From: a virus | Virus record (IMG/VR): IMGVR_UViG_3300021168_000053 | DNA length: 40,716 nt | Direction: 5' to 3' (one strand) | Shown: piece after piece, positions 1 to 40,716 of the stretch | Layout: each line of letters opens with the position of its first letter | Position numbering within the stretch: position 1 is the stretch's first letter | Notes under the pieces: generated by a model | What the model was told of the DNA's origin: nothing | The model's database searches: none | Seen by the model: only the letters and a program-made list of their open reading frames with translations | Program-made: the position numbers and the translations under genes

Positions 1-1430
1 ACAACCGGGCTCTTCGTGAGATCGCCAAAGCCGCACCCACCACTCGCCAAGGTACGGTTTCAGAGGGCGACGCGACAAAGGGCCTTCGCAAGGCCGGTGG
101 TGGCCAGCGGTTCATGGCTGCGGACAATCTGGAATCGGTTATGGAGAAGTCGGCCGTGACCAATTCCGCGTCGGCTATGGTAGCCGACGAGTTCTCGCGG
201 TCCGCCACGTATACCCAGCCCCGCAGCATCACCATCGAGGGCAAGTACGAGGGCGCTCCAGTCATCAGCATCTGGACTGGTTTCGCGGTCCAGGTCGTCA
301 ATACTAAGGGCGACCGCCGGATCGAGCAGGGGCCGAAGAAACTCCTTCTCGACTACGACGAGACGCTGGAGGTCCAGGAGCTGTCCACCGGCAAGCCCAA
401 GACCACGGATAAGCTCAAGCGCACGGTATACTTGCGCGTCCTGAACAACAAGGTCTCGGATGTTATCGTCGTCGAGACCAAGGATCACGTCGAGGTCGAG
501 GTCAAGGTCTGCTACCGAGTCAACTTCAAAGGCGACTCATCCAAGTGGTTCTCCAGCGACAACTACGTCAAGTTGCTCTGCGACCACGCCCGTTCGTTGC
601 TCAAGGGACAGGTCAAGAAGTTCACAATCAGCGAGTTCTACGCAACTCCGACGGACATCATCCGCAACGTCATCCTCGGCACCTCCAGCCCGGACGGACG
701 CAAAGGACTGATCTTCGACGAGAACAACATGGAAGTCGGAGACGTGGACGTGACCAGCGTCACCCTGAAGGACCAGCGCATCGCCGGGGTCCTCCAGCAA
801 GCGCAGCACGAAGTTATCCAGCAAAACATCTCGCTGGAGCGTGCGCTGCGAAACCTGGAAGTCACCATGAAGCAAGAGGAGATCAACCGCAAGAGCGCCG
901 ACGCCCACCACGAAACGGTGAAGCGAAACACGCAGCTGGAGGCGGAGACAATCCAGCTGGCCTTGTCGCTCTCTCTGGCCAGGATCGAATCCCAGCTGGA
1001 GGAAGCCGCCAAGCAGGCAGAGGCTGAGAAGGAGCGTCAGCGCCAGGAAGACATCGTGCACGACTCAGATCTGTCGCGGCGCTCGCGCACGGCCACTCTG
1101 GACGCCACCATCGAGACTGACAAGCAGAAGCGTCAGATCGAGTTCATTCAGGCTGAAGCAGCAGCGCTCGTTCAGAAGTTCGGCGCCCTGGCGCCGGGCT
1201 TTACCGAGGCATTACTGGCCGTCAGCAACAACCACACGCTGGCGCAGATCGCAGAAGCGGGCTCCGCTCAGCATCTGCTCGGCGGCAAGACGGTGATCGA
1301 GATCTTGGGCAAGGCATTCTCCGGTTCTCCCTTCCAGAACGTGCTGGAAAACATTGCCAAAAGGGCGACGGCTCCGACGCTGAACGCCAACGGCAATCTC
1401 TCCAACAAGCCTCAGCTCCCCGCCACGTAA
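1..1430 (+). CDS. SPFH/band-7-like domain protein with C-terminal coiled coil. The frame is open to the window start, so the gene is 5'-partial. The first in-window ATG is at 114.
   Basis: Frame of ORF 114..1430 has no stop back to position 3. Central region (VYLRVLNNKVSDVIVVETKDHVEVEVKVCYRVNF...FYATPTDIIRNVILG) resembles an SPFH/prohibitin-like fold. C-terminal 150 aa is Q/E/A-rich coiled coil. A terminator follows. Confidence 0.55.
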   Translation, partial: NRALREIAKAAPTTRQGTVSEGDATKGLRKAGGGQRFMAADNLESVMEKSAVTNSASAMVADEFSRSATYTQPRSITIEGKYEGAPVISIWTGFAVQVVNTKGDRRIEQGPKKLLLDYDETLEVQELSTGKPKTTDKLKRTVYLRVLNNKVSDVIVVETKDHVEVEVKVCYRVNFKGDSSKWFSSDNYVKLLCDHARSLLKGQVKKFTISEFYATPTDIIRNVILGTSSPDGRKGLIFDENNMEVGDVDVTSVTLKDQRIAGVLQQAQHEVIQQNISLERALRNLEVTMKQEEINRKSADAHHETVKRNTQLEAETIQLALSLSLARIESQLEEAAKQAEAEKERQRQEDIVHDSDLSRRSRTATLDATIETDKQKRQIEFIQAEAAALVQKFGALAPGFTEALLAVSNNHTLAQIAEAGSAQHLLGGKTVIEILGKAFSGSPFQNVLENIAKRATAPTLNANGNLSNKPQLPAT

Positions 1431-1440
1431 CCGTTCCGAC

Positions 1441-1482
1441 AGGAGGCTCCCTCGGCTGATCTGCTGGGGGAGCCTCTTTTTT
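1441..1482 (+). terminator. Rho-independent terminator after the SPFH-like gene
   Basis: GAGGCTCCC(1443-1451)...GGGAGCCTC(1468-1476) 9-bp GC stem followed by TTTTTT (1477-1482), directly after stop codon at 1428-1430. Confidence 0.6.
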
Positions 1483-1490
1483 CAGCACCT

Positions 1491-1529
1491 ACTTTATCGG
1501 TGTTGACACCTATTTTATCGGTGCTCGCA
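1491..1529 (+). promoter_or_regulatory. Promoter-like region. TTGACA (1503-1508) is flanked by two copies of the direct repeat TTTATCGGTG (1494-1503, 1514-1523). It ends immediately at an ATG (1530).
   Basis: Seen in sequence: consensus -35 hexamer, imperfect -10 (CGCAAT ending 1530), and 10-nt direct repeats spaced 20 bp. Possible operator or leaderless start. Confidence 0.3.
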
Positions 1530-1730
1530 ATGAACGATCAAGAACAGATCGAACGATTTACATTACTTCGTCGGCTGGCTAAGGAAGGCCATTTGATGTG
1601 GGCCGACGACACATTGAACCTGTTCAAGCACATCGATCAATTGAACGAGACAATCAACAGGCTTGAGCGCAGGATCAGTTCGATCGAAGAACAAGCTGCT
1701 ATTCGTGGCTGGCACTTCTTTGACTACTGA
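1530..1730 (+). CDS. Small hypothetical protein (66 aa; ORF track start 1500)
   Basis: ORF 1500..1730. Internal Met at 1530 follows the promoter-like element. Coiled-coil-like sequence (NETINRLERRISSIEEQ). Confidence 0.4.
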   Translation: MNDQEQIERFTLLRRLAKEGHLMWADDTLNLFKHIDQLNETINRLERRISSIEEQAAIRGWHFFDY

Positions 1731-1739
1731 GGATCGGAA

Positions 1740-1976
1740 ATGGACCCGGACAAATCGCGTGGGCTTTATAACAAGTACGTCGTCAGGCGCAGCGACGGCA
1801 GCAGCCGCAAGGGCAAAAAACACGCTGGATGTATGTACTATGTCCTTGATCTATCACATGATATCTATGCCGGACCCGCGTTGATAGCCTATGCAGACGC
1901 CTGCGCAGCTGAGTTCCCGCTCCTGGCAGAAGACCTACGTAAGCTGGCCAAAAACTTGCCAATCAAGCAGCCCTGA
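1740..1976 (+). CDS. Hypothetical protein, 78 aa
   Basis: ORF. GAGGAT upstream of ATG. Same strand block as neighbours. Confidence 0.4.
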   Translation: MDPDKSRGLYNKYVVRRSDGSSRKGKKHAGCMYYVLDLSHDIYAGPALIAYADACAAEFPLLAEDLRKLAKNLPIKQP

Positions 1977-2008
1977 GAGACGCTTATTGACCGGAGGGGC
2001 TAGGACCC

Positions 2009-2455
2009 ATGAGTAAGGAATCGCCCATCGCAGACCCGCAGGATTACACAGTCAGTGATCTGCTTGAGATGGCCAGCAACTACGAAGCTGGCGTCATGAA
2101 GGTGATCGCCAGGAACCAAGACGGCTCGATCAAGGGCTCAGTGATCGTCACGAATGCTGAATCAACTGAGGAGATCGTCGCGGCTGTCGAGGAAATCGAA
2201 GATAAATGGTCAGATGAAGATGACGACGATGACGAGCCGCCCGTAGCGGACGCAACCCCTCCAACGCCGGTTCCCGTCCGCATCAAGGGCGTGGGAGCAA
2301 AGGGCGCCACGTTCCTTCTCGGCATGATGCAGATCCACGAGATGGATGCCTCTATCGTCTTCGGTGCTCATGATGCCCTGGAGCTGACATTCGATCAGGA
2401 TCAAATGAAGAGGATAATGAGCATCTTCCACGAACATCTGCATGGTCACGAATGA
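2009..2455 (+). CDS. Acidic hypothetical protein, 148 aa (DEDDDDDE stretch)
   Basis: ORF with GGAGGGG RBS-like motif about 8 nt upstream. Stop overlaps next start (ATGATG). Confidence 0.55.
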   Translation: MSKESPIADPQDYTVSDLLEMASNYEAGVMKVIARNQDGSIKGSVIVTNAESTEEIVAAVEEIEDKWSDEDDDDDEPPVADATPPTPVPVRIKGVGAKGATFLLGMMQIHEMDASIVFGAHDALELTFDQDQMKRIMSIFHEHLHGHE

Positions 2456-2703
2456 TGCGCGTGAAATTCAGCAACAAGTCCACAGAAGAGATGTGCGGAG
2501 ACCTGGTACCCGATTCAGAGAAGCTCTACAAGGGTGGCTTCGCCTGCTCCAGGACAGCTGGGCATGCACCTCCATGCATCGCAATGGCCCGGGATGCCGC
2601 GAAGGCTGATGGCGTATGCCATTGGTGCCGCCTACCGATGCCTGGGGAACACCTGCCTGATTGCGGCGCTGCTCCCGAAGATGATGAAGATCAAGACAAA
2701 TGA
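2452..2703 (+). CDS. Cys/His-rich small protein, putative zinc-binding, 83 aa
   Basis: ORF with ATGA-type overlap at both ends. Cysteine cluster (CSRTAGHAPPC...CHWCRLPMPGEHLPDC). Confidence 0.5.
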   Translation: MMRVKFSNKSTEEMCGDLVPDSEKLYKGGFACSRTAGHAPPCIAMARDAAKADGVCHWCRLPMPGEHLPDCGAAPEDDEDQDK

Positions 2704-3194
2704 AGTATTGGTTCGACTGCGAATTTGATGAAAATGGTTCCACCATCGAGCTGATAACCATTGGCATCGTCGCGGAGGATCGTCGGGAGCTTTACCTTGC
2801 ATCGACAGAATTCGATCCCCAGAAGTGCGATTCGTGGGTGCAAGAACACGTACTACCATTCATCCCATCAGTATTCGATACAAGATCCATGCTGCGCTAT
2901 GACATCGCCCGGGAGATCCTGAAGTTCTTTGAAGGCGATCCAGCTCCAGAAATTTGGAGCTACTTCGGCGATTACGACTGGGTCTGCTTCGCTCAGCTAT
3001 TCGGCAAGATGATTCACTTGCCTGAGCACCTACCAAGATTCTGCATGGACTTGAAGCAGCTCCGCATCGAGAAAGGCAACCCTCGTCTCCCGCCGCATCT
3101 TGGTAGACAGCACGTTGCTATTGATGACGCTCGCTGGCACCGCGACATCTACTATGCGCTCGCGCCTCTCCCATGGCTGCTACCAGCCGGCTAA
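2700..3194 (+). CDS. DEDDh-type 3'-5' exonuclease (DnaQ/oligoribonuclease-like fold)
   Basis: N-terminal FDCEFDENG (Exo I D-x-E), YDW/FGDYDW region, and C-terminal H-x4-D motif (DDARWHRDIYYA) typical of DEDDh exonucleases. Translationally coupled to upstream gene. Confidence 0.7.
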   Translation: MKYWFDCEFDENGSTIELITIGIVAEDRRELYLASTEFDPQKCDSWVQEHVLPFIPSVFDTRSMLRYDIAREILKFFEGDPAPEIWSYFGDYDWVCFAQLFGKMIHLPEHLPRFCMDLKQLRIEKGNPRLPPHLGRQHVAIDDARWHRDIYYALAPLPWLLPAG

Positions 3195-3277
3195 GGAATT
3201 CGCGTCAACCATCGACTTGACTATTGCACAGTCACCTACTTGGGTGCAAATTGTTTCCAACTTTCAAGGAGGTGACA

Positions 3278-3985
3278 ATGGATAGCACTCAAGTAAACGG
3301 AACCAATGGCCACCATCCGAAACAGTGGACCGACAAAGAACTCACAGTCCTCTCAGCGATGGTCAGAGACGGGGTTGATGATCCCGGCAAGCTCGTCTCT
3401 GAGGTCAACAAGGAAGCTGCGAATCCTCGCACCCTCGCTGCGGTTCATCATAAGCTCCTGAAGATGGACAAGGCCGGTGACCTCAAGGTCCCCAAAGAAT
3501 TGATCCGCAAGATGGGGACGAGCATTCGCAACACCTACCCGAAGCCAAATCCCAGGCGATTGAATCTCAAGCAGCTCGCAAACAAATGGGCTACTTGCTC
3601 AGCCACTGCGAAGATCGCCAACCGGTCAAAGGCCTGGATCACCCTCTCCCATCGGGACAAGAAGGTCGGCCGTCGCGACGGTAAGGACGGGATCTACGAA
3701 TACAACCTGCTCGACATCGCCAAGCTCCTTCCAGGGCCTGACCAGCGTAAGATGCTAGGACGCTTGAGCAGTAAATCAAAGAAGCGTGATAAAGACACCA
3801 CGCTGGTCCTGGATCTTGGCGATATCGAAAATTTCAAGAGCGTAGAAGTGAGGGAGCACCCGCCTGCGCCCGATCTCGTTTCGGCTATCAAATGGGTACT
3901 AGATGGGCACTTCGTTATGAGGCGCTTCACCGCGGAGCAGGCGCTCGAAGAGATTCAGAAGCTGGTCACAGAAGAATCGGCATGA
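3278..3985 (+). CDS. Hypothetical protein, 236 aa (ORF track start 3224)
   Basis: Perfect AAGGAGGT (3266-3273) 5 nt upstream of ATG 3278. Basic, lysine-rich protein. Confidence 0.6.
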   Translation: MDSTQVNGTNGHHPKQWTDKELTVLSAMVRDGVDDPGKLVSEVNKEAANPRTLAAVHHKLLKMDKAGDLKVPKELIRKMGTSIRNTYPKPNPRRLNLKQLANKWATCSATAKIANRSKAWITLSHRDKKVGRRDGKDGIYEYNLLDIAKLLPGPDQRKMLGRLSSKSKKRDKDTTLVLDLGDIENFKSVEVREHPPAPDLVSAIKWVLDGHFVMRRFTAEQALEEIQKLVTEESA

Positions 3986-4192
3986 CTACGACTTCCCGCC
4001 CCACAAAACATCCAGCCGCTCCCTGATAGCCTGAGCACGCTTCCTCCACGCGGCCTGCTGGTGAAAGCCGCGCTCGCCGGCTCCATCTCCAACGCTATCC
4101 CAATAGTGCTGTTGAACGGCAGCCTCAGCCATGGCTTGAATCGCTTCCGCGAAGCCTAGCGTGGCTGGGTCCCGCTCGGTGAACTCAGCCAT
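3986..4192 (-). CDS. Small hypothetical protein, 68 aa
   Basis: ORF immediately downstream (minus strand) of the tRNA-binding protein gene. Weak evidence. Confidence 0.3.
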   Translation of the reverse strand: MAEFTERDPATLGFAEAIQAMAEAAVQQHYWDSVGDGAGERGFHQQAAWRKRAQAIRERLDVLWGGKS

Positions 4193-4193
4193 C

Positions 4194-4550
4194 TCAGCAG
4201 ACCTTCGTACCAGGAGGGACTTCGCGGTCCACCTCCGAAAGGGCGAGAAGCTTCTTGTCGCCAGCAGCGAGGATCATCCCACGCGACTCAATACCACGTA
4301 TCGTCGCCGGCTTCAGGTTAGCCACGAGGATGATACTCCTGCCTATCAGCTCCTCCGGCTTGTAGTCCTCAGCGAGCCCCGCCACAACCTGACGCTGCTC
4401 GTCGCCGAGATCGACGGTGAGCTTGTAGAGCTTAGTGGTCTTCGGAACAGTCTCCGCGGTGAGGATCTTGGCCACACGCAAATCGACCTTGGCAAAATCT
4501 TCGATGCTGATCTTCCCGGAATCTCCATCTGCCTCAGTAGACTCGGCCAT
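4194..4550 (-). CDS. csaA: tRNA-binding protein, CsaA/Trbp111/MetRS-C-terminal (EMAP-type OB fold) family
   Basis: Strong end-to-end match to the tRNA-binding OB domain: DFAKVDLRVAKIL...KLYKLTVDLG...RQVVAGLAEDYKPEELIGRSIILVANLKPATIRGIESRGMILAA...LLALSEVDREVPPGTKV. Confidence 0.8.
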   Translation of the reverse strand: MAESTEADGDSGKISIEDFAKVDLRVAKILTAETVPKTTKLYKLTVDLGDEQRQVVAGLAEDYKPEELIGRSIILVANLKPATIRGIESRGMILAAGDKKLLALSEVDREVPPGTKVC

Positions 4551-4882
4551 TACTTACCTCCAAGATCGTGCAGTTTCTTGAGAATCTGATCAGCAGTTGC
4601 AGTTGGATTTTTCAACTGTTCCAACACCGCGATCATCTCAGCTCGCAAATGCTCGTAAGCCACTTTCGCTCCCAACGCAAGCAACAGGTGGCCAGGGATC
4701 TTAACCCTTCCTCCACGCTCCCAAACGTTCGTGTAGCCACCCTTGGGCTCGTCGGTACTTTCTACCCAAACCACGTCAACCAGGCCCGACCAATCGCCAT
4801 TGTGGATGACTGATACCACCGAGTAACCAGGAACATCGAATTTGGTCGCATGTGACATCACAGCCTCCACGGCGGTCCCCAC
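4550..4882 (-). CDS. Hypothetical protein, 110 aa
   Basis: ORF abutting csaA-like gene on same strand. Confidence 0.45.
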   Translation of the reverse strand: MGTAVEAVMSHATKFDVPGYSVVSVIHNGDWSGLVDVVWVESTDEPKGGYTNVWERGGRVKIPGHLLLALGAKVAYEHLRAEMIAVLEQLKNPTATADQILKKLHDLGGK

Positions 4883-5328
4883 GGGTACTCGCCGGCTCGC
4901 TTACTGATCCACCCACCATCAGCCAACTGCTTGATACACGCGTCGCAGACCGGATCCGGCAGCCTACCCTTGTCATCCTTCGCCAGGTACTCTGCCGGCG
5001 GGTCCTTCACGAAGTCATAGAAATCCGTGTCGAGATGGCTGCCATAGCAGCAAAGAATCCCGTACTTGCCCTCATGCTCCAAGACGACAGACGCGCAGTC
5101 AGCGCCCTGCGTCGCGCTCTCGCCTATTCCGTGGTCCGCCTTGCAGATCGCACAGATGACGTGAAAGCGCTCCTGGATCAGAAGGAGATCAGCCTCCTTG
5201 AGAGTAATTCCAGCGCTGTGGGCAAGGTCGGCAGAGTCTCGTCCCAGCTGCTCAATCCTCCACTTCACCTGCATGGGAGTGATTCCCAATTGCTTTGCGA
5301 CGTAATTGGTGCGGCTTCTTAGACTCAT
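4858..5328 (-). CDS. Hypothetical protein with N-terminal HTH-like segment and C-terminal Cys/His cluster (putative zinc-binding DNA-binding protein)
   Basis: ORF, 156 aa. AKQLGITPMQVKWRIEQLG helix-turn-helix-like. CAIC...C...CC...H...CDAC cysteine pattern. Confidence 0.45.
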   Translation of the reverse strand: MSLRSRTNYVAKQLGITPMQVKWRIEQLGRDSADLAHSAGITLKEADLLLIQERFHVICAICKADHGIGESATQGADCASVVLEHEGKYGILCCYGSHLDTDFYDFVKDPPAEYLAKDDKGRLPDPVCDACIKQLADGGWISKRAGEYPWGPPWRL

Positions 5329-5559
5329 GTCTACTCCCTACAGACGAGACACCTGCATCTGTGCGGCGCCGTCAGCGATCTCATTGATCGCGTCAGGAGA
5401 TTATGAACCGAATAGACTGGTTTGCTGCGAGCGATCAGATGACCACACTCCAACGTCAGAACCCAATACTTGCCACCGTGTTCGCCTACGGAGTCTTTAA
5501 TGTGGACAACCTCCCTCCATGGCGACTCGGAGGCCGAGTGTCGCTCGACAAGTCGTAGG

Positions 5560-5862
5560 TTACTCATGGGAACGGTTTTTCTTGCCCTTGAACGAAGTCT
5601 TGTGCAGCTCCTTTTTCGGAGGCGGCCACGCACGCCGGTACAGCTTCTTCATCGTCATCGAGAACTCTCTGTATCCATCCCGACGAAGATGTTCTGCTGC
5701 CCTCAAGAACCTCTTGCACTCTTCCTTTTGGCCCTGATTGAAGTAGTCAACTGCGATTCGCACCATCGCCTGGTATTTGGAAATACACTCCGAATACGCA
5801 ATCTCTGCCGCTTCGTGGCCTTGAGCCAGCGTCATGGCTGTGGGTCCTGGGCTGGATCCCAC
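5560..5862 (-). CDS. Hypothetical protein (about 90-100 aa)
   Basis: ORF only. Start may be the internal Met near 5835. Confidence 0.3.
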   Translation of the reverse strand: MGSSPGPTAMTLAQGHEAAEIAYSECISKYQAMVRIAVDYFNQGQKEECKRFLRAAEHLRRDGYREFSMTMKKLYRRAWPPPKKELHKTSFKGKKNRSHE

Positions 5863-6137
5863 GCAACATTGATAGCGATTTGCTGCCCGTTGGCCGTGTA
5901 AATCTGAGCTGGATGCCAGTCTCGATAGCGACGTGGCCGTGGAGCCTTCGTTCGTGGCCTAAGATAGCGGGGCCGTGGATCTTTGAGCAGGTCCCATTTC
6001 TTCACCACAAGGTTTGGATGCGCCTTGGCGTAGGCAGCCAGGGCCTTCGCCTCTCTCCAGGTAAGCCGCGCGCAACGCTGCTCTTGAGCAATCATCCACG
6101 CCTTACGTGCGGCCTTCTTGAAACGACGCTTATTCAT
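5832..6137 (-). CDS. Basic hypothetical protein, 101 aa (Lys/Arg-rich)
   Basis: ORF only. Confidence 0.35.
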   Translation of the reverse strand: MNKRRFKKAARKAWMIAQEQRCARLTWREAKALAAYAKAHPNLVVKKWDLLKDPRPRYLRPRTKAPRPRRYRDWHPAQIYTANGQQIAINVAWDPAQDPQP

Positions 6138-6367
6138 ACTGGCTTCGGTCCACCATCAGCAATGAGACAACCACGGAATGTAATCGATCCCAGCCTTACG
6201 AGCCTCCGGGTCGCCACATGAACGGCTTCAATTTGCGACGACAGGCTCCTGTCCTTGATCAGAACCCAGTCACCATCCGTGTTTACGGTGACTGACCGTG
6301 TCAGAATCTTTTTTGCCTGTCGCCACCGCATTGATCTACCGATTGGCCGGATACTGCTGTGGACCAC
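6134..6367 (-). CDS. Hypothetical protein, 77 aa
   Basis: ORF only, with a 4-nt overlap with its neighbour. Confidence 0.3.
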   Translation of the reverse strand: MVHSSIRPIGRSMRWRQAKKILTRSVTVNTDGDWVLIKDRSLSSQIEAVHVATRRLVRLGSITFRGCLIADGGPKPV

Positions 6368-6794
6368 CAGCGCTGGCGCTGCTCTCCTTGGAAACCTTCG
6401 GCTTGTCCTTCTTCACGAGATCAACTCGCTCGTCCTCGAAATAGAACGAGTCGATTGGCTTCCCTTCATGCAAGGCGGTGGGGGCGATGATCAGTCGAAC
6501 TCCCCGGTAGAGAGAGACGGTGCGCCCGCTGAGGATGCCCTCGAAACCCGTCCACGTATCCCGCACGCGACTCCCCATCGGGATCCTCACATCGGGAGTC
6601 TTGAACGGCTTTGCCTCCTCGGTGGTTTCGAGGTTCTGTTCGTCGAAGACCTGGCTCTCGACGGGTTTACCATCCTTCAGCTCAGACGATTCGACCATGA
6701 TCTGCGCGCAACCGTGCAGAAATTCCGTGCGCGCAATCGCCATCCCGCTGAAGCCATTGATCGTGTTGCGGACTTTATTGCCGAGGTTGATCAT
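6336..6794 (-). CDS. Hypothetical protein, 152 aa
   Basis: ORF. Composition more protein-like than the overlapping plus-strand ORF 6255..6797. Abuts the ARH gene. Confidence 0.45.
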   Translation of the reverse strand: MINLGNKVRNTINGFSGMAIARTEFLHGCAQIMVESSELKDGKPVESQVFDEQNLETTEEAKPFKTPDVRIPMGSRVRDTWTGFEGILSGRTVSLYRGVRLIIAPTALHEGKPIDSFYFEDERVDLVKKDKPKVSKESSASAGGPQQYPANR

Positions 6795-7642
6795 TAGGAA
6801 TTCCCTCCTTGTTTCATCTTGGCCATCAGTTTCTCATCCAGCTCCCGTAGAAAGCGGAGCCCATACTTGCCTTTTTCCAGCGTGTCATACAGGTGTTGCG
6901 GCAAGTTCTTCTTCATCTCCCGAGAACATGAAGCCGCTGCCATGGTAATCGCCGCTGCCGTATCGGTATCCCCGCCGAAGTCAACCACCATCTTCAGGCA
7001 GTCGGCGAGATTGTCTGTGGCCTTGATGCATGTGACAGCAGCACGAACATCCATCCAGCCTTGGGCCTTGACCTTACCTGTCCATGGCTCATCCCAGTTA
7101 CGGGTCCCAGCAAGAGTCAAGTACTGCCCAATCCCAGCCTTTGGCCCTTTGTCATAGAGAAAATAATGAGTCATGAGCGCGACCGCCTGAGCCGCAGCGA
7201 TTCCGTCGATCGTATTGTGGGTGATCTTGGCTTGCTGTCTCGCCGCTACAATTACCTTGAACGCATCTGGCAGCGTGCCGATTGGACCTGCACGCATAGC
7301 CGCACCACTTTTGTCAGAGTCCGGGACGACCTCCTGCTTGAAGCCGGAGACCGTCGAGATGCGTTCGAGAATTGCCTGGAACCCGCGGGAGTATCCGTCC
7401 CGAGGGTCTCTCTTGAACACGTCGATAAACTTCGCGATGACCACATCTTCATCGAACGGCGCCTCGTCGACTAGTAGCTCAGCAACCGCGATCGACATCT
7501 GGGTGTCGTCGGTATACTGGCCTGCCTTCAGCTTGTGAGTGGGGTGCTTGACATACTTTGACAAATCGTTCTTAGGCAGATTGGAGTCAGCGTACTCGAA
7601 CCCGCTCCCGTAGGCATCACCGATAGCAATCTCAACGAGCAT
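6794..7642 (-). CDS. ADP-ribosylglycohydrolase (ARH/DraG family)
   Basis: Family signatures: N-terminal IGDAYGSGFE, YTDDTQM, and C-terminal DFGGDTDTAAAI metal-binding motif. 282 aa. Confidence 0.85.
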   Translation of the reverse strand: MLVEIAIGDAYGSGFEYADSNLPKNDLSKYVKHPTHKLKAGQYTDDTQMSIAVAELLVDEAPFDEDVVIAKFIDVFKRDPRDGYSRGFQAILERISTVSGFKQEVVPDSDKSGAAMRAGPIGTLPDAFKVIVAARQQAKITHNTIDGIAAAQAVALMTHYFLYDKGPKAGIGQYLTLAGTRNWDEPWTGKVKAQGWMDVRAAVTCIKATDNLADCLKMVVDFGGDTDTAAAITMAAASCSREMKKNLPQHLYDTLEKGKYGLRFLRELDEKLMAKMKQGGNS

Positions 7643-8287
7643 TTATCTTCTCCGTCCGTTGACGATCAGATCAAATACTTCTGCGACCCGTGACTTCACA
7701 AAAGAAAGAGGATAGCTGGTGTCGATATAGTAGCTGCACACTCTCCTCTTCTTGCCTAACGGATACTGGGCCGCAATCCTCTCTCTCGCTTCCGCCTCCG
7801 TGCATTTGTCGCGAATCATTACACGTTTGCGCTGCGTCTCGTGGTCACAGCCCACGACGATCAAACGGTCGAACTCCTTGTACGCACCAAATTCCACCAG
7901 CAGAGCCGCTTCATAAATAATGAGCGGATCATCTTGCCAGTAGCGTCGCGCCCACCACTCGATCTGGATCATGGCCTGTTGCTGAATACGCGGACCCATG
8001 ATCTTATTGAGCTTCTTTAGCTTGGCAGGATCACCAAAGACAATCCGACCCAGCTTCTTCCTGTCCAGGCCCGTGGGACACAAGACACTTCTGCCGAACG
8101 TCTTCACGATTTCGGTCAGAGCCGGTTCGCCTGGGGCGACGAGAAGACGGGCGATAAAGTCAGCGTCGACGATGTTGACTCGGTGGCTATGCTTGCGAAA
8201 GAGGTTGGCTACTGTGCTCTTACCAGAACCGATACCGCCCGTCAGGCCCACTACATGGATTGGGTGTTCAAGTCCCTTGAATCTCAT
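7643..8287 (-). CDS. coaE: Dephospho-CoA kinase
   Basis: P-loop VGLTGGIGSGKST, VDADFIARLL, and C-terminal PLL(V)E/Q-R pattern typical of CoaE. 214 aa. Confidence 0.85.
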   Translation of the reverse strand: MRFKGLEHPIHVVGLTGGIGSGKSTVANLFRKHSHRVNIVDADFIARLLVAPGEPALTEIVKTFGRSVLCPTGLDRKKLGRIVFGDPAKLKKLNKIMGPRIQQQAMIQIEWWARRYWQDDPLIIYEAALLVEFGAYKEFDRLIVVGCDHETQRKRVMIRDKCTEAEARERIAAQYPLGKKRRVCSYYIDTSYPLSFVKSRVAEVFDLIVNGRRR

Positions 8288-8319
8288 GTCCCATGTTGTA
8301 CGACCATGGGGAGGAGACC

Positions 8320-9858
8320 TTACTCGTCTTTGATAGTGAACCAGGACTGAACCGACCAGACATCATCCCGGTTGAGCCTGGCGAGCTTCGCCCCAAGGGT
8401 GCACAGAGCATCGTGGTACTTCTCGTCGAGATGGTTCAGCTCGTAGTGGTGACCGAACTCGTGGATGAGTAGCGCGTCGAGCCGCTCCGTCAGCCCGTCA
8501 TTGAAGAACATGTACCCAAGCCGGCCGAGATTGAACGTGAGCTGGCCGCCATTGACACCGACAGGGCCGTAGGTCGCGCCGTATTTCCAGGTGACCTCGC
8601 TCGCGATGGAGACCGTGATCTTCGCGCCCATCAGCTCCAGGGCCAGCCACCGGGCATACTGCGCCACGCGATGCATCTGCACCGTCCACTTCTCCGGTGC
8701 CAGCAGCTTCAGCTGCTCTCCGTCTTCGCCGTAGGGCTTCGGGGTGGGGGTGACCTGGCCCGCCGGACGGATGAGTCCGTGCAGCTTGGCGTTCTTCCAC
8801 TCCGCCTTGTCCATCATGCCGCCGTAGACCAGGGTGTAGCCTTCGGCTACGGCACGACTATTTGCCTCCGGGTCCGTGGGATCATGCGCGACGCGCTTCT
8901 CGCCGAAGCGAAGGTCCATGATCTTCTGCACCGCCTCGGGCGTGGCATCCGGTGATGCCGCCGCCTCGCGAACCAAGGCTGTATTTGCCTCGTCGACGGT
9001 AAGCTGATCCTTCATCTGGTTCACGACGACAGTGCGCAGCCTTGTGAGGAAGGCAGGCGTAACATTGTCGCGGTCCATGTTGAGCGGAACCTTCTGCATG
9101 ACGTTGACATGCCAGCGGTCCCCAGTGGCCACCACGGGGATGCCAAGCTCGTACAGCATCCCCTCGCTTTCATCGGGGCCGGGTTCATAGACCTCGATCG
9201 TGGTTGAACGTATCGTCCGGTGGAGGATCTGTTCCGGGTCATCGGCCCGGCTGAACTCGGTCGGCATTACAGCCTCGAACCCACGCAAGCGCTTGCGCGG
9301 AAGCAACTCGACACCATTGACTGTGGTTTTGATTCCTTCCGGGACGATCAGCTTCCGAAGGTCGCGCAAGACCTCTTCGTACTCGGCACGAGTCATCCGC
9401 ATGACCCCATCGAAGATGGATCCGACCTCGGTCTTTACCCGCGACGTGTGCCGGCCTTCCTTATCGAAGGACACCGTCCCTGTCGTCGTCACGATCTGTG
9501 CGTCTTCGCAAAGCGCCAGGACCAGCTTCTCCCCGAGATTGAAGCGACCACGCTTCGTCGCATCCTTCTTCTTCTCGCTGTCGGCGAAAACGGTGAAGGC
9601 GTCCGTGATCTTCTTGAACCCATCCGGGTCATCGTCCTCGACAATGACCTGAACCTTGCTCGCGTTGGCCAGGGGCGAGAGACTCACCTTCACATTGCGC
9701 GCCTTGGTATCCCAGGCGTTGGCAACCAGCTCGAAGAGGGCGAAGGACTTCCCCCTCTTCTGGAGTATCTTGGCCAGGCCATCCTTATCTATCTCGAACC
9801 AACTGAGCGCGCTACGGTTCATCGTCGCCTCCTGTCCAGTTGTACGAACGGGAAGCAT
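8320..9858 (-). CDS. Fusion protein: N-terminal GHKL (histidine-kinase/Hsp90/MutL-type) ATPase domain plus C-terminal HExxH zinc-metallopeptidase-like domain
   Basis: N box ELVANAWD, G1 box VEDDDPDGF, G2-like GRFNLGEK. C-terminal LLIHEFGHHYELNH (HExxH plus downstream E/H). 512 aa. Confidence 0.6.
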   Translation of the reverse strand: MLPVRTTGQEATMNRSALSWFEIDKDGLAKILQKRGKSFALFELVANAWDTKARNVKVSLSPLANASKVQVIVEDDDPDGFKKITDAFTVFADSEKKKDATKRGRFNLGEKLVLALCEDAQIVTTTGTVSFDKEGRHTSRVKTEVGSIFDGVMRMTRAEYEEVLRDLRKLIVPEGIKTTVNGVELLPRKRLRGFEAVMPTEFSRADDPEQILHRTIRSTTIEVYEPGPDESEGMLYELGIPVVATGDRWHVNVMQKVPLNMDRDNVTPAFLTRLRTVVVNQMKDQLTVDEANTALVREAAASPDATPEAVQKIMDLRFGEKRVAHDPTDPEANSRAVAEGYTLVYGGMMDKAEWKNAKLHGLIRPAGQVTPTPKPYGEDGEQLKLLAPEKWTVQMHRVAQYARWLALELMGAKITVSIASEVTWKYGATYGPVGVNGGQLTFNLGRLGYMFFNDGLTERLDALLIHEFGHHYELNHLDEKYHDALCTLGAKLARLNRDDVWSVQSWFTIKDE

Positions 9859-9911
9859 AGCGATTACCTGTAATCGAAGGGAAGCTGGATCGTATAACTG
9901 GGAAGAGGAGG

Positions 9912-11081
9912 CTAGGCGGCGTTACGGATCTGGCTTGCGTTCGCGGTAGCGAGGAAGGCGGCTTCGTCCGTCTCCAGCATCAACTTCTGCGCAACATGAG
10001 CATCTGCATCGGGAAGACCGCCGATGGGCTGAATGCAGTAACTAACCATCTCCTGGTTCTTCTCGTTGACCAAGGTGACGTTGCCATGCTGGCCGTTCTT
10101 CTTGATCCGGTACTTCTTCCCAGATCTCGTATAGACGTGGAAGTAGCCAAACTGCTCGTACTCCTCGCGCTGCTGAGCGTTCAGGACGGCTTTGAGCAGC
10201 TTCTCCGCGCGATCCCGGCGCTGCTCGTATGCCATCTTCTGGATACGCTCACGCTGCTCGCGGAGCTGCCGCTGCTGTTCTTCGTGCTGCACCCGTGCAG
10301 CTTGTTGGATACGGGACTCCTTAGTGGTGCTGAGAACCGTGTTCCACTGGCGCCACGCACGTTGAGAGTCGGTGAGCTGCTCGATATAGTCGACAGCGCG
10401 CTCCCACTCTGAGGTTTTGTGCTTTCGCTTTCGGCCCCACTCATGCTTGCCGTAACAAGCACACTTCGTGTCCATCCAGGTGTCGCCGCCATTGGTCCAT
10501 ATGAGCGAATCCCCAGTCATGCCCGTTCCTGTTCCCCCAACTTGATATTGGATATTGATCGTCGCTGTCGTCGCTATCGTGTTTGTCGTCGAGATCGTCC
10601 AGGTATTCGTATACGCGAGCCGTTGGGCATGCTGCATACCGACGTGCGCCGCCTGCATCATCTGCTGTTGCATGGTCGGAGTCACGATAGACGTGACTCC
10701 AGTGCCGCCAGCGGTATGCAGGTAACCAGCCATGGCATTTTCTATGCGCTGAGCGTGGTCATGACCGACAACAGTGGCAGCTGTATTTCCAATCGTGAAA
10801 GGGGAAGTACCGACGATCTGATTGACACCCATGCCGACTCCCATGGAAGTCGGAGTATCGACAAGGAGCGTGGTACCATCGCTCATCGGAATGTCAATCC
10901 GCGGGTCGGTCAGCGGGCGTGCGAGCTTAGCTGCCGCCTTATAGACAGCAACCATGGTCTCGTTATGCTTGATGCTTTCCAGCGTTGAACGAGTAATGCG
11001 GCCGTTCTTCGGCGCAAACATCGGAGGGAGGTCGTCCGGTATAGGCGCCGAAGCTCGGGTCTTACGATTGGGCTTGGCCAA
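9912..11081 (-). CDS. Hypothetical protein, 389 aa (Thr/Gly-rich beta-like middle, Q/R/E-rich coiled-coil C-terminal half)
   Basis: Long ORF, no recognisable family. Confidence 0.55.
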   Translation of the reverse strand: MAKPNRKTRASAPIPDDLPPMFAPKNGRITRSTLESIKHNETMVAVYKAAAKLARPLTDPRIDIPMSDGTTLLVDTPTSMGVGMGVNQIVGTSPFTIGNTAATVVGHDHAQRIENAMAGYLHTAGGTGVTSIVTPTMQQQMMQAAHVGMQHAQRLAYTNTWTISTTNTIATTATINIQYQVGGTGTGMTGDSLIWTNGGDTWMDTKCACYGKHEWGRKRKHKTSEWERAVDYIEQLTDSQRAWRQWNTVLSTTKESRIQQAARVQHEEQQRQLREQRERIQKMAYEQRRDRAEKLLKAVLNAQQREEYEQFGYFHVYTRSGKKYRIKKNGQHGNVTLVNEKNQEMVSYCIQPIGGLPDADAHVAQKLMLETDEAAFLATANASQIRNAA

Positions 11082-11438
11082 TCACTTAACCTTTCCATCA
11101 AGCTCAGCATGATGTTTCGAGCAAGCCCACTCAACATCTAGTGGTTTCGAGTAGTCGTGATGGTGTGCCTGAACCTTCTTGCTGTCACAGCCTTCCATCT
11201 TGCACTCGCCCTTTTTCAAGATTCCAGACTTGAGCGCCTTGGCTACTTCTCGTCGCGCCTTGATCTTCTCCGGGTTTTGCTCAGCGTACCGACGATTCTT
11301 CTCCACGATCATCGGCGTATAGCGTTCGCGATACCGTTTCGACTGTGCTCGCCGGCCAACCAACGCTACGTCAGTTCGCTTCCATTTCTTCTTTATTGCC
11401 TGGATTTTTTCTGGGTGAGCATGCCGGTACTTCTTCAT
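11082..11438 (-). CDS. Small basic HNH-like protein
   Basis: C-terminal CKMEGCDSKKVQAHHHDYSKPLDVEWACSKHH resembles a C-x2-C...HH...C-x2-HH HNH/zinc-finger core. 118 aa. Confidence 0.45.
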   Translation of the reverse strand: MKKYRHAHPEKIQAIKKKWKRTDVALVGRRAQSKRYRERYTPMIVEKNRRYAEQNPEKIKARREVAKALKSGILKKGECKMEGCDSKKVQAHHHDYSKPLDVEWACSKHHAELDGKVK

Positions 11439-11507
11439 GTACGCGCGATTTTTGCAGACATGACAAATCCCGCATGTACAACTTGGCCGATTGGTACCGG
11501 CCAGCGG

Positions 11508-11867
11508 TCACCCTCCTTTCATCCTGGGCACTAGGATGATGGCCTCCGCGTTCGGATCGAACGTGCGGATCAGCTCGCCCTTGTCGCCATTCTTGTCGCA
11601 GCGGTAAGCCGTGAATCCCTTGCCGGTGAGGTCATCGAACTGCTTCTTCGCCGCGGAGACCTCGTCCGCATTCTCCCTATTCCAAACCGTTTTGAAATCG
11701 CCCGCGCTGGGGTTCAGCTCCGCGATCCAGCTGTCGCCCTCTTGCAGCGGACGATTGACATATTGAGCAGGGAGATCGGCCGTCGTTTCCGTCGTGTTCA
11801 TCAAGTCCTCCATCCGTGGTTCGTGTAGCTGCCATTGCACGCTACGAGGTGGTACTTCGATTGTCAA
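11508..11867 (-). CDS. Hypothetical protein, 119 aa
   Basis: ORF only. Confidence 0.45.
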   Translation of the reverse strand: MTIEVPPRSVQWQLHEPRMEDLMNTTETTADLPAQYVNRPLQEGDSWIAELNPSAGDFKTVWNRENADEVSAAKKQFDDLTGKGFTAYRCDKNGDKGELIRTFDPNAEAIILVPRMKGG

Positions 11868-11908
11868 ATTCTTTCAGCCAGCAGTCAGTCTTCTGCGATT
11901 CAGCATTG

Positions 11909-12163
11909 TCACAACCACCCGTTTGCTTTATAGCGTTCAACATGTCTCTCTAGTCCACGCGGAATTGCAATCGGCGAGGGTGGTCCGATCTCTTCTGTAA
12001 TACTCTGGGCTCTCCGTATGTATTGATTACGAAAGAACCAAGACTCCCCTGTGCGCCGGATGAAGACTTGCCATTCAACGACGGCGCCTTCGTCATCAAA
12101 AAAATACGCATCCCCCTCTCCTAGTGGAGTTAGTAATCGGATCGGTGGTTCAAGTCGCGTCAT
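11909..12163 (-). CDS. Hypothetical protein, 84 aa
   Basis: ORF only. Confidence 0.35.
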   Translation of the reverse strand: MTRLEPPIRLLTPLGEGDAYFFDDEGAVVEWQVFIRRTGESWFFRNQYIRRAQSITEEIGPPSPIAIPRGLERHVERYKANGWL

Positions 12164-12192
12164 TTAACAACTGGCAGTAGCATGCAACCACC

Positions 12193-12795
12193 CTACTCGT
12201 CGTCGGAATCGTCTCCGTTATCAGCAACGGGAGCCGGCGGCAGGAGCTTCTGCTCGAACTCCGGCGAGTTGATGGTCTTGAGCACGTCTCGCACGTGGAC
12301 CTTCACCCATTGCTTCCAGGGCTTGTTCTCGGGCGTGTCGGGGATCTTCGAGGGATCAACAAGGTTGGCAACCTGAGTGGCTGCTTTCTTCGCCTGATCG
12401 ATACGCTTCATCTTCTTCGGAAGCACGATCATTGCGAGGTCTGCGTCGTCCACGGTCGCACGCACGCCCACGCCAGGCTCAGCATCGAGCGCACGACCAT
12501 ACTTCGTCTGGAGCATGCGGTTGACACCGCTCATGGATGACTTGATCAGCTCCACCTCTTTCGAGTTGTGCTGAGGCATGCGGCTATATCCCTCGACCGC
12601 CTTCGCAAGATGCGGATAGTCAACATACTGCTTAGGGTAGTGGGTCGCTGCCCAATCTAGAAACTCCGCGACTCTCTGCTTCTTCGAGTGCTCCGGGTTA
12701 TACTTGTAGTCACGGATCGCATCGGCCAAAGACCTGGACCGATTTGCTCGACTCGGCTTGTGTGCCAATGCAGGCATTCTCTTCTCCTTGTTCAT
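12193..12795 (-). CDS. Hypothetical protein, 200 aa, acidic C-terminus
   Basis: ORF. 4-nt overlap with the upstream gene. Confidence 0.5.
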   Translation of the reverse strand: MNKEKRMPALAHKPSRANRSRSLADAIRDYKYNPEHSKKQRVAEFLDWAATHYPKQYVDYPHLAKAVEGYSRMPQHNSKEVELIKSSMSGVNRMLQTKYGRALDAEPGVGVRATVDDADLAMIVLPKKMKRIDQAKKAATQVANLVDPSKIPDTPENKPWKQWVKVHVRDVLKTINSPEFEQKLLPPAPVADNGDDSDDE

Positions 12796-13718
12796 GAGAC
12801 CGCTCGATTGTCGTCAGTGCCGCCGCCAGGACTTCCGATCTGTCTATTATATTGCTCGATCAGATCGAAGGCTTTCACCACCTCGTCGTACTGAGAGGTC
12901 ATTGAGTCATCTCCAGCGTTGGCATCTGGATGGTAGACACGCGCAAGTGTTCGCTTCTGACGCTTTGCGATAGTCATATTGACTGGTGCTCCGACTCTCG
13001 GCGGATCCATGCGAAGCGTATGACAGGCTTCGATAAGAACTCGACGACTGATCTGCGCGAGCAGATTCTGGGTCTCACGCTCTGATTTAGCGTGGCGGTA
13101 GACGCGTCCCTGAAACTCATTAAGCAGAGCATTAAGCTGCTTCCCGAAATCCATCCATAGCCGCTCGGCCATGATCGGATCAAGACCCTCAAATCGATCG
13201 GCCATATATGTTCCGACTAGCTCACGGATCTGCGTGAAGACGAATCTCCGACTGTCCTCGTCTTTCTTGCCCCGCTTTTTGGGCTTCGGATGTGCTGGTC
13301 GTGGAATGTCCGAAGGATTGCGCCGCCGAAACTCACGCCCATCTGCCGTTTTGACGACTGGAAGGGAGTCATATACTACTAGCAGCTGATCGACAGCACT
13401 TTGGAGCGTTTCTCCTTTACCAGCCCGCTCCTTTGCGCGACAGAGCAGTTTCTGAGCCGTTCTGGGCAAGATAGTCCCAGCATCGATCCGACGCCACAAA
13501 TCCTCTGCAACCTCTCCAGCGTTGATCAGCGTTTCTCTTACTTGGACCTGAGCCTCGGTCCTGCTGATATTGACAGCGAGATAGTTTCGCCTCCTCCATC
13601 TCTTGCGTACACTCCGATCGCATGCTTCCCAGATCTCCTTCTCTGCGAGGCCTTTCTCACGCTCGGACAGCGTATCCCAGAGAGGCTTGTACTTGGCGAT
13701 CAGCTCATCCGCGCTCAT
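12792..13718 (-). CDS. J-domain (DnaJ-like) protein with the J-domain at the C-terminus
   Basis: C-terminal KRQKRTLARVYHPDANAGDDSMTSQYDEVVKAFDLI matches J-domain helix II-HPD-helix III. 308 aa. Confidence 0.65.
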   Translation of the reverse strand: MSADELIAKYKPLWDTLSEREKGLAEKEIWEACDRSVRKRWRRRNYLAVNISRTEAQVQVRETLINAGEVAEDLWRRIDAGTILPRTAQKLLCRAKERAGKGETLQSAVDQLLVVYDSLPVVKTADGREFRRRNPSDIPRPAHPKPKKRGKKDEDSRRFVFTQIRELVGTYMADRFEGLDPIMAERLWMDFGKQLNALLNEFQGRVYRHAKSERETQNLLAQISRRVLIEACHTLRMDPPRVGAPVNMTIAKRQKRTLARVYHPDANAGDDSMTSQYDEVVKAFDLIEQYNRQIGSPGGGTDDNRAVS

Positions 13719-14278
13719 TTGACTCCCAGCTCCGAGGCGAGTCTTTCAATGACAGCTGCGTTCTTGGCGAACGCTTCCTTCAGTGCACTGAACTCCTGAC
13801 TCATCCCGAAAAGAATCTTTAGCACAGCTGCCTTGAACTGATCGTCAGGAATACTTTCATCTTCCTGAGGATCATCTTCTGCCGGCGGTTCGGCATTTAC
13901 TATGACCTGTTTCTTCGCTGGCGGCGTCACTGGTGGGGGCTCCTCTGGAGGCACCGGTGGAAGTACCTGATCGTTCGCCAGTCCAGGCCAGATCAGTGCA
14001 GTGAGCTTCTTCGGATCATCGAGAAAATCTTGTAACGTTTTCCCCTCTGATACCGCATATTTCGCAAACCTGGCGGTACCATAGGCATCAACGCGACGAA
14101 TGTAACCGGACTTTTCCAGCCGGTCTAATATCTTCCGCTGCCAAGCTGACTTGTTCGGATCGGCCTTACCGTTGAACATCTCCTCTCGGCTCTGAGGAGT
14201 GCCAGCAGAAAGACGGACCAAAGCATCCGTCACTTCAAAACGAAGGAGTCTATCGCGGGCGGCAGTCACGTCCCGCAT
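13715..14278 (-). CDS. Hypothetical protein, 187 aa (Pro-rich linker PPVPPEEPPPVTPP)
   Basis: ORF. First gene of the long minus-strand block (a 200-nt non-coding gap lies at higher coordinates). Confidence 0.5.
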   Translation of the reverse strand: MRDVTAARDRLLRFEVTDALVRLSAGTPQSREEMFNGKADPNKSAWQRKILDRLEKSGYIRRVDAYGTARFAKYAVSEGKTLQDFLDDPKKLTALIWPGLANDQVLPPVPPEEPPPVTPPAKKQVIVNAEPPAEDDPQEDESIPDDQFKAAVLKILFGMSQEFSALKEAFAKNAAVIERLASELGVK

Positions 14279-14480
14279 AAGAGAATCCGAAGATCGTTAA
14301 TTGTCTAGAACGGACACTGGCAGATCGTACTGACTGGAAGCAGACAACGGAGGCGGAGTGAGCCCGTCGCACTCACAAAAAACCTGATCGTAATTGTCCT
14401 TGTGGACGAACATGAGCTGCCCACATCCACAGCAGCGAATATGTAGGCTACGATATGGTTCTCGGATATCTTTCATCAGG

Positions 14481-14548
14481 CGCGTCCGCCGGGAATCGAA
14501 CCCGGGCTGGGTTACTTGCTTAGGGTATCCCGCAGGCCTTTCAGACGC
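14481..14548 (-). tRNA. tRNA-like gene (68 nt). The acceptor (GCGTCTG/CGGACGC) and T-arm (CCGGG-TTCGATT-CCCGG) are clear. The D and anticodon arms do not fold canonically by eye.
   Basis: Seen in sequence on the reverse complement. Perfect T-loop GGTTCGATTCC and 7-bp acceptor stem including one G-U pair. Identity not determinable without a folding tool. Confidence 0.4.
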
Positions 14549-14557
14549 CTATCGTAC

Positions 14558-14635
14558 TGGAGATCCCAACGGGGCTCGAACCCGTGGCCTCGACGGTGCT
14601 TACCCGCCGTGCTCTGCCAGCTGAGCTATGGGACC
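14558..14635 (-). tRNA. tRNA (75 nt plus encoded CCA). The anticodon loop is probably GTAAGCA, but the anticodon assignment is uncertain.
   Basis: RC reads GGTCCCA-TA-GCTC-AGCTGGCAGA-GAGC...GGCGG-GTAAGCA-CCGTC...ACGGG-TTCGAGC-CCCGT-TGGGATC-T-CCA. The acceptor is a perfect 7-bp stem, the D-arm is canonical, and CCA is encoded. Confidence 0.7.
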
Positions 14636-14643
14636 GTCTCCGG

Positions 14644-14748
14644 TCATTTGCGCTTATTGGTCAGGCGAATCACATCCACAACCGTACCGCAGATAAGAAA
14701 TACGATAATTGTCGCCCAAAAAGGATGCTCCGTGAAGAAAGTCATCAT
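14644..14748 (-). CDS. Possible small membrane protein (34 aa from internal Met; ORF track 14644..14904)
   Basis: C-terminal hydrophobic helix FWATIIVFLICGTVV followed by a basic tail. Choosing the internal Met avoids the overlap with the lipoprotein gene. Weak evidence. Confidence 0.25.
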   Translation of the reverse strand: MMTFFTEHPFWATIIVFLICGTVVDVIRLTNKRK

Positions 14749-14788
14749 CGGGTTAGCTTGCCCATAGTCGTCTGGATTGTCCAGTGCC

Positions 14789-15340
14789 CTAGTAGCGATA
14801 GCCGTACTGGATCCAATACGCCCACTTCTTGTATGTGGGGTCGCTGGTGGTGGCAAAGGGCTTGACGTTATTCGATCCCGCATGGGGGACGCCATTCCCC
14901 GCAAGGTTCTTGCTCAGCACGAGTGAAATCGAGTACGTCGCATCCAACGGATTCATCGTGAAATTGGTGAAGTTCTGCATCCACTGAGCATCCGTACTCG
15001 GACCCGTCATGATCAGCGGACCATAAGACTGGTGGCAGGCGGCAGTGGCGCATCCCAGCGACTCGATGTCCTTCTGGATGTCGGGCCGGTAGTGCGGCAC
15101 TTCGGGCATCAGATCCGGCGGCGGAGTCAAGTCGATGGGAGGAGTGAGGTCACGAGGAGCCGTCATGTCCAGCGGATGGCTCATATCTGCCATCCTGAGA
15201 TCTGGCGGGTCCTGCATGTCATGTTGCCCCATATCGTTCCCGGCAGCGAACTGGAACCTGCTGAAGTCAGCAACCTTCTCGCAGCCACAGCTGAGCATCA
15301 TAGCGAACATGAGCCACTTCATTGGCGACCTCGAATTCAT
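14789..15340 (-). CDS. Putative secreted lipoprotein with PxxP-type repeats, embedded inside the tRNA cluster
   Basis: N-terminus MKWLMFAMMLSCGCEK is signal-peptide/lipobox-like (probable start at 15322). Repeats DLTPPIDLTPPPDLMPEVP. 183 aa ORF. Confidence 0.5.
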   Translation of the reverse strand: MNSRSPMKWLMFAMMLSCGCEKVADFSRFQFAAGNDMGQHDMQDPPDLRMADMSHPLDMTAPRDLTPPIDLTPPPDLMPEVPHYRPDIQKDIESLGCATAACHQSYGPLIMTGPSTDAQWMQNFTNFTMNPLDATYSISLVLSKNLAGNGVPHAGSNNVKPFATTSDPTYKKWAYWIQYGYRY

Positions 15341-15390
15341 CTCTTGACTATTGTACGACGAATCAAGGTTCCGATTACAGCCTATCTTAG

Positions 15391-15464
15391 TGAGCGGGGA
15401 AGGAGTCGAACCTTCATACCTCCGGCTTAAACACGCCGTTGCTCGGCCATTGAGCTACCCGCCC
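15391..15464 (-). tRNA. tRNA (74 nt, no encoded CCA). The anticodon region reads ACGGC-GTGTTTAA-GCCGG. A GTT (Asn) anticodon is possible, but the loop appears to be 8 nt.
   Basis: RC reads GGGCGGG-TA-GCTC-AATGGCC-GAGC-A-...-GAAGG-TTCGACT-CCTTC-CCCGCTC-A. The acceptor is 7 bp (one G-U), and the D and T arms are canonical. Confidence 0.6.
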
Positions 15465-15478
15465 GTTGATCCAATCAG

Positions 15479-15550
15479 TGCGTGGAGGGGGACTTGAACC
15501 GCCGACCTGCGGACTAAGAATCCGCTGCTCTACCGCTGAGCTATCCACGC
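15479..15550 (-). tRNA. tRNA-Lys (anticodon CTT), 72 nt, no encoded CCA. It has one C-C mismatch in the T-stem.
   Basis: RC reads GCGTGGA-TA-GCTC-AGCGGTA-GAGC-A-GCGGA-TTCTTAG-TCCGC-AGGTC-GGCGG-TTCAAGT-CCCCC-TCCACGC-A. The acceptor is a perfect 7 bp, and the anticodon loop is TT-CTT-AG. Confidence 0.65.
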
Positions 15551-15557
15551 TTACAGT

Positions 15558-15630
15558 CCCCGGCACAGGAGTCGAACCTATGACCCGTTCTAGCTTACCG
15601 GCAAATATCTGCCGGGCTCTGATCCGGGAG
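15558..15630 (-). tRNA. tRNA-like element or tRNA pseudogene. It has a T-arm (ATAGG-TTCGACT-CCTGT) and a perfectly pairing 7-mer (CCCGGCA/TGCCGGG), but no canonical cloverleaf by eye.
   Basis: Seen in sequence. Includes the hairpin CCGGC-AGATATTT-GCCGG. Boundaries are uncertain (59-73 nt). Confidence 0.25.
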
Positions 15631-15718
15631 CCCAAGCTACTACTACGACTTGCCGTCAAATGTCACGTGCCACTTGGCGGTAGTATCGTAGCCTCGCACC
15701 GTCACCGGGGTTATGTCG

Positions 15719-15801
15719 CGCAGCCGGCGGGGATCGAACACCGCTACCTCCTCGGCCCCTCTCGGAGTTGCCAAGGCGCTCTCCCATTGAGCTACGGCTG
15801 C
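15719..15801 (-). tRNA. tRNA, 83 nt, probably type II with a long variable arm. Anticodon not resolved.
   Basis: RC reads GCAGCCG-TA-GCTC-AATGGGA-GAGC...TTCGATC...CGGCTGC-G. The acceptor is a perfect 7 bp and the D-arm is the classic TAGCTCAATGG-AGAGC. The T-stem pairs poorly as read. Confidence 0.5.
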
Positions 15802-15807
15802 ATGCGG

Positions 15808-16245
15808 CTAAGCCGCGCTAGTCTTCTCCTTCTTGTAGGCCAACCAGCGCTTCTGACGATTCTCCTCGCGCTTCGGTTCTTCCTGTGCCGCCTGGAGCGC
15901 TGCCAAAATCGTATGGCGCATCCAGGATGGGAGAGTGGGGTGGATCTTCCCTGTCACTCCTTCCCAGCGCGTGGCGCCTTCCAGACGCGTCTTGATCCAT
16001 TCGACCTGCGTCACCGTCGGCAAGTATTTCTTCAGATCCTTGAAATGCTGCTTGCTGCGCATCTCCGCACGTGCAGCGCAGAGAAGCGACGCCAGCTGCT
16101 TCAGATCGTCCAGGCCCGGACCGACGGGAGGCTGGCACTGACTGAATGGTGTCCGAACACGAATCTTTTCTCGTCGGATCGCCTCCTGCGTATCGTTCAT
16201 ATGCTGTCGTAGTCGCTTGATCAGATTTCTCGTTCCTGTGGTCAT
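15808..16245 (-). CDS. Hypothetical protein, 145 aa (Lys/Arg/Glu-rich). Its ATG sits in an ATGA with a GAAGGAGAG RBS at the exact end of the Pth2 domain.
   Basis: ORF in a different frame from 15818..16630. RBS GAAGGAGAGAGCAC precedes the ATG at 16243-16245. Confidence 0.45.
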   Translation of the reverse strand: MTTGTRNLIKRLRQHMNDTQEAIRREKIRVRTPFSQCQPPVGPGLDDLKQLASLLCAARAEMRSKQHFKDLKKYLPTVTQVEWIKTRLEGATRWEGVTGKIHPTLPSWMRHTILAALQAAQEEPKREENRQKRWLAYKKEKTSAA

Positions 16246-16630
16246 GTGCTCTCTCCTTCAAAAGTGGAAACCGACCCAATAGCTTGTTCATAGCCTTGCG
16301 CAGCACAGGCTGAATTCCAATAGCCAGGAGCTGGCCATTCCAAGGTGGGTCAGGCTCTCGGATCGAAACGAATCGATAGGGCGAGGACGCCAGGGTCTTC
16401 TCTAGCGCCCAGAGTTCGCGCTCGTCTTTGGCGGCCTTGACGATGATATGTGTGGTCTCGGTATGAAGACCAAAGCCTGAGCGAGCGGCAGCATGGCCCA
16501 GCTGCGCATGGCTTACGCCATATGGCAGATCACCACGTATAATGATGAAGTGATGAAGGATTTCCGCCCCATCAGCCTTTGATTCGGCGTCAGCTGGAAC
16601 GGAGAGATTGAATTTCAACCCCTCGTCCAA
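15818..16630 (-). CDS. Peptidyl-tRNA hydrolase, PTH2 (archaeal/eukaryotic-type) family. The conserved domain occupies about 16256..16630. The ORF has no in-frame stop until 15818, giving a 140-aa low-complexity tail that overlaps the next gene in another frame.
   Basis: HHFIIIRGDLPYGVSHAQLGHAAA and IVKAAKDERELWALEKTL...FVSIREPDPPWNGQLLAIGIQPV...LLGRFPLL align along the whole Pth2 fold, including the C-terminal (G)HLKLL-like end. Confidence 0.65.
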   Translation of the reverse strand: MDEGLKFNLSVPADAESKADGAEILHHFIIIRGDLPYGVSHAQLGHAAARSGFGLHTETTHIIVKAAKDERELWALEKTLASSPYRFVSIREPDPPWNGQLLAIGIQPVLRKAMNKLLGRFPLLKERAHDHRNEKSDQATTTAYERYAGGDPTRKDSCSDTIQSVPASRRSGPGRSEAAGVASLRCTCGDAQQAAFQGSEEILADGDAGRMDQDASGRRHALGRSDREDPPHSPILDAPYDFGSAPGGTGRTEARGESSEALVGLQEGED

Positions 16631-16695
16631 GGTAAGCTCAGGAGGGGAAGAATCGACTGTGCCCGCTAGGGCGACCGGCCGGGTGTTAAGCAGAG

Positions 16696-17223
16696 ATGGA
16701 CATGGACCTGAAGCTACTCATGCCCATGGCGATCGTCAAGAGCAATTTCGTAACTCAGCGTCGTGCTATTGAAAGTTTCATGAACTCAGAAGTCGATCTA
16801 TGGGCTGATGCCATCGCGGCACAGGTCTATAGTCTGAGCTTTCATCAATTAGGATGGGACAAACACGATCCTGGTGAACGCGCCAAAGCCCTTCTACGCA
16901 ATACGATAAGAACAGAGGTCCACGCAGCTATTGGGCAGTATCACTCTCAGTTGTTCTTCTACTTCGCCTCGAACCCAATGCCCGAACCATTCGAGGTCGC
17001 GAAAATGATCATCGATGCAGCTGATACTCGGGCTGCGCGTGCGTTGGAACAGACAGAGCCAATCGCCGTTGAAACAGAAACCGCGGAACCACCACCGATG
17101 AATGCGAAGGAGAAGTCCCTTCATGATATGGTGGTTCGCATCACTAAGAGTCTAACTTCTTTTCGGGAAGACGAGGATGAAGCGACTACAATCTTCGTAC
17201 GAAACCGAGACCCTGAATCCTAG
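16696..17223 (+). CDS. Hypothetical protein, 175 aa
   Basis: ORF. Divergent from the Pth2 gene across a 65-nt gap. Confidence 0.5.
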   Translation: MDMDLKLLMPMAIVKSNFVTQRRAIESFMNSEVDLWADAIAAQVYSLSFHQLGWDKHDPGERAKALLRNTIRTEVHAAIGQYHSQLFFYFASNPMPEPFEVAKMIIDAADTRAARALEQTEPIAVETETAEPPPMNAKEKSLHDMVVRITKSLTSFREDEDEATTIFVRNRDPES

Positions 17224-17498
17224 CGACTGACATCCCCTGGACCTACTACTTTACCGAGGTCGTTCCCCGCAGCTACTTCTCTATCGCGACGGTATCGAGG
17301 ATCCCGTAGGGTCCGCTCGAAATCATCAGAGGGCTCATCCCCGTTTGCAATTTCATCGTCTTCCTCTGGACGCTCAGTTCCCATCAGCTGCGTCGTGGCC
17401 ACCTTACGCCGACCTTCTTGTGGCGGGACTGGCATGAAGAAATTATTGGGATCTTCAGCTAGCGCACGTCGAGCTTCAACTACTAGCTTGCGAAACAT
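17220..17498 (-). CDS. Small hypothetical protein, 92 aa, paralogous N-terminus (MFRKLVVEARR) to the adjacent gene
   Basis: ORF. Shares the motif MF.KL..E.RR with 17498..17779. Confidence 0.4.
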   Translation of the reverse strand: MFRKLVVEARRALAEDPNNFFMPVPPQEGRRKVATTQLMGTERPEEDDEIANGDEPSDDFERTLRDPRYRRDREVAAGNDLGKVVGPGDVSR

Positions 17499-17779
17499 TA
17501 GCGTCGTGGAATCGGTGGTGGACCCTTACGAGCCATGGCCGGGATTGGTGGTGGCATAGCTGGCTTGTTTGTGGAGCTGATCGTACCCGCTGGAGCTGGT
17601 CCGCGTCCCGTCGATGGTTTAGACCTCATCGCGAGCTTTTGTTTGAACGCATCTCCACCTGGCGTGGGGCGTGGCTTGTCGGGATTTTCTGGTGGAAGGC
17701 TACGATTTCCACCCGGGGACCATGACCCCTTATATCCCTCTTCGATCCGGCGCCACTCACTGATCAGCTTTGCAAACAT
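17498..17779 (-). CDS. Small Pro-rich hypothetical protein, 93 aa (MFAKLISEWRR N-terminus)
   Basis: ORF. Disordered Pro/Gly-rich body ending PPPIPRR. Confidence 0.4.
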   Translation of the reverse strand: MFAKLISEWRRIEEGYKGSWSPGGNRSLPPENPDKPRPTPGGDAFKQKLAMRSKPSTGRGPAPAGTISSTNKPAMPPPIPAMARKGPPPIPRR

Positions 17780-17825
17780 GTCGTGAGACTACCAAGGATC
17801 TGATCGCTGCGTCAAACCGCAAAAA

Positions 17826-18071
17826 TTACGCGCTTGTACCTCTGGTATCGGGAAGGACGATCATGAACCCAACCTGGAACAAGCGTTCGAGATTCTCCCA
17901 TAGCTCGTCCCTGGTCTTTCCAAGCTCCTCGGGATTTACAACGGTGATGACTGTCATTCGCTCCTGGGGGCGCCAGATTCCATAGAACGAAGCCATCGTT
18001 TTCAAGATCTCGTATCGGTCCATCACCACATTGTACGATCCACACTGTGCCGGATTACCATTGATTGACAA
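17826..18071 (-). CDS. Hypothetical protein, 81 aa
   Basis: ORF only. Confidence 0.35.
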   Translation of the reverse strand: MSINGNPAQCGSYNVVMDRYEILKTMASFYGIWRPQERMTVITVVNPEELGKTRDELWENLERLFQVGFMIVLPDTRGTSA

Positions 18072-18105
18072 TTAGCAGCAGCAAAGGCGAATTTGGCCAA
18101 CGGTC

Positions 18106-18360
18106 ATGCGAAGAAACTGGGAGAACCTGCCTAACAGCTACTTCGTCGGTAAGTTCGTAAACATCGGACTCGCAGCCTACGAGCCGAAGCTCCGCGCGCA
18201 CATCAAAGAACTGATCTGGATCAAAGTCACCGGCAGCTATGGCAATTGGCTCGTCGGTGAGATAGACGATGAACCACGCCTCCGGCAAGATACGAAACGC
18301 GGTGACGTGATCCTCTTCGCAAAACAAGCCATCGACAAGATCCTGGGAGTCTCAGAATGA
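18106..18360 (+). CDS. Hypothetical protein, 84 aa
   Basis: ORF. Stop overlaps the next start (ATGA), supporting a two-gene plus-strand operon. Confidence 0.5.
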   Translation: MRRNWENLPNSYFVGKFVNIGLAAYEPKLRAHIKELIWIKVTGSYGNWLVGEIDDEPRLRQDTKRGDVILFAKQAIDKILGVSE

Positions 18361-18626
18361 GCGTCGACGACAAGATCACTATCGAACGCGAGCTTGGCGC
18401 GTGGGAATCAGAACATTATCCGACGGAGGGCCAAGATCACTCATGTATTCACTACCACGCCTTCATCGATCTCATTGATCTGATCGAAAGGCTGGTTGAA
18501 GACGAACGTCGGGCCTGGATCAAGGAGATGAATCAATTGATCAAAGAGACGATGGAGAACCCGGAATACTCGCGGGCGACCACCGAAGCGGCAATGCGAT
18601 CCTTCGTCAACAGACGGACCCGTTGA
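18357..18626 (+). CDS. Hypothetical protein, 89 aa
   Basis: ORF coupled to 18106..18360. Confidence 0.5.
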   Translation: MSVDDKITIERELGAWESEHYPTEGQDHSCIHYHAFIDLIDLIERLVEDERRAWIKEMNQLIKETMENPEYSRATTEAAMRSFVNRRTR

Positions 18627-18742
18627 GCTTATCCACAACCTACTCACTATGATTTCACAGGAAAAATCGAATCTCGCCTAAGCACTGCTAAATATTCGCC
18701 TTAGCCATTGGCAGCATCCGGCTTGGCGTTTATTTTGGCTGC

Positions 18743-18979
18743 ATGGCGATGCTGACATGCGAGAGACTCAGGTCCCGCGGGTATGACCATCATTGTTGTG
18801 CTCCGTGTCATGCCGGCGGCGATGGAATGCAGGGACTAATCCTGCCCGACAACACCCCAGCCTATCTGTGCTGCCGAGCGTCTCTTTGGGCACAAAGAGA
18901 GTTGCAGGCGAAGCTGGCCTGGGCCGTGATGGACGACACAAAGATCAGGCAGCTTTTCCCGGACTGGGACAACTCCTAG
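18743..18979 (+). CDS. Possible Cys/His-rich small protein, 78 aa
   Basis: ORF filling an otherwise 350-nt gap (HHCCAPCH...C...CC). Weak evidence. Confidence 0.25.
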   Translation: MAMLTCERLRSRGYDHHCCAPCHAGGDGMQGLILPDNTPAYLCCRASLWAQRELQAKLAWAVMDDTKIRQLFPDWDNS

Positions 18980-19659
18980 AGCGCAGCCTTCGTCTTGTGA
19001 TGCAGATGTCGTACGTTCGCGTGGTGAGCGCGCATCGAGTAATAGGAGTGATCTTCGGTCCCTGGACCTGTCACGTCGGCAGCTTCCCGTGATGCCTGCG
19101 ATGCGGCCCCCCAGTGCTTTGCCGCCTTTTCATGGGTATCCCGGTGCCGCGGAGACCATGGTTGGACGCCATCCGCGTGCTTGGTGGCGTTCTCAGCTTC
19201 CTTGTGTGTCCACTTCTCGAAATCGTATGGGTGTTCGTTGTTCCACTTCTCTTTGTGCAGCGCCCTGTGCGGGTAGTGACCAATAAACTCCTGCTCCCGG
19301 TGACTCAGGTGTGCCTCATGTGCCCCGCCCATCCACGCTCCGAATTGATCACGATGCTTCTTGGCTGCATCCACATGACGATTCGCCAGCTCCTCATTCC
19401 CCTTGGTATACTGGCTCTTAGCTGCTCCAAGATGTGCAAGCTCCGCTTGACCATGAGTCCAAGCAGCCTGGACAGCTCGATCGTGCTTGTCGATCGCGGG
19501 GATAGCGGGGTCATAGTGCAGCTCGGTTGCGTGCTGATCGTGAGCATCGGCATGCTTTGAGGCCTCGGTTGCATGAGCCGAAGCATCGTGGTGAGCTGCA
19601 TCCTGCTCGACGAGAGGAGCTGCGCCCCTCCATTCTTGGATAAAGTCTCTGAACATCAC
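18976..19659 (-). CDS. Histidine-rich hypothetical protein, 227 aa (many HxxxH/HH pairs)
   Basis: Long ORF. Very high His content (AHHDASAH, HADAHDQH, HANVRHLHH). Possible metal-binding protein. Confidence 0.5.
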   Translation of the reverse strand: MMFRDFIQEWRGAAPLVEQDAAHHDASAHATEASKHADAHDQHATELHYDPAIPAIDKHDRAVQAAWTHGQAELAHLGAAKSQYTKGNEELANRHVDAAKKHRDQFGAWMGGAHEAHLSHREQEFIGHYPHRALHKEKWNNEHPYDFEKWTHKEAENATKHADGVQPWSPRHRDTHEKAAKHWGAASQASREAADVTGPGTEDHSYYSMRAHHANVRHLHHKTKAAL

Positions 19660-19672
19660 GCGACCAGGCTAC

Positions 19673-19912
19673 TTGTCTAGATCAGATCCGTCAACCGCTC
19701 ACGATCAATTGACAATCAGCTTGTCTGAGTGCGTGATAATCCTGATGAAAAAGGTAAGTACAACCGTTTATCTGACACCATCCCAAGTCCAGAGACTCAA
19801 AGCCCTGACTGAAACCACCAAAGTTCCGACGGCTGAGTACATCCGCCAGGGAATCGACATGATCCTCGCCCATATCGAAAGCAATCCCAACGTCATCCGT
19901 TTCGATAAGTAA
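19673..19912 (+). CDS. Ribbon-helix-helix (CopG/Arc/ParD-like) DNA-binding protein. The likely core starts at the internal Met (19745).
   Basis: VSTTVYLTPSQVQRLKALTETTKVPTAEYIRQGIDMIL is a typical beta-strand plus two-helix RHH pattern. Confidence 0.45.
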   Translation: MSRSDPSTAHDQLTISLSECVIILMKKVSTTVYLTPSQVQRLKALTETTKVPTAEYIRQGIDMILAHIESNPNVIRFDK

Positions 19913-19954
19913 GCCCTGGCTTGCTTGGCCGTACAACTCGAACACGGAGGAATT

Positions 19955-20539
19955 ATGCGCATCGCTTTCTATGGGGGCAGTTTCAATCCCCCCCACGTCG
20001 GACACCAGTTGACCCTGGCGTATGTGCTGTCGACGCAGAACGTCGACGAGGTATGGGTCGCGCCCGTGTTCAATCATCCCGATGGTAAGCAGTTGGTCGA
20101 TTTCGATCACCGCCTAGCTATGTGCCAGCACATGGTGTCGATGTTCGACAACAACCGCGTCGTAGTGAAGGACACCGAGAAAGAGGTCTACGAGCAGTTC
20201 GGAAGCGGCCTCACCATCAACACCGTTCGGTACCTTCTAAACAGGCCGAAGCTGGATGGCCACCAGCTCCTGCTCATTCTGGGCTATGACATCCTTCCGT
20301 CATTCGAGCGCTGGCAAGGCTACGAGGAGCTGGCAAAATTGCGATCCGCTGGCAAGTTGGACTTCTTCTTCGTAGGTCGCACTGGCCACGGCCATAGCCC
20401 CGTCGAAATGCCCCGCATCAGCTCAACCGAGATTCGCCAGATGCTTCTCAGCTCTGGCGAAATGAATGACGGCATGCTCGCCGGCATGTTGCCATCTGGC
20501 GTGCGTAAGTACATCCGGTCCACGAGGCTTTATCGATAG
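19955..20539 (+). CDS. nadD: Nicotinate/nicotinamide mononucleotide adenylyltransferase (NadD-type). ORF track start is 19925.
   Basis: AFYGGSFNPPHVGHQ (the (H/T)xGH nucleotidyltransferase motif of NadD) and C-terminal ISSTEIRQ motif. GGAGG lies 5 nt upstream of ATG 19955. Confidence 0.8.
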   Translation: MRIAFYGGSFNPPHVGHQLTLAYVLSTQNVDEVWVAPVFNHPDGKQLVDFDHRLAMCQHMVSMFDNNRVVVKDTEKEVYEQFGSGLTINTVRYLLNRPKLDGHQLLLILGYDILPSFERWQGYEELAKLRSAGKLDFFFVGRTGHGHSPVEMPRISSTEIRQMLLSSGEMNDGMLAGMLPSGVRKYIRSTRLYR

Positions 20540-20575
20540 CTGTAATACCAGCTGCAATTCGCCGTACAACGACCC

Positions 20576-21109
20576 ATGAGGTCAAGAGAATCCAAGGTCA
20601 TCGTTCGGCCCCAGGTAGCAGACTTTCGCTCGATTACCCGGAGAGCTAACCGCCTCGTAACAACCGTGAATCTCCACGTTCATTTCGAGAAATTCCCGTG
20701 GCTGATCTTCGGTCAGTGCGATTTTCAGTATCACGAAAGTCTCAAGCAGTGGCTCTTGAAGGCCTATCTCCCGGAAGGGGTCACCGACCCGGAGCACGAC
20801 AGCGCCTACGCTTTCCGTCTGCCGCTGGTGGGACTTCAGTTCAGTGGCCTTTGGTATCACCAGAGCCACTTTGATGCATGGGTCGACCCATCTGGAGCCG
20901 ACGACTTTCGCGTTCCGAAAACCGGGTACGATCCGCTGAAGTTGGCTGACACGCAGACGTGCACTGACTGCGACGAGAAGCATTTGATCGTCCCAGAGGG
21001 GCATTACGTGCCCCCGTTCGACCCTGATTTATTCAAGATGGTCGGTGGGAAGAGAGTCGAGATCGTAGTCGGATTCGTGGAGGAGGAGACGGAGGGATCA
21101 GGGACCTGA
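20576..21109 (+). CDS. Hypothetical protein, 177 aa
   Basis: ORF only. Confidence 0.45.
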   Translation: MRSRESKVIVRPQVADFRSITRRANRLVTTVNLHVHFEKFPWLIFGQCDFQYHESLKQWLLKAYLPEGVTDPEHDSAYAFRLPLVGLQFSGLWYHQSHFDAWVDPSGADDFRVPKTGYDPLKLADTQTCTDCDEKHLIVPEGHYVPPFDPDLFKMVGGKRVEIVVGFVEEETEGSGT

Positions 21110-21703
21110 AGGCCGCCTGCGCGCCTCGCCGAGGCGGTTTACCATCTCATCGTAATTCTTGCCGTCGTACCTGACCACATTTGGATGTTTGAAATCGATG
21201 TTCCACCGCTGGGCAATCATTATGACAAGCCCACGCGGTCGCCAGGTCAACCATCGCACGATGTACTCCGGCCAGTCATCGGCAAGGACGCGGCCGTATA
21301 CGAGTCCCTTGTCGCGACCAACGATCACTGGCGTTTCAGGTACATTGATATTGCACCAGTCGACCTTCTCACCCCACGCCCAGGTCGGCACCTTAGGACC
21401 GTTGGTCAGGACCAACTGGGTGTATTCAAGATTACGACAGGCCTCGAACACGTCGAACCCAAGCTGGATCCTCGGGAGGGTCCGCCAGAATCCAGGCTGG
21501 CTCTTGACCAGCCGACGACGCTCCTTATGCCAATCTGGCTCAGTGGCTTGGTTTGCGAGTAGCTTTGATCCTATGTCATTCTCGCCAGGGGAGGCGATCT
21601 TCTTGAGACCTTCTAGCATAGCGCCATCGAAGTCGGCCATGCTGCCATCGAGATCGTGAAGAGATACTGGCTCTGGGGGTGGGATATTCTCAGGATCAAT
21701 CAC
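21098..21703 (-). CDS. 5'(3')-deoxyribonucleotidase (NT5C family, HAD superfamily)
   Basis: DLDGSMADFDGA (DMDGVLADFEGG-type motif I), GFWRTLP, and a C-terminal region colinear with cytosolic/mitochondrial deoxyribonucleotidases. 201 aa. Confidence 0.75.
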   Translation of the reverse strand: MIDPENIPPPEPVSLHDLDGSMADFDGAMLEGLKKIASPGENDIGSKLLANQATEPDWHKERRRLVKSQPGFWRTLPRIQLGFDVFEACRNLEYTQLVLTNGPKVPTWAWGEKVDWCNINVPETPVIVGRDKGLVYGRVLADDWPEYIVRWLTWRPRGLVIMIAQRWNIDFKHPNVVRYDGKNYDEMVNRLGEARRRPSGP

Positions 21704-21906
21704 ATGGGCCTCCCTCGTTCAATTCCTGTTTTGATTCCAAGAATCGCCAATACACAGTCCGTACAGTAGTCGCCTGCTTTCAGAAGTAACATCCTATCGA
21801 CTTCCTGATCATGTCTCTTCCGTGCAGCAACCACGTCGCCTGCGAAGCTGAAATCCGCCTCCGTGTGGCGATGGTTGTCGCATGTACGGATGGTCTTGGT
21901 TGCCAT
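21700..21906 (-). CDS. Small hypothetical protein, 68 aa
   Basis: ORF only. Confidence 0.35.
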   Translation of the reverse strand: MATKTIRTCDNHRHTEADFSFAGDVVAARKRHDQEVDRMLLLKAGDYCTDCVLAILGIKTGIERGRPM

Positions 21907-21910
21907 CGGT

Positions 21911-22438
21911 CTACTCCAGGACTGGCTGTTTGGGATCTAGATCGACGACAGTGCTGTGCCACCAGGGAGGGAAACGCTCCAGCTCGGAAACGAGTCTAGC
22001 GTGCTGGTCCGTTATCATTTCTAGCGTTACGCTATGTCTGTTGCGCTGATAGGCCTTCTCGGGATTCATTATCAGGGTGATGATCTCGACGTTATATCCG
22101 TACGCCTGGGCCACGGCTACATACGGCGCAAACTCAACAAGCGACGTATTCGTGTTATCGCAAACAATCAATTGCTGCTGCTGCGAACACGCAACTATCC
22201 ATCCCTTGAGACACCACTGATGCGCCTCGGAGAGGAGACTCGGATCGAATTCGTACTTCCCCTGATTGTTCTGCTGAAAGAAATGATCCGCAGAGAACAC
22301 CCTGGCGCCATAGTTGCTCACGAGCTTCATTGCCATCGTGGACTTGCCTGCCCCAGAACATCCGCGGTACACAATTGCCTTCATCCGTCGCTCCTGTTTG
22401 AGCCGTCTGAAGATTTGTTTGACGGTCTCCGTAGCCAT
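21911..22438 (-). CDS. P-loop kinase, polynucleotide-kinase (T4 Pnk kinase-domain/AAA_33)-like
   Basis: AIVYRGCSGAGKST Walker A. Spacing and the CDNTN segment are colinear with the T4 Pnk kinase domain (GCPGSGKST...SDTNLN). 175 aa. Confidence 0.6.
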   Translation of the reverse strand: MATETVKQIFRRLKQERRMKAIVYRGCSGAGKSTMAMKLVSNYGARVFSADHFFQQNNQGKYEFDPSLLSEAHQWCLKGWIVACSQQQQLIVCDNTNTSLVEFAPYVAVAQAYGYNVEIITLIMNPEKAYQRNRHSVTLEMITDQHARLVSELERFPPWWHSTVVDLDPKQPVLE

Positions 22439-22469
22439 AGACGCAACTGCTCCTCAACTTCTGACACCT

Positions 22470-22973
22470 TCAACGGATGATTTTCACAGCTTCCAACCAA
22501 CGCCTTGCGACTATGAGCCCATCCTCGCCTCGTTCGTCTATATAGAGATAGCGATTGAGCTTCCCGTGCTTCTTGAGAACCTCTTCTGCCTCTGCTCCTA
22601 TCCCATCTTCGAGCCAGTAGAAGTCCTCATTCGGCACGTCGATCGCGTCGATTTTGTCACCCCATCTCCCACCAGACCAGCGAGGTGGCATGCGACGCCA
22701 GTTGACATACTCGAACTCGGTTGCGACATGCGAATAGCCCAGCGTCATGAAGCCGGCGGTCTCCCGCTGCTTCTGATCGTTCGTCTTGCCTAGGAGCTGA
22801 TCTTCCCCCCAGCACGTGAGCCACTTGCAGTTGAATCGCTCAGCCGCCCACAACATGAACGAATTCGCTCCTGGTCGAAGCTGATATGAGCACGGATCAC
22901 CATAGAGCCCGAAGAAGACCCCGTCTACATCGAGGTACAAATTTGGCTTCTTCTCCTGTCCCATGGTGTCCAT
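22470..22973 (-). CDS. HAD-superfamily phosphatase, Pnk 3'-phosphatase-domain-like. ORF track start is 23036; the proposed start is 22973.
   Basis: LYLDVDGVFF (DxDG motif I, as in T4 Pnk VIFDVDGTLA). AAGGAGAAGGA RBS lies before the internal ATG, which avoids the 59-nt overlap with the upstream gene. Confidence 0.55.
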   Translation of the reverse strand: MDTMGQEKKPNLYLDVDGVFFGLYGDPCSYQLRPGANSFMLWAAERFNCKWLTCWGEDQLLGKTNDQKQRETAGFMTLGYSHVATEFEYVNWRRMPPRWSGGRWGDKIDAIDVPNEDFYWLEDGIGAEAEEVLKKHGKLNRYLYIDERGEDGLIVARRWLEAVKIIR

Positions 22974-22977
22974 GTCC

Positions 22978-23736
22978 CTATCCTTCTCCTTGTCCCAACC
23001 ACTTTGCGTACTTCGCTCTGGCACGAACTCGGACAAATTCCGGGTTCGGCCCCAGTTGTTGATCCTTGATTATCATCGCCGTCATGACGCCACCGAAGCA
23101 ACAGCCGGTGTCAATGCCGTAGCAGGTGACACCATCCTTCGGATGGTCGATCCGAGGATGCCAAAGATCATGGACAATATGGCCATAGACGACGTTTTCA
23201 GGACCAGTCCAAACGATTGACCACTCTTTCGACTCTGGCGGCCTGAACCCTGGTTTCGACGCCTTGAAGAGACCGTCGTTCTCCCCAACAAACCGAACAC
23301 GCAAGCAGGCGTTCGGATTTTGCTTGGCAACCGGGATATGGGGCTCGAATCCCGCGTGTACCATCATAAGCCGATCGAAGACTTTGATCGTCAGTGGCCA
23401 ACTCGCCATGTACTCGATGTCTTCGGGTCTCAAGCTCTCCCAGACAGCTTGCTTTTCCGGTCCCAGTTGGATCGGATTCTTCTTCCCTGTGCCAGCGTTG
23501 TTCTTCTCGTGCTTGGCGTACCTGACGTATTTCTCGTCATGGTTGCCCATTGCGACACGGGCGCGAAACTCCTTCGTCCGCCGCACGCACCCGACAGAAT
23601 CTGGGCCTCGATCAACCATGTCGCCAACGAAGAAGAGGTTATCGACTCCAGTCCGATACTCAACGAGCTTGAGAAGCTCATCCAGCTCCTCTAGGCAGCC
23701 GTGAACATCGCCGATCACTATGTCACGACCTCGCAT
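22978..23736 (-). CDS. PPP-family metallophosphoesterase (lambda phosphatase/ApaH-like Ser/Thr phosphatase)
   Basis: GDVHGC, GDMVDRGPDS and GNHD motifs in canonical order. 252 aa. Confidence 0.85.
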   Translation of the reverse strand: MRGRDIVIGDVHGCLEELDELLKLVEYRTGVDNLFFVGDMVDRGPDSVGCVRRTKEFRARVAMGNHDEKYVRYAKHEKNNAGTGKKNPIQLGPEKQAVWESLRPEDIEYMASWPLTIKVFDRLMMVHAGFEPHIPVAKQNPNACLRVRFVGENDGLFKASKPGFRPPESKEWSIVWTGPENVVYGHIVHDLWHPRIDHPKDGVTCYGIDTGCCFGGVMTAMIIKDQQLGPNPEFVRVRARAKYAKWLGQGEG

Positions 23737-23908
23737 TGGATTTGTCCTCGCAGTGCTTCCTCGCAGAACTCATTACATTGCTCTTTCTTCCACGTTCGGA
23801 ACGCATCGCGACTGCGGGGCCAGCATCGGCTCGCAGATCGTGATTGTCTAGCTGTGCGATTGGAGTCGGGAACAGCTGAGGCGTAGCGATGCGAAGCGCA
23901 GATCTCTC

Positions 23909-23940
23909 GGACAGCCCTATTGCTGTCCTTCTATTTTTGT
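23909..23940 (+). terminator. Terminator-like hairpin GGACAGC-CCTATT-GCTGTCC followed by TTCTATTTTTGTCTT, in a 270-nt gap between two minus-strand genes
   Basis: Seen in sequence. The orientation (T-tract on the plus strand) does not match the flanking genes, which suggests a small plus-strand transcript. Confidence 0.35.
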
Positions 23941-24005
23941 CTTGTTGAGTAAAGAATCGCGCAGAGAGGCAGTGGTGTCAAGGATCAGCTACGAAGACCG
24001 CGGGA

Positions 24006-24320
24006 TCACGACAATTCGAGGAACCACCTGTACTCGTGTGTCACGCCCTCGTACTTCTCCAGCCAACGCTGCCCTATGATCGCAACTCGACCATCTTCGC
24101 CTCTATAGACACGCGCTTCGGCATGCCCAACCTGGCCATCCTTGCTGAACACCGTTTTCCAGAGGCTGGAATTCGGCACCCTCTCAAGAATCACCTGGTA
24201 GTCGCTTCCAAACTGCTCAAACTCGAACGAGATCTTGTGATTTAGTACGTCCGCGCCACGGACGAGAGACTCATAAAATTTGCCGGTTCCAATCTCTACC
24301 CAAACTGCGACTCCGTTCAT
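24006..24320 (-). CDS. Hypothetical protein, 104 aa
   Basis: ORF only. Confidence 0.45.
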   Translation of the reverse strand: MNGVAVWVEIGTGKFYESLVRGADVLNHKISFEFEQFGSDYQVILERVPNSSLWKTVFSKDGQVGHAEARVYRGEDGRVAIIGQRWLEKYEGVTHEYRWFLELS

Positions 24321-24404
24321 CAGCTCCTCCGCCCATGAAACCGTCAGGAGATTAGCTCACTGCCTGTAAGAGGTCCAGTAGGCAAGCGTACAACTTGGTG
24401 TCGA

Positions 24405-24848
24405 ATGGGGGTCTTGATGCAGGCTACGCGACTGGAGGACCAGATGACCGGCACCAACATGCAGCTCATTGCCAAAGCCATTGTCCGCGCAGCTAAAAAG
24501 CTGCCTGACCGACCACTCCAGATCTCCTTGGTCCAGCTGCATGAAGACTTCGGCTCTCCCTCTCCTGTTGCCTGTGGGGCCTATCTTGCCGGCGAAGAGA
24601 ACATGCTGCCCTTGGGTGTGGCGCTCTCCCAGGAAGGGTGGCAAGGACCGCCTCCGATCTATAAGGATGGCCATCTGTTTATCCAGGAATGGCCATCTGA
24701 TATCTGTTCTCTCTGGGATACGGTCCTTGTCGCCAGCGGTAACTACGAAGCAAGTCAACAGAAGGCCACTAGTGCGGGGCAGCTTCTGAAACACATCCTA
24801 ACCGAGTTCTCCGAGGCTGCCAACAAAGCAATCACAGGGAAGGCGTAG
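24405..24848 (+). CDS. Hypothetical protein, 147 aa, first gene of the phosphatase-kinase operon
   Basis: ORF. Same strand as, and 6 nt upstream of, the PP2C gene. Confidence 0.45.
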   Translation: MGVLMQATRLEDQMTGTNMQLIAKAIVRAAKKLPDRPLQISLVQLHEDFGSPSPVACGAYLAGEENMLPLGVALSQEGWQGPPPIYKDGHLFIQEWPSDICSLWDTVLVASGNYEASQQKATSAGQLLKHILTEFSEAANKAITGKA

Positions 24849-24854
24849 ACTATC

Positions 24855-25691
24855 ATGGCTACCACTGACGCAGTCGAAGTCTTCGAGTTCGCCTCTGGTT
24901 CGATCACTGGGCGTGAGCATCAGCTAATCGGCAAGAACAATCAGGATGCGTTCTCAATTACCAGCTCAGCCGGACATTTTGTGGCAGTCGTCTGCGACGG
25001 CTGTGGCAGCAGCAAACATAGCGAGGTCGGAGCGCAGATTGGAGCTTCAATAATTGGGAAGGTCGTTAGCAAGGCACTGATTTACAGTGCACCTACCAAC
25101 GTGATGAATGCCTCTGCGTTCTGGGAAGACATCCGCCGCGAAATAACCCATCGGCTCACATCTGTCGCGTACAACATGACACCATCTAATAGAGACTTGC
25201 GCGAAACGGTGGAGAGGTTTTTCCTCTTCACCATCGTCGGAATCGCCATCACTCCCAACTTCGTGGTGCCGTTCTCGATCGGCGATGGCATCTGGATCAT
25301 CAATGGCAAGAAGCATCGCCTTGGCCCCTTCGAGAACAACGCACCGCCTTATATCGGTTACGGTCTGATCCGCAATAATGGCGGGTGGAAGGATGAGCAA
25401 CTTCGCATCCGGTTAGGCGACATCTACGTTGTCGAGGAAGTGCGTAACGCGCTCATCGGCACTGACGGAGTCATAGATCTGATCGGTGTACTCCCGGAGG
25501 GAGAGTACATCAACCAATTCTGGGACGACTCCAAGTACTTCACAAACCAAGACGGCGTCAGACGCCGGCTTTGCCGGTTGAACATGGCTCGGGAAACAAT
25601 CAACTGGGAGCAGCGCAGAGTTGATCGCCAGCATGGCCTTCTCCCCGATGACACCACTCTCATCTCCATACGGAGAAAGGTTAGCCTGTGA
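24855..25691 (+). CDS. PP2C-family Ser/Thr protein phosphatase
   Basis: PP2C motifs in order: GKNNQDAF...VAVVCDGCGS (motifs 1/2), FSIGDGIWII (GDSR-type), LIGTDGVIDL (DG motif), DDTTLISI (terminal DN-T motif). Stop overlaps the kinase start (GTGA). Confidence 0.75.
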   Translation: MATTDAVEVFEFASGSITGREHQLIGKNNQDAFSITSSAGHFVAVVCDGCGSSKHSEVGAQIGASIIGKVVSKALIYSAPTNVMNASAFWEDIRREITHRLTSVAYNMTPSNRDLRETVERFFLFTIVGIAITPNFVVPFSIGDGIWIINGKKHRLGPFENNAPPYIGYGLIRNNGGWKDEQLRIRLGDIYVVEEVRNALIGTDGVIDLIGVLPEGEYINQFWDDSKYFTNQDGVRRRLCRLNMARETINWEQRRVDRQHGLLPDDTTLISIRRKVSL

Positions 25692-27580
25692 ACGTCTACA
25701 TCGCTGGTAAGCGTGTCACTGTCGAACCGGCTCGTGCTATTGGCAAGGGCGGCGAAGCTGACATCTATGACATCACAATTTCGTCCAGCGATCCTATCGT
25801 TCTCAAGCTGTTCAAGCAGCCTGATCATCCTGATCTAATAGGAGACAAGAACGAGCAGAGTGCAGCTACAGCTCGGCTTCAACGCCACCAGCATAAGCTC
25901 CCCGAGTTCCCCAAAAACCTGCCGGCCAATGTAATTGGTCCCAAAGATCTTGCCTACTCCGCAGCCAAGAATGGATCCGTCGTCGGTTACACGATGACGT
26001 TCCTCAACAACACCGAGCCACTACTGCGCTACCAAGAAAAGAAGTTCCGCGCTGGCGCACCTGCCGATTGCATCCGGGACATCTTTCTAGATCTCCATCG
26101 CACGGTCGATAGCATCCACTCGCAATCGATCGTGATTGGCGATTTCCACGACCTTAATATCCTGGTCAATAAAGCTCACACCGCTGTCGCAATCATAGAC
26201 ACCGACAGCTTCCAATTTGGGAAGTGGTTCTGCAACACCTTTACTGAGGTGTTTGTCGATCCGCTCTTGTGTGACAACAAGGCCACGTCCCCCACACTGG
26301 TATGCCCGCACAATGCGATGTCGGACTGGTATGCCTATGCCATCATGCTGATGCGTTGCATGCTATTCGTCGGGCCTTACGGCGGCATCTACAAACCCAA
26401 GGACCACAAGAAAAATATTCCGCATCCTGCTCGGCCGATGCACCGGATCAGCGTTTTCCACCCTGACGTGCAGTATCCCAAACCCGCCATTCCCTACAAG
26501 CTCCTCAGCGATGAGCTTCTGCACCATCTTATCCAAGTCTTCGAGCAGGACTATCGCGTTCGGTTCCCCGAGCAGCTAGTGGCAGATCTTCGCTGGACTA
26601 CGTGCAACAAGTGCGGCATCGCTCATGCCCGACGCACCTGCCCGGACTGCAAGCCCACGCCGGCAGCAGCCGTTGCTTCCACGACGACAATCCGCGGGAA
26701 GGTTACCGTGTCGACGCTGTTCAAGCTGAAGCAAGGGCGAATCGTCTTCGCAACCGTACAGGGCGGCGACCTCAAGTACGTCTACCACGACGGCAATGAA
26801 TACTGCCGCGAGGGTGGACGAACCGTCCTGAAGGGTGCACTGATTCCATCTGGATCTGCCAGGATCCGTGGAGCCGACACCCTTATGATTGAGAAACATG
26901 GCTTCATGATGATGAAGCCTGGTGATATTCCGTTGTCAGCCGCTTACAAAGGGCAGACCTACACATCAGATAGCTGCGACGCCAATTCCAAGCATTTCTA
27001 CTGGTCAGAAGCTGGGGTTCTGAAACGCGACGACGTTCACGGTCCTGCCTTCATCGGCAACGTACTGATGGATCGAACCAAATTTTGGGTCGGTGAAGCA
27101 TTCGGCTTCGGCTTCTATCGTGCGGGGAATCTCAGCGTTGCTTTTGTGTTCGACGCTGAGCGACAAGGAATCAACGACAACGTCAAGTTCCCCCGCATCA
27201 CCGGCGAGCTAATGGATTGCACCTGCGTCTTCACAGACAAGCTGGCGTGGTCATTTCAGATGATCAAAGCAGGTGCGAAGACCATCAATCGCTGCGTTGT
27301 TGTGACGAGGGCTGGGGATATCCTCGCTACTGCTGAGGCTGACGCTGGAGACCCGTCCTGGCTGGGCAGCATCAGAGGGAAGGCTCCCGTCAGCGGTTTC
27401 TTGTTCGCTGCAACGGACGATGGGCTTGTACGGGTGGAGGTGCAGAACGGGGCGCTGGTTGTTACCCGCCAGTTCCCTGACACGGAATCGTTCGTCGACT
27501 CGGAAACGCGGCTGCTGGTCACTGGCAAAGGGCTAGTGGCAGTGGGTCCGCAAGAAATCAAATTGATCGAGATGAAATGA
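25688..27580 (+). CDS. Protein kinase (protein-kinase-like fold, RIO/Kdo/eukaryotic-like) with an internal Cys4 zinc ribbon and a C-terminal beta-propeller-like repeat domain
   Basis: G-loop IGKGGEADIY, beta3 Lys in VLKLFK, catalytic loop IVIGDFHDLNILV (D...N spacing 5), Mg-binding AIIDTDSF, and an ePK-like alphaF SDWYAYAIMLMRCMLFVGPYGG. Then CNKCG...CPDC. The C-terminal 300 aa has repeated beta-strand blocks with G/D turns. Confidence 0.7.
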   Translation: MNVYIAGKRVTVEPARAIGKGGEADIYDITISSSDPIVLKLFKQPDHPDLIGDKNEQSAATARLQRHQHKLPEFPKNLPANVIGPKDLAYSAAKNGSVVGYTMTFLNNTEPLLRYQEKKFRAGAPADCIRDIFLDLHRTVDSIHSQSIVIGDFHDLNILVNKAHTAVAIIDTDSFQFGKWFCNTFTEVFVDPLLCDNKATSPTLVCPHNAMSDWYAYAIMLMRCMLFVGPYGGIYKPKDHKKNIPHPARPMHRISVFHPDVQYPKPAIPYKLLSDELLHHLIQVFEQDYRVRFPEQLVADLRWTTCNKCGIAHARRTCPDCKPTPAAAVASTTTIRGKVTVSTLFKLKQGRIVFATVQGGDLKYVYHDGNEYCREGGRTVLKGALIPSGSARIRGADTLMIEKHGFMMMKPGDIPLSAAYKGQTYTSDSCDANSKHFYWSEAGVLKRDDVHGPAFIGNVLMDRTKFWVGEAFGFGFYRAGNLSVAFVFDAERQGINDNVKFPRITGELMDCTCVFTDKLAWSFQMIKAGAKTINRCVVVTRAGDILATAEADAGDPSWLGSIRGKAPVSGFLFAATDDGLVRVEVQNGALVVTRQFPDTESFVDSETRLLVTGKGLVAVGPQEIKLIEMK

Positions 27581-27591
27581 GGAGGATCGTG

Positions 27592-28641
27592 ATGCCGAAC
27601 CAATTGCCAATGCCGCTGTTCTACAATCCGAAGACTGCTCGCGACTGGGCCTATTCTCCGAACCAGATGAAGCTGTTCGAGTCTTCCGCCGGGTGGAAGC
27701 GCGAGCACAACGTCAAACCCGCCGCGACGGACAAGTTCAACCTTCACGTCCTGCTGATCGACGTGCAGAAGGACTTCTGCTTCAAGGAAGGCTCGCTCTA
27801 CGTTGGCGGACGCTCAGGCGACGGCGCTCTCGACGACAATCAGCGTACGGCGGAATGGATCTACCGCAATCTCCATCGCATCACGAAGATGAGCTGCACG
27901 ATGGACACGCACTTCGCCTACCAGATCTTCTTCCCCTCGTTCTTTCTCGACCAGGACGACAAGCCCTTGTCGGCGTTCCGCACAGTCGTGGCCGACGAAA
28001 TTCGCAGCGGCAAGGTCAAGGTCAATCCCGCCGTCACGCATCTCGTGAACGACTACGCCTGGCTCCAGAAGCAGGTCATCCACTACTGCCAGGAGCTGGA
28101 GAAGCAGGGCAAGTACCAGCTCTACATGTGGCCGGCTCACTGCATCCTCGGCTCCGACGGTCATGCTCTCGTCGGCAGCATTCACGAGGCGCGCATGTTC
28201 CATTCGTACATCCGCGGTGCTCAGTCGGACTGCGAGGTCAAGGGTGGTCACCTTCTCACCGAGAACTATTCGGTGCTCCGTCCCGAAGTTCTCACGCGTC
28301 ACGACGGACAGGGTGCGCTCGCCCAGAAGAACACCCACTTCATCCAGACGCTGCTCAAGGCGGACGCGGTAGTGATTGCGGGCCAAGCGGCGTCGCACTG
28401 CGTTCTCTCGTCGATCGATGACCTGCTCAACGAGATCCACACGCAGGACCCAACCCTCGCCAAGAAGGTCTACGTCATGACGGACTGCATGTCGTCGGTG
28501 ACGGTGCCGGATGGGAAGGGCGGCTTCTTCGCCGACTTCACCGACAATGCGCAGAAGGCGCAGCAGAAGTTCGCCGACGCGGGCATGCATCTGGTGAAGT
28601 CCACCGATCCGATCGACGGCTGGCCCGACCTGAAGATCTGA
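27592..28641 (+). CDS. pncA: Nicotinamidase (PncA)/isochorismatase-family cysteine hydrolase with insertions. ORF track start is 27577.
   Basis: LLIDVQKDFC...GSLYVGG (PncA VDVQNDFC...GSL-V-GG), WPAHCI (PncA WPxHCV), and AGQAASHCVLSS (catalytic Cys). GGAGG lies 6 nt before ATG 27592. Confidence 0.75.
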   Translation: MPNQLPMPLFYNPKTARDWAYSPNQMKLFESSAGWKREHNVKPAATDKFNLHVLLIDVQKDFCFKEGSLYVGGRSGDGALDDNQRTAEWIYRNLHRITKMSCTMDTHFAYQIFFPSFFLDQDDKPLSAFRTVVADEIRSGKVKVNPAVTHLVNDYAWLQKQVIHYCQELEKQGKYQLYMWPAHCILGSDGHALVGSIHEARMFHSYIRGAQSDCEVKGGHLLTENYSVLRPEVLTRHDGQGALAQKNTHFIQTLLKADAVVIAGQAASHCVLSSIDDLLNEIHTQDPTLAKKVYVMTDCMSSVTVPDGKGGFFADFTDNAQKAQQKFADAGMHLVKSTDPIDGWPDLKI

Positions 28642-28643
28642 TC

Positions 28644-28907
28644 ATGGCGATTACAGCACAGGGCAAAGAGGCTGCGCTCAAAGCCCTAAAGGAGCGACGC
28701 GAAAAGAACAAGGACAAAGAAGCTGTCGACAACAGCAAGCTCCCCGCCGGCTCGCCGATGTATTTCGACTGCATCGGCTGCAACGGAAATATCGTCGTGC
28801 CGGAAAGCTACATGTCTCGGCCTAAGCTGTGTGGCGAATGCCAAGCGATGAAAGACCTGGGCTGGCTCGTAGCTAGCCCCAGAAAGGATCATTATGAGCA
28901 CCAGTAA
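28644..28907 (+). CDS. Small zinc-ribbon protein, 87 aa
   Basis: CIGCNG...CGEC (C-x2-C...C-x2-C). Overlaps the next gene start. Confidence 0.5.
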   Translation: MAITAQGKEAALKALKERREKNKDKEAVDNSKLPAGSPMYFDCIGCNGNIVVPESYMSRPKLCGECQAMKDLGWLVASPRKDHYEHQ

Positions 28908-29691
28908 GAATGTGAATGAGCTGTTCAATCAGGCCCACAATGAAGGGACGTTGTCCGCCCAGTCGATGCAGACGATCCAGATCTTGGACCCTGGCGCCCA
29001 GATCAACAATGCTCTCGGCATCAAAGTCGACGACGTGCAGGCCAGCGAAGTTGTGCTCGTCTCTCTTCTTGTCGACGATTCGGGCTCCATCCGCTTCGCC
29101 GGCAACGCCGACGTGGTACGGGAAGGTCACAACGGCTGCCTCGACGCGCTCTCGAAGTCCAAGCAGAAGGACAACGTCCTGGTCCACACGCGCTACCTCA
29201 ACGGGCAGATCCTCTATCCCTACTGCGCGCTCGACGGTGCGACGAAAATGGATACGCACAACTACAATCCCAACGGGGGGACGCCGCTCAACGACGAGAC
29301 GGTCACCATGCTAGCGACGGTGCTAGCTAAGTGCCAGGAGTTCAAGGCCAACGGCGTTCCCTGCCGTACCGTCACTCTGATCGTTACCGACGGCCGCGAC
29401 GAGCATTCCCACAAGACAACGGTCTCCCAGGTCGCCCACCTGGTAAAAGACATGCTCATGCAAGAGACCCACATCATCGCAGCGATGGGCATCGACGATG
29501 GAGTCACTAACTTCAAGGCGGTATTCTCCGAGATGGGGATCAGGCCGGAGTGGATTCTCACGCCCGCCAACACGCAGTCGGACATCCGCAAGGCCTTCGG
29601 GGTCTTCTCTCAGTCGGCCGTACGCGCTTCGCAGTCGGCAGCAAGCTTCTCCAAAACAGCTGGTGGCGGCCTCGGCGGCTTCACAGCCTGA
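28894..29691 (+). CDS. von Willebrand factor A (vWA) domain protein, TerY-like
   Basis: Complete MIDAS: DDSGS (DxSxS), GGTPL (Thr) and TDGRDE (Asp) with correct spacing. 265 aa. Confidence 0.75.
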   Translation: MSTSKNVNELFNQAHNEGTLSAQSMQTIQILDPGAQINNALGIKVDDVQASEVVLVSLLVDDSGSIRFAGNADVVREGHNGCLDALSKSKQKDNVLVHTRYLNGQILYPYCALDGATKMDTHNYNPNGGTPLNDETVTMLATVLAKCQEFKANGVPCRTVTLIVTDGRDEHSHKTTVSQVAHLVKDMLMQETHIIAAMGIDDGVTNFKAVFSEMGIRPEWILTPANTQSDIRKAFGVFSQSAVRASQSAASFSKTAGGGLGGFTA

Positions 29692-29729
29692 GCTGGTAAT
29701 CTCCGCCTTCTTCCCTCGTACAACTCGTC

Positions 29730-29978
29730 ATGGCTCAGCAAGTCATGATTGTTTCAACCACGCGGCCCGACCTGCGCGACGAGATCTTTGGGTGGACCGT
29801 TGAGGATCCGAACCTCTTCGTGCCTGGCAAACCCATTGGCTACACACCTCACGCTCGCGACCTCTCGCGACCTGGCACCGTGATGGAAGCTCTTGCCTTT
29901 GGCTGGAGGCTGCTGGCGCCTCCGACAGAGGACAAAGACCTTGAGGGATGGACATGGTGGCTGGTCCGTGATGCGTAA
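29730..29978 (+). CDS. Hypothetical protein, 82 aa
   Basis: ORF only. Confidence 0.35.
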   Translation: MAQQVMIVSTTRPDLRDEIFGWTVEDPNLFVPGKPIGYTPHARDLSRPGTVMEALAFGWRLLAPPTEDKDLEGWTWWLVRDA

Positions 29979-29991
29979 TCTCGGTTGCAAT

Positions 29992-30027
29992 TTCTCATGT
30001 ACACGAGAATTCTCCTGACCATGAGAA
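29992..30027 (+). promoter_or_regulatory. Nested palindromes upstream of the TPM gene. TTCTCATG (29992-29999) and CATGAGAA (30020-30027) flank the perfect 10-bp palindrome GAGAATTCTC (30005-30014).
   Basis: Seen in sequence in the 140-nt gap before 30120. An AAGGAG RBS follows near 30105. This is operator-like. Confidence 0.3.
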
Positions 30028-30119
30028 TACCTAGACAATCGCGACATCACCTATCATCGTGCGGGACGTAACAGGCCCCCTCGATTGTTCTTTAGACGGG
30101 CAAAAAAGGAGACAGACGC

Positions 30120-32696
30120 ATGCGTTCCAGTTTGGCCTTGATGACCATGGCACTTTTCGCAAGTCCGGCATTTGCGGATCTTCCCGCACCCCGGCTCGTG
30201 CCTGGGCAGCATGTCTACTTCATTCCCGATGGCTACTTCAACCCGGATTTCAATGGGACGCAGATCCAGCGGATCAACACTGCGGCGCAGTCTCTCAAAT
30301 ACCCTTTCTTCGTGGTCGTCAGCCAGTATCTGCCCGGCGGCACCGACCAGGCGGCTGCCGACGCCATCAACAGCATCGCGGAACAATGGACACGCCATGG
30401 TGGATTCGATCCGGGTACGTCATCCGTCTTCCTCGTCTCGTACGCGCCTCAAAAGTGGCGCTTCGTCGCGGGCACGGAATGGCAGTCGAAGTTCGGCATG
30501 ATCAAGAAAGCGACAGCCACATATACCAACAACTTCGTGACTGCCGCAAAGCGTCGCCCGCGGGATCTGGCTGGCGGAATCATCAACACGATGACGGCAT
30601 TCGATTCGTACCTCTGGGAACAGACCGACCCAGTCCGCATCGCTGCTCGCGAAAAGACCGCACAGGAAGAAGCAGCACGCACGCGTTTGCGCGAAGCGAA
30701 GGCCAATATCGATGGCGCGATCGAGCATCTGTCCAGTCTCCTCACCGATAAAGAATATCTACCCAAGGACGTGACGGAATATACCCAGCTCGCAACCATT
30801 CTCGATCAGGCGCGGAAGTCAGACAACGCCGACACGATCACCAGCGTCACCGGAGATGCTCTGCCGAAGATCCAAAAGCTGGATGGAATGGTCTCGCTGA
30901 AGCAATCAGAAGCGAGTGCACGCACCGCTCGTCACATCGCCGAGACGATCTTCTTCCTTCTGATCGCTGGCGCCATCGGCATCTGGTACTTTCGACGGAA
31001 GAGGCGCTTCAACAGCTTGCGCGATTCGTTCGAGATTGAAGCCACCAAGTGGGAGCAGATGGTCACGAATGCTTCCAACAACTATGCTTCGGTCTATCTC
31101 GATCGTGACGATCTTGTCGGAATGTCTTCCATCCAGGGTGACACCAAGAAGCTGTACGACTCCGTTACGGCGGAGGTTAACGACATTTACCTGTGCATAA
31201 AAGCCCTGGAAGCACACGTCGCAGAATGCCGCGCGCTCGCCGAGAGTGCGAACCTCTTCGACATGGATCCCCTCCTCAAGGCGAAGACAGACCTTGACGG
31301 AGACTTTCAGTTCGACACCGAGAAGGTCAATGCCGACGAGTTGTTCGGAAGGGAGACCAAAGTCATCAAAGTCAATGCAGCAAAGTTCGCTGCCGACCAG
31401 GCCACCCGCTTCAAGAAGGCCAAGAGTGAGTGGGATCGCCTCAAGACTGCTGCCCGTGAGCGAGTCGAGCCTCTTGACGCCATGCTCAAGAGCAAGTCCT
31501 TCGAGGAGTGCAAAGCCAAAGCAACCGGCGTCTGGCAGCGTTGGATCAAGGACCATCCGCTTTATGACGGGCTGGATACGATCACCAAAACACTGAACTC
31601 TCTCCGCGTTCAGGATCCAATCGCCGCTCACAAGCAAGCCACTGAGCTTTTGGCTCGGGGCGCGGTCATGGAAAGCCGCTTCAGCGAAATGTACGATGCG
31701 GTGGAGTCCATCAAGAAGGCCAAGCCCGACAAGCTGCCCGACTTCACCGGGACTATCCTCAGCGACAAAGACAACCCGCAGGAGATCTTGAAACAAGCCG
31801 CCGATGCCGAGACCAAGCTTGCGGGTATGCTCGCGTCGTTCCCTGTTACAGATTCCAGCCCGGTCATCGGACAGGCGAAGCAGATCGCCGACCTCTATCG
31901 GCGCGCAACTCAGCAATCCTTCGAGATCAAAGCTGCGATTGAGCAAGCCGCTCAGGCTATCACCAGAGCGCAGAGTCTCCGCTCTGCCGCTGATCAGGGT
32001 ATTACAATCGGACAGAAGGCCATCGACGCCGCGGAAAAGGTGCACGACGAGAAGGGACTCAAGGCCGCTCGCGACACCATCAATACAGCTCAGAAGCGCC
32101 TTTCGGCTGGCAGTGCGGATCTTGAGACTGCGGTGCAGGCGATCAATACGAAGAAGCATCTGGAGGCTCTCCGTGCTGCGAACTCGGCCGCACAGAGTTA
32201 CACGACCGCAGCAGAGACTGCATCCAAGGCCAAACAGATCTGCAATGAGCTGGACCGCAAGAAAGCCGAATTCGAGCGGAAGCAGGCAGAAATCAAAGCC
32301 AATTACGAACGGAAGCAAGCTCGCTACCGCCAGTATGGCGGACGGAGCACCTTACAGCAGCCGACGGTGATCATTCAGAATAACAACACAAACAACAATC
32401 GTGCCGATTACGACTTCATGTTGACCCAGATAGTGATGGAAGAAGCCATGTGGGACCAGCAGATCGCCTCCGCTCAACAAGCGCAGGAAGCTGCGGAGCG
32501 CGCGGCAAGACAGGCCGCTGAAGAGGCGGAGCGAGCTGCCAGGTACGCTCGCGAGGAGTCCGACCGGCAATCTAGGTACTCATCACGAAACGATGACGAC
32601 AGCTCCTCTGGGAGCAGCTGGAGTAGCTCTGACAGTTCTGATGGCGGAAGCTTCGGCGGTGGTGGATCTGACGGTTCAGACGGAGGTAGCTTTTGA
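30120..32696 (+). CDS. TPM-domain (TLP18.3/Psb32/MOLO-1 phosphatase-fold) membrane protein. It has a signal peptide, an extracytoplasmic TPM domain, one TM helix, a roughly 550-aa coiled-coil-rich cytoplasmic region and a Gly/Ser/Asp-rich tail.
   Basis: MRSSLALMTMALFASPAFA signal. TPM-like PFFVVVSQYLPGG...AEQWTRHGGFDPGTSSVFLVSYAPQKWRFVAGTEW. TM IAETIFFLLIAGAIGIWYF. Tail SSSGSSWSSSDSSDGGSFGGGGSDGSDGGSF. 858 aa. Confidence 0.65.
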   Translation: MRSSLALMTMALFASPAFADLPAPRLVPGQHVYFIPDGYFNPDFNGTQIQRINTAAQSLKYPFFVVVSQYLPGGTDQAAADAINSIAEQWTRHGGFDPGTSSVFLVSYAPQKWRFVAGTEWQSKFGMIKKATATYTNNFVTAAKRRPRDLAGGIINTMTAFDSYLWEQTDPVRIAAREKTAQEEAARTRLREAKANIDGAIEHLSSLLTDKEYLPKDVTEYTQLATILDQARKSDNADTITSVTGDALPKIQKLDGMVSLKQSEASARTARHIAETIFFLLIAGAIGIWYFRRKRRFNSLRDSFEIEATKWEQMVTNASNNYASVYLDRDDLVGMSSIQGDTKKLYDSVTAEVNDIYLCIKALEAHVAECRALAESANLFDMDPLLKAKTDLDGDFQFDTEKVNADELFGRETKVIKVNAAKFAADQATRFKKAKSEWDRLKTAARERVEPLDAMLKSKSFEECKAKATGVWQRWIKDHPLYDGLDTITKTLNSLRVQDPIAAHKQATELLARGAVMESRFSEMYDAVESIKKAKPDKLPDFTGTILSDKDNPQEILKQAADAETKLAGMLASFPVTDSSPVIGQAKQIADLYRRATQQSFEIKAAIEQAAQAITRAQSLRSAADQGITIGQKAIDAAEKVHDEKGLKAARDTINTAQKRLSAGSADLETAVQAINTKKHLEALRAANSAAQSYTTAAETASKAKQICNELDRKKAEFERKQAEIKANYERKQARYRQYGGRSTLQQPTVIIQNNNTNNNRADYDFMLTQIVMEEAMWDQQIASAQQAQEAAERAARQAAEEAERAARYAREESDRQSRYSSRNDDDSSSGSSWSSSDSSDGGSFGGGGSDGSDGGSF

Positions 32697-33187
32697 GTAC
32701 CGCCATCTATCCGGGATCGTTCGACCCGATTACCTATGGGCACATGGACGTCATCGACAAAGCCCAACGAGCCTTCGATAAGGTGGTGATCTGCGTCGGA
32801 GTCAATCAAAAGAAAACCCCAACATTTACGCCGCAGTATCGATGCGATCTTATCAAGGAGCTGTACCCGGACTGCGATGTCATCACGTGGAATGGTCTCA
32901 TCGTCGAAGCCGCGAAACACGTGGGCGCAGCGGTCATTGTGCGAGGATTCCGTGCATTGGCCGACTTCGAGGCGGAGTTTCGGATGGCACATATCAATAA
33001 ACGGCTGGCGCCGGATATCGACACGGTGATGTTCCCAACAAGCGAGGAAACAACGTTCTACTCCTCCTCAATCGCAAAGGAACTAGCGATGGTCGGTGCT
33101 CCGCTCATCGACATCGTTCCTGCATCAGTCGAGCGTGCCCTCCGGGATACTTTCAGACCCGTCAATATCCAAAAAACGCCTAGGTAA
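32693..33187 (+). CDS. coaD: Phosphopantetheine adenylyltransferase
   Basis: TTG start overlapping the upstream stop. AIYPGSFDPITYGHMDVI (the T/HxGH motif of PPAT) and the typical 160-aa length. Confidence 0.85.
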   Translation: MSTAIYPGSFDPITYGHMDVIDKAQRAFDKVVICVGVNQKKTPTFTPQYRCDLIKELYPDCDVITWNGLIVEAAKHVGAAVIVRGFRALADFEAEFRMAHINKRLAPDIDTVMFPTSEETTFYSSSIAKELAMVGAPLIDIVPASVERALRDTFRPVNIQKTPR

Positions 33188-33241
33188 TTCTTGTAAGGTT
33201 CTGTGACGTAGGTCGTATATCCTGTTGTCAGGAGTACGGCC

Positions 33242-34114
33242 GTGATATTCCCCGAGCCACCGCAATCCAAGCGCCAGGCTGTACTGGAGCAGGTCTTCGC
33301 TCCTTGTGAGCTGGACTATCCCTGGCTCAGGAACCGGACAATATTTCTCACACTCCACGGATCGCACGCCCATGGCACCAATCGTGAGGGCAGCGACTAT
33401 GACGTAAAGGGCATCTGCCTCCCGCCTCTCGAACATTACTGCGGACTCCGGCGTGACAAGCACATGTTCCAGCAAGTTGACCGGCATAACCCTATTGACC
33501 TGGTCATCTACGAGCTTCAGAAGTTCTTGAAGCTTGCAGCCAACTGCAATCCGACCATTATCGAAATTCTCTTCACTGATCATGCGCACCATCTGCATCT
33601 GACAAGCGTTGGGGATGAGCTGCTACGACATCGGGACCTGTTCATCTCGAAACGAGCAAAGTCCTCTTTCGGAGCATATGCGAAGGATCAATTCGACAAG
33701 ATCAAACGTCATCGAAGCTGGCTAACGAGTCCTCCCAAGGAGTCAGATAGCCCTGAATGGGTGGCCTATCAGAACCACTTGAAAACACGGAACCAGAAGC
33801 GTCTGGAGCTAGAGAAAAGGTTCGGTTACGACACGAAACATGCTTTTCACCTAGTGCGACTACTTCGGATGGCCTTGGAAATCACGCGTGACGGTGTTGT
33901 ACTAGTCACACGACCCGATGCAGGTGAGCTTCTCCGTATCAAGGATGGAGCCTGGTCATTTGAAGAACTGACTGAGTGGGTAGATCGTCAGTACGCACTG
34001 ATTGATGCCGCCTTCAGGACTTCAGCCGTCCCTGAGGTGTGCAACATAGAGGCTATTGAGCGCCTCTGTGTGGACATAACACGACAAACGCTGGAGCGAG
34101 ATATCGCCGGATAG
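33242..34114 (+). CDS. Putative nucleotidyltransferase (Pol-beta superfamily, MNT-type) with a C-terminal helical domain
   Basis: LHGSHAHGTNREGSDYDVKGI matches the GS-x9-13-DxD minimal nucleotidyltransferase signature. 290 aa. Confidence 0.55.
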   Translation: MIFPEPPQSKRQAVLEQVFAPCELDYPWLRNRTIFLTLHGSHAHGTNREGSDYDVKGICLPPLEHYCGLRRDKHMFQQVDRHNPIDLVIYELQKFLKLAANCNPTIIEILFTDHAHHLHLTSVGDELLRHRDLFISKRAKSSFGAYAKDQFDKIKRHRSWLTSPPKESDSPEWVAYQNHLKTRNQKRLELEKRFGYDTKHAFHLVRLLRMALEITRDGVVLVTRPDAGELLRIKDGAWSFEELTEWVDRQYALIDAAFRTSAVPEVCNIEAIERLCVDITRQTLERDIAG

Positions 34115-34128
34115 CTACTCGAAACTGG

Positions 34129-34746
34129 ATGAAGGAGTTGATGATGGCCATTTTCGGCAAGCGCGGCAAGACACTCTTGGCCTCGATCCCCGTGTTTATG
34201 AGTGGACCGGACAATCGTGATCCTAGACGCGTACTTCTTCTCCAAGCCGACTTCCGAAGTAATGAATGGGAGGAACTCTGCAAGGACTTTCTTCTGTGCA
34301 ATCTTCGGAGCAGATCTTTCACTGCCCACGTGTGCGTCCGGTGTCAGCATCGGACGGCTCTGAAACTATGGTCAGAGAAGCCCCAGGAATGCCCTGAAGA
34401 GGATGCTCGCCGATTCAGCTTCCGGTGTTATAATGATCTCTGCAATGAAACCTTTAGCAACAACGGTCTAGTGCGACAATCTGACGAACACGCCATTCTG
34501 CAACTGATCGATCCGCAGCATTTCAATGCCATTCCTGAACTGCCGAACACAGCTGTCCTGACTGGGTTCGGCGATGATGTACAGCGCAATGAGCGCGTCA
34601 TCCTTCTCCGCGGCAATAATCCAATCTTCCAGGACCCCGCCAAGATCCTCGACTTCGGGTTCTATGGCGGAGCATGGGTCGAAGTAATAGCTGGGGAACA
34701 TCAATGCCGGATCAACCTGGGAGGAGTTATAATCAAACGGAGATGA
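34129..34746 (+). CDS. Hypothetical protein, 205 aa (several Cys; CVRCQH...C...C)
   Basis: ORF. Stop overlaps the next start (ATGA). Confidence 0.45.
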   Translation: MKELMMAIFGKRGKTLLASIPVFMSGPDNRDPRRVLLLQADFRSNEWEELCKDFLLCNLRSRSFTAHVCVRCQHRTALKLWSEKPQECPEEDARRFSFRCYNDLCNETFSNNGLVRQSDEHAILQLIDPQHFNAIPELPNTAVLTGFGDDVQRNERVILLRGNNPIFQDPAKILDFGFYGGAWVEVIAGEHQCRINLGGVIIKRR

Positions 34747-35084
34747 TCAGCGAAGATGAAGAGTGGGAGCTGCGGCTAGAGAACGCCCGCCTGCGTGCTC
34801 GCGTTTTCGAGCTTGAACAGTCGATCGCCAAACATCGTGCCGCCGACGGTAACGACCTCTGCTGGGAAAACAACCTGGAACTCTGGGCAACGCTGAAGGA
34901 CGACGTTCCGTATCCGCACAAAAGCATTCCACCGTGGCCGCAATTCCTATCGAATTGCGTGAAGTACCGATCCCAACTGGATGCTCCTCAGCCGATCGCA
35001 CCAAGTGCGAGTAAACCACTCGACAGGTGGTTCGACTCGAAATGGACCGGCATCCTCAATGCCGCGAGCAAGACCAAACGTTAG
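34743..35084 (+). CDS. Hypothetical protein, 113 aa (ORF track start 34674)
   Basis: GGAG lies 4 nt before ATG 34743. Translationally coupled to the upstream gene. Confidence 0.4.
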   Translation: MISEDEEWELRLENARLRARVFELEQSIAKHRAADGNDLCWENNLELWATLKDDVPYPHKSIPPWPQFLSNCVKYRSQLDAPQPIAPSASKPLDRWFDSKWTGILNAASKTKR

Positions 35085-35605
35085 TCCCAATTGCCGCGGA
35101 TGTAGTCTTTGTACCGCCAGGTCTTACCAGTAACGTGATCGTTGACTTGCCCGTCCTGTGCTCTGATAGTACGGCGCTTGTCGCCACGCATCCCCGAGCC
35201 CACCTGGCGTTTCCTATCGTCTGCCCTAGCTGAGACCACCTTCTCCTGCTCTACGGCCCATAGACGCGAACGCAGAAGCTCCAAAGCTAGCTGGCGGTTA
35301 TGGTGCTGACTTCGCCCGTCTTCAACACGCACCTGGAGCTTCGTTGGGATGTGCGTGATCTGGACAGCTGACTCTGTTTTATTGCGGTGCTGTCCACCAG
35401 GTCCAGATCCACGGCAGGTGGACCACTCCAGGTCTCTTGGATCTATGCGAACTTGGGCTTCGGTGGGATCCGGGAGAACAGCTACCGTGATTGTTGAGGT
35501 ATGAACGCGTCCACGCTTCTCATTTGGGGGGATCCGCTGCCAACGGTGGCCGCCAGACTCATCGCGGAAAGCCACATCAGCACCGACACCGCCAGCACGA
35601 AACAC
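35081..35605 (-). CDS. Truncated class-I peptide chain release factor homologue (PrfH/RF-H-like). It keeps the GGQ domain and part of domain 2/4, and lacks domain 1. GTG start at 35605; the frame is open to 35665.
   Basis: RAGGVGAD...ESGGHRWQRIPPNEKRGRVHTSTITVAVLP...RGSGPGGQHRNKTESAVQITHIPT...EDGRSQHHNRQLAL aligns with RF1/RF2 from the RAGTGGDE block onward, with the middle segment deleted. An in-frame TGA at 35666-35668 is preceded by non-RF sequence. Confidence 0.7.
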   Translation of the reverse strand: MFRAGGVGADVAFRDESGGHRWQRIPPNEKRGRVHTSTITVAVLPDPTEAQVRIDPRDLEWSTCRGSGPGGQHRNKTESAVQITHIPTKLQVRVEDGRSQHHNRQLALELLRSRLWAVEQEKVVSARADDRKRQVGSGMRGDKRRTIRAQDGQVNDHVTGKTWRYKDYIRGNWD

Positions 35606-35897
35606 CAGAACCCCAGGCCGTTGTTCGACGATGGCGATGTCAAAGACCCCTCCGATCCGCCAGTTTCATGTAGATCGCGAATTGCTCTAAAACCAACAAC
35701 TTGGCATCATCCCCGCCCTCGGCCGCCCTGATTTCGACAGTAAGTCCCATTGCACTATCCTTGGATCAGAAAATACATTAGCAGATTTACTCGATGTCGA
35801 GCAGAAGGAAAGCCCCTCCCGTCCTCGGTAACGCGAGGGGGGAGAAACCACGCCACTAAAGACGAGAGGGGCTAAAGCTCGTTGAGGGTGGAGCTGG

Positions 35898-36185
35898 TCA
35901 TCGAATTGCTGCTCCAGCTGCCTTGAGGGACTCGACGGTAGCGACTGCAAGGCTGTGAGATCCGTGGCTCATCATGCAACCACGATTGTCAACGAAAGCA
36001 TAGGCGTTGTTGCCGAAAGCATCCTTGAAAGCGAAGACAATGGTGCCTTCCTTGAAGGCTGCATCAAGCGACCCCATCCGCTCCGCCTTAGGGAACACCT
36101 GCCACACCTTCCGAAAGTCGAGGCCGCTCCAACTCACCTGAGTGATGTTGCTGTCATCGACTTCCTGCGCTGCTCCCCGAGACAT
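35898..36185 (-). CDS. Hypothetical protein, 95 aa
   Basis: ORF. A GC-rich hairpin (35813-35842) lies downstream on the minus strand. Confidence 0.4.
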   Translation of the reverse strand: MSRGAAQEVDDSNITQVSWSGLDFRKVWQVFPKAERMGSLDAAFKEGTIVFAFKDAFGNNAYAFVDNRGCMMSHGSHSLAVATVESLKAAGAAIR

Positions 36186-36230
36186 TGTTTACGTCTAACC
36201 GGCATGTGCTTAATTTTCAAGTAGCTAATT

Positions 36231-36611
36231 TCACGCTCGCCGTTGGTCTGGGGTAACCCTCAGCAAATCCACTCTTTCTTTCGACTCATCCTGCCATTGC
36301 CGGAATGCATGCCGTAATGCGATGTCATCTGTTCGGAATCCGGCGTTGTAACGATGCTGATGGATCAGCTTCCTCAGCTCGCGACGCCCCTCTTTGGTTA
36401 CTGCGAGCTGGAGGCCGTTTTCGATCGCCTCGTCAAGAGCGTCTCTGCTTTCGATTGACGCGAAGATCTCTTCGTCGACACGGGGTTTTCGACCTTCGAG
36501 GACGGCTCGGAGTGCAGTGGCGATCGAGGCGTTCTGAGCAACAGCTTGTCGGATAGTTCTGCAAAACCAGGGGTAGTCTCCCATAGTCTGATCGTAACGG
36601 GCACCGACCAT
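36231..36611 (-). CDS. Hypothetical protein, 126 aa
   Basis: ORF only. Confidence 0.45.
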   Translation of the reverse strand: MVGARYDQTMGDYPWFCRTIRQAVAQNASIATALRAVLEGRKPRVDEEIFASIESRDALDEAIENGLQLAVTKEGRRELRKLIHQHRYNAGFRTDDIALRHAFRQWQDESKERVDLLRVTPDQRRA

Positions 36612-36652
36612 GCTTTACTATCTTGACTTCTCCGATTCTCCCGTTTAGATGA

Positions 36653-36847
36653 ATGATCCACATGACACCTATCACCGTCCACAAAGATGGCGAAGACGCT
36701 GTGATCACAGATGCACATGGCAACGGAGTCCGAATCCATCACCACGACATCCACAGCGTCATCGAACAGCTACATGAAATCAAGAAGTTGATTAACGAGG
36801 CGCCACCACCTGGCGGCGACCCGCCAGGAAGCAAAGGAGATCCGTAG
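36653..36847 (+). CDS. Small His-rich hypothetical protein, 64 aa
   Basis: ORF only (HGNGVRIHHHDIHS). Confidence 0.3.
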   Translation: MIHMTPITVHKDGEDAVITDAHGNGVRIHHHDIHSVIEQLHEIKKLINEAPPPGGDPPGSKGDP

Positions 36848-36849
36848 GA

Positions 36850-37092
36850 TTAGTTCGAGTCGTCATTGTTGTCGTCGTCCATGTCTACTTCCACATCAAG
36901 ATCTGACATGCGATGCACCCAATCGAGGGCATCGGCGACATCTTTCCCACCGGCTTCGCAAATCGGTTCATAGGCTTCTGGTCCAAGCCCCATCAGGTCG
37001 TAGATCAGGTCGCGGTAATTGCCACCTTGCTCAAGGTGCTCCTTGAGCTTCTGGAAGACCCAGGAGAGCTGTTCGACGGTCGGCTTCTCCAT
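36850..37092 (-). CDS. Small acidic hypothetical protein, 80 aa (C-terminal DVEVDMDDDNNDDSN)
   Basis: ORF only. Confidence 0.4.
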   Translation of the reverse strand: MEKPTVEQLSWVFQKLKEHLEQGGNYRDLIYDLMGLGPEAYEPICEAGGKDVADALDWVHRMSDLDVEVDMDDDNNDDSN

Positions 37093-37095
37093 CTT

Positions 37096-37521
37096 CTAAT
37101 GCGCCGTGGACCATGCGTCCTTTTGTTGCTCAGAAACAAAGATCACACGCAGGTGGTATTCGTCACAATCTTGTCCTGCATGAATCTTCATTACAGCATT
37201 AGCAGAATCTACCACCTCGCAGGCGAATCCTCTTCGCTCGCACAGGCGCCTGGTCATCTCAAAAGCATGCTCGTAGATATTTGCTTGATCCCGCGGAATG
37301 CTGAAGTAATCGCCTTCGCAATCGAGTTCCGCCAGCTTCATGAACATGATTTCGACTACATCTTCCGCACTAAGTACGTCAGTGATCATGTTTCCCGGAA
37401 CCGCAAATAGCAGGTAACGAGGATCAGCCTCAAGCAGATTCATTACGGCTTGCCTCATCTTCGATCTTCTCGACGAGCCAATGCTTGGCAAGATGCGCGA
37501 AGCCCTTATCGAAATCACCAT
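37096..37521 (-). CDS. Hypothetical protein (141-aa ORF; real start probably an internal Met near 37443-37458)
   Basis: The ORF overlaps its upstream neighbour by 91 nt unless an internal start is used. Confidence 0.4.
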   Translation of the reverse strand: MVISIRASRILPSIGSSRRSKMRQAVMNLLEADPRYLLFAVPGNMITDVLSAEDVVEIMFMKLAELDCEGDYFSIPRDQANIYEHAFEMTRRLCERRGFACEVVDSANAVMKIHAGQDCDEYHLRVIFVSEQQKDAWSTAH

Positions 37522-37939
37522 TTTTCAGATGATCTTCGATATCGTCACGCCTGCCGATCACCTTCGCGCGCCACTTGGACTTGCTTGTGCCATAGGTGAC
37601 AACAAATTCTTCATCGGAGATTTTCTGGAGTACACGCCACGGATGCTGATCGATGACAAGAGCACGATATCCAAAGGCCTGCTCCAGATCCGCCGGAGCT
37701 TCCCAGACATCGTTTGGCTCTCCCCTTCCCTTCTCCACAAGCTCGTACCAGGGGTACGCCATCGCCTTTGGAGGGGCCTCAGGGAATGGCTCGTGACCGT
37801 TGAGCAGCCTCGTAAGAAGCGCCGAATGAGCAATATCGATCTCCAGCTGAGAGACAGAGGTTGGCATTGGATGCCCCTCTCTTTCTCTGACCTTGAGCCA
37901 CCTGATGAGGCATTGGATCGAGAAACCCCGCGTAGTCAT
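37430..37939 (-). CDS. Hypothetical protein, 169 aa
   Basis: ORF only. Confidence 0.45.
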   Translation of the reverse strand: MTTRGFSIQCLIRWLKVREREGHPMPTSVSQLEIDIAHSALLTRLLNGHEPFPEAPPKAMAYPWYELVEKGRGEPNDVWEAPADLEQAFGYRALVIDQHPWRVLQKISDEEFVVTYGTSKSKWRAKVIGRRDDIEDHLKNGDFDKGFAHLAKHWLVEKIEDEASRNESA

Positions 37940-38066
37940 TGGAAGACCTCACTCACGACGATAAGAGCATACGCCGATCAGATCGCCCTTGGCTACCGAG
38001 GTCATAACGGTGCATGACCAAGACCACCTAGTTGTTGCGGAAATGTTCGAGATCTTCGTCAGCTTC

Positions 38067-38279
38067 TCAGCTCTCTCGAACGATATCCAGTGCCCTCTGC
38101 GCAAATGCGACAACTCCGGCATATCTCTCCCGATTGGCCTGATCCTCACTTACTAGAGAATTGACGGTTCTCAGGAGTTCAAGGATGGCCTCTCGCGCCA
38201 CATCGGTGCCCATTTTCAGGCCTTCGCAACGCTTTTCGAGTAGAGAGATCCGATGACCAAGAGCGGCATAAATGCTCAT
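38067..38279 (-). CDS. Small hypothetical protein, 70 aa
   Basis: ORF, helical/coiled-coil-like. Confidence 0.35.
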   Translation of the reverse strand: MSIYAALGHRISLLEKRCEGLKMGTDVAREAILELLRTVNSLVSEDQANRERYAGVVAFAQRALDIVRES

Positions 38280-38369
38280 CGCCCTCTCCTTCCTTCTAGG
38301 AACGGGCTGTTACCGATCCGAAATAAGAATACGCCATGCCGTAAAACACGCTAGCTACCGATCAAAGAT

Positions 38370-40106
38370 CTAGTTACTCCTGGCCTTTAGGAATTGCTCC
38401 GCAAGTCGTTTAATGTTGTCCTCGCCTGTATCAAGATTCTCAATCAATTCGGCATCTGGATCACGCGTGCCCTCAATCTGCTGCTTCTTGATCTGTAGAA
38501 CGTCGGCCACAACAGGATCAGACCCATGTTCCGAAATCAGGTAATAAGCACTGACTGGATCTGGTTGACCGTCACGATAAACTCTTCCAATACACTGTTC
38601 ATGGACACCTGGAGACCAGTCCAGCTCGCCGAACACTACATTGTGGCAAACATGCTGAAGACCATCTAATCCAGCGCCAGCACGTAGTGAGATAATGAGC
38701 AGCGGCGTCTCCCCTTCCACGAACCGTCGCTTTGCCTCTTCCTTCTGGGGGATGCTCTGCTCGCCCGTATAGAATGCTGGCGAGTAGCCTCTGAGCATAT
38801 CTCGCCACAGATCGTAAACTTCGTGATGCCAGCCGTAGAGGACAACTTTCTCTTCCTGTTCCAGCATCAACTTGACGAATTCGGCGACGTATGGAGCCTT
38901 CGCCAAGCCGGTTGCCTTCCGAAGGACCCAGCTCAGCTCCTGGGCCGCCATCATCTTCTCGCCGCGCTTCGTTTCGCCTTGCTGCTGGAGAATGATCCTT
39001 GCCAGCTCAGCCGCATTCGACTCAACCTTCTGTAGCTCACTCAGATTGGCGTCGATGTAGTGTGGAATGATCGAGAGGGCTGGAAGCTCTCTCTTCACGT
39101 CCTGCCGCGTACGCCGGAGCATGAAACCTTCCTGGCGCATGTACGTACCGAAAGCTTTCGGGTCTCCTATCCTCGGTTTGTCTCCATACGTGTGCGTGCA
39201 CCACTCGCGCTGAAATTCATCCCACTTGCCAAGCCCGTCGGGACAAATTGTCTGCATGACGTGGTAGAACTCACCACCATAGTTGTAGATCGGCGTTGCT
39301 GATAACCCCATGCGGTATTTCGCCACCTCGGACAACCGAAGTGCAGCATGATATTTGAGACTGTCGGAGTGCCGAAGCTCCTGGCATTCGTCATAGACCA
39401 CAGAACGAATGACGGGGAGCAACACATCTGCCCAGCCCTTCAATTTGCTATAGCTGATGATGATCACGTCTGGGAACAGCACTTTCTTGCCACGCGGTCC
39501 CTTGCAGAGATCGTATGGCGTTCCCTTCTTCACGATATGAGTACGGAGCTTAGGAGCAAACTTGTTGATCTCGGCTTCCCATTGCCGGGGGAGATGCGTC
39601 AGCGTAACTACCAATGCTGGTAGCGTCTCAGGGTCTGTCAGCGTGCATATCGCTGAGACTGTCTTCCCCAAGCCAACATCATCCGCAAGCAACAGCCGTC
39701 CAGACGTAAGCACCATATCAGCTGCCAGACGCTGGTACTCACGTGGTGGTAACGCCAGGTCGAAGTGGGGTGCCTCGTATTTCTCGTGGAGGAGCCGGTT
39801 GATCTTCTCCTCCATCTCTTTGTGCTCAGCGACTCGTCGCTCTAGCTCCTCTGCTGGATCAACCTCCATAGGGAATCGCTGAAGAAACCAGTACAGCTCG
39901 CGGCCATTGATTGGCGTGTCGTCCAGGTAGGCCACGCCAATTTGCTTTTTGTTGATCCGCTCGAACACACGCTTCAAGCGCACCATGATGTGGGGCTGTG
40001 TCTCGATCCTCCAAGCCCTACCATTCCCATAGTCAACGAGCGATACCTTGCCGAAGTTCAAAACGCGCTCCCAATCAATGGAACAACGTAGACTTCCTTG
40101 CCACAC
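38370..40106 (-). CDS. SNF2/RAD54-family (superfamily 2) helicase-like ATPase. An alternative start at 39989 would reduce the 49-nt overlap with the upstream gene.
   Basis: Motif I LLLADDVGLGKTV, motif II VVYDECQEL, motif III LSATPIYN. C-terminal helicase-C motifs LRAGAGLDGLQ and QCIGRVYRDGQ. 578 aa. Confidence 0.8.
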   Translation of the reverse strand: MWQGSLRCSIDWERVLNFGKVSLVDYGNGRAWRIETQPHIMVRLKRVFERINKKQIGVAYLDDTPINGRELYWFLQRFPMEVDPAEELERRVAEHKEMEEKINRLLHEKYEAPHFDLALPPREYQRLAADMVLTSGRLLLADDVGLGKTVSAICTLTDPETLPALVVTLTHLPRQWEAEINKFAPKLRTHIVKKGTPYDLCKGPRGKKVLFPDVIIISYSKLKGWADVLLPVIRSVVYDECQELRHSDSLKYHAALRLSEVAKYRMGLSATPIYNYGGEFYHVMQTICPDGLGKWDEFQREWCTHTYGDKPRIGDPKAFGTYMRQEGFMLRRTRQDVKRELPALSIIPHYIDANLSELQKVESNAAELARIILQQQGETKRGEKMMAAQELSWVLRKATGLAKAPYVAEFVKLMLEQEEKVVLYGWHHEVYDLWRDMLRGYSPAFYTGEQSIPQKEEAKRRFVEGETPLLIISLRAGAGLDGLQHVCHNVVFGELDWSPGVHEQCIGRVYRDGQPDPVSAYYLISEHGSDPVVADVLQIKKQQIEGTRDPDAELIENLDTGEDNIKRLAEQFLKARSN

Positions 40107-40522
40107 ATGCGGTCCGGCATCCGATCAAGCTGAATTCGGCTGGTTACCAGCATCACGGCGCCAACCTTATCGCTCCGGCAGTAGCGATGGAGTTGCCTGG
40201 TTACTGCGGACAGAGCGCCGTCAATCTTGACCTCGACACCCAAGGCAAACGGCGTGTCCAAGTCGAGGACAAAGTCGATCGTCCCGAATTCCCCGAGATT
40301 AACCTCCCGCTGATAGGTGAATGGGTGACTTTTGAACAGTCTTTCCAGTCCATCTTGAAGATCTGTTTCTCTTGCAAACCTGAATCTGGTCCTTCTGATG
40401 GCATGCTCCACCACGCTCGCGACAGCCATGCTGGGCATCGTCGGTGCCTTCTCGCGAAAGCATTCCGGGCAGCCGATCGGTGTTTGACCGTGTTTACACA
40501 TCCCAACGGAGCTTGTACTCAT
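40058..40522 (-). CDS. Putative nuclease: N-terminal Cys4 zinc finger plus PD-(D/E)xK (restriction-endonuclease-like/VRR-NUC-like) core
   Basis: CKHGQTPIGCPEC. Then GTIDFVLD...LGVEVK, a candidate D...E-x-K catalytic arrangement. 154 aa. Upstream of the SNF2 gene. Confidence 0.5.
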   Translation of the reverse strand: MSTSSVGMCKHGQTPIGCPECFREKAPTMPSMAVASVVEHAIRRTRFRFARETDLQDGLERLFKSHPFTYQREVNLGEFGTIDFVLDLDTPFALGVEVKIDGALSAVTRQLHRYCRSDKVGAVMLVTSRIQLDRMPDRMCGKEVYVVPLIGSAF

Positions 40523-40716
40523 CTGGGGAACTCGCGCACCTTCAGGTACTGCGGGAATTCATCAAAATCACCGCCTTTCTTGTCCTTGAGCCGAACAAGG
40601 AGTGGCTTGTACTCCGTTTTGTTTTGCAGCAATGAGAACTCGCCACAAACGACCCTGCCAGACGCACACCGAGACCCAAGCTGTTTCACGAAGACCGCTA
40701 CTTCCGCCTTTTGGCA
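40519..40716 (-). CDS. 3' end of a gene that continues beyond the window (C-terminal 65 aa ...RCASGRVVCGEFSLLQNKTEYKPLLVRLKDKKGGDFDEFPQYLKVREFPR)
   Basis: Own translation of the minus strand. The frame is open from 40716 to the TGA at 40519-40521, which overlaps the ATG of the downstream gene (ATGA). Confidence 0.4.
   Translation of the reverse strand, partial: CQKAEVAVFVKQLGSRCASGRVVCGEFSLLQNKTEYKPLLVRLKDKKGGDFDEFPQYLKVREFPR

Follow-up and report, generated by a model that had tools for sequence, protein, structure and literature searches.

A conserved four-gene cassette of PP2C phosphatase, protein kinase, PncA-like amidase and vWA protein in a phage-like element, with a possible role in NAD+ salvage

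The block of genes at positions 24405-32696 of the IMG/VR record IMGVR_UViG_3300021168_000053 (40,716 nucleotides, the whole of which is called the window here) raises the question of which of its genes belong together and which process they serve. The original prediction described seven co-directional genes that combine a TerY-P-like phosphorylation triad with an embedded PncA nicotinamidase and a TPM-domain membrane partner, and suggested a role in superinfection exclusion or sensing of the host envelope. A check of the open reading frames in the window agreed with the shared direction and not with the count, since eight ORFs (g1 to g8) are found on the plus strand. These ORFs and three further genes of the window are listed below.

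24405-24848, plus strand: g1, 147 aa
24855-25691, plus strand: g2, PP2C-type Ser/Thr phosphatase, 278 aa; core gene 1
25688-27580, plus strand: g3, Hanks-like protein kinase with a Cys4 zinc ribbon and a C-terminal beta-propeller, 630 aa; core gene 2
27592-28641, plus strand: g4, PncA-type nicotinamidase-like cysteine amidohydrolase, 349 aa (354 aa from the alternative start at 27577); core gene 3
28644-28907, plus strand: g5, small zinc-ribbon ORF between g4 and g6, 87 aa
28894-29691, plus strand: g6, vWA protein with a complete MIDAS, 265 aa; core gene 4
29730-29978, plus strand: g7, 82 aa
30120-32696, plus strand: g8, TPM-fold membrane protein, 858 aa
32693-33187: CoaD gene, overlapping g8 by 4 nt and followed by RlaP
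19925-20539, plus strand: NadD-like nicotinate/nicotinamide-nucleotide adenylyltransferase, with the PP2C gene about 4.3 kb downstream
6794-7642, minus strand: DraG-like ADP-ribosylglycohydrolase, elsewhere in the window

The spacing between consecutive genes is +6 nt (g1/g2), -4 (g2/g3), -4 (g3/g4, with g4 taken from 27577), +2 (g4/g5), -14 (g5/g6), +38 (g6/g7) and +141 nt (g7/g8), and no terminator-like sites were found on the plus strand inside the block. The g4 start at 27592 is more likely than that at 27577, because the sequence GAGGAGG lies 7 nt upstream of it and the gene caller selects it. Two further assemblies of this element have 2 nt near 28869 that are deleted in the window; through this indel their g5 is 76 aa long and does not overlap g6. 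The tight packing runs on past 32696 into CoaD and RlaP, so the coupling of these genes is characteristic of this phage gene block as a whole and is no evidence for a functional unit.

The composition of the unit was taken instead from the distribution of homologues. A kinase profile run against a collection of one genome per species (185,579 species genomes) gave 416 matches. Of the 85 fetched loci, 82 contain PP2C, 77 the PncA-like gene and 73 the vWA gene, the missing genes falling mostly at contig ends; about 70-80 show the series PP2C, kinase, PncA-like amidase, vWA, and its order and strand never vary. The hosts range over cyanobacteria, CPR, Myxococcota, Planctomycetota and one DPANN archaeon. 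Kinase relatives were also found in all 15 IMG/VR contigs examined, with all four genes in 13 and PP2C in 14 (the exception, L089, starts within the kinase); almost all of the contigs with the cassette are 220-545 kb long. The three closest amidase homologues sampled all lie in the same cassette. The cassette proteins are 45-65% identical across phyla, the vWA protein being the most conserved (about 55-65%), and alignments of homologues show intact active sites in all four. Judged from gene content and order, the real unit is a fixed cassette of PP2C, kinase, PncA-like amidase and vWA, in which the amidase is a regular fourth member and not an insertion into a triad. The original prediction had allowed for a chance juxtaposition of genes that never co-occur elsewhere; the loci argue strongly for a real system, of a membership other than that proposed. 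We found no description of the four-gene cassette in the literature searched.

The other four ORFs occur neither in the 80 cellular loci that came from the genome scan nor in any of the 15 viral loci, and from this distribution they are taken as lineage-specific neighbours outside the conserved cassette. No match to g1 was found in Pfam, PHROGs, PADLOC or NCBIfam, and its sole homologue (34% identity) has the same position in the sister phage L101. The position of g1 is that of NrtR in many cellular loci. Homologues of g5, the translation of which shows a CxxC...CxxC zinc ribbon (CIGC...CGEC), and of g7, which has no family match in the same four collections, were found only in L101 (53% and 47% identity, respectively). 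For g8 nothing was matched in Pfam; its layout consists of a signal peptide, a TPM-fold domain, a TM helix at about residues 277-297, a long helical stretch in the cytoplasm and a tail rich in Ser, Gly and Asp. Residues 20-178, modelled at low confidence (pLDDT 59.6, pTM 0.59), have TPM-fold proteins as all of their top 15 Foldseek matches in the PDB (TM 0.41-0.58), including 2kw7, Psb32, BA41/BA42, 2kpt, AtTLP18.3 and 7tbr, and g8 is probably the TPM, transmembrane and coiled-coil protein it was said to be. It is not, however, a partner of the cassette: only two g8 homologues exist among 5.8 billion protein clusters, one in a syntenic sister phage and one standing alone in a bacterial contig that lacks the cassette.

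The family assignments of the four core proteins, in turn, held up well. The PP2C call for g2 is supported by Pfam PP2C_2 (E=3.5e-17) and by the metal-binding residues D31, D48, D204, D265 and D266, which are invariant in 32 homologues together with the pairs D48-G49 and D204-G205. The kinase g3 scores below the Pfam Pkinase cut-off (22.8 bits against 31.7); despite this, the motifs GKGGEA, K40/K43, GDF[N/H]DLN, D171/D173 and SDWY are invariant among homologues, and so are the zinc-ribbon cysteines C306, C309, C318 and C321. More than 1100 homologues match g3 over the full length at about 50% identity. The GDFHDLN loop, noted earlier as divergent, differs little from the family consensus, GDFNDLN. 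In an AF2 model of g3 (pLDDT 82.6), Foldseek matches the N-terminal half to the protein kinases CK2, Hck and PknG and the C-terminal half to the propellers of clathrin NTD, Nup159, WIPI2 and WDR41, which agrees with the predicted beta-propeller. For g6 a single-sequence Pfam search gave no passing match (VWA_CoxE, E=0.098), while phrog_7371 was matched with E=2e-9 and Pfam VWA by 3 of 30 family members (best E=5.9e-5); its MIDAS is complete, with D61, S65, T130 and D166 invariant among homologues and conservation of 90% or more at D62, S63 and G64. The C-terminal tail of g6 is SQ-rich and conserved, S239 and S246 being invariant. The PncA-type call for g4 is based on the Isochorismatase family (28.1 bits, cut-off 27), on the catalytic triad D62, K222 and C275 and the metal site D110, H112 and H188, all invariant in 29 homologues, and on M. 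tuberculosis PncA (3PL1, 22.7 bits) as the best PDB profile match.

The genes that recur around the cellular copies indicate the metabolic area of the cassette. NrtR (NUDIX plus NrtR_WHD, E=1e-28) adjoins PP2C in 52 loci, and a search of 1.72 Mb of locus sequence, one mismatch being allowed, gave 114 sites with the sequence TAGTGT-N7-ACACTA, which agrees with the published NrtR core GT-N7-AC (PMC2330246). In 61 loci, spread over many phyla, such putative operators occur in the 400 bp before PP2C; as a rule they are arranged in tandem and lie shortly after a TTGACA -35 hexamer. One to three copies of ADP_ribosyl_GH genes are located between PP2C and kinase in 27 cyanobacterial loci, PncB accompanies the cassette in 10 loci from cells and 5 from viruses, and a NadD-NadK-like fusion is present at 9 cassette loci. 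These recurrent partners point to NAD+ turnover, and not to metal stress or to the envelope sensing or superinfection exclusion suggested previously.

The viral copies have a different setting. The window is phage-like, as had been supposed, since its helicase shares 58% identity with one from an uncultured phage of 485 kb and several PHROG matches were obtained; no structural genes were seen in it, and the viral status of the window and of the IMG/VR contigs is based on classification and homology. Neither NrtR nor ADP-ribosylglycohydrolase genes were found near the cassette in any of the 15 viral loci, no operator was found near PP2C in any of them, and TAGTGT-N7-ACACTA does not occur in the window even with 2 mismatches allowed. 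The DraG-like protein of the window matches phrog_6572 (E=5e-26) and TIGR02662 (E=6e-18), and the NadD-like protein matches TIGR00482 with E=4.6e-26 and a score of 92 bits (cut-off 112); three cellular loci and one viral locus, L098, also have a NadD-like homologue near the cassette. The cofactor genes of the window are CoaD, CoaE and the NadD-like gene, and PncB and NadE were not found in it, so the phage would need host enzymes for three further steps.

The explanation we prefer, with confidence a little short of even, is that the cassette is a phosphorylation-gated nicotinamide-salvage module that huge phages have taken up to manage host NAD+. A precedent is that phages are reported to rebuild NAD+ by NARP1-3. 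In cells, NrtR at tandem GT-N7-AC operators over the promoter would control the cassette. ADP-ribose, the published NrtR effector (PMC2330246), would free NrtR from the DNA, and the cassette should therefore turn on when NAD+ is cleaved to ADP-ribose and nicotinamide. The amidase would convert the released nicotinamide to nicotinate, which would be returned to NAD+ by the PncB-NadD-NadE route. Kinase, phosphatase and vWA protein may form a reversible phospho-switch, as has been proposed for TerY-P triads. The propeller or the vWA would recognise a target or a signal, phosphorylation would control the amidase or the complex it belongs to, and the SQ-rich vWA tail, with its invariant serines, would be the candidate phospho-acceptor; this role of the triad is purely inferred.

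It is also conceivable, if unlikely, that the cassette is a phospho-regulated nicotinamidase of an ordinary NrtR regulon with no role in conflict, and that phages carry it as an auxiliary metabolic set like CoaD and CoaE. The genes pncA, pncB, nadD and nadE are classic members of NrtR regulons (PMC2330246), CoaD, CoaE and NadD-like genes share the window with the cassette, and the high conservation of the cassette, together with its housekeeping neighbours in cells (among them ribosomal, ATP-synthase and photosystem-assembly genes), is as compatible with plain metabolic regulation as with a role in conflict. However, so few kinase matches in the species collection, in such scattered hosts, would be unusual for housekeeping regulation, and the tandem ADP-ribosylglycohydrolases and repeated capture by huge phages suggest a link to ADP-ribosylation/NAD+ conflict.

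We are more doubtful of a TerY-P-type antiviral or superinfection-exclusion system, in which the triad would sense infection and trigger defence and the phage would use it to exclude competitors. The cassette does contain the vWA, PP2C and kinase with C-terminal zinc ribbon of the TerY-P architecture (PMC11090510), TerY-P-like modules are reported as stand-alone defence systems in a passage of PMC11090510 that cites Gao 2020, the patchy cross-phylum spread suggests horizontal transfer, and a function as immune systems has been predicted for NrtR-regulated ARG systems (PMC9503650). None of 30 vWA members match PADLOC models, the kinase members match only the generic kinase-domain models MkoA, PD-T4-6 and mad6, and no Ter, restriction or CoCoNuT genes were linked to the cassette in the loci examined. 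Membership of the curated TerY-P defence family is ruled out by the PADLOC results and the lack of Ter genes, and what survives of the predicted triad is its architecture. A defence role also agrees poorly with the lack of an obvious effector other than the amidase, the unusual conservation across phyla, the housekeeping surroundings and the many huge phages that carry the cassette.

Considerably less probable is that the cassette acts by nicotinamide denial, destroying nicotinamide on NAD+ cleavage, starving the nicotinamide-dependent NAD+ reconstitution of phages (NARP1 and NARP2) and reinforcing NAD+-depletion immunity, with the phage copies serving inter-phage competition or relieving product inhibition of phage NAD+-using enzymes. 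Removal of nicotinamide could equally deny NAD+ resynthesis by nicotinamide-using routes, and the predicted ADP-ribose induction through NrtR and the intact PncA-type active site are consistent with this; published work reports that NARP1 and NARP2 both use up nicotinamide and that aRES makes a comparable host counter-move against NARP1. Yet the proposal is entirely inferential, PncB and NadD as frequent neighbours (5 viral loci included) favour salvage, and retention of the whole cassette by phages is left unexplained. Least probable of all is another amidase substrate (NMN, nicotinamide riboside, NAD+ or another amide), by which the cassette would produce or remove a nucleotide with a signalling or toxic action: g4 is only remotely similar to characterised PncA and its predicted substrate could be something else, given its very weak score against the NCBIfam nicotinamidase equivalog (21.4, cut-off 174), its length of about 350 aa, roughly 150 aa above the 186 aa of M. 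tuberculosis PncA, its N-terminal extension and the gap of about 70 residues between its D-x-H and WPxH motifs, but the whole PncA catalytic triad and metal site are invariant, close homologues carry the source name nicotinamidase and PncB, which uses the nicotinamidase product, is a recurrent neighbour.

The phage copies of the cassette would work under other control than the cellular ones. At least 13 other huge-phage contigs carry it without NrtR or operators, as in the window, and its expression would thus be under phage control; here it may act together with the NadD-like enzyme and the ADP-ribosylglycohydrolase that the phage itself encodes. For the phage the cassette would probably serve to maintain or restore NAD+ in the course of infection, for instance in the face of defences that deplete it.

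Family searches, alignments and fold searches confirmed the ORFs and domain calls that the original prediction had placed at 24405-32696 of the window (+ strand), where eight co-directional ORFs are found. Four of these encode a PP2C phosphatase, a kinase, a PncA-like amidase and a vWA protein and make up what we call the cassette (24855-29691); the others are three lineage-specific ORFs of 147, 87 and 82 aa (g1, g5 and g7) and the gene for an 858-aa TPM protein (g8). More than 1100 full-length homologs of the kinase were found at approximately 50% identity, and a kinase profile scan utilizing one genome per species identified 416 relatives. Among the cyanobacteria these include many Pseudanabaena/Leptolyngbya relatives, Kovacikia and Nodosilinea PCC 7104; elsewhere they occur in Patescibacteria, Saccharibacteria, Myxococcota (the Minicystis rosea chromosome), Planctomycetota, Acidobacteriota, Gammaproteobacteria, Gemmatimonadota and an Aenigmatarchaeota MAG. 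A tblastn search of 85 loci found the PP2C gene in 82, the amidase gene in 77 and the vWA gene in 73, always in the order PP2C > kinase > amidase > vWA and on one strand, with the misses lying mostly at contig ends. The neighborhoods compared were 10-kb flanks. Order and strand were conserved in about 70-80 of the 85 fetched loci, by which the expected co-occurrence of homologs in other genomes was borne out and a chance juxtaposition of the genes is rejected. This recurrence defines a four-gene cassette, from which the TPM protein is excluded; the amidase, described earlier as an insertion into a kinase/phosphatase/vWA triad, is a fixed fourth member that occupies the same place across loci. 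Comparison shows the four genes to be a unit, with selection acting on all four predicted active sites.

Insertions between its genes are tolerated by the cassette, in cells and in the phage (g5 and g7) alike. A conserved 198-aa ORF with no Pfam match lies between the kinase and amidase genes in twelve Pseudanabaena-type loci, and in Kovacikia (L003) two ADP-ribosylglycohydrolase (ARG) genes and an OGFr_N gene lie between PP2C and kinase, with Uma2 genes between the later cassette genes. Public annotation gives no clue to the cassette; in Kovacikia, for example, the NCBI names for its products are isochorismatase, hypothetical protein, PP2C domain-containing protein and hypothetical protein. 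In two JGI contigs of 1.7 Mb and 228 kb (L004 and L005) the cassette is intact and the surrounding 20 kb consists of dozens of fragments of 25-160 aa, which suggests an organism with an alternative genetic code or heavy pseudogenization; PAD_porph, for example, is called there in three pieces.

Fetched loci with the 198-aa ORF between kinase and amidase genes
L028, L037, L038, L043, L046, L047, L052, L057, L067, L070, L075, L082

The PP2C protein matches PP2C_2 (E=3.5e-17), and its metal-binding/catalytic aspartates are all invariant among 32 homologs. The 630-aa kinase scores under the Pfam Pkinase threshold. PDB sequence profile searches gave no match for the kinase and vWA families and no TPM entry for the N-terminal domain of g8, so fold searches were needed. 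In the AlphaFold2 model of the kinase (pLDDT 82.6), the N-terminal half matches the protein kinases CK2, Hck and PknG, while the C-terminal half, which comes after a Cys4 ribbon, matches the beta-propellers of clathrin NTD, Nup159, WIPI2 and WDR41. A 22-sequence alignment shows as invariant the GKGGEA glycine loop, the beta-3 lysine region, a GDF[N/H]DLN catalytic loop, the Mg-binding D171/D173, a subdomain-IX-like SDWY and the four zinc-ribbon cysteines. The GDFHDLN loop had been singled out as divergent, and it does differ from HRDLKPEN, but it is a one-residue variant of the family consensus GDFNDLN. The HRD-Lys missing from this loop would favor a small-molecule kinase; we judge that reading less likely because SDWY is invariant in the family and the best fold matches are protein kinases.

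The amidase has a catalytic triad (D62, K222, C275) and a metal site (D110, H112, H188) that are invariant among 29 homologs; the triad aligns to D8 and C138 of M. tuberculosis PncA, the sole PDB match of the family profile, and a WPxH motif aligns with WPPHC of 3PL1. Its gene more likely starts at 27592, with GAGGAGG upstream. The closest homologs (64-68% identity) are called 'nicotinamidase' in their source records, and the three that were sampled all lie in the same cassette. The fourth product is, as judged by its motifs, a vWA protein with a complete MIDAS: D61, S65, T130 and D166 are invariant and D62, S63 and G64 at least 90% conserved in 30 homologs, of which 3 match Pfam VWA, and the likeness to TerY is at the motif level. 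Its C-terminal tail is SQ-rich, with S239 and S246 invariant.

When all ORFs of the 80 cellular loci were clustered, a fifth gene proved to recur, directly upstream of PP2C in 52 of the loci; it is nrtR (NUDIX plus NrtR winged-helix domain, E=1e-28). It is divergent from PP2C in cyanobacteria and co-directional in most other groups. The cyanobacterial nrtR-PP2C spacer contains a TTGACA -35 hexamer followed by two tandem TAGTGT-N7-ACACTA palindromes. This sequence occurs 114 times (at most 1 mismatch) in the 1.72 Mb of fetched loci, and in 61 loci, drawn from many phyla, predicted operators lie no more than 400 bp upstream of the PP2C ORF. Most NrtR motifs have a 21-bp palindromic symmetry with a GT-N7-AC core, and ADP-ribose weakens the binding of NrtR to DNA (PMC2330246); by its sequence, TAGTGT-N7-ACACTA is of this published operator type. 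One to three ARG genes lie between PP2C and kinase in 27 cyanobacterial loci, PncB neighbors the cassette in 10 loci and a NadD-NadK-like fusion in 9. In Pseudanabaena loci, inverted AATTACG heptamer arrays (AATTACGAATTACG...CGTAATTCGTAATT) are found between nrtR and the cassette operator/promoter, and their copy number varies among strains.

Fetched loci with AATTACG arrays in the nrtR-PP2C spacer
L028, L037, L042, L043, L047, L070, L075 and others

The window itself is phage-like: its SNF2-type helicase shares 58% identity with the one encoded by an uncultured phage of 485 kb and also matches those of many cultured phages, several of its ORFs match PHROGs and the sister contig encodes DUF5131; no structural genes turned up in its 40.7 kb. 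In IMG/VR, 15 contigs with kinase relatives were identified, almost all of 221-545 kb, and all four cassette genes are present in 13 of these; of the other two, one starts inside the kinase gene, so that the PP2C region is off the contig (L089), and one has a truncated kinase and no detectable amidase (L097). The 15 viral loci all lack NrtR and ARG next to the cassette and an operator near PP2C; PncB is near the cassette in 5. Likewise, the window contains no NrtR homolog and no operator-like site at up to 2 mismatches, so the cassette family would belong to the regulon in cells and the phage copy would stand outside it. The comparison therefore places the cellular cassette behind predicted NrtR operators and among NAD+/ADP-ribose genes, and finds that putative control absent in the phages. 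No close relative emerged in the GenBank phage collection when the block was searched by megablast and the kinase by tblastn; a 462-kb GenBank phage (LR756500.1) carries a divergent amidase-vWA-kinase variant. In a best-hit comparison, viral kinase and vWA copies lie at about the same distance from one another as from the cellular copies, most of them CPR-binned, a result uninformative on phage monophyly. Neither PncB nor NadE is found in the window, and the following features accompany the cassette there.

Other features of the window
114-1430, + strand: 438-aa protein with a Major Vault Protein shoulder domain (E=1.8e-25) and a vault repeat domain
6794-7642: DraG-like ARG, elsewhere in the window
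7643-8287, - strand: CoaE dephospho-CoA kinase (TIGR00152, E=8e-41, above the curated cut-off)
8320-9858, - strand: 512-aa protein with an N-terminal GHKL ATPase (HATPase_c_3, E=1.9e-7; phrog_6203)
19925-20539: NadD-like adenylyltransferase, approximately 4.3 kb upstream of the PP2C gene
21911-23736 (- strand), 33242-34114 (+ strand) and 35081-35605 (- strand): RNA-repair-like set
32693-33187, + strand: CoaD phosphopantetheine adenylyltransferase (TIGR01510, E=3e-47, above the curated cut-off)

CoaE and CoaD catalyze the final two steps of CoA synthesis, and beside the NAD+ genes this looks like a theme of cofactor metabolism. The RNA-repair-like set comprises a P-loop kinase (AAA_33/Pnkp-like), an ApaH/Pnkp-type metallophosphatase (NinI-like PHROG), an RlaP nucleotidyltransferase and a 174-aa protein whose match to release factor 1 is confined to the C-terminal half (prfA, E=1e-54, model positions 179-337) and which is also PrfH-like; RlaP is near the cassette in two huge-phage loci as well (L097 and L098). 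The vault-domain protein is unusual for a phage-like element. The GHKL protein is followed by a 389-aa ORF without matches.

Within the block the genes are tightly spaced, with 4-nt overlaps at the PP2C/kinase and kinase/amidase junctions, a 14-nt overlap between g5 and the vWA gene and other gaps of 2-141 nt, and no terminator-like sites were found on the + strand inside 24405-32696. CoaD overlaps g8 by 4 nt and is followed by RlaP; since the packing extends beyond g8 into these genes, the coupling is a product of how phage genes are packed and marks out no functional unit. The size of g5 depends on a 2-nt deletion near position 28869 (28860-28880) of the window by comparison with two independent assemblies, ENA and Logan, of the same element (L001, 13175-13190, and L002): in the window it encodes 87 aa and runs into the vWA gene, whereas in the other assemblies it encodes 76 aa and ends ahead of that gene. 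Either strain variation or an error of assembly explains the deletion. In the tblastn search of the 85 loci, g1, g5, g7, g8, CoaD and RlaP had matches only in these two assemblies. No similarity was found between g1 and NrtR, and we do not claim g1 as a diverged NrtR.

The product of g8 has a signal peptide, a TM helix at approximately 277-297, a long helical region and a Ser/Gly/Asp-rich tail. It has no Pfam match at E<=0.1, the TPM_phosphatase model included. A low-confidence model of residues 20-178 (pLDDT 59.6, from a 3-sequence alignment) gave TPM-fold proteins as its top 15 Foldseek PDB matches (TM 0.41-0.58, probability 0.80-1.00). The predicted TPM domain is thus retained at the level of fold, as far as this model can be trusted, and not as a Pfam match. 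Only two homologs were found among 5.8 billion protein clusters. One is in the sister phage (L101), where the entire region is syntenic and identities to the window are 85% for the amidase, 78% for vWA, 71% for the kinase, 47% for PP2C and 46% for g8. The other is full-length and stands alone, adjoining a TetR gene, on a bacterial contig without the cassette (L103, bioreactor metagenome; 10001-12247 and 18158-21582). A Hachiman-like HamA plus helicase pair, two PDDEXK_2 genes and a Fic-like gene are found 6-9 kb away, a setting that may resemble a defense island. Because g8 is absent from all other cassette loci and its bacterial homolog stands alone, we reject it as a membrane partner of the triad, the role first proposed for it, and a false lead is removed.

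NAD+ depletion and its reversal are central to the conflict between phages and bacteria; hosts deploy Thoeris, DSR and Sir2-HerA, for example, and phages NARP1-3. Our leading but tentative reading, which falls somewhat short of an even chance, is that the cassette is a phospho-gated nicotinamide-salvage unit used by huge phages to sustain or rebuild NAD+. When NAD+ is cleaved and ADP-ribose rises, the cassette would be induced, and the amidase would deamidate the co-released nicotinamide to feed PncB-NadD-NadE. The kinase, PP2C and vWA proteins, by analogy with TerY-P, could make up a reversible phospho-switch that gates the amidase or its complex, with the SQ-rich vWA tail (S239, S246) as candidate phosphoacceptor and the propeller and MIDAS face as candidate surfaces for sensing or binding. 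On the model of NARP1-3, the cassette, de-repressed in the phage, would maintain or restore NAD+; NARP1-3 are likewise phage-borne enzymes acting on NAD+ breakdown products and proposed or shown to counter NAD+-depleting immunity. In the accessible portions of their descriptions, NARP1 uses Adps and Namat, NARP2 converts nicotinamide to NAD+ via nicotinamide mononucleotide with Nampt and Nmnat, NARP3 uses PnuC and NadR, and none has a nicotinamidase or a kinase/phosphatase/vWA triad. These enzyme sets are absent from the cassette; the NadD-like adenylyltransferase of the window is the sole resemblance to a NARP component class.

The cellular cassette shares with NrtR-controlled NAD+ salvage operons (pncA-pncB, nadD-nadE; Rodionov et al. 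2008, PMC2330246) an adjacent Nudix-wHTH NrtR, GT-N7-AC palindromes, a PncA-type enzyme and PncB/NadD as frequent neighbors. It differs in that the amidase is of a distinct long subfamily, kinase, PP2C and vWA are always present and these three belong to none of the described NrtR regulons; both NrtR and operators are missing from the phage cassette. A role in countering viral ADP-ribosylation is predicted for ARG-centric NrtR/WYL systems (Iyer et al. 2022, PMC9503650, section 3.8). These have in common with the cellular cassette a Nudix-HTH repressor, ARG (in the 27 cyanobacterial cassette loci), a vWA protein, read there as a peptide-binding chaperone, and a proposed induction by ADP-ribose. 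Their phosphatases, in contrast, are rhodanese-type, calcineurin-like, HD or HAD, and PP2C, isochorismatase and nicotinamidase are unmentioned; ARG is optional in the cassette. Neither description includes the kinase/PP2C pair or this amidase. Plain housekeeping regulation, with the phages carrying the cassette as an auxiliary metabolic gene set, is an unlikely explanation. One extended cellular copy has a core-genome location and not an island: on a 1.49-Mb contig (L107, 1905-9862), NrtR, a 482-aa unknown, PP2C, kinase, amidase, vWA and DUF1152 lie directly between the ribosomal-protein and ATP synthase operons.

Membership of a known defense family was judged with the models of PADLOC-DB 2.0.0, which include TerY-P. 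Neither the vWA protein nor any of its 30 homologs matched, the kinase homologs matched only the generic kinase-domain models MkoA, PD-T4-6 and mad6, and PP2C had only a marginal match to PDC-M21C (E=0.0099); PADLOC membership is rejected on the vWA and kinase results. TerY-P (Anantharaman et al. 2012; the defense version of Gao et al. 2020), as outlined in PMC11090510, is like the cassette in combining a MIDAS vWA, PP2C and a Ser/Thr kinase with a C-terminal zinc ribbon, with an OB fold as the alternative in the Gao version, and a reversible phospho-switch is the natural reading of both. The cassette differs in its gene order, its obligate PncA-like amidase, the additional beta-propeller of its kinase, the predicted NrtR control of cellular copies and its lack of Ter, CoCoNuT and restriction neighbors, none of which recurs in the ORF clusters of the 80 cellular loci. 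The earlier assignment as a TerY-P-like triad consequently holds for architecture and fails for curated family and Ter association: the cassette is TerY-P-like by architecture and is not TerY-P by family. A defense or exclusion system of the TerY-P kind, which the shared architecture would suit, is an improbable reading. The vWA, Ser/Thr kinase, FHA and PP2C signaling operon DRA0331-0334 of Deinococcus radiodurans (bioRxiv 10.64898/2026.01.23.701218) shares vWA, kinase and PP2C with the cassette; the available part of that report ties it to DNA-damage sensing and describes an FHA gene, no amidase and no link to NrtR. The combination of a TerY-P-type triad with a nicotinamidase and NrtR/ARG is not described in the searchable literature, outside which the primary TerY-P paper lies.

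The same predicted deamidation could instead serve nicotinamide denial, reinforcing NAD+ depletion, to which we give a low probability. Still less probable is that the amidase acts on another substrate. Its similarity to characterized PncA is remote and it is approximately 150 aa longer. Its Pfam Isochorismatase score of 28.1 barely exceeds the cut-off of 27 and covers residues 232-310 only, its NCBIfam nicotinamidase equivalog score of 21.4 falls below the cut-off of 174, and its active-site residues align with those of PncA.

Taking the salvage reading further, a so far unrecognized, ADP-ribose-induced, phospho-gated complex might decide the fate of nicotinamide after NAD+ cleavage by immune NADases or ADP-ribosyltransferases. 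In bacteria and some archaea it would be an NrtR-controlled arm of recovery or denial, and in huge phages a repeated, repressor-less capture providing a fourth, deamidating route to NAD+ and a means of counter-defense; we regard this broader proposal as doubtful at present. The idea can be tested directly, as all parts are small and soluble, with clear catalytic residues to mutate. The analysis defines a widespread four-gene unit joining Ser/Thr phospho-signaling to a nicotinamidase-like enzyme, well delimited and experimentally tractable, with a function predicted from comparative data. If that function is true, the cassette would add a regulated Preiss-Handler entry point to the NAD+ strategies of phages and would give TerY-P-like triads their first concrete biochemical output.

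Follow-up and report, generated by a model that had tools for sequence, protein, structure and literature searches.

A two-frame, RF1-like release-factor gene in a large-phage-like genome carries the elements of a prfB-type +1 frameshift signal

Programmed frameshifting in release-factor genes is regarded as a hallmark of RF2 autoregulation, and the shift site of the RF2 gene prfB is located early in domain 1, at codon 26 in E. coli. A 2025 survey of more than 12,000 genomes gives no evidence of a frameshift in prfA, and TAG never occupies the prfB site in it (PMC12421855). Full-length RF1 and RF2 genes are also carried by huge and stop-codon-recoded phages, according to two reports (PMC7162821, PMC13037316). 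Shorter relatives exist in the form of PrfH (RFH), proteins of about 200–220 aa that lack domain 1, retain the GGQ motif, and owe their sporadic spread to horizontal transfer, all of which they share with the factor described here. ArfB, ICT1, and C12orf65 have the GGQ domain in common with it and consist of that domain and a basic tail only.

The window analyzed here is a stretch of 40,716 nt from the virus record IMGVR_UViG_3300021168_000053 of IMG/VR, and the genome resembles that of a large phage, in agreement with the mobile-element setting of an original prediction made from the sequence. That prediction described a stand-alone, truncated, PrfH-like factor of 175–195 aa with a GTG start and a deleted middle segment. 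We consider it likely that locus 35081–35750 on the minus strand is one gene for an RF1-derived release factor of 222 residues, whose synthesis would be gated by a prfB-like +1 slip that depends on slow termination.

The open frame at 35081–35668 on the minus strand encodes a GGQ-bearing release-factor homologue, as had been predicted, with a Pfam match to the RF-1/GGQ domain (PF00472, E 7e-30), a match to the tail of the PCRF domain (9e-09), and an intact GGQ motif (Table 1). Its first canonical start is indeed a GTG, at 35605, which yields 174 aa and would cost domain 2 two of its strands; the gene, however, begins at an ATG at 35750. From there ORF0 runs, in a frame different from that of the GGQ open frame, to a TGA at 35642–35640, and it encodes IRAAEGGDDA, the real RAGxGGDE block. 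The sequence RAGGVGAD, formerly taken for this block, aligns instead with the RF1 strand preceding SGGH. When a profile hidden Markov model (HMM) trained on 55 canonical RF1 proteins was run against the six-frame translation of the window, two segments were matched, namely, 35084–35665 (model positions 162–331, E 9e-62) and 35643–35765 (model positions 110–142, E 6e-6). Positions 1–109 had no match anywhere in that translation, which bears out the predicted absence of domain 1.

Table 1. Features of the two-frame release-factor gene (window coordinates)
Feature	Coordinates	Strand	Evidence
Whole gene; domain-1-less, RF1-like class-I release factor, 222 aa, two frames	35081..35750	(-)	Alignments, profiles, model
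Putative Shine-Dalgarno-like AAGGA, 7 nt 5′ of the ORF0 ATG	35758..35762	(-)	Sequence reading; inferred
ORF0, 36 codons, MGLTVEIRAAEGGDDAKLLVLEQFAIYMKLADRRGL; first strand of RF domain 2 and helix alpha5, true RAGxGGDE-type block	35643..35750	(-)	RF1 HMM
Internal Shine-Dalgarno-like GGAGG, 3 nt (GGT) 5′ of the slippery codon	35649..35653	(-)	Sequence, family conservation
Shift site CTT TGA C; CUU in P site, UGA (35642-35640) in A site, then C	35639..35645	(-)	
ORF1, +1 frame, 186 codons, DIAIVEQ...RGNWD; remainder of domain 2, GGQ domain 3, domain 4	35084..35641	(-)	RF1 HMM
Pro-Pro-Asn (residues 74-76), where RF1 has its anticodon-like 'PxT' tripeptide	35522..35530	(-)	Alignment to RF1 structures
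GGQ motif, residues 118-120, peptidyl-tRNA hydrolysis site, GGT GGA CAG	35390..35398	(-)	Sequence reading; invariant in family alignment
ORF1 stop TAA	35083-35081	(-)	

Joined across the two frames, the 222-aa product aligns with residues 89–312 of T. maritima RF1 without a break and with no gap at the junction (E 6e-46). Against the prfA model, the open frame alone scores 185.9 bits and its alignment begins at model position 177, whereas the fused product scores 210.8 bits and aligns from position 115 onward. The "deleted middle" and the length of 175–195 aa are thus artefacts of a missed +1 frameshift. By its sequence, the factor lacks domain 1 only, its middle being intact and domains 2–4 complete. 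An upstream, frameshifted release-factor segment, which the original prediction had associated with a prfB-like gene, does exist, but it is the start of domain 2 and not domain 1. A predicted tryptic peptide of the trans-frame product, GLDIAIVEQRPGVLVFR, spans the junction. Neither a promoter nor a terminator was found near the gene on its own strand.

The 3′ end of ORF0 reads GGAGG-GGT-CTT-TGA-C (35653–35639), in which all elements of a prfB-type +1 signal are present, and the product is completed in the +1 frame after CTT. The window contains the combination GGAGGNNNCTTTGA a single time, where 0.03 occurrences would be expected. The family to which the gene belongs resembles prfB in the Shine-Dalgarno-like element 3 nt before CUU, the stop codon (mostly UGA), the C that follows, and the predicted slip from CUU to UUU. 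Furthermore, both are class-I release-factor genes of which some members are in frame, the shift having been secondarily lost. In contrast to prfB, the family protein is derived from RF1 rather than RF2, and its shift site comes after alpha5, a helix of domain 2, close to W144/R145 of E. coli RF1 by alignment. The different position of the shift in the protein argues for an origin independent of that in prfB.

Among 82 distinct family loci, some on viral contigs that reach 460 kb and others in genomes of Myxococcota, 78 place the shift at the same codon. The P-site codon is CTT at every one of the 78 sites, C directly follows the stop at 59, and GGAGG stands at exactly 3-nt spacing at 44, with partial matches at that spacing at 13 more; at 11 sites a recognizable Shine-Dalgarno-like element is absent. 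The motif GGAGGNNNCTTTRA is found once in each locus with a shift, at the shift site. Four loci and a further protein, P0108, carry a single-frame version of the same protein, and these in-frame members are nested inside the family, which is monophyletic in a neighbor-joining tree without support values. In related contigs, an upstream ORF of 34–65 aa homologous to ORF0 is called, with a weak PCRF match in three of them (L002, L003, and L006). Public gene calls render the family as proteins of 174–208 aa with spurious starts, accompanied by a separate 34–65-aa orphan ORF.

The interrupted frame, the long ORF lacking an ATG, and the two ORFs of public calls would be expected if a prfA fragment taken up by a mobile element had decayed into a pseudogene or been affected by an error of sequencing or assembly. 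This we regard as extremely improbable: the same codon and the same heptanucleotide recur in 78 independent loci, with protein identities of 44–87%, protein-level conservation extends over both frames, and the identical sequence was found on short contigs in two other metagenomes. Translational coupling or re-initiation, yielding polypeptides of 36 aa and 186 aa that then assemble, could draw on the GGAGG just 5′ of the junction as a ribosome-binding site. The +1 frame of the window, however, has stop codons just 5′ of the shift site and no ATG, GTG, or TTG near the junction, the first of these codons being the one at 35605; the invariant CTT before the stop is left unexplained by coupling, and the in-frame relatives make a single chain. 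Two separate polypeptides are therefore very hard to credit.

The stop codon of the shift site is TGA at 62, TAG at 14, and TAA at 2 of the 78 sites, and it shows no correlation with the tripeptide variant of the reading head among the family loci. The 14 TAG sites compare with none among 8,164 prfB motifs (PMC12421855). A real but constitutive "corrective" shift, offsetting a fixed 1-nt insertion and independent of release-factor level, merits consideration here. Codons for Arg-Arg-Gly-Leu naturally read CGG AGG GGN CTT, so that a single base inserted at this point makes a shift-prone site at once, and an RF1-like head that probably cannot read UGA would provide no feedback. Set against this are the retention of an A-site stop at all 78 sites, the near-avoidance of the rapidly recognized UAA, the frequent C after the stop, and three relatives (L017, L074, and L076) that have an in-frame TGA at or near the shift position and no shift. 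Together these point to selection for competition with termination, and we consider a merely corrective shift unlikely. The three in-frame TGA codons fit a "stop-codon gate", with a mechanism that is not uniform across the family.

Profile comparisons place the factor closest to RF1 (NCBIfam models, with the fused 222-aa protein judged against curated equivalog cutoffs). Over positions 115–337 only, the RF1 models TIGR00019 (2.7e-62) and NF001859 score 210.8 bits (cutoff 423) and 212.1 bits (cutoff 400). The RF2 model TIGR00020 gives 129.3 bits against a cutoff of 370, and the tripeptide is P-P-N, not SPF. ArfB (NF006718) matches the GGQ region only, with 42.8 bits (E 4e-11; cutoff 100), and the factor is set apart from ArfB, ICT1, and C12orf65 by retaining the whole codon-recognition superdomain, domains 2 and 4. 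With PrfH (TIGR03072), the fused protein scores 97.2 bits and the open frame alone 87.7, neither reaching the cutoff of 166.65.

An AlphaFold2 model of the product (pLDDT 87.1, pTM 0.72) forms a helix at residues 14–34 from ORF0 and a strand at residues 37–44 from the +1 frame. Foldseek superposes it on ribosome-bound RF1 with TM 0.88–0.90, rmsd 2.4–2.5, and 37–39% identity, and on PrfH (9mor_A), its weakest release-factor match, with TM 0.66 and 24% identity. GGQ and the fold of domains 2–3–4 are both present by sequence and by Foldseek, and the GGQ-domain fold that the original prediction wished to see modeled is thus in place. With RF1 the family shares the sequence and fold of domains 2–4, the GGQ motif, and what appears to be an RF1-like reading head, with its Gln and Thr/His residues and, in many members, P-P-T. 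It differs from RF1 in lacking domain 1, in an Asp that replaces the alpha5 Glu in 78 of the 82 loci, in the P-P-N of the window, in a more basic switch-loop region (GSGMRGDKRRTIR), and in the putatively programmed frameshift.

The tripeptide is P-P-T in 42 and P-P-N in 15 of the 78 shift-site loci, the variants of the family being PPT, PPN, and PPS. The Gln of RWQR and the GRV[H/Q]TS beside the tripeptide are conserved in the family, and the window protein keeps Gln71, His83, and Thr84 around its P-P-N. Judging from these residues, the RF1-type stop-codon reading head appears to be largely retained (the RWQR Gln, GRVHTS, and P-P-N/T where RF1 has PxT). UAA and UAG are likely the codons read by the factor, with the Pro-Pro-Asn of the window leaving its specificity less certain. 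A retained RF1-type head argues for stop-codon-dependent release and makes PrfH-type rescue of damaged ribosomes, in which those with a cleaved decoding center would be recognized without a stop codon, the less probable role.

The PrfH-like reading, in which a stand-alone factor of 174–195 aa with a GTG start and a deleted domain 2 carries out stop-independent rescue after ribotoxins, has several points in its favor. Domain 1 is absent, as in PrfH; RNA-repair-type genes are near, in the form of an RlaP nucleotidyltransferase at 33242–34114 of the window and an RNA ligase or RtcB near a few relatives; and a tmRNA adjoins the gene in two relatives. Yet the PrfH score is sub-cutoff where the prfA model gives 211 bits, PrfH structures are the weakest matches, the frameshifted upstream segment completes domain 2 so that nothing is deleted, and the RF1 reading-head residues are conserved. 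Of about 95 related loci, furthermore, only 2 have RtcB at a distance of 10 kb or less, adjacent in neither, and RlaP occurs in 3 of 82. We therefore rate a PrfH-like identity as quite unlikely. The factor differs from PrfH in having no RtcB operon partner, in its RF1-like decoding residues, and in its dependence on the putative frameshift. As predicted, no RtcB is encoded in the window by tblastn with E. coli RtcB or by Pfam scans of large ORFs, and the gene stands alone; nor does an RtcB Pfam match occur among the called neighbor genes of its relatives.

No fixed operon partner emerged when 36 window proteins were compared by BLAST with the ORFs of 82 loci and clustered all against all. Among the neighbors counted in these loci were NADAR (16), YspA-SLOG (13), and PTH2 (7). 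Some loci also have an RNA ligase or an EF-G homologue close to the gene, and nine contain an ORF of 205 aa that has no Pfam match and can be read as ligase-like from its KLDGSN motif. An RNA-repair linkage through RlaP was considered as a defining feature of the family and rejected on its low count. The tmRNA genes belong to three loci, 11 nt downstream of the gene in L014, about 430 nt upstream in L018, and within 10 kb in L035. Arrays of at least five tRNA genes hold 30 of the 60 viral loci scanned. PADLOC returned no match for the factor or its neighbors, apart from generic matches for the SNF2 helicase.

The family resembles the release factors of huge and recoded phages, in both cases termination factors carried by phages whose genomes hold many tRNA genes and other genes for translation; loss of domain 1 and a frameshift are not described in those reports (PMC7162821, PMC13037316), and nothing in the window points to the reassignment of a stop codon. 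Each of the three stop codons closes plausible window genes (TGA 29, TAG 23, and TAA 16, under a crude greedy ORF selection). The original prediction was correct in seeing no reassignment, but it overlooked that the gene itself would need a programmed +1 frameshift.

In the mechanism that we propose, translation would begin at the ATG at 35750 and 36 codons would be read, bringing the ribosome into a prfB-like situation in which CUU occupies the P site and UGA the A site, GGAGG lies 3 nt upstream, and the stop is followed by C. A quick host release factor, RF2 in the case of UGA, would release the 36-residue peptide. Were termination slow, the peptidyl-tRNA-Leu would slip from CUU to UUU and the +1 frame would be read into the full factor. 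As the slip would compete with termination, the amount of factor would rise as termination capacity at the shift-site stop falls; we infer from sequence features both the in vivo shifting and this dependence on release-factor level. The product would then occupy the A site, recognize stop codons through its RF1-type head, and release the peptide via GGQ; no interaction with RF3 is expected because domain 1 is lacking. Within the translation toolkit of large phages, such a protein may serve in termination or rescue as a back-up or auxiliary factor.

A further difference from prfB is that the stop of the shift site, mostly UGA, is probably not one that the product can read with its RF1-like head, and strict prfB-style autoregulation is accordingly doubtful. 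We lean, by a little more than an even chance, toward a broader reading in which an RF1-derived, domain-1-less lineage, common in large phages and present also in Myxococcota, evolved the prfB signal independently and elsewhere in the protein, either as a sensor of host termination or as a reader of all stops with autoregulation, and thereby extends frameshifting beyond RF2. As a sensor, the site would gauge RF2 capacity where the stop is UGA and RF1 capacity where it is UAG, and would switch on a release factor supplied by the phage. In the other case, all three stops would be read by the altered head (P-P-N/T, alpha5 Asp, His/Gln), and true autoregulation would be restored.

As far as we have found, a frameshift-gated, short RF1-like factor in large phages and Myxococcota is unreported: neither the factor family nor its frameshift was described in the literature and annotations searched, a search thin on subscription journals. 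Five fused sequences are absent from a collection of 15 billion proteins by exact look-up, which would also miss entries with another choice of start codon, and when the first 86 residues were searched through a word index, fragments alone came back. Megablast with 20 kb of the window gave no match among GenBank phages, and an exact search of IMG/VR with the shift-site 37-mer gave none.

If the proposed mechanism is true, programmed frameshifting is not confined to RF2, and public annotation splits or truncates a family of release factors. A second case of independent origin, which concerns an RF1-like gene, has its site elsewhere in the protein, and uses both UGA and UAG, would constitute a natural experiment on why stop codons gate release factors. 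A compact factor without the RF3-binding domain and with a variable reading head may, moreover, serve genetic-code engineering. For the phages themselves, the finding suggests that large phages monitor the termination capacity of their hosts and supplement it.

The homology of the minus-strand GGQ frame to release factors is real and far beyond chance, given its matches to Pfam (PF00472, the RF-1/GGQ domain, E 7e-30, plus the final 30 residues of the PCRF domain) and to NCBIfam, where the frame alone scores 185.9 bits with prfA, 121 with prfB and 87.7 with PrfH, each under its own cutoff. In this respect, and in naming a GTG as a canonical start, the original prediction for 35081–35668 holds; the start of the protein, however, was misread. 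Close database homologues are 174–230 residues long, and their N-terminus is a short, variable segment leading into a conserved GGVFD, which is the +1-frame reading of GGA GGG GTC TTT GAC. Direct reading of the upstream DNA places before it, in another frame, ORF0, which carries helix alpha5 of RF domain 2 and, by its sequence, ends in the classic recoding signal of prfB, an internal Shine-Dalgarno-like element separated by a spacer of 3 nt from CUU, which UGA and C follow. If the ribosome slips by +1 on CUU, a 222-residue fused protein would result. The window contains one match to GGAGGNNNCTTTGA against 0.03 expected.

Positions of the release-factor gene and of other features of the window
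Feature	Position	Strand	Details
ORF with GGQ domain, full open frame	35668 to TAA 35083–35081	minus	first canonical start GTG 35605 (174 aa)
ORF0, other frame	from ATG 35750	minus	protein MGLTVEIRAAEGGDDAKLLVLEQFAIYMKLADRRGL, then stop
Shift signal (end of ORF0)	35653–35639	minus	GGAGG GGT CTT TGA C
RlaP nucleotidyltransferase	33242–34114	plus	PF10127 (Pfam)
Cytidylyltransferase-like gene, directly followed by RlaP	32693–34114	plus	PF01467, PF10127
PP2C-type phosphatase and kinase-like protein	24855–27580	plus	PF13672; 630-aa weakly kinase-matching protein
tRNA, AAG anticodon (Leu by anticodon)	14558–14635	minus	78 nt, C at position 37
tRNA, 8-nt anticodon loop (ARAGORN)	15390–15464	minus	four-base anticodon 'gttt'
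Fourth tRNA	15719–15801	minus	83 nt; Rfam 37.8 bits, missed by ARAGORN
ADP-ribosylglycohydrolase	6794–7642	minus	
Vault-shoulder-like protein	114–1430	plus	438 aa; PF11978, E 2e-25

The fused protein aligns without a gap at the junction to residues 89–312 of T. maritima RF1 (E 6e-46) and 113–335 of E. coli RF1, and spans positions 115–337 of the prfA model at 210.8 bits. In the alignment, the junction (Leu36/Asp37) falls at about W144/R145 of E. coli RF1, directly past alpha5 of domain 2. Once the frames are fused, the middle segment previously thought deleted is in place and no deletion remains; likewise 'VFRAGGVGADVAF', formerly taken for RAGTGGDE, aligns with the strand preceding SGGH, while the true RAGxGGDE-type block resides in ORF0. 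An AlphaFold2 model made from an alignment of 33 sequences (pLDDT 87.1, pTM 0.72) draws helix 14–34 from ORF0 and strand 37–44 from the +1 frame. Foldseek matches this model to ribosome-bound RF1 (TM 0.88–0.90, identity 37–39%, rmsd 2.4–2.5 Å), to RF2 (TM about 0.78–0.85, identity 26–31%), and to PrfH (9mor_A; TM 0.66, identity 24%). The earlier assignment to PrfH is thus rejected on its sub-cutoff score, the weakest structural match, and the lack of RtcB, for which tblastn with the E. coli protein returned zero matches in the window, as the original prediction had stated. Among about 95 loci, RtcB lies within 10 kb in only two (L053, L072).

Domain 1, by comparison with all stop-to-stop frames of the window, is truly absent, in keeping with the first description of the protein. 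An HMM built from 55 canonical RF1 proteins matches only ORF1, the +1-frame part (positions 162–331, E 9e-62), and ORF0 (110–142, E 6e-6), and its positions 1–109 find no match in any of these frames. The upstream frameshifted segment whose existence had been contemplated is found, but it supplies the start of domain 2, not domain 1. Genes 5′ of ORF0 vary among related loci.

The two-frame design recurs widely. Of 510 IMG/VR relatives, the best 80 are mostly on viral contigs of 50–460 kb; in GTDB, the family occurs in Myxococcota, namely, Archangium gephyra (complete chromosome), Sandaracinus, Labilithrix, Kofleriaceae, and Bradymonadia, and matches below about 46% identity are ordinary prfA genes. 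In 78 of 82 distinct loci, ORF0 stops at the identical codon, 32 codons past the start of an EIRAAEGG-type motif, and a +1-frame continuation follows. The P-site codon is CTT in all 78; the stop is TGA in 62, TAG in 14, and TAA in 2, and the next base is C in 59. GGAGG stands exactly 3 nt 5′ of the slippery codon in 44 loci and partially at that spacing in 13 more, and 11 of the 78 sites have no recognisable Shine-Dalgarno-like element. GGAGGNNNCTTTRA matches once per related locus, at the shift site. Two loci missed by the script (L054, L079) also appear frameshifted by eye. The same layout of ORF0, GGAGGGGTCTTTGAC, and ORF1 is present, unannotated, in LR745208.1, a published huge phage of 485 kb. 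Because this design is conserved across loci, the shift-bearing gene is neither a pseudogene nor an error.

Single-frame versions of the whole protein exist in L011, L037, L042, L049, and the related protein P0108. In a neighbour-joining tree without support values, the family is monophyletic relative to canonical RF1, phage and Myxococcota copies are intermixed, and the in-frame members are nested inside the family, which suggests secondary loss of the shift. Three further loci (L017, L074, L076) have an in-frame TGA at or close to the shift place (about 10100–10130 in each) with no +1 site, in L017 exactly at the shift codon (CTC TGA C); possible explanations are dependence on readthrough, decay to pseudogenes, or an origin in TGA-recoded phages.

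The prfB shift site is codon 26, in domain 1, whereas that of the short family lies in domain 2, past alpha5. Since the site is elsewhere in the protein, the signal arose independently of that of prfB. The Arg-Arg-Gly-Leu codons CGG AGG GGN CTT already supply most of it, so a single inserted base could suffice to create it. In one survey, 8,164 prfB motifs use TGA in 98.6%, TAA in the remainder, and never TAG, in contrast to TAG in 14 of 78 sites here, and prfA gave no sign of frameshifting (PMC12421855).

The reading head retains RF1 traits: the Gln of RWQR is invariant in the 33-sequence alignment, GRV[H/Q]TS is kept, and the tripeptide at the PxT (RF1 anticodon-like) position is P-P-T in 42 of the 78 shift-site loci, P-P-N, the form in the window, in 15, and P-P-S in 2. 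On these features, RF1-like decoding of UAA and UAG is predicted, with some uncertainty for P-P-N. The alpha5 Glu is replaced by Asp in 78 of 82 loci. In L169 (LR745208.1 63068–64413), the recognition loop is about 4 residues shorter (RVQRTSNGRIHSS versus RWQRIPPNEKRGRVHTS), and the reading head thus differs within the family.

No fixed neighbour gene was found across related loci. RlaP adjoins the release-factor gene in the closest relative, L001, and was rejected as a defining partner, since just 3 of 82 loci have a homologue within 10 kb; the cytidylyltransferase-like/RlaP pair also adjoins it on an identical short metagenome contig. Half of the 60 viral loci scanned place the gene inside arrays of 5–37 tRNA genes. 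Phage-encoded tmRNA genes lie 11 nt 3′ of it in L014 (10675–11026) and about 430 nt 5′ in L018 (9209–9567), and a third tmRNA gene is within 10 kb in L035; some loci have PTH2, NADAR, RNA ligase, a kinase-like HD/AAA_33 protein, or an EF-G homologue nearby. NADAR genes occur in 16 of 82 loci and, with the window's ADP-ribosylglycohydrolase, suggest that these regions also carry ADP-ribosylation-reversing genes. PADLOC gave no defence-system match for the release factor.

The window (GC about 55%) has four tRNA genes. In +1 frameshift suppressors the anticodon loop is typically expanded, and 8-nt loops were also detected by ARAGORN in L013 (7510–7587) and L025 (8439–8513), both with 'taag'; aligned to the short tRNA(AAG) of L010 and the window, these two carry one additional loop U. 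CUU, the codon at the release-factor gene's shift site, is read by tRNAs of the AAG type. The window's AAG tRNA is without the long variable arm typical of bacterial tRNA-Leu; speculatively, it would decode CUU and, once slipped by +1, could pair well again with UUU. The fourth tRNA seems to carry extra nucleotides within or close to its anticodon arm. Other window genes encode a SNF2 helicase, a cytidylyltransferase, and RlaP, besides the ADP-ribosylglycohydrolase; a major-vault-protein shoulder domain protein with a weak vault repeat, which seems unusual for a phage-like genome; and a PP2C phosphatase overlapping the start of a kinase-like protein, a pair that may form a phosphorylation switch module. 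Several are common to IMG/VR contigs of 55–199 kb; the evidence points to a large phage as the probable source, although no structural genes were identified in the window. TGA, TAG, and TAA all close plausible window genes under a crude greedy ORF selection, which gives no sign of stop-codon reassignment, in line with the earlier remark that no evidence for recoding was seen.

In the literature searched, the RF1 and RF2 of huge phages are mentioned only in passing (PMC7162821, PMC13037316), and a frameshifted or phage short release factor is absent from reviews on release-factor evolution and recoding (PMC6514570, PMC1586002, PMC5009743, PMC3711429). Public gene calls break the gene in two. 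Exact-sequence look-up in a 15-billion-protein collection misses the fused sequences, the one from the RefSeq chromosome of A. gephyra among them; entries with another choice of start codon would be missed as well.

The shift-site stop is mostly UGA, its identity is not correlated with the tripeptide variant, and UAA, readable by RF1 and RF2 alike, is almost absent. The most economical reading is that this stop would act as a gate gauging the speed of host-factor termination, sensing RF2 where the stop is UGA and RF1 where it is UAG, such that slow termination would lead to synthesis of the short factor; true autoregulation would require that it read UGA too. The gene combines two known kinds of feature, a domain-1-less release factor and a prfB-type recoding signal, and is of clear interest for the translation and recoding fields.
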